Shown piece by piece: positions 1 through 32,000 of a DNA stretch of 32,000 nucleotides. The position numbers and the translations under genes were made by a program. The stretch is from Methanosphaera sp. GTDB taxonomy: Archaea; Methanobacteriota; Methanobacteria; Methanobacteriales; Methanobacteriaceae. How positions within the stretch are numbered: the first letter of the stretch is position 1; each line of letters opens with the position of its first letter. The stretch spans positions 46,032 through 78,031 of the forward strand of contig JAZUCJ010000022.1 in the NCBI GenBank assembly GCA_045639105.1, written 5' to 3'. The notes under the pieces were generated by a model. It had not been told where the DNA came from. It searched no databases and was given only the letters and a program-made list of their open reading frames with translations.

Positions 1-563
1 TTATTACAAACACCGGTAATTGCATCTAAAGAACCGTTTGGATTTCCATCATTAAAAGTTAAAACTATCTGATCATCATCATACAATTCTTCCAGATTAT
101 CCGTATAATATCTTCCTTCCTTATGTGCAATAGGTAAGTCTATTATGTCACCCTTCTTGTATAATTTAGTAAATGGTGTTCTTGTTGTTTTAACTTCAAG
201 TTTTTTACTTTTACAAATGAATTTAGCGTTTTCATTCTCGATAAATACTCCAGGCACCAAATCAATTTCACCAAGTATTTGAGCACCGTTACATATTCCG
301 AGAACAGGATTATTGTCTTTAGCAAAATCTTTTATTGCAGAAATAATCGGTGTAATACCGGCAATTGAACCTGCCCTTAAATAATCTCCGTATGAAAAAC
401 CGCCAGGTATAATCACTACATCCATCTTAGATAAATCACTTTCATTCCAGTAAATATAATTAGGGTTTGCACCAACCAAGTTAACTGCATATTCAATGTC
501 TCTATCACAGTTTGTACCTGGAAATCTAATAATACCTACATTAACATCAGATACATCTGTCAA
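1..563 (-). CDS. purQ: Phosphoribosylformylglycinamidine synthase I, glutaminase subunit (PurQ); C-terminus runs off the left edge
   Basis: Not in the supplied ORF track because it has no stop in the window. My minus-strand translation from 563 reads (TTG)[63 protein letters not shown]. The FPGxNCD N-terminus and the GxCNGxQ nucleophile elbow are typical of PurQ. It follows purC-purS on the same strand. Confidence 0.88.
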
Positions 564-565
564 TC

Positions 566-814
566 TTATTCCTCACATACATTTATTTCATAATCATGAA
601 TAACAGGATTACATAATAATTTCTGACACATTTCATCAGCCTGTGCCAAAGCATCTTCCTTAGAATCAGCATTTAATGTAAATTGTATAATATTAATTGT
701 TTTAGTGTTACTTACTTCAAAATTAAGTAAAGATAAAGCTTTCTCTATTGTTGATGCTTCAGGGTTTAACATTCCTTTTTTTAAACTAGTTTTTACTTCA
801 ACATTATAATTCAT
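566..814 (-). CDS. purS: Phosphoribosylformylglycinamidine synthase subunit PurS
   Basis: 82-aa ORF with an ATG start. The core [18 protein letters not shown] resembles the PurS dPqG..i..aL..lGf motif. It lies between purC and purQ, and its stop is 2 nt before the purQ start. Confidence 0.85.
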
Positions 815-838
815 AATTACGCCTTCCTACCATACTAA

Positions 839-1591
839 TTATATTTGTTCAACATTCCATTTTTCTTTTTCATCATCAGACAAGACTAAATTGACAACTT
901 TAAGATAAGCATCTACAACGCCTTCTTCACCTTTTCTGTAAATGTCCTTATCAAAGTTTTCAAGAGTTTCAGAATCCCATAATCTTGTAGTGTCAGGACT
1001 GATCTCATCACCCAAGATTATGTTACCATCACAATCCTTACCAAATTCCAGTTTGAAATCCACTAAAATTATTCCCCTTTCAATTAAGTAATCAGATAAT
1101 ATTTTATTAATGTTCAATGTTATTTCACGGATTTCGTCAAGTTCTTCTTGAGTAGCTATTCCTAATGCCTTGATAATACTGTCATTTAACATTGGATCAT
1201 GGTATTCATCATTTTTATAATCAAATTGTATTATTGGAGGTTTTAATTCTTGATTTGCTTCAAAAGGATATTTTTTCAATAAACTTCCTGTTGCAATGTT
1301 TCTACAAATTACTTCCAAAGGAATCATTTTCAGAGATTTTGTTCTCATTTCATCAGTAGATAACAATTCAATGTATTGTGTTGCCACACCGTTTTCTTCT
1401 AAAACTTTAAATAGTTTTGCAGAGATTAGAACATTACAATATCCCTTTTTGCTGAGAGTATCTTTTTTAGCTCCATCTCCTGCAGTAATGTCATCCCTAA
1501 ATTTAATGATTACTTCATTTTCATTTTCAGATTTGTAAATATCTTTAGCCTTACCTGCATAAAGTAATTCTCTATTAATGTCACTCATATT
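839..1591 (-). CDS. purC: Phosphoribosylaminoimidazole-succinocarboxamide (SAICAR) synthase
   Basis: The ORF track gives 839..1630. I prefer the internal ATG at 1591 (MSDINRELLYAGKAKDIY..) because SAICAR synthases start just before the LLYxGKAK motif. GDEISPDTTRLWD is also characteristic. Confidence 0.88.
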   Translation of the reverse strand, partial: NMSDINRELLYAGKAKDIYKSENENEVIIKFRDDITAGDGAKKDTLSKKGYCNVLISAKLFKVLEENGVATQYIELLSTDEMRTKSLKMIPLEVICRNIATGSLLKKYPFEANQELKPPIIQFDYKNDEYHDPMLNDSIIKALGIATQEELDEIREITLNINKILSDYLIERGIILVDFKLEFGKDCDGNIILGDEISPDTTRLWDSETLENFDKDIYRKGEEGVVDAYLKVVNLVLSDDEKEKWNVEQI

Positions 1592-1762
1592 ATAATTCCA
1601 CAAAATTTTTTTGAAAGATATAAAAAGCAATATTGATATCTTTTTTTTAGTTAATATTATCTTTGTAAATGATAAGTATTATAATATATGAATTAAATAA
1701 TATATAACAATACTATAAAAGAAAAGAAATATAAAACATGGATTTGACTAGGTGATTATATA

Positions 1763-3535
1763 ATGTGTGGAATTGTTGGATGTATATTAAATAAGGAAGT
1801 AGCACCCACTATAATAGAATCTATTAAAAAATTAGAGTATAGAGGCTATGATTCCGTCGGAATTGCTACTGTAACGGATAAGATAAATGTTAAGAAAGGT
1901 AGTGGAAAAATAAAAGAAGTAGATGATGAGATACATCTTAAGGAAATTGATGGAAAAGTCGGAATAGCACATGTAAGATGGGCAACACACGGAAATCCTA
2001 CAAAAGAAAATGCTCATCCTCATTGTAGTTGTGACAATAAAATCAGCGTCGTACACAATGGAATTATAGAAAACTACAAAGAATTACGTACCGAACTACA
2101 ACAAGAAGGACACATCTTCAAATCAGAAACTGATACGGAAATAATACCACACTTAATAGAAAAATATATGAATGAAGGCAACAGCTTACTTAAATCCACA
2201 CAACTTACAATAAACAGATTATCAGGTTCATATGCCTTAGCCGTTATCAGCACAGAAGAACCGGATAAAATAATTGGTGCCAGAAAAGAAAGTCCATTGA
2301 TAGTTGGGGTTTCAGATAAAGGTAATTACTTAGCATCGGATGTTCCGGCCATATTAAACGAAACCCGTCATGTAATTTACCTGGAAGATAATGAAATAAT
2401 CCAATTGGAAAAAGATAACGTTATCATCATGGACAAAGATTTGAACAAAATTGAAAAAGAGATTGTTGAAATAGATTGGGATCCGGAAATGGCTGAAAAA
2501 GGTGGATACGATCATTTCATGCTTAAGGAAATATTCGAAGAACCTCAAGTCATTAAAGATACCCTCTCCGAATCACCAAAAATCAAAGAAATCGTGAGCA
2601 AATTTAAGAATTTCAATAGAATATGCTTTGTAGCATGCGGAACCAGTTTCCATGCTTCCCTCATCGGTGAATATTTAATAGAAACACAGTTACATATACC
2701 TACAGAAGTAATCTTGGCAAGTGAATTTGAATATTTCCAAAACACTCTTGACGACCATACACTAGTAATATTCATAACACAATCCGGGGAAACAGCAGAT
2801 ACACTTAACGCATTGAAAGTTGCTCAAAAAGTGTCAGAAACACTGGCAATAGTCAATGTGGTTGGAAGTTCCATTACAAGAGAAGCAGACCATGTTATTT
2901 TCACAAGAGCCGGCCCGGAAATAGGTGTTGCAGCAACAAAAACATACATCAGCCAATTAATATGCATCTACCTACTGGTAGCACACCTTAGTGAAAATGA
3001 GGAACTTATTGAAAAACTGTTTTCAATATCCGAACTTGCTGAAGAATCATTAAAACGTGAAGATGACATTAAAAAAATTGCTAAAAAATATAAGGAAGCA
3101 AAAGATTTCTTCTATATAGGCAGAGGATTTAATTATCCTACCGCATTGGAAGGTGCATTGAAACTTAAGGAAATTACTTATATACATGCCGAAGGATATC
3201 CTGCAGGAGAACTGAAACACGGCCCTCTTGCTTTAATTGAAGACGGAATCCCTGTAGTGGGAATCCTGCCACCTGGCCCTAGTTATGCAAAAACATACAA
3301 TAACCTTGAAGAAATCAGGGCAAGGGGAGCTCACATGATTATCCTGGGTTCTGATGATGATAAACAAATCGATGAGGTTCATGATAAATTATTGTTTAAT
3401 CCAATAATTGATGAGTTAATAGCTCCTTTAATTTATATCATTGATTTACAACTATTATCCTACCATATAAGTGTAGAAAAAGAAATTGATCCTGATAAAC
3501 CAAAAAATTTAGCTAAATCCGTTACTGTTGTATAA
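1763..3535 (+). CDS. glmS: Glutamine--fructose-6-phosphate aminotransferase (isomerising)
   Basis: 590 aa with the N-terminal MCGIVG Ntn nucleophile. It has two SIS-type segments ([19 protein letters not shown]) and the C-terminal AKSVTV. AGGTGA lies 7 nt upstream of the ATG. Confidence 0.95.
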
Positions 3536-3555
3536 ACCAGTACTGCCGTGATATT

Positions 3556-3891
3556 ATGAAACAAAATTCATATGGTGGAATACTTGTTATTCTATTGGTG
3601 AGTCTATCTGCTTTGGGTTGTGGAGCATTTATGGGCAGTCATCATATTGGAGAAGACCTCAGTAAACAAGTAATCCCCACATCACTAATAACACCCGTTG
3701 ATGTTGTTAAAGTGATTGATGAAGATGGTTTTGAAGCAGCGAATATTACAATCAAGTTATATATTCCCAAACCTGTGACTAAGAAAAACAACACTTCAAA
3801 TACTACAAATTCATCCAATGTCACCATAAATATCACAAATTCATCAAAGTATAACCGGACAAATCACTCGAATTATTCGAGCAGATATTAG
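3556..3891 (+). CDS. Small exported protein or possible lipoprotein with an Asn-X-Ser/Thr-saturated C-terminal tail
   Basis: 111-aa ORF starting 20 nt after glmS. It has an N-terminal hydrophobic signal-like segment GGILVILLVSLSALGCG with a Cys. The tail is KKNNTSNTTNSSNVTINITNSSKYNRTNHSNYSSRY. I recognise no family. Confidence 0.5.
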   Translation: MKQNSYGGILVILLVSLSALGCGAFMGSHHIGEDLSKQVIPTSLITPVDVVKVIDEDGFEAANITIKLYIPKPVTKKNNTSNTTNSSNVTINITNSSKYNRTNHSNYSSRY

Positions 3892-3910
3892 TAACCTCCA
3901 CCCATTATTA

Positions 3911-3918
3911 TTTTTTTT
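3911..3918 (+). terminator. Oligo-T (T8) putative archaeal terminator after the glmS / small-ORF unit
   Basis: TTTTTTTT lies 20 nt after the stop codon at 3889-3891. Archaeal RNAP terminates at oligo-T tracts. Confidence 0.4.
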
Positions 3919-3934
3919 AAGGAATGAATGAAAA

Positions 3935-4411
3935 ATGTTTAAAACTGTTATTACTCCAAGTATTGCTGATACCGATGCCTTAAGACACATTAACAATACT
4001 GTCATACCACACTGGTTTGAAACTGCCAGAAGCGATTTATATGACATATTTAATCCAAGTCATGAACTTACCTATAAAAAATGGAACCTATTACTTGTTC
4101 ATATGGATTTTAATTTTATTAAACACGTATACTTTGGATATGATGTTGAAATCAGAACTTATGTCACCAAACTTTCAAAAAGTTCCATAACTCTTTCTCA
4201 GGAAGTGTGGCAGAATGGTCAACTGAGATTAAATGGAAACTGTGTGATGCTCTATTTTGATTATGTTAAGGGGGAGAGCAATTTAATTCCGGATAATATC
4301 AGGAATGAATTGATGAATCATTTAATATCTGCCAAAGAACTTGAAGAAAAAAATAGGTTAGAAATGAGGAATGTGGATGATGATGAAAAGGAGTTTATTG
4401 AATCGGAATAA
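3935..4411 (+). CDS. Hotdog-fold acyl-CoA thioesterase (4HBT/YbgC-like)
   Basis: 158 aa. The N-terminal ADTDALRHINNTVIPHWFETARSDLY matches the DxD..GHvnN..Y..yfe.Ar signature of the 4-hydroxybenzoyl-CoA thioesterase family. Confidence 0.7.
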   Translation: MFKTVITPSIADTDALRHINNTVIPHWFETARSDLYDIFNPSHELTYKKWNLLLVHMDFNFIKHVYFGYDVEIRTYVTKLSKSSITLSQEVWQNGQLRLNGNCVMLYFDYVKGESNLIPDNIRNELMNHLISAKELEEKNRLEMRNVDDDEKEFIESE

Positions 4412-5554
4412 TTACATCTGATTTCCCATTATGAAATTCATTATGTCTTCAGGGGATGATCTGTTAACAATTGATAAATATGGGTCATCAGATTTACGTT
4501 TAATTATTAAAATATCTGATACGTTTCCTTCTTTTATGCTTATATCTTTTCCCAATATTTTAAATCCGTTTATTGTAGCCATCTTTAATATGTCATATGC
4601 AGTAATCTTATTCTTGTAGGAAGCACGAACTGCCTTGAGGGTGTATTCCATTTCCCTAAACATATCCGGTTGATTAAACATTACATTATCAGTTCCCAGA
4701 GCCACATCAATATCGTTTTCCACATAGGCACTTACAGGTGGAATTCCTACTGATAACATTCCATTTGAACGTGGACATGCAACGACAACGGGACTTGTTG
4801 CTTCCATTAATTCCAGGTCCTGGAGTATTGGACAGGTTGCATGTACCATTGTTGTAAAACCTGCCTTCAATGCCCGTTCTATTTCTGTTTGGTTTGTTAA
4901 TTGCACCGATTTTTCCTGTAGTTCATAATATTCTGCCACGTGGATAACTGCTAATTTATCCTCCTGATTACAGACTTCTGCTATTTGAAGCATTATTTCG
5001 GAATCAACGTCCTGAACTCCACTTAATCCTATTCCATCACAATGTTGGAGTAATTCTCTTGTTATTAATCTTGCTTCTTCGGGTGTTGTTGATGGATCAT
5101 AGTATTTATCACTTCTTCCAAGAATACATGCATTTATTGGTAAGTCATATATTGCCTGTTTTAGCAAATTTATTCCCCTGATACCTCCTTCCCTGAAGTC
5201 GATGAATGTGCTTGTTCCGGAGTATAACATTTCTTTTGCAGTTTCGTGCATTGCCTCTATTATTTCTGCATCTGATGCCTTTGATAATATTTGATGTTTT
5301 AATCCATTTGGTGGTTCAACTAATTCTTTTATTGATAAACCATCTCCTACATCCCTTGATATAGAGTCACCAATATGAATATGTGCATTTATGAATGCAG
5401 GTAATACTATGCAGCCTGTAGCATCAATTATTTCACCACTTTCATCATTAGGTGACAGTTTAATTATACGTCCTTCATCATTTATTATAACATTTGTTTC
5501 CACTGCTTTTAAGGTATGTCCGGTTAAGACCAAACCATTTTTAATAGTTATCAT
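4412..5554 (-). CDS. Metal-dependent amidohydrolase (ATZ/TRZ / nucleoside-deaminase-like subfamily)
   Basis: 380 aa. The metal-ligand pattern is HxH (FINAHIHIGDS), HVAE, MVHAT and GTDN, in the order expected for amidohydrolase-superfamily deaminases. The substrate cannot be assigned from sequence alone. Confidence 0.75.
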   Translation of the reverse strand: MITIKNGLVLTGHTLKAVETNVIINDEGRIIKLSPNDESGEIIDATGCIVLPAFINAHIHIGDSISRDVGDGLSIKELVEPPNGLKHQILSKASDAEIIEAMHETAKEMLYSGTSTFIDFREGGIRGINLLKQAIYDLPINACILGRSDKYYDPSTTPEEARLITRELLQHCDGIGLSGVQDVDSEIMLQIAEVCNQEDKLAVIHVAEYYELQEKSVQLTNQTEIERALKAGFTTMVHATCPILQDLELMEATSPVVVACPRSNGMLSVGIPPVSAYVENDIDVALGTDNVMFNQPDMFREMEYTLKAVRASYKNKITAYDILKMATINGFKILGKDISIKEGNVSDILIIKRKSDDPYLSIVNRSSPEDIMNFIMGNQM

Positions 5555-5607
5555 GAATAAATCATCTCAAAAAAAGTTTTAAAAAGGGAGGTTAATTATT
5601 AGAAAAG

Positions 5608-8600
5608 CTATTCTGCATATTCATTTAAAGATTTTACTGTTAATTCACCATTACTTGCTTCTTCAATAGCTTTTAAAACCGCATTTGCTGCAGCAATGGT
5701 TGTTACATATGGAATACCTAATTCCACAGCCAGTCTTCTAATAATGTATCCGTCATCAGCAGATTGTTTACCGCTAGGAGTATTGATTAAGAATGCGACT
5801 TCCCCATTAAGCATTGCATCCCTGATATTTGGAGAACCTTGACTTACCTTCCTAATAATATCCATATTCACGTCTTCTGCTGCTTCGGCAGTACCTTTTG
5901 TTGCAATTAAATCAAAACCTAATTCTTTAGCTTTTTTAGCTATAGGTGCAATTTTCGGTTTATCCAAGTCACGTACACTGATGAATATTTTACCTTCAGT
6001 AGGTAAGTTATTGCTTGCAGATAACTGTGATTTATAGTATGCTAAACCAAAGTTTTTGTCAATACCCATTGTTTCTCCAGTAGATTTCATTTCAGGACCT
6101 AAAACGGAATCTGAATCCGGAATCTTAAGGAATGGGAATACTGATTCTTTAACTGCCACGTGTTTAATGTCAGCGTAATTTACTAAGTCAAAGTCTGAAA
6201 GTTTTGCTCCCAACATGATTTTTGATGCAATTTTTGCTATTGGAATTCCTATTGCTTTACTTACAAATGGAACTGTACGACTTGCCCTTGGATTTGCTTC
6301 AATAATGTATAATTTTGGTTCAGGATCCATTTTAATAGCATATTGTATGTTGATTAAACCGATTACGCCCAATTTCAATGCCAGTTTTCTGGTGTATTCT
6401 TCCACTTGTGTAATTATCTCTTCTGATACAGATTGTGGTGGAATTACACATGCTGAGTCACCAGAGTGAATACCTGCTTCTTCAATGTGTTCCATTATTC
6501 CACATACGTATACATCTTCACCATCACACAATGCATCCACATCCAATTCTATGGAATCTTCCAGGAATTTGTCCACAAGAATTGGGTGTTCTTTGGATAC
6601 TTTTACGGCTTCCTTCATATATTCTTCCAATTCGTTGTCATCATATACAATTTCCATTGCACGTCCACCAAGTACGTATGATGGTCTGACCAGTACTGGG
6701 AAACCTATGGAATGTGCTGCATCTCTTGCTTCGTCGTATGAATTTGCTATTCCATAATCTGCTTGTGGAATGCCTAGCTCATTAAGTACTTCGGTGAATT
6801 GTTCCCTGTCTTCTACCATGTCAATGCTTTCAAATGGAGTTCCGAGTATTTTTATTCCAGCATCGTTAAGGCTTTCGGCCAAGTTAATGGATGTTTGTCC
6901 ACCAAACTGAACAATTACTCCATCAGGTTGTTCCTTTTCTAATACTGCTAACACATCTTCTTTTGTTAATGGTTCGAAGTATAATCTGTCTGAAATGTCA
7001 TAATCAGTACTTACTGTTTCGGGGTTATTGTTTATAAGTATTGTTTCAACATTTTCATCTTTTAAGGCTAATGCTGCATGAACACAGCAGTAATCAAATT
7101 CAATTCCCTGACCAATCCTAATAGGTCCTGCACCGAGAACTGCAATTTTCTTATTGTCTGATGCTTTCATGTGTGATGGAGAATCGTATGTTCCATAGTA
7201 GTATGGTGTTTTTGCTTCAAATTCCGCTGCACATGTATCCACCATCTTATATTCTGGTGTAAGATTTATTTCGTGACGTGCTTTTGAAACTTCATCTTCT
7301 GTTAAATCCAATAATTCACCTAAACGTTTGTCGGAAAAACCGTATTGCTTTATTTTTCTGAACATTTTTTCGTCGTTAAGAATATCTGCACCGGTTTCTT
7401 GTATTTGGTTTTCACAGTCCACGATACTTTTTATTTTGTTTAGGAAGAATGGGCTGATTTTTGTTATATCTGCTAATTCTTGGATGTCTCTTCCATCTTT
7501 GATTGCTGAGTAAATGTGGAATAATCTTTGATCTGTTGCATGTTCCAGGTTATAGTCTGTGTATTCTGTATATTCAAATGCTTCCTGATCAATATCTAAA
7601 GAACGTATAGCTTTTTGTAAGGATTCTTCAATTGTTCTACCGATGGACATTACTTCACCGGTTGATTGCATTTGTACACCCAATTCACCGGAACTGGTTT
7701 TGAATTTGTCAAATGGCCATCTAGGAACTTTGGCAATTACATAATCTACTGCCGGTTCAAATGATGCAGGAGTTTCCTTGGTGATGTCATTTCTAATTTC
7801 GTCTAAAGTCATACCTAATGCAATTTTGGAGGATACTTTTGCAATGGAATAACCTGTTGCCTTACTTGCCAATGCACTACTTCTACTTACCCTAGGGTTT
7901 ACTTCAATTACCTTATATTCCCTGGTTTCCGGATGTAGAGCAAATTGTATGTTACATCCACCCTGAATACCCAGTGCTTTGATAATTTTTATTGATGCGT
8001 TTCTTAGCTTTTGGTTATCTTCATCGGATAATGTTTGTGTTGGTGCTACTACAATACTTTCTCCGGTGTGTATTCCCATAGCGTCCACGTTTTCCATGTT
8101 ACAAACAATGATACATGAATCGTTTTTATCACGCATTACTTCGTATTCAATTTCTTGCCATCCAAGTACTGATTCATCTATTAATACCTGGTCATTGAAA
8201 CTCATATCCAATCCGTGAATAACGATTTCTTCAAATTCTTTCTTATTGTTTGCAATACCTCCACCAGTACCTCCAAGGGTAAATCCAGGTCTTACTATTA
8301 CAGGAAAACCAATGTCTTCAACTGCTTTGAAAGCTTCTTCTAATGAGTTTACTGCATGACATTTAGGTATAGGTTCATCTAATCTGTCCATAAATTCTGC
8401 AAACAAATCTCTGTCTTCTACGTCCTTAATTGTTTGAATTGGTGACCCTAATACTTTTATTCCATCAAGTACGCCCATTTTATCCAAGTCTACGGCAATG
8501 TTTAAACCTGTTTGTCCACCCATGGTAGGTAATATTGCATCTACTTTTTCCTTTTCTATGATTTTTGCAACTATTTCTGCCGTTAATGGTTCAACGTATA

Positions 8601-8790
8601 CTTTATCTGCTGAATCAATATCAGTTTGTATTGTTGCTGGGTTACTGTTTACAAGTACTGTTTCAATATTTTCTTCACGTAAAGATTTACATGCTTGTGA
8701 ACCTGAATAATCAAACTCTGCTGCTTGTCCAATTTGTATAGGTCCTGATCCGATAATTAATACTTTTTTAATACTTTCATCCTTTGGCAT
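5608..8790 (-). CDS. carB: Carbamoyl-phosphate synthase large subunit
   Basis: 1060 aa with duplicated ATP-grasp halves (IGQAAEFDYSGSQA and IGQGIEFDYCCVHA; EVNPRVSRSSALASKATG and EANPRASRTVPFVSKAIG). It has a C-terminal MGS-like domain and lies directly downstream of carA. Confidence 0.97.
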   Translation of the reverse strand: MPKDESIKKVLIIGSGPIQIGQAAEFDYSGSQACKSLREENIETVLVNSNPATIQTDIDSADKVYVEPLTAEIVAKIIEKEKVDAILPTMGGQTGLNIAVDLDKMGVLDGIKVLGSPIQTIKDVEDRDLFAEFMDRLDEPIPKCHAVNSLEEAFKAVEDIGFPVIVRPGFTLGGTGGGIANNKKEFEEIVIHGLDMSFNDQVLIDESVLGWQEIEYEVMRDKNDSCIIVCNMENVDAMGIHTGESIVVAPTQTLSDEDNQKLRNASIKIIKALGIQGGCNIQFALHPETREYKVIEVNPRVSRSSALASKATGYSIAKVSSKIALGMTLDEIRNDITKETPASFEPAVDYVIAKVPRWPFDKFKTSSGELGVQMQSTGEVMSIGRTIEESLQKAIRSLDIDQEAFEYTEYTDYNLEHATDQRLFHIYSAIKDGRDIQELADITKISPFFLNKIKSIVDCENQIQETGADILNDEKMFRKIKQYGFSDKRLGELLDLTEDEVSKARHEINLTPEYKMVDTCAAEFEAKTPYYYGTYDSPSHMKASDNKKIAVLGAGPIRIGQGIEFDYCCVHAALALKDENVETILINNNPETVSTDYDISDRLYFEPLTKEDVLAVLEKEQPDGVIVQFGGQTSINLAESLNDAGIKILGTPFESIDMVEDREQFTEVLNELGIPQADYGIANSYDEARDAAHSIGFPVLVRPSYVLGGRAMEIVYDDNELEEYMKEAVKVSKEHPILVDKFLEDSIELDVDALCDGEDVYVCGIMEHIEEAGIHSGDSACVIPPQSVSEEIITQVEEYTRKLALKLGVIGLINIQYAIKMDPEPKLYIIEANPRASRTVPFVSKAIGIPIAKIASKIMLGAKLSDFDLVNYADIKHVAVKESVFPFLKIPDSDSVLGPEMKSTGETMGIDKNFGLAYYKSQLSASNNLPTEGKIFISVRDLDKPKIAPIAKKAKELGFDLIATKGTAEAAEDVNMDIIRKVSQGSPNIRDAMLNGEVAFLINTPSGKQSADDGYIIRRLAVELGIPYVTTIAAANAVLKAIEEASNGELTVKSLNEYAE

Positions 8791-8815
8791 TTTTTTAACT
8801 CCTCAAAAAATAGTT

Positions 8816-9913
8816 TTAATTATTATTCCCCTTTGATTCTTTAATTGTGTTTACAAAATTGTCAAAGAATACTTTAGAATCATGTGGTCCCGGTCCTGCT
8901 TCTGGGTGGTATTGAATGCAGGAAATAGGTAAATTTTTATGTTTTATAGCTTCTGGTGTACCATCATTCAAATTGATTTGTGTAATTTCCAAATCTGTTT
9001 CACCGATACTGTTTTCATCGATTGAAAAACTGTGGTTTTGTGATGTCATGTACACTCTTCCAGTTTGTAAATCCTGTACTGGCTGATTTGAACCTCTGTG
9101 TCCAAATTTCATTTTATATATTTTAGCACCAAAAGCTAATGCTATAATCTGTTGACCTAAACAAATTCCTGCAATAGGCATTTTTTGTGCCAATTCTCTA
9201 ATGGTATCCTGTATTTTTTCAACGTTTTCCGGATTTCCAGGTCCACTTGATACCAATACTCCGTCAACATCCAAATCAAATATCTCTTCTGCACTTGTTG
9301 TTGCCGGCACTAATGTAACTCCAACATCTTGTGCTATTAAATGGTCGGTGATATTCTTTTTAACACCACAATCCAATACTGCCACATTATATTCTTTTCT
9401 TTCCCGAATAACTTTTGGTTGTTTTACAGTAACCTTTTCAACAAGATTCATATCTTCAATACGTGGCTGTTCTTCCAATATTTTAAGTAATTCTTCATCA
9501 CTAACATCAGTATTAGCAACAACTGCTTTCATTGACCCTAATTCTCGGATTTTTAAGGTTAATGCTCTTGTATCAATGCCACTGATTCCTGGAACATCGT
9601 TTTCTTCTAAAAATTCCGGTAATGATTTTTCAGATTTTGGGTGACATGGTTCGTTACAAACTTGTCTTACAACGTATGCTTCAGCTTTAATACCTTCTGA
9701 TTGATACCAGTCAGAGGATACTCCATAATTTCCTTCTAAGGGATATGTTGACATTAAAATCTGACCCTTGAAAGACGGATCGGTTAATGCTGCAACATAT
9801 CCTGTCATTGATGTTGAAAATACAATTTCTCCGGCTTTAATTGTTTCTGCTCCGAAACCTTCGCCCTCTAAAATTGTACCATCTTCCAACGCTAATTTTG
9901 CAGTTCTTATCAT
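8816..9913 (-). CDS. carA: Carbamoyl-phosphate synthase small (glutaminase) subunit
   Basis: 365 aa with the GICLGQQ nucleophile elbow and HPE at the C-terminal end (IQYHPEAGPGPHD). It lies 25 nt upstream of carB, and a GGGG-containing SD precedes the ATG. Confidence 0.95.
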   Translation of the reverse strand: MIRTAKLALEDGTILEGEGFGAETIKAGEIVFSTSMTGYVAALTDPSFKGQILMSTYPLEGNYGVSSDWYQSEGIKAEAYVVRQVCNEPCHPKSEKSLPEFLEENDVPGISGIDTRALTLKIRELGSMKAVVANTDVSDEELLKILEEQPRIEDMNLVEKVTVKQPKVIRERKEYNVAVLDCGVKKNITDHLIAQDVGVTLVPATTSAEEIFDLDVDGVLVSSGPGNPENVEKIQDTIRELAQKMPIAGICLGQQIIALAFGAKIYKMKFGHRGSNQPVQDLQTGRVYMTSQNHSFSIDENSIGETDLEITQINLNDGTPEAIKHKNLPISCIQYHPEAGPGPHDSKVFFDNFVNTIKESKGNNN

Positions 9914-10273
9914 CTTTTAACCCCGATTAATTTTAAATAAGATACTGTTTATAATGTATCTGCATCATTTTATCATTTTATATACAAATGAACTAAATAA
10001 AATGTTTAAAAAAAATATTTTACATAATACGGCCAAATAGAATTTTATTCTTAAAAAAAAAATCAAAATAATCAATAACAGTAGTATAAAGTTATAATCA
10101 TTATTAAATTAATTAATAAAAATTAATATGAATTTTTTTAAATAATTAAACGGTTATTTAACTATATTATAAAACATTATTCTAAAAATTATTACTTGTC
10201 CATTCCTAATATTTATATATTGAACTTAATAGTAAAAAAAAGTTACGGAAAAATATGGCCGTTAAGAAAAAAA

Positions 10274-10711
10274 TCAACATTCGTCTTTTGTATATTGCAT
10301 TATTATAGCATTTTCACCATCATTATAATAATCATCTTCTTCTTTAACTTTAACAAAGCCATGTTTCAAGTAAAAGTTAATGGCAGAAATGTTGGATTTT
10401 CTAACTTCCAAACCAATAACGTTAATGTTGTTTGAAAAAAAGATTTTTAATGTTTTTTCTAATAGTAATGATCCTACATGCATATTCCTATAATCTGAAT
10501 TTACTGCTATTGCAATGATGTGTCCTACGCCGTCTATTATCCAAAAGATAATATATCCTACCACGTGTCTGCCCATCTCTGCAACTGCAAAACCTGCTCC
10601 TTTTTGATGTAGTTCTATTAAAACATCTACAGGGTATGGGTCGGGAAATGCTTCATATTCAATTGCTAAAACATCATCTAAATCCGACAATCTAAAATCT
10701 CTAATAATCAT
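10274..10711 (-). CDS. rimI: GNAT N-acetyltransferase, RimI / N-alpha-acetyltransferase-like
   Basis: The ORF track extends to 10756. I prefer the start at MIIRDFRLSDLDDVLAIEYEAF. The acetyl-CoA motif region is IAVNSDYRNMHVGSLLL .. LEVRKSNISAINFYLKHGF. Confidence 0.8.
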   Translation of the reverse strand: MIIRDFRLSDLDDVLAIEYEAFPDPYPVDVLIELHQKGAGFAVAEMGRHVVGYIIFWIIDGVGHIIAIAVNSDYRNMHVGSLLLEKTLKIFFSNNINVIGLEVRKSNISAINFYLKHGFVKVKEEDDYYNDGENAIIMQYTKDEC

Positions 10712-11010
10712 AGTATGCACATTATTTATTGGTAAAATTGTATTTAAACTATACATTAATATATTAGAACATCAATTAATAATTTACTGATAAAAAACAT
10801 GAAAAAAACAGATTATACTTATTAAAAAGAAAATTATTATGATTAATAGTAATCATAAAAAACTGATGTAAACGGGATTAAACTAATTTTTAAGCATAGA
10901 TTATATGAATAAAGCTTTGTAATTTCAAACTAGAAAATCATAATTAGTAAGATGCATAAAGATACAATTATTACATAAATTAATATAAAAAAATTATAAA
11001 GTGAAAAAAC

Positions 11011-11421
11011 ATGAGCAGTATCTGGTCTAATTTTACTGAGTATATTATTGACAATTACCCTGACAGCAAAAAAATAGTTGAGGTGGGTGTTGGAAAAATT
11101 CTTGAACCAAGCACAATTCTTAAAGAAAAACTACCGAATACTGAGATAAAACTTGTAGACATCCATCCCTCTAATGAAAACATTATAAAAGATGATATAA
11201 CCAATCCAACAGACAATATTTATGAAAATGCTGATTTAATATATTCAATTAGACCACCGGAAGAATTACAAAAGGATATTGTTAATCTAGGATTAAAATA
11301 CAAAACAGACATTATAATTAAACCATTATTTACGGAAGAAATAAATTATAATCTTCAGACAAAACTAAATTTAGTAAACTATAAAAGAACTGCTTTTTAT
11401 TTATATAAAGAGAGTAGATAA
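11011..11421 (+). CDS. UPF0146-family protein (small Rossmann/methyltransferase-like, archaeal)
   Basis: 136 aa. KIVEVGVGKILEPSTILKEKLPNTEIKLVDIHP .. DLIYSIRPPEEL matches my recollection of the archaeal UPF0146 family. Its stop is 2 nt before the next gene. Confidence 0.6.
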   Translation: MSSIWSNFTEYIIDNYPDSKKIVEVGVGKILEPSTILKEKLPNTEIKLVDIHPSNENIIKDDITNPTDNIYENADLIYSIRPPEELQKDIVNLGLKYKTDIIIKPLFTEEINYNLQTKLNLVNYKRTAFYLYKESR

Positions 11422-11423
11422 AA

Positions 11424-13931
11424 ATGGAATGGGAAACAGAAAACACAGCTTCAGTTTTAAAACAATTAGATACCAGTAAAAATGGATTAACAACCATCGA
11501 AGCAGAAGAACGTTTGGCAAAATATGGTAAAAACACTTTGAAAGAGAAAAAGAAGGAAAGTGAATTAAAAAAATTTTTATCACAATTTACTGAACCATTA
11601 ACTATACTATTGATTATTGCGGGAATAATCTCTTTATTAATAAATGACTTTATTGATGCAGGAGTAATCTTTTTTGTCGTAATATTAAATGCCGTTCTAG
11701 GTTATAGGCAGGAAAATAAAGCACAAAATGCGATGGAAAAATTAAAATCAATGACGTCAAAAACAACGATTGTTCTCAGAGATTCTAAAAAAGAAGAGAT
11801 TGATGCGGAAAATTTAGTGCCCGGTGATATAGTAATACTTGAAGAAGGAGACACCATTCCCGCAGATTTACGACTTATTGAAACATATAACTTAAAAATT
11901 GATGAATCATCCATAACTGGAGAATCATTGCCCGTTAATAAAACGTCGGATATTGATAAGGAAAATAAGAACAGCAACATAGCATATATGAATACTGGAG
12001 TTTCCAATGGTAGAGCCAAAGCAACGGTAATTCAAACAGGTATGAATACTCAGATGGGTAAAATAGCTTCAATGATCCAGGAGGAAAACAAAGATAAAAC
12101 ACCTTTAGAAATTAAAATTGAAACCCTGAGCAAAACATTAAGCATATTTTCGGTTATAATCTGTATTTTAATATTTGTTCTGGAAACAATTCAGGGAATA
12201 CCTGTGGCAAATACTTTCATGACCGCAGTATCATTGGCTGTTGCTGCCATCCCGGAAGGTTTACCTGCAATATTAACATTAACCTTAGCGCTGGGAATGC
12301 AAAAGATGGCAGGTAACAAGGCAATTATTCGAAAGTTACTGGCCGTGGAAACATTAGGTTCATGTTCAGTAATATGTACCGATAAAACGGGTACCCTGAC
12401 ACTCAATAAATTAACTGTTACCAACCACTTTATTTCAGACCCCAATATGACAAAGATTATAGGCCAGTTATGTAACAATGCAAAGATTTCATCCGATAAA
12501 AAAATCGGTGATGCAACAGACATTTCCATACTGGAATATTCCTTGGAGGATATGGAGAACCTGGATTATGAGAGACTTCACGAAATTCCTCTAAGCAGTT
12601 CCAGAAAAAGGATGACAACAATTAACAAAATTGATTCACAGGAGTATGTTCTTGTAAAGGGTGCTCCTGAAATATTGTTGAACAAGTGTAAGTTCATAAG
12701 CTTTGATGGAGAAATTAAAGTATTGGACGAGGATACAAAAAAATCCATCAATGACAAGGTTATTGAATTTACAAACGATGCCTTACGGGTAATTATGTTT
12801 GCATATAAAAAAGTGGATGATTATACAAACTATTCTATAAAGGAAATAGAGGAAGATCTTGTTTACACGGGAATTGTTGGAATGATGGACCCTCCTAGAG
12901 AAGGTGTTAAGGAATCAATTGAAATGTGTAAAAATGCCGGAATTACTGTGAAAATGATTACTGGTGACCATAAAAATACTGCTTCATCAATTGCAAAATT
13001 GGTGGGTATCTCCAATGCAGAAAATACCCTTACCGGAAAAGAAATGGAGTCCATGAGTGAATCCGAACTTAAGGATGCTGTAAATAAAATTAATGTATTT
13101 GCAAGGGTTTTTCCCGAACAAAAACTGAAAATTGTTAAGGCATTGAAAGAAAACGATGAAATCGTTTCAATGACGGGTGATGGTGTTAATGATGCGCCTG
13201 CACTTACTGCAGCAAATATTGGGGTAAGTATGGGTTCGGGTACTGATGTTGCTAAAGAATCAAGTGACATGATTCTTGAAGATGATAACTTCTCAACAAT
13301 AATATATGCTGTTAAGGAAGGAAGAACCATCTATTCCAACATTAAACGTTTCATTAAATTCCAGTTATCCACAAATATTGCTGCAATACTGACTATACTT
13401 GCTTCATCAATTATGGTATTGCCACTGCCTTTTAATCCCGTGCAGTTGTTATGGATAAATATCATTATGGACGGTCCGCCGGCACAATCATTGGGTGTGG
13501 AAGCATCGGACAGGAATATTATGAACGTTGAACCTAGTGATGAGAACATTTTATCCATGGCCAATTTATTACACATTACTGTAATTGGAATTGTTATGGC
13601 CGTTGGTACATTGGGTTTATATGTTTATGAATTAAATACTGGATCGTCACAATTGTTGGCAAGCAGCTGTGCATTCACGGTATTTGTTATGTATCAATTG
13701 TTCAATGTGTTTAATTGCAGATCAAAGAGTGATGAAAGAAACAAAACATTAATAATTGCAGTTTTGGCTTCATTGATTCTGCAGTTATGTGCAATATATG
13801 TTCCGTTTTTACAAAATATATTCCATACGACTGCCATTCCATTAACTTCATGGATACCAATCGTCATAGTAGCATTGACCATATTTGTCGCAGAACAAAT
13901 TGTTAGAAGATTCGAAAATGCTATTATATAA
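11424..13931 (+). CDS. P-type cation-transporting ATPase (P2-type, Ca2+-ATPase-like)
   Basis: 835 aa with TGES (ITGESLPV), the phosphorylation site ICTDKTGTLT, KGAPE, MITGDHKNTA and the TGDGVNDAPAL hinge. It has multiple C-terminal TM segments. Confidence 0.92.
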   Translation: MEWETENTASVLKQLDTSKNGLTTIEAEERLAKYGKNTLKEKKKESELKKFLSQFTEPLTILLIIAGIISLLINDFIDAGVIFFVVILNAVLGYRQENKAQNAMEKLKSMTSKTTIVLRDSKKEEIDAENLVPGDIVILEEGDTIPADLRLIETYNLKIDESSITGESLPVNKTSDIDKENKNSNIAYMNTGVSNGRAKATVIQTGMNTQMGKIASMIQEENKDKTPLEIKIETLSKTLSIFSVIICILIFVLETIQGIPVANTFMTAVSLAVAAIPEGLPAILTLTLALGMQKMAGNKAIIRKLLAVETLGSCSVICTDKTGTLTLNKLTVTNHFISDPNMTKIIGQLCNNAKISSDKKIGDATDISILEYSLEDMENLDYERLHEIPLSSSRKRMTTINKIDSQEYVLVKGAPEILLNKCKFISFDGEIKVLDEDTKKSINDKVIEFTNDALRVIMFAYKKVDDYTNYSIKEIEEDLVYTGIVGMMDPPREGVKESIEMCKNAGITVKMITGDHKNTASSIAKLVGISNAENTLTGKEMESMSESELKDAVNKINVFARVFPEQKLKIVKALKENDEIVSMTGDGVNDAPALTAANIGVSMGSGTDVAKESSDMILEDDNFSTIIYAVKEGRTIYSNIKRFIKFQLSTNIAAILTILASSIMVLPLPFNPVQLLWINIIMDGPPAQSLGVEASDRNIMNVEPSDENILSMANLLHITVIGIVMAVGTLGLYVYELNTGSSQLLASSCAFTVFVMYQLFNVFNCRSKSDERNKTLIIAVLASLILQLCAIYVPFLQNIFHTTAIPLTSWIPIVIVALTIFVAEQIVRRFENAII

Positions 13932-13939
13932 CCTTCTTA

Positions 13940-13949
13940 TTTTTTTTTT
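13940..13949 (+). terminator. Oligo-T (T10) putative terminator after the ATPase gene
   Basis: A T10 run begins 9 nt after the TAA at 13929-13931. Confidence 0.5.
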
Positions 13950-14053
13950 GCATAATCTTATTCCTGATTTTCATTTTGTATTTCAAAAATAGTATTAATC
14001 ATTTATTATAAAATTAATGTTAGATAGAATCATAATTATTTGGAGGAAATTAA

Positions 14054-14830
14054 ATGAGATATATTGTGATGTCTGGTACATCTGATGCAACGAAGGTTAT
14101 TGAATTTTTAAGTCAGGATGAAAATAATTACATTTTAGCAACAACAGTCACCGATTATGGTGGAAAGATTGCCGAATCTGCTGGTGCAACTGAAGTAATT
14201 ACGCATGCATTGAAAGAGGAAGATTTTATTGAATTGATTAAGGAAAAAAATATTGATACATTAATTGATGCTACACATCCCTTTGCGGCAGTGGCCACTG
14301 AAACTGCTATTGAAAGTAGTGAAAAAGCCGGAATAAACTATATCAGGTATGAAAGAGCTTCAACTGTTCTTCCAGAATCAGATTTGATACATAATGTTGA
14401 ATCTTTTGAGGAAGGTGCCGTTAAATCTAAAGAATTGGTTGAAAATAGTGATGGAAAATTAATGCATCTTGCCGGAGTGTTGAATTTAAGTAAAATTACA
14501 GAAGTTGTCGGTCCAGAAAAAGTTGTTCCACGTGTTCTTCCAAATAATTTTAGCATTACAAAAACTCATGATACGGGAGTTCCTGCAGAAAATATTATTG
14601 CCATGCAAGGAACGTATTCCAAGGAATTTAATATGGCACTTATGAAAGAGTACAACATTTCTGCAATTATCACCAAAGAAAGTGGTGAAAGTGGTGGAGC
14701 CGAAAATAAGATTAATGCCGCTTTAGAGCTGGAGATTCCTGTTGTTTTAATTAGAAGACCTAAAGTTGAAAAATTAGCTAATCATGTTATGGTTAGATCT
14801 ATTGAAAATCTTAAAGAAATAATTGGATAA
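14054..14830 (+). CDS. cbiJ: Cobalt-precorrin-6A reductase
   Basis: 258 aa with the CobK/CbiJ pattern: N-terminal SGTSDA, then IDATHPFA and ITKESGESGG. GGAGG lies 8 nt upstream of the ATG. Confidence 0.85.
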   Translation: MRYIVMSGTSDATKVIEFLSQDENNYILATTVTDYGGKIAESAGATEVITHALKEEDFIELIKEKNIDTLIDATHPFAAVATETAIESSEKAGINYIRYERASTVLPESDLIHNVESFEEGAVKSKELVENSDGKLMHLAGVLNLSKITEVVGPEKVVPRVLPNNFSITKTHDTGVPAENIIAMQGTYSKEFNMALMKEYNISAIITKESGESGGAENKINAALELEIPVVLIRRPKVEKLANHVMVRSIENLKEIIG

Positions 14831-14866
14831 TATAATTATTTATAAAAAGAATTGGGGTTTATGTAA

Positions 14867-14931
<65 letters not shown>

Positions 14932-14963
14932 TTTTTTATTAAAAAAGAGGTAGGAAGGTGTAT

Positions 14964-16187
14964 CTAATTATACATTACTCCTGCTTCTTTTTCGTTTGTA
15001 TTTTTGTTTTTGTTTAGAACTTTGTCAAGTGCATCTTCAAAGTTTTGTGCTGATACGCTGTAATTATCTTCACGTATTGCAAACATACCTGCTTCGGTAC
15101 ATATTGATTTTAAATCTGCTCCTGATGCATTTTTAGCGTTTGCTGCTATGCTGGCTAAGTCCACGTCAGGGTCTAATGTCATGTTTTTGGTATGTATTTT
15201 AAGAATTTCCAGTTTACCTTCTTCATCAGGTACAGGTACTTCTATAATTCTATCAAACCTTCCAGGACGTATTAATGCTGGGTCTAATATGTCCGGCCTG
15301 TTTGTAGCTGCTATGATACCGACATTTCCTCTTGATTCAAAACCATCCATTTCTGCTAATAGTTGCATGAGTGTTCTTTGTACTTCTCTGTCACCACTAG
15401 TTGAACCTTGTAATCTTTTTGCTGCTATTGCATCTATTTCATCTATAAATATTATTGCAGGAGATTTTTCTTTTGCTAATTCAAATACTCCACGTACTAA
15501 ACGTGAACCTTCTCCAATATATTTTTTTACGAATTCTGATGCTACAATTTTTATGAAAGTTGCGTTTGTTTCATGTGCTACTGCTTTTGCAAGTAAAGTT
15601 TTACCCGTTCCTGGCGGTCCATAGAAGAGTACTCCCTTAGGTGGTGTAATTCCCACTTTTTCAAAGATTGTAGGATTTTTAAGTGGAAGTTCTACTGTTT
15701 CAATTGTTTCTCTTATTTGATCTTTAAGTCCACCTATTTTGTCATATGATATGTCGGGTGCTTCCTCTATTTCCATTCCTGATACTAATGGATCTTTTTC
15801 TGATGTTAATATGTCAACAATACTGAATGTTTGTTGGTTTAAAGCTACCCTTGAACCTATTTCAACCCTATCTGCATCCTTATCAGCATATTTTAATAAG
15901 AATGAAGGACCGGTAGTGCTTTTGACTACTACCTGGTTATCATCCAATATTTCAGATATGGTTGCTAATACTAATGGAGGTGTTCTAAATCGACTAATTT
16001 CACTTTTTAATGATTTTACTTCACGATCTAACCTTAAGTTTTCATTTTCTAGCAATACTTTGTCTTTTTCTAATTTTCTTACTTCCCAGGTTAAATTTCG
16101 TTCAATAGTCTCATGTTTATCCAATAAGTTTGATAATTCTAAATCTTTTTCATCTTGGACATTTGTTTCAAAGTCTGGTTCTTGCAT
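14964..16187 (-). CDS. pan: Proteasome-activating nucleotidase (AAA+ ATPase)
   Basis: 407 aa with an N-terminal coiled coil. It has Walker A GPPGTGKT, Walker B IIFIDEID, the second region of homology ([19 protein letters not shown]) and a C-terminal Hb-Y-X tail (MYN). Confidence 0.95.
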
Positions 16188-16407
16188 CTGTTGCCCTCCT
16201 TCAAATTTTAATTTTTAATTAGACTTATGTAATTTTTTTTCTAACTTTTTGTTTTTTTAATAAAATTTTTTCTACATCATTATCTTTAGAAATCATCATT
16301 ATTAAAGTATTTGCAAAAAATATTTTCAATCAAGACTTTATTATCAAAAAAGATATTTTATCCAAAAAACAGAACAATATATATAACAAATCTATTAAGT
16401 GAATAAA

Positions 16408-16917
16408 ATGAACTGTGAAATATGTGGAAGCGAAATAAAAGGAGAACCTTATAAAACTAAAATTGATAATTCTGTTATGGTGACTTGTAAAGAATGTTCT
16501 AGATATGGTAAAGTTCAAAGCAAACCTCAACCAGTAAATAAAAGAGCACCTAAAGGAAAAAACAGTAACAATAACAGAAACTACAACAACAAACCTAGAA
16601 ATCAAGCTTATACACGAAAAACTAAAGAAGAAGAATATGAATTAGTGGAAGACTATGCAAAAATTATCAGACAAAAACGTGAAATAAGAGGTCTTACACA
16701 AAAGCAACTTGGAGAAAAAATCTACGAAAAAGAATCAGTTTTACATAAAATCGAAAACGGTAAAATGGTTCCTGACGAAAAAATCGCTAAAAAACTAGAA
16801 AAAATCTTAAACATACAAATTATTGAAAAAGTAGAAGGCGATGAAAGAGAATTCCAAGATGCCAGACAATATAAAGAAGCAACTATCGGTGATATTGCTC
16901 GAATAAAAAGAAAATAA
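16408..16917 (+). CDS. Archaeal multiprotein-bridging-factor-1 family protein (Zn-ribbon + HTH)
   Basis: The ORF track starts at GTG 16399. The ATG at 16408 gives MNCEICG..CKECSRYG (a CxxC..CxxC ribbon) followed by a Cro/C1-type HTH (LTQKQLGEKIYEKESVLHKIENGK). Confidence 0.85.
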   Translation: MNCEICGSEIKGEPYKTKIDNSVMVTCKECSRYGKVQSKPQPVNKRAPKGKNSNNNRNYNNKPRNQAYTRKTKEEEYELVEDYAKIIRQKREIRGLTQKQLGEKIYEKESVLHKIENGKMVPDEKIAKKLEKILNIQIIEKVEGDEREFQDARQYKEATIGDIARIKRK

Positions 16918-16928
16918 AATAATATAAA

Positions 16929-17300
16929 CTATTTTTTTCTCTTTTCTTTATTCTTTTTAGATGAATAATAACCATCAAATACTCTTGCCTTATTAAATTC
17001 CCTGAGTAAACCTTCATATTCCGGATATTCTTCACTAATTACGATAACATGTGCCGGAGGATGAGTTTTTTTAATATTAATTATACTAATAGTAGTATCT
17101 TCTTTTACTTGAACTAAAACCGGAACTTTAATATCATCACGTGGTTTTTGTTTAATGACTCTTTTTGTTACATCATACACTTTATCCTGTGAGACTATTT
17201 TAGGTTTTCCCACAATATTTAATTTTGCGTGTCTTTCCAGATCAGCTAAAACATTTAAAGCCTTCTTATTATTCATTGCCCTTATTAAAATTAATGCCAT
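16929..17300 (-). CDS. Hypothetical protein with a Lys-rich C-terminal tail
   Basis: 123-aa ORF with an ATG start, 46 nt downstream of the 422-aa gene on the same strand. The tail is SSKKNKEKRKK. I recognise no family. Confidence 0.5.
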   Translation of the reverse strand: MALILIRAMNNKKALNVLADLERHAKLNIVGKPKIVSQDKVYDVTKRVIKQKPRDDIKVPVLVQVKEDTTISIINIKKTHPPAHVIVISEEYPEYEGLLREFNKARVFDGYYSSKKNKEKRKK

Positions 17301-17346
17301 AAATAAACTCCTAAAAAATAATAATTAAAAAAAAAAGAATAGAAGA

Positions 17347-18612
17347 CTATCGTCTTCTAAAGAAAGATTTGATTAATGTACTTCTAAATAATGCTAACAA
17401 TATTAACAATATTCCTATAATGGTTTGAATATTTCCCAATACATCAAATATTTGTGAATTTATAGGTAAATTCCATGTTGGTGCCGTTCTACCATTAGGT
17501 GCCGGTGAGAAATATACCCCTACAGCTTTAATGTTTTCCTTAACATTTAAATCTGATGTATCTATATGTTCAACACCAACCAAAGTACCACTATCAATTG
17601 CCCTATTAATTGATCTTGCTATTTTAACCGGATCATAACCGTTTCTAGATACTGATGCAGATACTATGTCGGCGGTTGCTTCTGACAAACCTTTTTTATC
17701 TGAACCGTATACGGAAACAGATGGATGATCACCAGAGACCGTGATAGCATTTTTAAGTGCATCATAAGCATATATTGTAGTTAATGGACTTCCATCTACC
17801 GGGGAAACTTGATAATTATTAGCTTCAGGGAAACCAATACTCCAGCCAGAACTACTTACTTTACTGTATGGCTTATCCATTTCATATCCTACATCGTTTA
17901 ATTGTTCCGGAGTAAACATATCTCCCGTAGTTACACCAGAAATTAAGTTAACTGCACCCCCACCGTGGTTTTCACCGGAATCTTTTGCAACTTCTTCAAA
18001 AGCCTTTGCCACAATGGTTGTTGCTGGATAACCATCCCTGATCATTTTACCAATATTCATAGCTGTTTGTAATCTTACTCTATCAGCCGTTCCTGCTTTA
18101 GGGTTTCCTTCAGAATTACGAAGGTGAATAATTGCACCTCTTGTTCCTGGAGGTACTGATACAACACCACCTGCTGCAGGCTGAATTCTGATTGTACTGC
18201 TGTTGTCAACTGTAATTACGTATACTTGGAAATCTCCTCCAACCGAAATTCCTTGTGTCGGATTTACGGCCATTAAACGTATACCTTCAAAGTTTTGTGC
18301 AACACCCACTATCTGTTGAAGTGAAGAATTTGCTTGAAGTTGCGTTAATGCCGTGATAATTGCGGCTATACGAACATCCGAAGTACCTTCACCCCCTGAA
18401 AGCAGGGCTGTCTTATGTTCTTGAGAAAATATAAATGTTGACTGGAACATGTTTGATGCAAAGGACTGGCTTCCTGCAGCACAACCGTTTGGATCTTTTC
18501 CAGAAGGATCGGTAATTACTGCAACGTTCATTGTTGCTGAAGCTACGGATGATAGTAATATGACAATTAAGAAGAACATTGATATTTTTGCAAATTTTGA
18601 ATGTCTATTCAT
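17347..18612 (-). CDS. Uncharacterised exported protein with a cleavable signal peptide and a C-terminal TM anchor
   Basis: The ORF track starts at TTG 18615. The ATG at 18612 is preceded by GGTGAT. It has an N-terminal signal (FFLIVILLSSVASA|T) and a large Gly/Ala/Ser/Thr/Val-rich ectodomain. The C-terminal TIIGILLILLALF helix is followed by the basic tail KSFFRRR. Confidence 0.7.
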   Translation of the reverse strand: MNRHSKFAKISMFFLIVILLSSVASATMNVAVITDPSGKDPNGCAAGSQSFASNMFQSTFIFSQEHKTALLSGGEGTSDVRIAAIITALTQLQANSSLQQIVGVAQNFEGIRLMAVNPTQGISVGGDFQVYVITVDNSSTIRIQPAAGGVVSVPPGTRGAIIHLRNSEGNPKAGTADRVRLQTAMNIGKMIRDGYPATTIVAKAFEEVAKDSGENHGGGAVNLISGVTTGDMFTPEQLNDVGYEMDKPYSKVSSSGWSIGFPEANNYQVSPVDGSPLTTIYAYDALKNAITVSGDHPSVSVYGSDKKGLSEATADIVSASVSRNGYDPVKIARSINRAIDSGTLVGVEHIDTSDLNVKENIKAVGVYFSPAPNGRTAPTWNLPINSQIFDVLGNIQTIIGILLILLALFRSTLIKSFFRRR

Positions 18613-18625
18613 CAAATCACCATCA

Positions 18626-19099
18626 TCATGTTTCTACATTTGCAGCAGCTGAATGTGTTGCTGTCGTATTATCAATAGTGTTAACTTTAATTACTGAAAA
18701 GTCTTCAACTACGTTTACTATTACGTTTCCTGTGTTTGAATCTACTTGAACATCAACAACATTTATTGGAGCAATGGATGTTCCAGGAATTGTTGATCGT
18801 TTAACTAATTGTTCCGCGTTTTTAATCGCATCTGAAAGCAACAACTGTCGTTGTGAAGTTATCAAAGTGTTTCCTTTAATATAACTGCCATCCCTAAATC
18901 CTGCTGCTTCCACGTTTGTCTTTATTGAAGAGAGAGGTACTATATCATTTCCTTTTATCATGACACCTGCAATAGGAACACCATCCTCTACATTATCAGA
19001 TGATGCAAATGCAACATAAGTCATTGCACGACCAGATAATATTAAAACAAATGCTAAAATCAAAATGATTAAAGTATCTCGTCTAACTTTTATAAACAA
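18626..19099 (-). CDS. Uncharacterised small exported or signal-anchored protein
   Basis: 157 aa. The TTG start is preceded by GGGTGA 4 nt upstream, and the first in-frame ATG would delete the hydrophobic segment. The N-terminus RRDTLIILILAFVLILSG..YVAFA|SS is signal-peptide-like. Its stop is 13 nt before the next gene's ATG. Confidence 0.6.
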   Translation of the reverse strand: MFIKVRRDTLIILILAFVLILSGRAMTYVAFASSDNVEDGVPIAGVMIKGNDIVPLSSIKTNVEAAGFRDGSYIKGNTLITSQRQLLLSDAIKNAEQLVKRSTIPGTSIAPINVVDVQVDSNTGNVIVNVVEDFSVIKVNTIDNTTATHSAAANVET

Positions 19100-19260
19100 T
19101 ATTTCACCCCTATTAAAGCATAGATAAAAAAAATAAGATATAACTACATTTTTTTTAATTTAACCACACTTTGTTTATAGTAAGATAATTTATTAAATAA
19201 TAGTTATATTTTTTATTTTATAAGTAGATAATGCAAAAATATGCAAATAATTTTACTATG

Positions 19261-19270
19261 AAAAAAAAAA
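19261..19270 (-). terminator. Oligo-T (T10 on the minus strand) putative terminator after the second Mur-ligase pair
   Basis: An A10 run on the plus strand (T10 on the coding strand) lies 21 nt downstream of the TAA at 19292-19294. Confidence 0.5.
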
Positions 19271-19291
19271 TGAAAGGATAATTAATGATAT

Positions 19292-20857
19292 TTATAAATC
19301 ATATTTTTCAAGAATAATGTCTTTGTATTTAAATGCTGCTTCACCGGTACATATTATCAAATCGGCATCTATTTCTAAAGACTTATTAAAACCTGATAAA
19401 ACTTGTTCAACGGTAGCTCCCAAAGTACCTTGCTTTTCATCCGTTGGCATAGAATCGGGTAAAACAATTTTATCAGTGTATAAACCATTTTTTAATGCTT
19501 CTTTTGCACATAAATAAGCATTATATGATGCTGGAACAATATAATCCGCATAATCTGCAGAACAATTTAATATCTCAGTATCTCCACTTAAACCGGATTC
19601 GGAAGATGTTGTTATGACATTAACGATTTTAGGATAAATGTTTTTTATCTCTTTCAATACTGTTGTTATTCCTGCAGGATTATGAGCATAATCTATCATT
19701 ATCTCTTTATCAAAAAGTGTTCCTATCTTTTGCATCCTACCATTTACGCCATCAAATTCAGAAATATACTTTCCTATGTCTTCAAAAGACATTCCCATAA
19801 CTTCTTTGGCTACAATTATTGCTCCAAGCGAATTGTAAATATTATGTAATCCGTTTATTTTAAGTTTAAAGTCGTATTTTCCTTCTTTGGTAATTAATGT
19901 GAAGTGATCATGTTTTTCATTAATATTTGTTGCCAAATAATCGGGCTGTGAATAAGAAATTCCGCATTCACAATCGTATTTACCGACACCTGCTATGAAT
20001 TCGTTGACCTCAACTTCATTTCCACAGAAACATTGTTTGTAAGATTTTCTGAATGATTGTGCATCAAGTCCAAATGTGATTAAATTACCCGTGTAATCTA
20101 CTTCCCTGAGCAATGACATGATTGTCGGATCATCATTATTAACTATTAGTGTTTTATTTTTAAGTAATTCGACCAGTTCACCTTTTACTTTAGCATAATT
20201 TAAGAAATCATGACTATTGGTTAGATGATCCTCTGTGATGTTAGTTATTAATCCTACGTCGGCCTTACATGCACTGATTAATCTTGTTAAACTGCCTTCA
20301 AAACCGAATGTTCCCGTTTCTAAAATACTTAAATCACCATTTAAACGGGATTGAAGTGGTGGTATGTCGGCAAGATTCCCCTGCATGTTTGCCAGGTTAT
20401 GTTCACACGGCTTTAATCCGCCGGATATTGCTAAATGTTTAAGTAACGTTGTGGTAGTTGTTTTTCCATTGGTCCCCGTGATACATATTACTGGATGAAC
20501 GGGTTCAAATAATTCAAAAATGTCATCCACGGTTAATATGGGTACTGATTGTTCTTGAACTTTCTTGTATAAATTGGATTTGGATTCTATTAATTGTGTT
20601 GGCATTATAATATAATCCGATGATGAAATAAAATCTTCCGGCATCTGCCCATAATAAACTACCATTTCAGGATAATCCCGTAATGAGCTGCCAAATCTAC
20701 AATTTTCCTTGTTGACTATGTCCGTTGCTTGAACTTTATATCCATGGTCCATTAAAATTCTGGCTATGAGATTACCGTTTACTCCACAAACACCAATTAC
20801 TCCAAACAATGCATCATCTTTAATATCAGTTATTTGCATATCGTTTACAACCTTCAT
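19292..20857 (-). CDS. Mur-ligase family protein with an N-terminal Rossmann-like domain and a Cys-rich insertion (pseudomurein peptide ligase candidate)
   Basis: 521 aa. The N-terminal FGVIGVCGVNGNLIARILMDHGYKVQATD is like the MurC/MurD N-domain. It has the P-loop ICITGTNGKTTTTTLL and DYAHNPAGI in the C-terminal part. An insertion CFCGNEVEVNEFIAGVGKYDCECG is present. The start could instead be the ATG at 20839. Confidence 0.85.
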   Translation of the reverse strand: MKVVNDMQITDIKDDALFGVIGVCGVNGNLIARILMDHGYKVQATDIVNKENCRFGSSLRDYPEMVVYYGQMPEDFISSSDYIIMPTQLIESKSNLYKKVQEQSVPILTVDDIFELFEPVHPVICITGTNGKTTTTTLLKHLAISGGLKPCEHNLANMQGNLADIPPLQSRLNGDLSILETGTFGFEGSLTRLISACKADVGLITNITEDHLTNSHDFLNYAKVKGELVELLKNKTLIVNNDDPTIMSLLREVDYTGNLITFGLDAQSFRKSYKQCFCGNEVEVNEFIAGVGKYDCECGISYSQPDYLATNINEKHDHFTLITKEGKYDFKLKINGLHNIYNSLGAIIVAKEVMGMSFEDIGKYISEFDGVNGRMQKIGTLFDKEIMIDYAHNPAGITTVLKEIKNIYPKIVNVITTSSESGLSGDTEILNCSADYADYIVPASYNAYLCAKEALKNGLYTDKIVLPDSMPTDEKQGTLGATVEQVLSGFNKSLEIDADLIICTGEAAFKYKDIILEKYDL

Positions 20858-22289
20858 TTAATCCATTAATCAGTTTTTCTTTTACTTGGTTATAAGAAGT
20901 AGTTCCTCCTATACCTAAATGAACTATGTAATCGCCCGGTTTAGCATATTTCATAGCTAATTCTGCTGCTTCATCTACGCTGCATAGTGCTAATTTTATT
21001 ACTTCATCGTTTTCTATCGCATTTAATAAGCCTAACGCAGAGTCCATGTGCAATTCCCCTGTTATTTCAACATATCCCGTTGCAATAACCATGTTTGCAT
21101 ATTCTCCAACGGTTCTACCACTTTCTTCATTGTCACGTATAGTTGTTGAGTCCACACAACCAAAGACTACTATGATATTTTCATCTTTAATAAAATCCAG
21201 AGCTTGTCTTATTGACAATTCGGAACATGATGAATCAAAGTATGCTTCAACACCATTAAATGTTCCCAAATGTTCCATTCTTCCACTTACTCCAGTGAAT
21301 AATGCCAAACCTTCTTTAATCGTGTCCCAGGAAATACCATATTCAAGACATACTGATATTGCTGCTGTTAAGTTAGCGTAATTGTATGATGCCACAGTAT
21401 CTATGTTTATATCTGTTTTTTCTATTGGATTATCTCCACATATTTTGAAAACATAATTTCCATCATCATATGAGGCCACGTATTTAGGAGAGTATTTGTT
21501 TTTATCAGCATCTAAATTATTATTTTCAAAATCGAAGTAAATTGTATCTTCCCGTTTATATGTTAATAAATCAGCACATTGGATATTTGCCACTAATTTG
21601 TCACACATGTCCAAAATCAAGGATTTTCTGTCAATATATTTTTGCATTGACCCGTTGAATTCACTTAGGTGTTCCTGATGTAAGTTGGTGATGACTCCCA
21701 GTTTTAGTTCCACATCACCCAGCAAGCCTAAAGTACCATGTGGCAATTCCAGAATAGCCAAATCTGCTCCCTTGTATTCTCCCCTAACTATGTCGTCCAC
21801 GATTGCTTCACTTACCAAGTTCCATTTCATGGATGAACATTGATATACGTTATATCCTGCTTTCTTGAATATGTGTGTTATCATGGTTGTTGTTGTGGTT
21901 TTACCGTATGAGCCAGTAATACCTATTTTATCCATGTCAATAATTGTGTTTATTAAGTCACTGATTGTTTTTCTAGTAACTATTGTTATATCATTTTCTT
22001 TAATTTGCTGGTATATCGGTGCAGATTCCGGTATTGTCGGAGCAAGATATATTGCTTCATAACCTGAAATATCCGGATTATCAACACCCAATTCTAATGT
22101 TACACCTTCACTTTTGAGTACGTCGAGCATATCCTTCCTTATTTCAGTGAATTCTCCATATTTTTTTGAATCTACAATCGTTACATTTACGCCCTGATGG
22201 TTCAATAATCTGGCAACCGGTCTTCCAGCATTTCCGGCACCAATTACTACACAATTTTTAAAGTTCAACAAAAAAAACAACTCCTTCAT
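20826..22289 (-). CDS. Mur-ligase family protein, MurD-like (pseudomurein peptide ligase candidate)
   Basis: 487 aa with the Rossmann N-domain VVIGAGNAGRPVARLLNHQGVNVTIVD and the P-loop IGITGSYGKTTTTTMI. FDSSCSE sits where MurD has DSKATN. The start is uncertain: AAGGAG directly after the ATG at 22289 could serve TTG codons 7 or 8 instead. Confidence 0.85.
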   Translation of the reverse strand: MKELFFLLNFKNCVVIGAGNAGRPVARLLNHQGVNVTIVDSKKYGEFTEIRKDMLDVLKSEGVTLELGVDNPDISGYEAIYLAPTIPESAPIYQQIKENDITIVTRKTISDLINTIIDMDKIGITGSYGKTTTTTMITHIFKKAGYNVYQCSSMKWNLVSEAIVDDIVRGEYKGADLAILELPHGTLGLLGDVELKLGVITNLHQEHLSEFNGSMQKYIDRKSLILDMCDKLVANIQCADLLTYKREDTIYFDFENNNLDADKNKYSPKYVASYDDGNYVFKICGDNPIEKTDINIDTVASYNYANLTAAISVCLEYGISWDTIKEGLALFTGVSGRMEHLGTFNGVEAYFDSSCSELSIRQALDFIKDENIIVVFGCVDSTTIRDNEESGRTVGEYANMVIATGYVEITGELHMDSALGLLNAIENDEVIKLALCSVDEAAELAMKYAKPGDYIVHLGIGGTTSYNQVKEKLINGLNEGCKRYANN

Positions 22290-22461
22290 TAATTAAAAAT
22301 AATTTATTAAAAAACATTACGATAATATCTTAGTTTAATATCTTTTTTTTATAATAAATAATATTTTCCTAAAAATTAATAATACTTAAAAAATCTTTGT
22401 TTAAAGAATTATAAGAAAGCAGATTAATTTTTTAATTATTATGAGTTAATAAAAATAAATT

Positions 22462-22474
22462 AAAAATAGAAAAA
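22462..22474 (-). terminator. T5-C-TA-T5 tract immediately after the stop of the MurE/F-like ligase gene
   Basis: The minus strand reads TAA-CCCCC-TTTTT-C-TA-TTTTT. This is weaker than the other oligo-T tracts. It is followed by a 190-bp AT-rich gap before the next gene. Confidence 0.35.
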
Positions 22475-22479
22475 GGGGG

Positions 22480-23943
22480 TTAGATTATATCTTTTTCTTC
22501 CAATATCTTTCTTGCAGGATCCATACCCTGTGCACCCAGCAATAAGATTACATCGGATTTGTTTGCCTTGCCAAATGTTGAAATTAAGGATTCTTCCAAA
22601 GTATCATATAACTTGTAGATTATTGAATTATCATCCAATACTCCGGTAAATATTTCCAACTCGGAATCTGTGACCGTATTCAAGTTATTTACCACATCAG
22701 TACTTGTAGTTAATATTAAAGAATAATTGTCCTGTTGTGCCAATACTTCAACTAACGCTTCGGCTATTTCTTTATTAATATCTTCTCCACGACTTCCCCT
22801 GATTGCATTTATGACAAAGAGATGTTCACCTAATTTAGCGCCGTTTTCGATTGTTAAATGAATTCCTGAAGGATTATGAGCAAAGTCGTCGATGATTACT
22901 GGATTTTCCCGGAGCTTGATAAAGCGTCTTGCCAATGGTTTATAGTTTTTTAGTGAAGAGATTACATCCGCCCTATCCAACGATTTGTATTCACAAACTG
23001 CTATGGCCGCCATGATATCCTGAATAAAATGGTTTGAAGTAAAAGGCAAATCCTCGTATCTTATGTATAATTCATCCCTAGAAAATATTCCCACATTTTC
23101 TTTATAGGATATGTCTAAAATGTTAGAAGAATCATAGTCACCAAAATACATCACCTTTACATTAGAATTATCCTCTACTACTTCTGCCATTTTTCTAATA
23201 TTTTTGTCTTCATAGTTAAGAACCAATAATGTTTGTTTGTTCTGTTTTGTCAATGCCCTTGCTGCACCGGCTATTTCATATAATAGTTCATCAAAGGATT
23301 CTACCAGATTCATATGATCAAATGAGGCGTTGGTTATAACGGCAACATCTGAGCCCAAGGCGTTAATCATTTGACAGGAATGGTCATTCATTAATTTATC
23401 ATCCCACCCCTGTACTTCAGATACTTCCAATGCTATTACATCAATATTTCCGTTTTTATTATAATATTCTGCAAGTTCATCAGAAACGCGTGGATCTATT
23501 AATGTATTTCCTTCGGATTCTGCGTCGGTGTTTGTATAAGTGTTAAAACCCATATCGGAAAAAATAGTAAAAAGAAGGTGTGTGGTTGTGGATTTACCAT
23601 TAGTTCCTGTTACTGACATTTTAAATGCATTGCCCGCATATTTTTGAACGGAAGAATGTAATGCATATGCTGTTGCATACTCAATATGTTCTGTAACAAT
23701 CAATGGTAAATTTAAATTTTTTGCAACCTCTATGGCATTATCTTGAGGATTTTGTGTTATTAAACAAGATACTTCCCTTTCATGAGCTATTTGAATACCT
23801 TTTTCATTAATCCAATGCCTTATTACAATATCGTCCTTGGATGCTTTATTAAGAAAAGTAAAATTTCCATCTAATTCAATATTTGGACCATATAATGTTC
23901 CTTTTATTTTTTTAGACAAATCTAATGTGTTCATCATACTCAT
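22480..23943 (-). CDS. Mur-ligase family protein, MurE/MurF-like (pseudomurein peptide ligase candidate)
   Basis: 487 aa with no Rossmann N-domain. It has the P-loop MSVTGTNGKSTTTHLL, ITNASFDHMN (the central-domain DH motif) and DDFAHNPSGI. It lies 22 nt downstream of the MraY-like gene. Confidence 0.85.
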   Translation of the reverse strand: MSMMNTLDLSKKIKGTLYGPNIELDGNFTFLNKASKDDIVIRHWINEKGIQIAHEREVSCLITQNPQDNAIEVAKNLNLPLIVTEHIEYATAYALHSSVQKYAGNAFKMSVTGTNGKSTTTHLLFTIFSDMGFNTYTNTDAESEGNTLIDPRVSDELAEYYNKNGNIDVIALEVSEVQGWDDKLMNDHSCQMINALGSDVAVITNASFDHMNLVESFDELLYEIAGAARALTKQNKQTLLVLNYEDKNIRKMAEVVEDNSNVKVMYFGDYDSSNILDISYKENVGIFSRDELYIRYEDLPFTSNHFIQDIMAAIAVCEYKSLDRADVISSLKNYKPLARRFIKLRENPVIIDDFAHNPSGIHLTIENGAKLGEHLFVINAIRGSRGEDINKEIAEALVEVLAQQDNYSLILTTSTDVVNNLNTVTDSELEIFTGVLDDNSIIYKLYDTLEESLISTFGKANKSDVILLLGAQGMDPARKILEEKDII

Positions 23944-23965
23944 TTTTTTTCCTCAATTAATGAAA

Positions 23966-25048
23966 TCATATTATTCCAAACAGGAATAATGCAATTACGG
24001 ATACTATTAATGTTACTCCCCAGTATAACAATATAATCTTTTGTTCTGACATACCATGATAATTCAAGGTATGATGTAATGGTTCTACAGGTAATGTTAT
24101 CACATGTGCCCTATGTAATAAACTGATTATTACGGATATGATTGGAACTGCTAATGCGATGATGGAAAATATTAAAGAATTTCCCAATAATGCGGCCACC
24201 ATATAACCAGTACCTAATGCATAAGATCCCGTATCTCCCATGAATATCTTTGCAGGATAATGGTTTAAGACCAGGAATCCCACACATGCTCCTGCAAGCA
24301 CTACAAATGGCAATGATGCTACTGTGCCTGTTACTACACCAGAATAAAGTGCTGATGCTATGGATGCTATTGCAATTATTCCTGCTGCCAAACCATCCAT
24401 TCCATCAATCAGGTTAACTGCATTAATAGAACCGATGATTGCCAGTATTGCTAAAGGAATCATTAATAAACCAATTTCGATTCCGCTAACATTAGTTGAT
24501 AAAACTCCCGGGACTATTAAGAAACATGCCAATATAAATTGAGTTAAGAGTTTATATGTTTCGGAAGTTTCTGTTTTAATAGGGATTTCATCAATTAATT
24601 CTAATTTATGATCCTTTTCAACAATTTCTGCATAATCTTTTTTAGCTTGAGGTGAAGCTACTCTTGCTTCTTCTCCAGGTTGTAATGATAATAATCCAAT
24701 TTTAACCGGTTCATCACCATTATTTCTTACTACTTTTTGATATTCTTTTACTTTAAATCCAAGTAAATCATCAAACATACCAAAAATACCTGCAACAAAC
24801 ATCATGAAAACCATTATGTGTAAATAACTAACGGCATCCCATGTAAATGTAAACAAGGCCATTAATGCAACACCAATCAATATTCCAAAACCACCCATGG
24901 TTGGTGTTCCACTTTTTTGCCTATGTTCAGAAACTATAGGATTATCACGAATATCCGCTAATAACAATTCACGTCTAACAGCTGCAGTAAATAATGCTGT
25001 TACTACTATTGTTAATATAAAGATTAGTACGTCCACTTGACTAATCAT
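23966..25048 (-). CDS. MraY-like polyprenyl-phosphate phospho-sugar/peptide transferase (glycosyltransferase family 4)
   Basis: 360 aa and polytopic. Motifs are FDDLLGF, NLIDGMDGLA, GDTGSYALG and PVEPLHHTLNYHG, in the order of MraY/WecA-family motifs. A hydrophilic loop of about 70 aa (KVKEYQK..TSETYK) lies between TM blocks. Confidence 0.88.
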   Translation of the reverse strand: MISQVDVLIFILTIVVTALFTAAVRRELLLADIRDNPIVSEHRQKSGTPTMGGFGILIGVALMALFTFTWDAVSYLHIMVFMMFVAGIFGMFDDLLGFKVKEYQKVVRNNGDEPVKIGLLSLQPGEEARVASPQAKKDYAEIVEKDHKLELIDEIPIKTETSETYKLLTQFILACFLIVPGVLSTNVSGIEIGLLMIPLAILAIIGSINAVNLIDGMDGLAAGIIAIASIASALYSGVVTGTVASLPFVVLAGACVGFLVLNHYPAKIFMGDTGSYALGTGYMVAALLGNSLIFSIIALAVPIISVIISLLHRAHVITLPVEPLHHTLNYHGMSEQKIILLYWGVTLIVSVIALFLFGII

Positions 25049-25155
25049 ATTTTTAACCCCCTGAAGTTAAAAAAACTATAAATTTATATTATTTAATTAT
25101 CTATCTCAAGATTAAAATAAGTAACTGTAAAGAATAAAAAATGTAGACGGTTAAT

Positions 25156-25163
25156 AAAAAAAA
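25156..25163 (-). terminator. Oligo-T (T8 on the minus strand) putative terminator after the ATP-grasp gene
   Basis: An A8 run on the plus strand lies 14 nt downstream of the TAA at 25178-25180. A 129-bp gap follows before the MraY-like start. Confidence 0.45.
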
Positions 25164-25177
25164 GTGGTTTGTGGAGT

Positions 25178-26332
25178 TTAAGAAAAATTAATATTGTTTT
25201 TACATGCATAATCATTTACCAAATCATGGGTTAATTTGTTAAGATTTTCCCTGGAATCTGCCCTAATGGTTAGTCTCTGATAATGTGTTGGACCGTGAAC
25301 AACATATGAATTGTCACCGTCAAACACCTTTTCTTCAGGTATTACTTTGTCGGCAGGAAAATCGCCTATAGGTAATTCTGTTGCATAATAGTTTTTTATG
25401 GATGATTCAACCCCTTTGGCAGACCAGTTTCCGCAAGCCATGTCGATTAATTGGCATATAGGGTATACGTCTGTGGAAGCTGCAGTCATATAACGTGTTC
25501 CGCTAGGTCTGGTATTTAGTTCTATGACAAAATCTTCCCCGTTTTTTGAATCGTGCAAAATGTCTATGTCCATTGTACCTTCCACATCAACAAGATTTGC
25601 TAATTTTACGGCAAGATTTTTAATGTATTGGTTGTGCTTGGTGTTGTCTATTCCATCAATATTTAATGGGGCCTGTTTAATTTTTGATAATGGATGAGTT
25701 CCCTCGAGAGTGGTTTCACCCTTATATACCGGAACCAATGGAACTGCCTGATTATTCCATCGTAAAACCTCAATAGAAGCTTCCATTCCCTCGACAAATT
25801 CTTCACTGAAAATATTGTTTTTTTCGGAGACGAAGTCCAGGATATCCTCCTTTGTTAAAGCTATCTTTACCCCGGTACCTCCCTGACCTTCAGGGGTTTT
25901 CAATACTAATGGCAATTGACTTTCCAAATCGTCTATGTCATAAGGTTCATCCAGCTTATTAAATATTGGAGTTTTAATATTGTTTTTGGTTAACAGTTCC
26001 TTGGTTTCATACTTATTTGCTGCCAGTGCTGCCGTACTATATTGTGCTGCTATTACTGGAATACCGTTTTCTTTTTCAAGGGTGTCCTTCATTTTTCCAA
26101 CATCAACCAATGGTGGATCTATACCTATTAATGGTATTACTGCATCAACTTCTTCTTTAATGGCTATTTCCATAGGTTCATCCATTCCTCTTGAAACAAT
26201 ATATTGTTTATCGGCCAAATCCAAGTTTTCCGCGTTTTTGTTTGATTCCGTGATTATTGTTTCTATACCTAACTTTTTTGCATACCATGCAGCATCATCA
26301 AATAATCGTGAGCCTATAAATAATATTTTCAT
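25178..26332 (-). CDS. ATP-grasp enzyme, carbamoyl-phosphate-synthase-large-subunit-like (pseudomurein peptide-bond-forming candidate)
   Basis: 384 aa with a pre-ATP-grasp Rossmann N-terminus (MKILFIGS). It has a glycine-rich loop KTPEGQGGTGVKI and ELNTRPSGT, equivalent to CarB EVNPRVSRS. GGTGG lies 3 nt upstream of the ATG and overlaps the upstream stop. Confidence 0.8.
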   Translation of the reverse strand: MKILFIGSRLFDDAAWYAKKLGIETIITESNKNAENLDLADKQYIVSRGMDEPMEIAIKEEVDAVIPLIGIDPPLVDVGKMKDTLEKENGIPVIAAQYSTAALAANKYETKELLTKNNIKTPIFNKLDEPYDIDDLESQLPLVLKTPEGQGGTGVKIALTKEDILDFVSEKNNIFSEEFVEGMEASIEVLRWNNQAVPLVPVYKGETTLEGTHPLSKIKQAPLNIDGIDNTKHNQYIKNLAVKLANLVDVEGTMDIDILHDSKNGEDFVIELNTRPSGTRYMTAASTDVYPICQLIDMACGNWSAKGVESSIKNYYATELPIGDFPADKVIPEEKVFDGDNSYVVHGPTHYQRLTIRADSRENLNKLTHDLVNDYACKNNINFS

Positions 26333-26340
26333 TATACCAC

Positions 26341-26787
26341 CTATACCAATTCTACTAATATGTCTGTTAATTCTTCTACACTATCCTTTACTTCATCCGA
26401 TACCTTATTTACCAATTTCATTTCCTTTGGTTGTATTCCGATGGTTATGATCTTACTTCCAATTGTTTCTTCAATATAATTTATTATGAATGATATCGGC
26501 ATGGAATGGGTGGAAACGTTAAATGTATCAATTTGTTCCTTTTGAATGATTAACATCTCACCGGGACTTGCTTCAAATTCAACAGCATCAATAATAATTA
26601 TATGTGATGGACTTAATGTTCTGATTTCATGAGTGTGATTTTCAGGAGTGGATTCCGTATTTAATAAAAATACGTTGTCCGTATCCTTAGTAGTTAAACT
26701 ACTTAATTTTTCATATAACTTTTCAGATAATAATGGTCCTAAACCATCATCTCCCCTAAGAGAATTGCCTATTGTAAAAATTAACAA
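26341..26787 (-). CDS. [NiFe]-hydrogenase maturation endopeptidase (HycI/HybD/FrhD family)
   Basis: 148 aa with a TTG start. GNSLRGDDGLGPLL, IIIIDAVEF and STHSMP supply the three metal-ligand positions typical of this family. No hydrogenase structural gene is in the window. Confidence 0.8.
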   Translation of the reverse strand: MLIFTIGNSLRGDDGLGPLLSEKLYEKLSSLTTKDTDNVFLLNTESTPENHTHEIRTLSPSHIIIIDAVEFEASPGEMLIIQKEQIDTFNVSTHSMPISFIINYIEETIGSKIITIGIQPKEMKLVNKVSDEVKDSVEELTDILVELV

Positions 26788-26809
26788 TTTATCATAATCT
26801 TTTAAAAAA

Positions 26810-27574
26810 TCAGATAACTTTTCGGATATTTGCTTTGATTGTATTTAAACCACCACCCATAGTATATTTTATATTTATTATGATTGTATCAGATTCTTTT
26901 ACCTCAAGAGTATTTACCGGAATTAATAAAGGAGGATTTAACATTGGGGTAGGTCCCGTTATTAAGTCTTCTGTTACACTGGTATATGTAGTTATTAACA
27001 AGGAATTTAATTGTCCTGACTTGTTAACCGTCATTTTAATATCTTTTTCAAATTCGGGATTTGTTTGCTTAGAAAAATCAACGGTATTGTATTTGATTTC
27101 TTCAGAAAATGATTTGAATATGGTGTTTTCATCTTCCTTATATGTTATGTGTGATCTATTTGAAAAACCTACTTGTATTGTATCACATGTTGATTTTGGT
27201 ATAATAATCGTGTCTTTTTTTGTATAATGTAGTGCATTATTAATTGCCGGAACTTGTTGTTCGTCTATTAATGCCGTATCCAACATTTCACATATTATTA
27301 CATCCGGTTTTTCAACAAAAGCATAATCTGTTGTGTCAGCTTCTATAATTGTTATGTTTTCATGAGCTTTTAATAGTTCTTCAGAATATTTTTTAATTAC
27401 TAAGGGATTTATTTCAAATGCGTAAACTTTTTCTGCGTATGGTGCTGCAAATGAAGCTAATATTCCAGAACCGGTACCTAAATCATATGTGATGCCATGG
27501 GCTTTTTGTGTTATTGCCTCTTTAAAAATAGATACTCTTTTTTCATCTTTTGTTAAATCATCATAATATGTCAT
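26810..27574 (-). CDS. Class I SAM-dependent methyltransferase, PRMT-like
   Basis: 254 aa with motif I YDLGTGSGILASFAA and post-I VYAFEINP. It has an E-x8-E loop (ICEMLDTALIDEQ) and an N-terminal DLTKDEKRVSIFKEAI that resembles the PRMT ML.D..R...Y..AI helix. Confidence 0.7.
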   Translation of the reverse strand: MTYYDDLTKDEKRVSIFKEAITQKAHGITYDLGTGSGILASFAAPYAEKVYAFEINPLVIKKYSEELLKAHENITIIEADTTDYAFVEKPDVIICEMLDTALIDEQQVPAINNALHYTKKDTIIIPKSTCDTIQVGFSNRSHITYKEDENTIFKSFSEEIKYNTVDFSKQTNPEFEKDIKMTVNKSGQLNSLLITTYTSVTEDLITGPTPMLNPPLLIPVNTLEVKESDTIIINIKYTMGGGLNTIKANIRKVI

Positions 27575-27693
27575 TATTAAGAGTTTTGTTTAAAGATTTT
27601 AATATAATTTAAAACAAGGAAAAAGTAAAAATAGTTAAATTTAATATATTTGAAAAGATTGGTTAAATTATATGTGGGTATAATTATTAGTAT

Positions 27694-28116
27694 TTATTCA
27701 TCTCTTACTTTGTCTAATTCTCCAGTTCCTGCACTGGTTAGTTTCACATGTTCAACCCCTTTTAGTCTCATGATTTTTTCTGTTAAATCTCTTATGTGAA
27801 TAATGTCTCCTTTGACGATAATCACTTCAAGACAGTATTGATCGTTCATGTGAATGTGTAAACTAGCATTAATTTGTTCTCGATAGTCATGTTGTATGTC
27901 TGTCATTGATTCCATGACGCCAACATAATGATGATCATAAATTACGGCTAAAACACCAACACGTTCTCCTTCCATTTCGTTCATCCATTGATATCTTAAA
28001 ATATAATCTTTCAATGCGTCACGAATACCTTTTGAACGAGATTGATATCCTCTATCACGTAATACATCGTCGAACTCATTAAGCAGTTTATTTGGTAAGG
28101 ACATGCTTATACGCAT
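27694..28116 (-). CDS. nikR: Nickel-responsive transcriptional regulator NikR
   Basis: 140 aa with an N-terminal ribbon-helix-helix (RISMSLPNKLLNEFDDVL). The C-terminal domain has H-x11-H-x-H-x5-C (QHDYREQINASLHIHMNDQYC). This is the spacing of the high-affinity Ni site of E. coli NikR. Confidence 0.92.
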   Translation of the reverse strand: MRISMSLPNKLLNEFDDVLRDRGYQSRSKGIRDALKDYILRYQWMNEMEGERVGVLAVIYDHHYVGVMESMTDIQHDYREQINASLHIHMNDQYCLEVIIVKGDIIHIRDLTEKIMRLKGVEHVKLTSAGTGELDKVRDE

Positions 28117-28150
28117 ACAATCTCTCCAAATTTTTTTGAATAATATAATA

Positions 28151-28165
28151 TATTGTAATACAATA
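28151..28165. promoter_or_regulatory. Perfect 15-bp palindrome TATTGTA-A-TACAATA upstream of nikR (candidate operator)
   Basis: Read directly from the sequence. It lies 35-49 nt upstream of the nikR ATG (28116), adjacent to TATA-like sequence and a GGAGAG SD. Confidence 0.4.
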
Positions 28166-28345
28166 ATATTATTAATATAAACTATATTTTTAATAATATA
28201 TAAGTTTATTAATTATGGGGTTGTTAAATAACAATATCCATAAAATATAGTTTAAAATTTTTAAAATAAATTTAAATTTTTATGATGCAAAAAGTATATA
28301 TATAACTTAAAATAGAAGTTATAAATAGTGTTACATCACTTAAAT

Positions 28346-28419
28346 GCAGCGATAGTCCAGTCTGGCTAAGACCCTACCCTGCCACGGTAGAGACCCGGGT
28401 TCGAATCCCGGTCGTTGCA
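28346..28419 (+). tRNA. tRNA-Gly (anticodon GCC)
   Basis: Hand-folded cloverleaf. The acceptor GCAGCGA/TCGTTGC is 7 bp with one G-U, the anticodon stem is CTACC/GGTAG, the loop is CT-GCC-AC and the T-arm is CCGGG-TTCGAAT-CCCGG. The discriminator is A and no CCA is encoded. Confidence 0.92.
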
Positions 28420-28439
28420 TCAATCATAATTTTACACAT

Positions 28440-28513
<74 letters not shown>

Positions 28514-28804
28514 CTAATTTTTACTTAAATTTTAACAATATTAACCAAATATAAGCTAATTTGCTATTTACTTTATAAATTATAACTCATTTTAATCAGA
28601 AACAATAAAAGCAGCAAAGAATTATCTATTTTTAAAACATTAAATTATACTTTTTAATCATTTATTAACAGCCAATAAAATAATATGATACTAAACATGT
28701 TAACCTAAACAACCTAAAAAAAATAAACAAATAATTAAATAAATACTATATAATAATACTATTAAAGAAAGAACATGATGTTACTTTTACTAGAAGGTTA
28801 AAAA

Positions 28805-29458
28805 ATGATAGGTATAATAGTAGGTGCAGGACGTATAGGTTATAACTTAGCAAAATCCATGGCCGAAGACCATGATATAACAATTATAGAAAAAGATAAA
28901 GAACTCTGTGACAAAGTCAGTGACACACTTGATTGCTATGTTATTCAGGGAAGCGGAACAAACACCCATATTCTTAAGGAAGCCGACGTGAAAAAATCCG
29001 ACTTTTTTGTCGCCGCAACGGGTAATGATGAAGTAAACTTATTATCCTCAGTATACGCCAAGGATCATGGCGTGAAAAAAATTATTTCCAGATTAAACAA
29101 TACCCAACACAAAGACATATTTGAAAGACTGAACATTAAAACCGTAAACCCTGAAGAAAGTGCAACAAGACTGATTGCCCGGACAATAATCAGGCCAACA
29201 GTACAGAAACTTGCAATCTTTGACAAGGGGGATGGAGAAATAATTGAAATACTGGTAAAAAATTCCAATTTATTGTATACGCCTATCTCCGAAATAGAAA
29301 ACAATACATCAAAATTTAAAATACTGACCATTTATAGCAAAGATGATGTTATTATACCTACAAATGACACAGAAATAGGCTTTGAAGACAGTGTGGTTGT
29401 TCTAGTAAAAAGTGAATATGTTGATGAAATTAGGGATTATTTCAGATTAGAAAATTAG
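28805..29458 (+). CDS. trkA: TrkA-type K+ transport NAD-binding protein (TrkA-N + TrkA-C)
   Basis: 217 aa with MIGIIVGAGRIGYNLA (GxGxxG Rossmann), DFFVAATGNDEVNL, and a C-terminal RCK_C-like segment (GEIIEILVKNSNLLYTPISEI). Confidence 0.85.
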   Translation: MIGIIVGAGRIGYNLAKSMAEDHDITIIEKDKELCDKVSDTLDCYVIQGSGTNTHILKEADVKKSDFFVAATGNDEVNLLSSVYAKDHGVKKIISRLNNTQHKDIFERLNIKTVNPEESATRLIARTIIRPTVQKLAIFDKGDGEIIEILVKNSNLLYTPISEIENNTSKFKILTIYSKDDVIIPTNDTEIGFEDSVVVLVKSEYVDEIRDYFRLEN

Positions 29459-29470
29459 TAACTTGATACA

Positions 29471-30583
29471 ATGACTTATGAAAAAATTTTAACATTATCT
29501 TATCATTTACGTTTTCAGGGAGTAAATGTAAGTATTCGCAGCACAATAATGGCTTCCACCATATGGGATAATTATAAGGAAAAATTCAATTTAAAAGAAT
29601 TAAGGGAAGCGTTGAAATGTGTTTATGTTAAAAATAAGGAAGATATCATAAAATATGAAAGATCATTTGACTACGTGTTTATCTATAATAGAAATACGAA
29701 AAATAATCCTGCAGACCAGGAACACATTGAAGTCAAAGAACAGATTACCCGAGGCCATTTCACCCAGGACAAACCTCTGGAAGACAGTACTCGAGAAACC
29801 ATGATTAGACGTCGGCTAGACAAGAAAGAAGTTGTTGATAAAAGTATTCTTGATGATGACCTTTCTAAATTAAACAGTATTGATTCCAGATATTTTGACA
29901 TATGTAACGAATTCAGTAAAAAAATAGCGAATCAACGTTCAATTAGAAAAAAGAAGAATAAGTCCCGTAGTGTAGATATACCAAAAACCATCAGAAAAAA
30001 TCTTAAAGTGGGCGGACATTTGATTGACTTGGTTACAAAGAAGCCACCCGTTCATAAATCCAGGCACATATTCCTGTGCGATATAAGTGGTTCTTGCGAA
30101 TGGGCTACCACATGGTTTTTCTCATTACTGACCGGTTGTCATGAATCCTTTGATAAAATTACAGTGGACGCTTTTGACCATAGACTGGTTGATGTTACAC
30201 ATGCATTAGACATAGAATACAGAAATTCATTTCAAGTAAATGTCGGTCTTCAATCATTAGGTCTTAGACCAAGAGGCCATTCCGATATGACCAAGGCATT
30301 TAGTGAATTTTTAAAAAAATCGGATTTGAATCATCATACGGATGTTATCCTGCTTACTGATTGTCGTGACTGGACTGGCAGAAGAATAGAGGGTATCCTG
30401 GAAAGTGCTACGATTTTACATCAAATTGTTGTAAAATCCAGGCAAGTTATAATATTAAATCCTGAAAATAAAATAAGGTGGAACACACCAACCAGTTGTG
30501 TAAAGGATTACCAAGAAGCTGGTGCTAAAGTATATCAAACAAGTAGTTTGAAAGAATTTGAAAAAATTATAAAGGATATTTAA
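29471..30583 (+). CDS. VWA-domain protein, CoxE-like
   Basis: 370 aa. The N-terminal LRFQGVNVSIRSTIMAS and basic linker are followed by a MIDAS-like FLCDISGSCEW. The later VILLTDCRDW and LNPENKIRWNTPTSCVKDY match the architecture of the CoxE-type VWA family. Confidence 0.72.
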   Translation: MTYEKILTLSYHLRFQGVNVSIRSTIMASTIWDNYKEKFNLKELREALKCVYVKNKEDIIKYERSFDYVFIYNRNTKNNPADQEHIEVKEQITRGHFTQDKPLEDSTRETMIRRRLDKKEVVDKSILDDDLSKLNSIDSRYFDICNEFSKKIANQRSIRKKKNKSRSVDIPKTIRKNLKVGGHLIDLVTKKPPVHKSRHIFLCDISGSCEWATTWFFSLLTGCHESFDKITVDAFDHRLVDVTHALDIEYRNSFQVNVGLQSLGLRPRGHSDMTKAFSEFLKKSDLNHHTDVILLTDCRDWTGRRIEGILESATILHQIVVKSRQVIILNPENKIRWNTPTSCVKDYQEAGAKVYQTSSLKEFEKIIKDI

Positions 30584-32000
30584 TCCTGATTTTCAAGTAA
30601 CTTATCAATGAATGACATGTCAACATTTGCCGTGAACAAATCGCCTAACTGATTATAGTTTACGCGTTTAGATTCTTTGAACTGATCACCAGTTAACCCT
30701 AACGGTTTTAAGCCTTTATTTATTCTAAGTTGATCTGTAAATTGTCTTCTGAATTCATAGTTATGGAATATGCCGTGGAAATATGTTCCGCATATATTAC
30801 CATTTACTGCACCATCATATTGGCAGCTGGAATCGTTTCCATGACCCTTTTCTATTTTAATAAATGGTTGTGTATCTTCGCCAAGAATTGTTATTGCTTC
30901 GTGTAATTCATAACCTGTTACTTTTGTACCTTCTTTGAATCCGAGCTCGCTATCTGAAATAATTGTACCTTCACTTTGTTTAACTACTTTTTCTATTTCT
31001 CCAAATTTAGTTACCATATCTATTAGTCCTAATGCTTCCACCGATCCGTGTTCGGATTCACTGCATTCCGGATCAAGAATTTCATTAGACAGCATCTGGT
31101 AACCACCACAAATTCCAAATATAGGTATTTCTTTGGCCAGTTCTTTAATTTTTTCAAATGCTCCTGATTTTTTAAGTTCTTCTATGTCATCAACGGTGTT
31201 TCTTGTTCCTGGAATTATTAATGCATCCAATCCTTCAAAATCATCGTATATGCTTACTAATTTTATACCTACATCTTCCTCATAATCTATTGGATCGATA
31301 TCTGTGAAGTTTGAAATTTTTGGTAGTCTTAATGTTCCTACGGTTATCTTTTCATTTTCACTAAACTGGTGTGTTGTTAATGATGCTGAATCTTCTTCCG
31401 GTAAATTTAAAGTTTCATCGAAAGGCATGATTCCTATGATTGGAATTCCAGTAATTTCTTCAACCTTTTCTATTCCTGATTTTAAAACGCTGGCCTCACC
31501 CCTGAACTTGTTAATGATAACTGCTTTAATTCTTTTTCTATCCTCTTCTGGAATAAGGTAATATGTTCCTACAATTGATGCAAATACTCCTCCTTGATCA
31601 ATATCGGCTACAAGAATAACATCTGCATCCGTGATTCTGGCCATTAACATGTTGGCTAAATCCTTGTCGTACATGTTTATTTCTGCTGGAGATCCGGCAC
31701 CTTCCAATATTATTATATCATAATCTTCTTTTAACTTATTTAATGAATCATTTATGGCTACTAATGCTTCTTCTCTGAAATTGTTTTGATAATCATCAAA
31801 TCTCATATCACCTGCAGGTTTTCCCTGAACAATTACCTGTGACAGAAATGCTCCTTTAGGTTTTAATAGAATTGGGTTCATATTACAATCAGGTTCTATA
31901 CCTGCTGCTTCTGCCTGCATCACTTGAGCTATGGACATTTCCTTATTATCAACTGTAGTATATGAATTTAATGACATGTTTTGTGATTTGAAAGGAGCTA
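30580..32000 (-). CDS. cobQ: Cobyric acid synthase; N-terminus runs off the right edge
   Basis: The ORF track starts at the internal Met 31977, but the frame stays open to 32000 (..APFKSQNMSLNS..), matching CobQ pFKaQNMaLNs. It has IILEGAGSPAEIN and a C-terminal GATase domain with GICGGYQML and GYELH. Confidence 0.9.
   Translation of the reverse strand, partial: APFKSQNMSLNSYTTVDNKEMSIAQVMQAEAAGIEPDCNMNPILLKPKGAFLSQVIVQGKPAGDMRFDDYQNNFREEALVAINDSLNKLKEDYDIIILEGAGSPAEINMYDKDLANMLMARITDADVILVADIDQGGVFASIVGTYYLIPEEDRKRIKAVIINKFRGEASVLKSGIEKVEEITGIPIIGIMPFDETLNLPEEDSASLTTHQFSENEKITVGTLRLPKISNFTDIDPIDYEEDVGIKLVSIYDDFEGLDALIIPGTRNTVDDIEELKKSGAFEKIKELAKEIPIFGICGGYQMLSNEILDPECSESEHGSVEALGLIDMVTKFGEIEKVVKQSEGTIISDSELGFKEGTKVTGYELHEAITILGEDTQPFIKIEKGHGNDSSCQYDGAVNGNICGTYFHGIFHNYEFRRQFTDQLRINKGLKPLGLTGDQFKESKRVNYNQLGDLFTANVDMSFIDKLLENQD

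Follow-up and report, generated by a model that had tools for sequence, protein, structure and literature searches.

A pseudomurein stem-peptide and export cluster in a Methanosphaera species, with an exported protein as candidate stem-peptide cross-linker or trimmer

Gene content of the locus

Methanosphaera is a genus with pseudomurein. The DNA analysed here, referred to as the window, is a stretch of 32,000 nucleotides from Methanosphaera sp. (GCA_045639105.1, JAZUCJ010000022.1:46032-78031). ORF calling on the window gave ten intact consecutive open reading frames between positions 16929 and 27574, all on the minus strand, and the gaps between these ten hold no further ORF of note. The initial annotation had counted eleven consecutive minus-strand genes; that they are consecutive holds, but only ten were listed, and the eleventh is the NikR gene, which lies just outside the range and is the first gene of a conserved same-strand block. 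The genes of this block, from the highest coordinates downwards, and three further genes of the window are the following:

27694-28116, minus strand: NikR nickel-responsive regulator, outside 16929-27574
26810-27574, minus strand: PRMT-like class I SAM methyltransferase, 254 aa
26341-26787, minus strand: HycI-type [NiFe]-hydrogenase maturation endopeptidase, 148 aa
25178-26332, minus strand: ATP-grasp protein (Mfer760, 'Ddl_archaea', OG0001014), 384 aa
23966-25048, minus strand: MraY-like GT4 phospho-sugar/peptide transferase (Mfer761), 360 aa
22480-23943, minus strand: pMurE peptide ligase (Mfer762 orthologue), 487 aa
20826-22289, minus strand: pMurD1 peptide ligase, N-domain MurD-like, 487 aa
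19292-20857, minus strand: pMurC peptide ligase (Cys4 zinc insert), 521 aa
18626-19099, minus strand: Mfer763-family small exported or membrane-inserted protein, 157 aa
17347-18615, minus strand: Mfer764-family exported protein with a C-terminal TM anchor, 422 aa
16929-17300, minus strand: DUF356 protein, basic, 123 aa
8816-9913, minus strand: carA, elsewhere in the window
5608-8790, minus strand: carB, elsewhere in the window (CarB model, 1587 bits)
1763-3535, plus strand: glmS, elsewhere in the window

Profile and PDB matches bear out the labels first given to the methyltransferase, the HycI protein, the ATP-grasp protein, the MraY-like GT4 transferase and the three Mur ligases, and the coordinates place glmS and a true carAB in the same window, as had been described. 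Both proteins that had been called exported, those of the Mfer763 and Mfer764 families, carry a hydrophobic N-terminal leader. The pMurD1 and pMurC genes overlap by 32 bp, the HycI gene stops 8 bp ahead of the ATP-grasp start, and a stem-loop with a T-run lies between the Mfer764 and DUF356 genes.

The pseudomurein cluster and its enzymes

Each of the seven genes between 17347 and 26332 exceeds the cut-off of a curated NCBIfam equivalog model for pseudomurein biosynthesis. The ATP-grasp, MraY-like GT4 and pMurE genes are adjacent on one strand and pass NF053643 (545 bits, cut-off 500), NF053644 (501 bits, cut-off 450) and NF053648 (647 bits, cut-off 600), respectively. The Mfer763 and Mfer764 genes follow downstream of pMurE, after an inserted pMurD1-pMurC pair, and pass NF053641 (220 bits, cut-off 170) and NF053642 (634 bits, cut-off 560); the inserted ligases pass NF053646 (pMurD1, 614.1 bits, cut-off 610) and NF053645 (pMurC, 724 bits, cut-off 560).

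This arrangement is that of a known pseudomurein biosynthesis cluster, named Gene Cluster 2 by Subedi 2021 (PMC10117817) and cluster A by Lupo 2025 (PMC11915815), whose reference genes are Mfer760-Mfer764 of Methanothermus fervidus, and the published descriptions agree gene for gene with positions 17347-26332. The five core genes (ATP-grasp, MraY-like, pMurE, Mfer763 and Mfer764) are alike in order and strand, and the insertion of pMurD1 and pMurC is listed in both papers as a known variant. What differs is the setting: here, as in other Methanobacteriaceae, NikR/PRMT-like/HycI flank the cluster on one side and DUF356 on the other, which the accessible text of these two papers does not describe. 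[quoted passage not shown] The original proposal of a pseudomurein stem-peptide locus is thus upheld by the seven models and by the published arrangement; its extension to the whole 10.6-kb block as one island is not, since only about 9 kb belong to the cluster and the methyltransferase, HycI and DUF356 genes are lineage-specific neighbours. The finding is already known, because the published cluster, crystal structures and 2026 assays exist, and a cluster that is both in print and in the NCBI annotation models is an ordinary one.

The three ligases share 23-29% pairwise identity (partial alignments) and carry the distinct motifs that had been described for them, DFAHNP at residue 353 of pMurE, DSSCSE at residue 352 of pMurD1 and DYAHNP at residue 389 of pMurC. 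With its P-loop GTNGKST, pMurE matches the M. fervidus crystal structures 6VR8/7UFP (E 1.6e-120), and pMurD1 matches the MurD-like_N and Mur_ligase_M/C domains of Pfam. For pMurC, which matches the M. fervidus structure 6VR7 (E 8.2e-69), the sequence predicts the three-domain Mur ligase fold and contains the Asn-containing P-loop GTNGKTT at residue 128 and, in the "Cys insert" of the earlier description, the four zinc-site cysteines Cys276, 278, 296 and 298; the published crystal structures of pMurC and pMurE include this Cys4 zinc site. Assays reported in 2026 (PMC12996149) on enzymes from M. ruminantium and M. fervidus, with UMP rather than UDP analogues as substrates, showed that PMurC adds Ala/Thr onto the UDP-Glu analogue and that PMurE adds L-Lys onto the UDP-Glu-Ala analogue, which is the PMurC product; they failed for the first step of the pathway and for PMurD, of which ATPase activity only was obtained. 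These assays bear out the suggestion that the ligases have distinct substrates, and they make the view that the order of the steps remains open partly outdated, as it no longer applies to the PMurC and PMurE steps.

The MraY-like protein matches Glycos_transf_4 of Pfam at 4.9e-29. Compared with their bacterial counterparts, the ligases have in common the three-domain Mur architecture, the P-loop and the Mur_ligase_M/C domains, and the transferase the GT4 domain, but all of them score well below the cut-offs of the bacterial equivalogs (murC, 127 against 335 bits; murD, 124 against 212; murE, 49-107 against 257; mraY, 112 against 192). Judged from these scores, the ligases and the transferase of the cluster are members of the same superfamily as bacterial MurC/MurD/MurE/MraY and stand outside the bacterial families. 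Further differences are the substrate, which in pseudomurein is a sugar-free peptide of L-amino acids linked to UDP, the additional Cys4 zinc site of pMurC relative to bacterial MurC, and, relative to the bacterial dcw cluster, a gene content without FtsW, MurG or PBP.

The ATP-grasp protein, with Pfam matches to ATP-grasp_3 and CPSase_L_D2, shows 25% identity over 281 aa with the carB product of the window. As a CarB it was rejected, since the CarB model gives it 43 bits (cut-off 599) and it has 384 aa in place of the approximately 1060 aa of a duplicated ATP-grasp; by these measures it is a CarB/Ddl-like paralogue and not a carbamoyl-phosphate synthase, as first supposed. Its role in the activation of Glu is a proposal of the literature, against which counts that the M. 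smithii orthologue was once reported as a small carbamoyl-phosphate synthase.

Mur-ligase and ATP-grasp folds are also used in cofactor pathways, and weak matches to the CfbE, CofF and MptN models might suggest that these proteins serve F420 or methanopterin glutamylation or F430 synthesis instead. The scores are, however, far under the cut-offs of those models (CfbE, 44-66 bits against 250; CofF, 29 against 300; MptN, 30 against 350), whereas the ligases and the ATP-grasp protein pass the pseudomurein models, uridine-linked Glu peptides are the substrates of PMurC and PMurE (PMC12996149), and the cluster genes are restricted, according to the literature, to the orders that bear pseudomurein. 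A cofactor pathway is thus extremely improbable and already close to refuted.

Under the pseudomurein reading, ATP-dependent Mur-type ligases would lengthen UDP-linked glutamate in the cytoplasm, as shown for orthologues: pMurC would attach the second residue (Ala/Thr) and pMurE would attach Lys, again by analogy with orthologues, while the remaining Ala/Glu may be added by pMurD1 together with a pMurD2 encoded elsewhere. The ATP-grasp protein would carry out the phosphoryl-transfer step that activates Glu, and the MraY-like transferase, by homology, would pass the finished precursor to the polyprenyl-phosphate carrier. The Mfer763 and Mfer764 proteins, we infer, would work outside the membrane.

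Flanking genes and conservation of gene order

Relatives of pMurE were found at 260 genome loci, of which 80 were retained for comparison; these 80, and all named matches, belong to the Methanobacteriales, and the restriction to the pseudomurein-bearing orders Methanobacteriales and Methanopyrales is taken from the literature. The order NikR, methyltransferase, HycI, ATP-grasp, MraY, pMurE, (pMurD1, pMurC), 763, 764, DUF356 is repeated at almost all of the 80 loci, which come from three genera, and the order of the flanking genes is common to Methanosphaera, Methanobacterium, Methanobrevibacter and Methanothermobacter. In most of the full-length loci the gene directly or indirectly preceding the methyltransferase on its upstream side is NikR.

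The flanking proteins can be assigned as follows. The closest solved relatives of the methyltransferase are eukaryotic PRMTs (3r0q, E 1.9e-9), its top PDB matches being PRMT4.2, CARM1, PRMT8 and PRMT1, with PDB alignments that span residues 4-185 only. It has the class I SAM motif I in the form GTGSG, and its E96 and E105 are eight residues apart, which we take to be the spacing of the PRMT double-E loop; the corresponding stretch, CEMLDTALIDE, is near-invariant across 66 orthologues. HycI is a full-length equivalog match to TIGR00142 (145 bits, cut-off 119.1, residues 2-147) and matches HycI of Pfam at 6.8e-19, NikR passes NF002169 (229 bits, cut-off 111), and the basic 123-aa protein is DUF356 of Pfam (PF04009, 119 bits).

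The recurrence of this order from NikR to DUF356 would fit a single functional operon in which the PRMT-like, HycI-like and DUF356 proteins take part in pseudomurein synthesis or regulate it, for example through the processing or modification of the stem peptide or of the two proteins that are exported. The 8 bp between HycI and ATP-grasp point the same way, as does Methanothermobacter, where the order is the same despite differing outer neighbours, the genes overlap (including those of NikR and the methyltransferase) or lie 2-31 bp apart, and flanking genes overlap core genes; co-transcription, and hence some functional tie, is therefore possible. Against this, the M. fervidus cluster consists of the five-gene core alone, with NikR, the methyltransferase, HycI and DUF356 all absent. 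DUF356 has further members in Methanofastidiosum, Theionarchaea and Methanohalarchaeum, which are archaea without pseudomurein, and the Methanopyrus member is encoded apart from the cluster, beside other genes. HycI passes a strict hydrogenase-protease model and NikR a nickel-regulator model, the flanking genes are in neither list of two published screens for pseudomurein-specific genes, and several stop codons in the window are followed by T-runs and one by the stem-loop. Finally, the farther neighbours PAN, aMBF1, CbiJ, CobQ and TrkA are syntenic to an equal degree, and this family thus keeps its gene order whatever the genes do. A single functional operon is, on balance, improbable. We read all four flanking genes as family-level neighbours conserved within the Methanobacteriaceae, those for the PRMT-like protein, HycI and DUF356 being probably no genes of the pathway; NikR, the PRMT-like protein and HycI are most simply regarded as a nickel/hydrogenase-maturation module. 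Leaving the flanking genes unassigned, as was done at the outset, was right.

The exported proteins Mfer763 and Mfer764

In the loci compared, the Mfer763 gene is invariably placed after the ligases and before Mfer764, and its product has no match in Pfam. The Mfer764 protein is predicted to consist of a signal peptide (residues 1-27), an ectodomain with an Ntn-hydrolase fold from Thr28 onwards, a middle region and, at the C-terminus, a TM anchor. The model of its N-domain (pLDDT 89.3, pTM 0.89) has a four-layer alpha-beta-beta-alpha fold, in which strand 1 begins at an invariant Thr. The best Foldseek matches of this domain are taspase-1 (E 3.3e-5, probability 1.0, TMq 0.59), HslV, Anbu and the proteasome, with moderate TM-scores of 0.37-0.59 and rmsd values of 6-9 Å. 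The three best, and the sole ones at E < 1e-3, are structures of circularly permuted taspase-1, whose chain starts at the catalytic Thr; most of the other high-probability matches are HslV, Anbu and proteasome subunits, with PP2C-type phosphatases interleaved. All of the 191 family sequences compared have Ala-1, Thr+1 and Asn+3, an invariant Ala|Thr-x-Asn at the predicted cleavage site, while the body of the signal peptide and the -2/-3 positions vary.

The interleaved phosphatases allow a different interpretation, in which Mfer764 is either a scaffold without catalytic activity or an extracellular PP2C-like metal phosphatase, whose substrate might for example be the lipid-pyrophosphate carrier, and the Thr marks the signal-peptidase site only. 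The PP2C structures 3w40, 3pu9 and 2xzv are within the top dozen matches with similar TM-scores, the alpha-beta-beta-alpha architecture is common to both folds, the rmsd values are high, and Pfam and sequence searches gave no sequence-level match to any Ntn family. Opposed to this are the taspase-1 structures that alone reach E < 1e-3, the predominance of HslV, Anbu and proteasome subunits among the other matches, the start of the first strand at the Thr, and the conservation of Thr+1 and Asn+3 beside a variable leader, which exceeds what a cleavage site requires. We regard the phosphatase or scaffold as a serious minority possibility, and Mfer764 is predicted to be a threonine-type (Ntn) hydrolase, a lead that appears new within the literature searched.

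As in the Thr-nucleophile Ntn hydrolases (taspase-1/type-2 asparaginases, HslV, proteasome beta and Anbu), the predicted structure is an alpha-beta-beta-alpha sandwich whose first strand would start at an invariant Thr, the would-be N-terminus. Unlike the known members, Mfer764 is predicted to have this Thr exposed by signal peptidase and not by autoproteolysis, and it would be extracellular and membrane-anchored, with approximately 190 further residues and no detectable sequence similarity. A transpeptidase precedent among Ntn hydrolases is the archaeal Connectase (PMC7980362).

A signal-peptide-processed Ntn protein with an N-terminal Thr and a C-terminal helix anchor could act outside the cell as a transpeptidase or as a processing enzyme, and we regard Mfer764 as a candidate for the enzyme that cross-links or trims the stem peptide. 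That this pseudomurein-specific protein is the long-sought extracellular pseudomurein transpeptidase, or alternatively a stem-peptide trimming enzyme, is a tentative proposal that we consider rather unlikely to hold in this specific form. As a transpeptidase, the membrane-anchored protein would have its catalytic Thr uncovered by signal peptidase; the stem peptide would be bound as an acyl-enzyme and then transferred to a Lys or Glu on an adjacent strand. The cross-linkers currently postulated for pseudomurein are transglutaminases. If the proposal is true, Mfer764 would have a proteasome/taspase-like fold and yet be a functional analogue of the penicillin-binding proteins.

Gene content of the minus-strand block

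In the AT-rich window (G+C about 33%), the block at 16929-27574 holds ten intact ORFs, every one on the minus strand, and a scan of its gaps gave no further substantial ORF. The initial annotation had counted eleven consecutive genes, although it listed ten itself; an eleventh consecutive minus-strand gene does exist just beyond the block, at 27694-28116, where NikR (NF002169, 229 bits) follows the methyltransferase gene. The ten gene labels were all borne out by domain and family scans.

Features of the block, in gene order, and of its surroundings in the window (bit scores are followed by the model cut-off)
28345-28514, plus strand: a pair of tRNA-Gly genes, anticodons GCC and UCC, on the strand opposite NikR and within the AT-rich spacer upstream of it
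26810-27574, minus strand: class I SAM methyltransferase, PRMT-like; nearest solved relatives are eukaryotic PRMTs
minus strand: HycI; TIGR00142, 145 bits (119)
minus strand: ATP-grasp protein; NF053643, 545 bits (500)
minus strand: MraY family, GT4/MraY-like transferase; NF053644, 501 bits (450)
minus strand: pMurE, Mur-type ligase; NF053648, 647 bits (600)
minus strand: pMurD1, Mur-type ligase; NF053646, 614 bits (610)
minus strand: pMurC, Mur-type ligase; NF053645, 724 bits (560)
minus strand: Mfer763 family; NF053641, 220 bits (170); hydrophobic leader, no Pfam domain
17347-18615, minus strand: Mfer764 family; NF053642, 634 bits (560); hydrophobic leader, no Pfam domain
minus strand: DUF356 protein, basic; domain and family scans
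566-16917 and 28805-31977: housekeeping genes filling the rest of the window

The ligase motifs had been quoted correctly (DYAHNP in pMurC, DSSCSE in pMurD1, DFAHNP in pMurE), the cysteine insert is present in pMurC as C276-x-C278...C296-x-C298, and the three ligases are as divergent as had been claimed, with 23-29% pairwise identity in partial alignments. The same window carries glmS, carA and carB, as noted before. The ATP-grasp protein is indeed a paralogue of carB (25% identity over 281 aa), and its 43 bits on the CarB model, against a cut-off of 599, rule it out as a true CarB. The housekeeping genes are purS, purC, glmS, a thioesterase-like gene, a chlorohydrolase-family amidohydrolase, carB, carA, rimI, a P-type Ca/cation ATPase, cbiJ, PAN, aMBF1, TrkA, a VWA-domain protein and cobQ.

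Scans for Rfam families, tRNAs and repeats detected no RNA element and no meaningful repeat inside the block; an apparent 26-nt repeat reflects only the D(Y/F)AHNP-coding stretch that pMurC and pMurE have in common. Four genes (ATP-grasp, pMurE, pMurC and Mfer764) have T-runs after their stop codons. Those past the first three are T5-T10 runs in the gaps 25049-25177, 22290-22479 and 19100-19291, and a stem-loop with a T-run at the Mfer764 stop (17340-17359, minus strand) separates this gene from DUF356. These elements suggest possible archaeal terminators splitting the block into several units, a weak signal in AT-rich DNA; inspection of the gaps for TATA-like and oligo-T elements is likewise only suggestive at their 13-22% G+C. 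A bacterial promoter model, inapplicable to archaea, found 65 sites against 65.2 expected from shuffles.

The pseudomurein cluster and its proposed pathway

Seven consecutive genes, at 17347-26332 on the minus strand, each pass the score threshold that a curated NCBIfam equivalog model sets for pseudomurein biosynthesis. Gene Cluster 2 of Subedi et al. 2021 (PMC10117817) consists of the Methanothermus fervidus genes Mfer760 (Ddl/CarB-like), Mfer761 (MraY), Mfer762 (pMurE), Mfer763 and Mfer764, at times together with pMurC and/or pMurD1, and was recovered independently as "cluster A" (Lupo et al. 2025, PMC11915815). The arrangement described there is exactly that of the window, which belongs to this cluster by its composition, its gene order and the model score of every protein. 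The pMurC and pMurE of the window match the M. fervidus structures 6VR7 (E 8e-69) and 6VR8/7UFP (E 1.6e-120), respectively. The window is from a Methanosphaera species: its best protein matches are 91% identical, and among species-representative genomes those of Methanosphaera sp. UBA11921 (88%) and M. stadtmanae (85%) come closest. The loci visible to us are consistent with the taxonomic restriction of the cluster, which is otherwise taken from the two cluster papers (PMC10117817, PMC11915815). Apart from the gene count, the initial observation is thus confirmed and its pseudomurein interpretation supported. Because two comparative-genomics papers, one enzymology paper, PDB structures and the NCBIfam annotation models already cover it, the core of the block is a known and automatically annotated pseudomurein cluster, and the cluster as such brings nothing new.

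PMurC has been shown to ligate Ala or Thr onto a UDP-Glu analogue, after which PMurE adds Lys; the Cys4 zinc site of pMurC is conserved, and PMurD and the first activation step were not settled by that work (Cha et al. 2026, PMC12996149). By the activity of these orthologues, pMurC and pMurE would be ATP-dependent ligases that lengthen a Glu carried on a uridine nucleotide, first by Ala/Thr (pMurC) and next by Lys (pMurE), and the remaining Ala/Glu would be added by pMurD1 together with pMurD2, which is encoded elsewhere. Activation of Glu would be a phosphoryl-transfer step of the ATP-grasp protein, as proposed by Subedi (PMC10117817) and Lupo (PMC11915815); an older report of the M. smithii orthologue as a small carbamoyl-phosphate synthase is doubted in the same papers. 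Homology suggests that the MraY-like GT4 would load the precursor onto polyprenyl phosphate.

The Pfam scan assigns a MurD-like N-domain to pMurD1 (PF21799), which would be fitted by its DSSCSE, a stretch that we take to lie at the position of the D-x-x-H-N-P motif (compare DSKATN in E. coli MurD). With bacterial MurC/D/E/MraY, the window ligases and transferase share the Mur-ligase and GT4 superfamilies, but they do not reach the bacterial equivalog thresholds; they would therefore work like the bacterial enzymes without belonging to those families. Most pMurE homologues at 42-48% identity (retrieved proteins P0064-P0120, several named Methanobrevibacter) have 579-652 aa and exceed the 487-aa Methanosphaera and 476-aa M. 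fervidus proteins by about 100-165 aa, possibly through mis-called starts.

Conserved neighbours and the boundary of the cluster

Window proteins were mapped onto 80 of the 260 loci found around pMurE relatives, drawn from Methanosphaera, Methanobacterium, Methanobrevibacter and other Methanobacteriaceae. In essentially every sufficiently long locus among these 80, the order from NikR to DUF356 is kept: NikR, PRMT-like methyltransferase, HycI, ATP-grasp, MraY, pMurE, the optional pair pMurD1 and pMurC, Mfer763, Mfer764 and DUF356, beyond which lie a convergent aMBF1 and, next to it, PAN. The pMurD1-pMurC pair is present in 26 full-length loci and absent from 21. Neither gene is found here in the loci of Methanobrevibacter and Methanothermobacter, pMurC stands without pMurD1 in two loci (L016, L064), and a single M. 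stadtmanae MAG (L007 13246-16184) has the pair inverted. The nine-gene version of Methanothermobacter, with different outer upstream neighbours, looks like an operon because its genes overlap or sit 2-31 bp apart.

NikR heads this same-strand block, conserved in Methanobacteriaceae, and in Methanothermobacter its gene overlaps the methyltransferase gene (L081 6141-6563 and 6553-7344). Its sequence includes LHIHMNDQYC, whose spacing is presumably that of the His-x-His-x5-Cys nickel site of E. coli NikR. The best solved relatives of the methyltransferase are plant PRMT4.2, CARM1 and PRMT1/8, and its double-E-loop stretch CEMLDTALIDE is near-invariant across 66 orthologues; a literature search for archaeal PRMTs returned nothing relevant.

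Gene order is simply conserved in Methanobacteriaceae: CobQ, TrkA, PAN and CbiJ, farther out, are equally syntenic. In M. fervidus, the five core genes stand alone between unrelated genes (ThiI-like upstream, SufBD downstream). DUF356 forms a small family (53 representative clusters) that has members in Methanofastidiosum, Theionarchaea and Methanohalarchaeum too, none of which belongs to either pseudomurein order. For these reasons, we argue that the flanking genes lie outside the core pathway. HycI clears a strict model for hydrogenase maturation and NikR one for nickel regulation. On the simplest reading, the upstream side would be a nickel/hydrogenase module whose PRMT-like partner is unexplained, the downstream side would be a DUF356-aMBF1 pair, and in Methanobacteriaceae the wall cluster would be lodged between the two. 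In Methanofastidiosum (L084 6001-7924), DUF356 and a NikR gene are about 1 kb apart; in the pseudomurein-bearing Methanopyrus (L085 10001-13913), DUF356 is surrounded by unrelated genes, with an aMBF1-like gene at a distance of about 3 kb. These positions hint that NikR and DUF356-aMBF1 may have been neighbours before the wall cluster entered between them in Methanobacteriaceae. That the cluster is embedded between NikR/PRMT-like/HycI and DUF356 is a small, apparently undescribed point of synteny, probably without pathway meaning; the supplements of Lupo 2025 (PMC11915815) do not mention DUF356 or HycI, and a literature search on DUF356/PF04009 found nothing relevant. The boundary between the cluster and its conserved neighbours, now delimited, is an aid to knock-out and inhibitor design for gut and rumen methanogens.

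Mfer764 as a predicted exported Ntn-type enzyme

Mfer763 and Mfer764 have been described as proteins without recognisable domains (PMC10117817, PMC11915815). For Mfer764, Pfam and NCBIfam domain scans gave no match to known fold families, and a 13-sequence profile against all PDB sequences, as well as Pfam scans of 40 members with E up to 10, returned only noise, so the fold assignment is purely a prediction. Immediately after the N-terminal hydrophobic leader, the alignments show an invariant A27-T28-x-N30. All 191 sequences covering the site have Ala at -1, Thr at +1 and Asn at +3, and they carry A/V/S at -3 and S/A at -2; positions -3 to -1 form a predicted classic signal-peptidase site.

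The full-length AlphaFold2 model has a pLDDT of 76, and that of residues 28-232 reaches a pLDDT of 89.3 and a pTM of 0.89; the latter shows an alpha-beta-beta-alpha sandwich, with Thr28 at the start of the first strand. Its top Foldseek match in the PDB is a circularly permuted human taspase-1 (E 3.3e-5, probability 1.0, TMq 0.59), made so that the catalytic Thr is the first residue of the chain, and no match other than taspase-1 has E < 1e-3. Subunits of HslV, Anbu and the proteasome follow, interleaved with PP2C phosphatases of the same sandwich architecture. We put the probability of an Ntn fold with a nucleophilic Thr at about 55-60%. The invariant Thr28 site, the fold matches and a C-terminal transmembrane helix followed by a basic tail lead us to propose that Mfer764 would act outside the cell as an Ntn-type enzyme anchored in the membrane, and that signal peptidase would expose its nucleophilic Thr.

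At residues ~252-287, the family (loci L001-L083) has a CxxCGW...CPxC knuckle. Its Cys number four in Methanobrevibacter and M. fervidus and three or two in Methanothermobacter and Methanobacterium, whereas Methanosphaera, including the window protein, has no Cys there (all Ser/Val/Asp). The pattern looks as if this extracellular protein had gradually lost an element of zinc-ribbon-like or disulfide type.

A role in cross-linking or trimming of the stem peptide is plausible, because for the extracellular cross-linker of pseudomurein only transglutaminases have been postulated, and because Connectase is a methanogen transpeptidase built on a proteasome-like fold (PMC7980362). That Mfer764 acts specifically as the pseudomurein transpeptidase is unlikely. 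A search of the available literature gave no paper tying pseudomurein to Ntn hydrolases. The predicted fold is the sole item here of possible specialist interest: with Thr28, a specific mutable residue in a pseudomurein-specific exported protein, the cross-linker question becomes directly testable.

Follow-up and report, generated by a model that had tools for sequence, protein, structure and literature searches.

A pseudomurein-linked gene pair predicted to encode an Ntn-hydrolase-like ectoprotein and a POTRA-like membrane partner

Two genes adjoining the Mur ligase genes of a Methanosphaera sp. encode proteins that we predict to be a membrane-anchored, outward-facing pair specific to pseudomurein archaea. 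The larger (Mfer764 family) has a predicted Ntn-hydrolase-like fold with an invariant Thr at the start of its predicted mature chain, and the smaller (Mfer763 family) a predicted POTRA-like domain on a membrane anchor. We consider the chances evenly balanced that the pair comprises an amidase or transpeptidase of the Thr-Ntn type, with pseudomurein stem peptides as its substrate, and an FtsQ-like partner that docks it. The pseudomurein pathway was sketched in the 1990s, and the identity of the enzymes for its extracellular polymerisation and cross-linking has been a standing question ever since. Pseudomurein archaea have no known homologue of a transpeptidase or transglycosylase (PMC10117817). 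The literature favours transglutaminase-like proteins for the cross-linking step (PMC10117817; PMC11915815), the genes for which, unlike the Mfer763/Mfer764 pair, are linked to neither pseudomurein cluster (PMC11915815); no other published candidates for these enzymes are known to us. Both families have already been flagged as candidate wall genes that are specific to pseudomurein and lack known domains (Subedi 2021, PMC10117817; Lupo 2025, PMC11915815), as part of Gene Cluster 2 in the former study and as the cluster A hypothetical proteins OG0001162 and OG0001472 in the latter. The gene pair and its candidate status are therefore published; the fold assignments are new here, as is a fold-based mechanism, which is unproven.

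Within the window (the whole 32,000-nt stretch of DNA analysed), both genes lie on the minus strand, as do all features described below. The Mfer763-family gene (157 aa; 18626..19099; 459 homologues) starts with TTG at 19099..19097, not ATG, has a GGTGA Shine-Dalgarno sequence at 19104..19108 and ends in a TGA stop at 18626..18628. A spacer of exactly 13 nt (18613..18625) leads from there to the ATG of the Mfer764-family gene (421 aa; 17347..18612; ATG at 18612, TAG at 17347-17349; 675 homologues) and holds a second GGTGA at 18617-18621, so that the two genes are translationally close. The ATG is the likelier Mfer764 start, the alternative being a TTG at 18615 that would give a 422-aa ORF (17347..18615). 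GC content is 0.39-0.42 within the Mfer764 gene vs 0.27-0.36 in its surroundings. A first-pass annotation of this DNA had described the two minus-strand ORFs at these coordinates, the 13-nt gap from stop to ATG, a GGTGA-type Shine-Dalgarno before each gene and the locally higher GC of the large gene, and our reading of the sequence bears it out on each point. It had also placed the pair downstream of a pair of Mur ligase genes on the same strand; the position and strand hold, whereas the number does not, since three ligase genes lie upstream and form a trio. The gene order is ATP-grasp (a pseudomurein ATP-grasp gene, 25178..26332), MraY-like (23966..25048), pMurE (22480..23943), pMurD1 (20826..22289), pMurC (19292..20857), Mfer763 and Mfer764. 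An AT-rich spacer of 192 nt (19100..19291) separates the end of pMurC from the start codon of Mfer763, with a run of nine T at 19261-19269 just after pMurC; judged from its sequence, it probably holds a terminator as well as a separate promoter for the pair. An 8-bp terminator-like hairpin lies over the Mfer764 stop codon and is followed by TTCTTTTTTT (17329..17359), a probable end of a bicistronic Mfer763-Mfer764 unit. Four terminator-like sites were found, against 0.9 expected in shuffles, all of them, this hairpin included, being matches to a consensus only.

Both are real genes and not chance ORFs, because each exceeds the cut-off of an NCBIfam equivalog model and relatives occur in 234 species-representative genomes (one genome per species). 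Mfer763 scored 220 bits against NF053641 (curated cut-off 170, E=9.5e-66, residues 1-137 on profile positions 1-137 of 137) and Mfer764 scored 634 bits against NF053642 (curated cut-off 560, E=1.1e-190, residues 27-418 on positions 1-393 of 393). Among the loci listed (80 of 234 in total), 79 carry the label of a Methanobacteriales taxon or a broader one (Methanobacteriota, 'archaeon'), and the one labelled Methanomicrobiales is probably mislabelled. The same gene cluster is found in a Methanopyrus-like lineage of 59.5% GC. When 1.84 billion representative proteins were searched with the profile, 63 matches were returned, all from the family itself (two full-length clusters, the rest fragments), with no relatives outside it. 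Mfer763 sits directly upstream of Mfer764 in 77 of 77 loci, with a Mur ligase gene no more than 900 nt upstream of the pair in 60 of 69; in nine Methanobrevibacter loci the pair is separated from the Mur ligase genes. Mfer764 identity among loci is 53-94%. The window genes are members of the two published families with the same gene order and no family-level difference, lying, as in Gene Cluster 2 and cluster A, downstream of pMurE with MraY and ATP-grasp and showing the same clade restriction.

Pfam searches gave no match in either window protein, in agreement with the first-pass annotation, which had recognised no catalytic family in them. That annotation proposed the two as candidate extracytoplasmic wall-assembly factors and named phylogenetic profiling, adjacency to the Mur ligases and a fold search as ways to check this. 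The distribution and synteny described above speak for the proposal, as does the fold search described below, in which the best matches of the large protein are Ntn hydrolases, one of the folds it had listed. None of the three contrary outcomes it had named (homologues widespread in archaea without pseudomurein, no conserved synteny, folds of unrelated function) was observed, and a role in wall assembly is what we would infer.

Mfer763 begins with a cytoplasmic stub (MFIKVRRDT) and a transmembrane helix (codons 1-32, 19004..19099; helix 7-32 in the AF2 model). These are the best-conserved parts of the protein: the mean frequency of the top residue is 0.93 over residues 1-9, 0.80 over residues 10-32 and 0.74 in the ectodomain, with R6, R7, D8, T9 and G23 invariant. 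The hydrophobic segment earlier read as an N-terminal signal or anchor (..YVAFASS) is indeed present, and its conservation favours a retained anchor, probably an uncleaved type II signal-anchor. Codons 42-135 (18695..18976) are modelled with confidence (AF2 pLDDT 85-92) as a single POTRA-like domain in the order beta-alpha-[small hairpin]-alpha-beta-beta, which fits the POTRA fold; about 20 poorly conserved residues follow to the end of the protein. The best Foldseek match of this model in the PDB was FtsQ (8hhf_Q, E 3.6e-3, prob 1.0, 126 aligned columns), followed, among the matches listed, by about 40 POTRA chains of BamA/TamA/Omp85; about 45 of the best 50 matches were FtsQ or POTRA domains of BamA/TamA/Omp85/Sam50. 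Mfer763 thus resembles a POTRA scaffold that keeps its anchor more than it does an exported enzyme.

At the sequence level, the Mfer763 family profile matched BamA POTRA1-4 (6j09_A) through residues 42-75 at E=1.9e-5, the i-Evalue of the best domain being 0.003; the Pfam POTRA model was matched by 1 of 55 members, at E=0.4, and nothing else relevant emerged when members were searched against Pfam at E<=10. Comparison of the family profile with E. coli FtsQ by hhalign gave no signal (Prob 0.1%). In architecture, Mfer763 has in common with FtsQ/DivIB a short cytoplasmic tail, a single N-terminal transmembrane helix and an extracytoplasmic POTRA domain; it differs in size (157 aa vs about 260-280 aa) and lacks the C-terminal beta domain with which FtsQ binds FtsB/FtsL. 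In the bacterial dcw cluster ftsQ follows murC/ddl, and the Mfer763 gene likewise comes right after a MurC-type ligase gene. Orthology with FtsQ is unproven, as a PSI-BLAST search by Subedi 2021 found no orthologues of FtsQ, FtsL or FtsB (PMC10117817). If Mfer763 is FtsQ-like, the view that these archaea have no divisome scaffold homologues would need revision, with a bearing also on the extent to which the bacterial dcw cluster was transferred.

Mfer764 is predicted to be exported by a cleavable Sec-type signal peptide (codons 1-26, 18535..18612) that ends in V-A-S-A. Conservation is low over residues 1-23 (0.49), as expected of a cleaved peptide, rises to 0.82 in the signal-peptide c-region, and is highest (0.90) in residues 27-60, the first 34 of the predicted mature chain. 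The signal peptide had been read earlier as ..SVASA|T. The sequence agrees, and the end of the peptide follows [A/V/S]-x-A|T-x-N in 74 of 74 loci, with Ala at -1, A/V/S at -3, Thr at +1 and Asn at +3; the Ala, Thr and Asn are kept even in the divergent, deepest lineage, the Methanopyrus-like one (L081). From this pattern, signal peptidase is predicted to cut at A|T27, leaving Thr27 (codon ACA, 18532..18534) as the mature N-terminus and proposed nucleophile. Because roughly one alignment column in four is invariant, the invariance of Thr27 is weak evidence when taken alone. The single Cys of the NGCAAGS motif (Cys44) is present, as the first-pass annotation had it; we rejected it as a catalytic residue because most other genera have Ala there. 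The C-terminal membrane helix and KSFFRRR tail described in the same annotation are likewise there: codons 386-421 (17350..17457) encode a transmembrane helix (386-419 in the AF2 model) and a basic, predicted cytoplasmic tail (..FRSTLIKSFFRRR). The helix is as conserved as the core (0.79), with G400, L406, F409, R410 and L413 invariant.

In the AF2 model (mean pLDDT 78, core about 90), codons 27-230 of Mfer764 (17923..18534; pLDDT about 80-96 over most of the domain) form a four-layer alpha-beta-beta-alpha, Ntn-hydrolase-like domain with elements in the order b1-b4, a1-a2, b5-b10, a3-a4, b11, and Thr27 is the first residue of a predicted strand (27-33). The six best Foldseek matches in the PDB were without exception Taspase-1 chains in circularly permuted, nucleophile-first form (E 1.4e-5 to 1.3e-4, prob 1.0); further Ntn matches followed in HslV (1.1e-3), DUF1028 (2imh, 2.6e-3), Anbu and the GlmS glutaminase domain, with modest TM-scores of 0.38-0.53 on target. 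The predicted domain shares with the Ntn superfamily (Taspase-1/plant-type asparaginase T2, HslV/proteasome beta T1, DUF1028) the four-layer fold, an element order of four strands, two helices, four to six strands, two helices and a strand, and a Thr as the opening residue of strand 1 in the mature chain, predicted in the case of Mfer764. In the permuted Taspase-1 chains the catalytic Thr is residue 2 (T179 of E. coli EcAIII maps to residue 2 of 6ugk_A). Going by chain order and strand position only, we infer that Thr27 would be the equivalent of the catalytic Thr of Ntn enzymes. The nucleophile-first order is like that of T1, DUF1028 and the engineered permuted Taspase, and unlike that of natural T2 enzymes.

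Mfer764 departs from known Ntn families in being predicted extracellular, with an extra C-terminal domain and a transmembrane anchor, and in the way its nucleophile would be exposed. Ntn families unmask the nucleophile through autoproteolysis or the removal of a propeptide. Mfer764 has neither a propeptide nor an internal cleavage site; Thr27 directly follows the signal peptide, and processing would therefore fall to signal peptidase instead of being autocatalytic. The same route is reported for some periplasmic Cys-Ntn acylases.

We propose the following mechanism for the pair. Signal peptidase would cut Mfer764 at A-x-A|T and so free the alpha-amino group of Thr27 at the start of strand 1, removal of the signal peptide taking the place of the usual autoproteolysis. 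The second domain, a short stalk and the C-terminal helix would keep the protein at the surface of the membrane, the site at which lipid-linked precursors emerge. Mfer763, as a bitopic type II protein with a near-invariant cytoplasmic stub, an uncleaved anchor and one external POTRA domain (in effect FtsQ/DivIB minus its C-terminal beta domain), may form a complex with Mfer764 as a docking or positioning subunit. Thr27 would attack an amide bond in the pseudomurein stem peptide to form an acyl-enzyme ester. Resolution of this ester by the amine of a neighbouring stem would yield a cross-link by transpeptidation and release the terminal L-Ala, whereas resolution by water would amount to carboxypeptidase or amidase trimming.

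Thr-Ntn enzymes that catalyse transpeptidation include gamma-glutamyltranspeptidase and CapD of Bacillus anthracis, which attaches poly-gamma-glutamate to peptidoglycan. These T3 enzymes transfer an acyl-enzyme intermediate to an amine and may be functional analogues of Mfer764: CapD joins a gamma-glutamyl polymer outside the membrane, and both gamma-Glu and epsilon-Lys isopeptide bonds are found in the stems of pseudomurein. They differ in that the GGT family is absent from the top fold matches of Mfer764, has no sequence similarity to it and is activated by autoproteolysis. The role proposed for Mfer764, extracytoplasmic transpeptidation through an acyl-enzyme, is also that of PBPs, L,D-transpeptidases, sortases and transglutaminase-like proteins, and, as with the bacterial wall transpeptidases, its energy would come from an existing peptide bond. 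Those enzymes have unrelated folds and a Ser or Cys nucleophile, as against a Thr with a free alpha-amine in Mfer764.

Most characterised Ntn enzymes are hydrolases, and the fold and the predicted nucleophile are equally compatible with Mfer764 being a wall-remodelling Thr amidase of this type rather than a cross-link synthase. Such an enzyme might trim terminal Ala as a carboxypeptidase or open cross-links for growth or septation as an endo-isopeptidase, with Mfer763 targeting it to sites of growth or division, a task that would suit an FtsQ-like partner. We nevertheless regard a purely hydrolytic role as unlikely. Mfer764 is universal, apparently single-copy (234 loci, one genome per species) and very strongly conserved at 53-94% identity, with a conserved transmembrane tether and a neighbourhood of MraY and Mur ligase genes (60 of 69 loci). 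Such a profile suits a core synthetic enzyme working on a lipid-linked precursor better than it does an autolysin. Several copies and wall-binding domains are the rule in autolysins; Pfam finds no such domain in Mfer764, the pseudomurein-binding PMB motif included.

A bolder form of the synthase reading, which we hold to be doubtful though worth stating, is that Mfer764 is the pseudomurein cross-linking transpeptidase and founds a new Ntn family unmasked by signal peptidase, with Mfer763 a truncated FtsQ/DivIB from a dcw-type cluster. Mfer763 would then have come with the bacterial Mur ligases, its place after pMurC echoing murC-(ddl)-ftsQ. If so, archaeal and bacterial walls would share the cytoplasmic ligases, MraY and a piece of the divisome scaffold but use an unrelated transpeptidase. 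Mfer764 offers a clade-restricted, near-invariant, probably surface-exposed candidate with a single predicted catalytic Thr, which brings the standing question of the cross-linking enzyme to the bench. If the assignment is true, Mfer764 may also be a selective drug target in methanogens of the rumen and gut (Methanobrevibacter, Methanosphaera); Ntn-directed warheads (epoxyketones, boronates, vinyl sulfones) already exist.

The link between Mfer764 and Ntn families is at the level of predicted fold only, with no link in sequence. A Pfam hmmscan of 67 members at E<=10 returned no Ntn family, PF01112 included, and the profile returned a single spurious match from PDB sequences (E=2.9). We built a T2 (asparaginase-2/Taspase) profile of 15 sequences (EcAIII, human ASRGL1 and 13 plasmid-borne genes); the EcAIII sequence itself scored 690 bits against 2zak_A. 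A homologue search with T2 seeds found only enterobacterial sequences of about 90% identity. Against this profile hhalign gave a Prob of 2-4% (P about 0.01-0.02), and scores across 31 circular-permutation cut points were flat, with no peak at the nucleophile-first cut. We therefore rejected sequence homology to peptidase T2 and retained the likeness in fold. By eye, and in permuted order, LSGGEG, AIIHLRN and GKMIRDGYPAT...GENHGGGAV of Mfer764 had seemed to match TGTGE, AIHGGAG and GQKMLEAGESAL...FNAGIGAV of EcAIII, respectively.

The same four-layer architecture occurs in PP2C-type phosphatases, and the large domain could instead be a PP2C-like metal-dependent phosphatase, with, for example, a pyrophosphoryl lipid or a sugar-phosphate on the outer side of the membrane as its substrate, or a non-catalytic alpha-beta-beta-alpha scaffold. 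PP2C/SpoIIE-type folds match the model (3pu9 at E 1.7e-3, 3ke6, 2xzv and RsbX), the best BFVD match is a PP2C, at a non-significant 5e-3, several acidic residues (D35, D40, D193, E214) are invariant, and Pfam and hhalign supplied no sequence link to Ntn families that would speak against it. We think it decidedly improbable. The PP2C-type matches are weaker (E about 2e-3), the Ntn matches having E-values about 100-fold better and taking the six best ranks, and PP2C/SpoIIE Pfam models match none of 67 members even at E<=10. Mapping by hand puts the invariant Asp residues out of place relative to motifs II, VIII and XI: the D193-D231 spacing is superficially like that of tPphA, but D193 comes after a helix and D231 is placed in a loop of low confidence. 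Since these are the wrong structural elements, we discarded the mapping and keep PP2C only as a low-probability alternative. This reading would also leave the mature N-terminus, the most conserved segment, unexplained, and we know of no precedent for an extracellular PP2C.

It is very improbable that the pair is a lineage-specific envelope or division module with no chemical part in pseudomurein synthesis and a merely historical tie to the Mur cluster (an FtsQ-like divisome scaffold with a structural surface protein, possibly sortase-attached, for instance): the probable promoter and terminator of its own, the nine Methanobrevibacter loci away from the Mur genes, and a C-terminus formally like a sorting signal in organisms that have a pseudomurein-specific sortase (PMC11915815) would fit, but the distribution coincides exactly with the pseudomurein-bearing lineages, the Gly-rich invariant loops and extremely conserved mature N-terminus are enzyme-like, and the transmembrane helix is too conserved for a signal that is discarded.

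The likeness to sortase substrates lies in a 'W-x-L-P-[IV]-x-S' motif followed by the hydrophobic helix and RRR at the Mfer764 C-terminus; the conservation of the helix, equal to that of the enzyme core, argues for a retained anchor and not a discarded sorting signal. Three proteins (P0289, P0290 and P0300) bear this tail on unrelated N-termini. We considered and rejected a shared C-terminal sorting module; the three appear to be assembly chimeras, since in two of them the N-terminal part resembles a cytoplasmic enzyme and the tails consist of near-identical sequence from Methanobrevibacter. The second domain of Mfer764, an alpha/beta domain in the secondary structure of the AF2 model (codons 246-370, 17503..17877), has a Cys knuckle that varies by lineage, with 0, 2, 3 or 4 Cys.

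In the window, which is AT-rich (33% GC) and whose closest relatives are Methanosphaera genomes according to homologue and genome searches, NCBIfam models identified genes for a pseudomurein ATP-grasp protein (25178-26332), an MraY-type transferase (23966-25048), pMurE (22480-23943), pMurD1 (20826-22289) and pMurC (19292-20857). All are on the minus strand upstream of the genes encoding Mfer763 (157 aa, 18626-19099, TTG start) and Mfer764 (17347-18612 and 421 aa from the ATG at 18612, or to 18615 and 422 aa, as first listed, from a TTG one codon upstream), which share that strand. Direct reading of the sequence bore out the first-pass annotation of two closely spaced genes downstream of the Mur ligases: the Mfer763 stop codon (TGA, 18626-18628) is separated from the Mfer764 ATG by a 13-nt gap containing the GGTGA motif for Mfer764 (18617-18621), and the GGTGA for Mfer763 (19104-19108) is four bases ahead of its TTG start. 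Directly upstream of the ATP-grasp gene, in a position conserved at most related loci, is a gene for a HycI-type hydrogenase maturation protease (TIGR00142, 145 bits; 26341-26787, minus strand).

There is a 32-nt overlap between pMurD1 and pMurC (20826-20857), which suggests translational coupling. By contrast, 192 nt of AT-rich sequence lie between pMurC and Mfer763 and include a T9 run after the pMurC stop, and a terminator-like hairpin and T-run overlaps the Mfer764 stop codon. Judged from these elements, the pair in the window looks like its own bicistronic unit. A gene for a 123-aa cytoplasmic DUF356 protein (16929-17300, minus strand; Pfam PF04009, 119 bits) is located 46 nt downstream of Mfer764 and, being past the hairpin, may be transcribed separately; its product had no NCBIfam model and no PDB relative.

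Both proteins of the pair matched NCBIfam equivalogs, 'Mfer763 family protein' (220 bits, cut-off 170) and 'Mfer764 family protein' (634 bits, cut-off 560). These names originate in Subedi et al. 2021 (PMC10117817), who described two 'highly conserved' genes for transmembrane-domain proteins, always downstream of pMurE. Lupo et al. 2025 (PMC11915815) arrived at the pair independently, placing both among the orthologous groups specific to pseudomurein in their 'cluster A' and calling them 'devoid of known domains'; one was predicted to have a Sec signal peptide and the other a single transmembrane segment. It was thus already known that these genes exist, are confined to pseudomurein archaea and are candidates, and because both studies had flagged both genes, the first-pass interpretation of the pair as extracytoplasmic wall-assembly factors repeats a published hypothesis. 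Subedi et al. explicitly did not find orthologues of FtsQ, FtsL, FtsI and FtsW or of transpeptidases and transglycosylases, and postulated transglutaminases for pseudomurein cross-linking (PMC10117817). The searchable literature contained no report of a fold or mechanism for the pair, or of an FtsQ-like protein or transpeptidase in these archaea.

To assess distribution, we ran a profile built from 67 Mfer764 homologues against ~15 billion proteins clustered at 50% identity, with each cluster represented by one sequence. The 63 matches comprised two full-length clusters and fragments or chimeras of the Mfer764 family; no relatives outside this family were found among these representatives, in keeping with the narrow phylogenetic profile anticipated in the first pass. 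Five database proteins consisted of a near-identical Methanobrevibacter Mfer764 tail or fragment fused to unrelated sequence (PyrD-like, glycosyltransferase-like, acidic low-complexity, radical-SAM-like or GpsA-like); these look like assembly or gene-calling chimeras and could mislead surveys of domain architecture. The second full-length cluster (P0244) came from metagenome contigs of 59.5% GC representing a divergent Methanopyrus-like lineage. Its gene order (ATP-grasp, MraY, Mur ligase, a 149-aa Mfer763-like protein, an Mfer764-like protein and a polytopic membrane protein) agrees with the description of Methanopyrus by Lupo et al. 2025 (PMC11915815). Scanning one genome for each GTDB species gave 234 loci; of the 80 listed, 79 bore the labels of Methanobacteriales taxa or broader ones (Methanobacteriota, 'archaeon'). 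The remaining locus, L062 (JBNGDB010000017.1), is from a MAG labelled 'Methanomicrobiales archaeon' in which the whole pseudomurein cluster is present and ordered as is typical of Methanobacteriales; taxonomic mislabelling or bin contamination is the probable explanation, rather than pseudomurein genes in Methanomicrobiales.

Mfer763 was directly upstream of Mfer764 in all 77 testable loci. The proposed adjacency to Mur-like ligases is also largely conserved (a ligase gene ≤900 nt upstream in 60 of 69 loci), and in 68 of 71 loci, including loci without Mur genes, the pair is followed on its own strand by a DUF356 gene no more than 700 nt away. In nine Methanobrevibacter loci the Mfer763-Mfer764-DUF356 trio was separated from the Mur genes, with no Mur ligase detected upstream within 900 nt or anywhere in the 2-9.5 kb of upstream sequence available. 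Thus, 'always downstream of pMurE' is slightly too strong and fails in some species. At L078, the sole detached locus examined, the upstream genes encode an NAD-epimerase, a GT2 glycosyltransferase, an ABC-2 exporter pair and a radical-SAM/SPASM protein.

The N-terminal hydrophobic segment reported for Mfer763 is present, and conservation is highest over its first 33 residues (MFIKIRRDTLIILLLAFILILSGR..). In an alignment of 55 homologues, the top-residue frequency was 0.93 in the stub, 0.80 in the helix, 0.74 in the ectodomain and 0.36 in the C-terminal tail. As this pattern is opposite to that of a cleaved signal peptide, we read the N-terminus as a putative uncleaved type II anchor whose cytoplasmic stub and helix are functional. 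The AF2 model (pLDDT 79 overall, 85-92 in the domain) consists of a helix (7-32) followed by beta-alpha-(hairpin)-alpha-beta-beta. Its top Foldseek match in the PDB was FtsQ of the FtsB-FtsL-FtsQ complex (8hhf_Q; E 3.6e-3, prob 1.0, 126 aligned columns), and nearly all the remaining ones among the matches listed were POTRA domains of BamA, TamA, Omp85 and Sam50. Independently of the fold search, the family HMM matched, by sequence only, Haemophilus BamA POTRA1-4 in the PDB (E=1.9e-5) over the motif piaGvivkGNdivP..ik.nv..aGf, a canonical POTRA start; sequence matches to Pfam POTRA models and E. coli FtsQ were not significant. Mfer763 lacks the beta domain of FtsQ. We conclude that Mfer763 is a predicted bitopic POTRA protein with an FtsQ/DivIB-like architecture, a likeness that does not imply orthology to FtsQ.

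The first-pass features of Mfer764 were likewise all found: the signal peptide (..SVASA/T, the slash marking predicted cleavage), the single Cys in NGCAAGS, the C-terminal helix followed by KSFFRRR, and a gene locally richer in GC (0.39-0.42 versus 0.27-0.36 in its surroundings). Pfam had no match for either protein, consistent with the lack of a recognisable catalytic family. Residues 1-23 are variable (conservation 0.49), and the c-region (0.82) and first 34 mature residues (0.90) form the most conserved stretch; the C-terminal transmembrane helix (0.79) is on par with the core. All 74 readable loci have Ala at -1, A/V/S at -3, Thr at +1 and Asn at +3 of the predicted cleavage site. For the divergent lineage, gene calling had cut the N-terminus short; the in-frame upstream sequence reads ..LVSGASA/TFNMIVITDP.

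In the AF2 model of Mfer764 (mean pLDDT 78; ~80-96 for most of residues 27-230), Thr27, the predicted mature N-terminus, is the first residue of strand 1. The elements run four strands, two helices, six strands, two helices and a strand, the order of proteasome/HslV-type Ntn hydrolases. The six best Foldseek matches in the PDB were engineered circularly permuted human Taspase-1 (E 1.4e-5 to 1.3e-4, prob 1.0; 259-444 aligned columns, 259-272 in five of six), followed by HslV (E 1.1e-3), DUF1028 (2imh; E 2.6e-3, TM 0.52, rmsd 4.6 Å) and then Anbu and the GlmS glutaminase domain, all of them Ntn folds, a type that the first pass had named. Permuted Taspase chains start with the catalytic Thr (EcAIII T179 maps to residue 2 of 6ugk_A), and natural Taspase/asparaginase chains, with their internal nucleophile, were absent among the matches listed, which fits a putative nucleophile-first chain order in Mfer764.

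We also considered sequence homology to T2 peptidases (asparaginase 2/Taspase-1), as several glycine-rich motifs, taken in permuted order, seemed by eye to match E. coli isoaspartyl peptidase. This was dropped: profile-profile comparison with a 15-sequence T2 alignment gave Prob 2-4% (P about 0.01-0.02), and a scan of circular-permutation cut points was flat. Given these outcomes, we claim resemblance to Ntn hydrolases at the level of the predicted fold only. About a quarter of all Mfer764 alignment columns are invariant, so invariance of Thr27 is weak by itself; what carries weight is that the invariant Thr coincides both with the signal-peptidase site that is predicted and with the point where strand 1 of an Ntn-like sandwich begins.

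Collectively, Mfer763 and Mfer764 are two co-inherited, clade-restricted, outward-facing membrane proteins, with predicted POTRA and Ntn-like folds, respectively. In the mechanism we propose, signal peptidase would expose Thr27, whose free amine and hydroxyl would together serve as the catalytic unit, in the manner of other Thr-Ntn enzymes. Tethered by its conserved C-terminal helix and docked on its POTRA partner, Mfer764 would self-acylate on a stem-peptide amide of a newly flipped pseudomurein precursor and pass the acyl group to the amine of a neighbouring stem, resulting in cross-linking and release of the terminal Ala, or alternatively to water, resulting in trimming. Gamma-glutamyltranspeptidase and CapD are Thr-Ntn enzymes capable of such acyl transfers, including onto the cell wall. 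We give roughly even chances to Mfer764 being an Ntn-type amidase or transpeptidase of pseudomurein peptides that acts with a POTRA partner; that it is specifically the cross-linking transpeptidase is a tentative suggestion, and a remodelling hydrolase seems unlikely. If the Ntn reading is true, Mfer764 would be a membrane-tethered Ntn-fold enzyme without sequence relatives, apparently activated by signal-peptide removal and paired with a minimal FtsQ-like POTRA protein. This proposal makes extracellular pseudomurein assembly addressable by specific experiments.

The Ntn reading is weakened by PP2C-type phosphatases, which share the four-layer architecture and occur among the Mfer764 fold matches at E about 2e-3, and by the lack of any Ntn Pfam match among members of the Mfer764 alignment; PP2C Pfam models likewise matched no member. 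We regard a PP2C-like or non-catalytic domain as distinctly improbable. Least probable is that the pair is an envelope or division module with no chemical role in wall synthesis. Proviruses of MSTV1-like viruses of Methanobrevibacter smithii are annotated with an 'NTN-hydrolase' (PMC11375127); the Mfer764 model had no significant viral fold match in BFVD, where PP2C-type phosphatases head the non-significant list.

The second domain of Mfer764 contains a lineage-variable Cys knuckle (residues ~248-276, window ~17785-17870). Fourteen Methanobrevibacter loci have a zinc-ribbon-like four-Cys form (C-x2-C ... C-P-x-C), a pattern also visible in the Methanopyrus-like P0244, 24 loci have three or two Cys, and the 32 Methanosphaera loci, including the window, have none. 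The knuckle has a structural, not a catalytic, role; a zinc ribbon outside the cell would be unusual. The C-terminus (residues ~380-421, window 17350-17475) comprises W-x-L-P-[I/V]-x-S followed, after a short spacer, by a hydrophobic helix and a basic tail (..RRR), formally resembling a sortase cell-wall sorting signal, and Lupo et al. 2025 report a pseudomurein-specific sortase, OG0001178 (PMC11915815). The helix is highly conserved, which favours an anchor that is kept; covalent linkage to the wall may occur.

Annotation of the Mfer764 family is error-prone. In M. thermautotrophicus Delta H one member of the pair is listed as a pseudogene, as is the Mur ligase gene beside it (Lupo et al. 2025, PMC11915815), and at a Methanopyrus-like locus (L081, 4372-4465) Mfer764 is called from an internal Met, so that the signal peptide and Thr are lost from the annotation.
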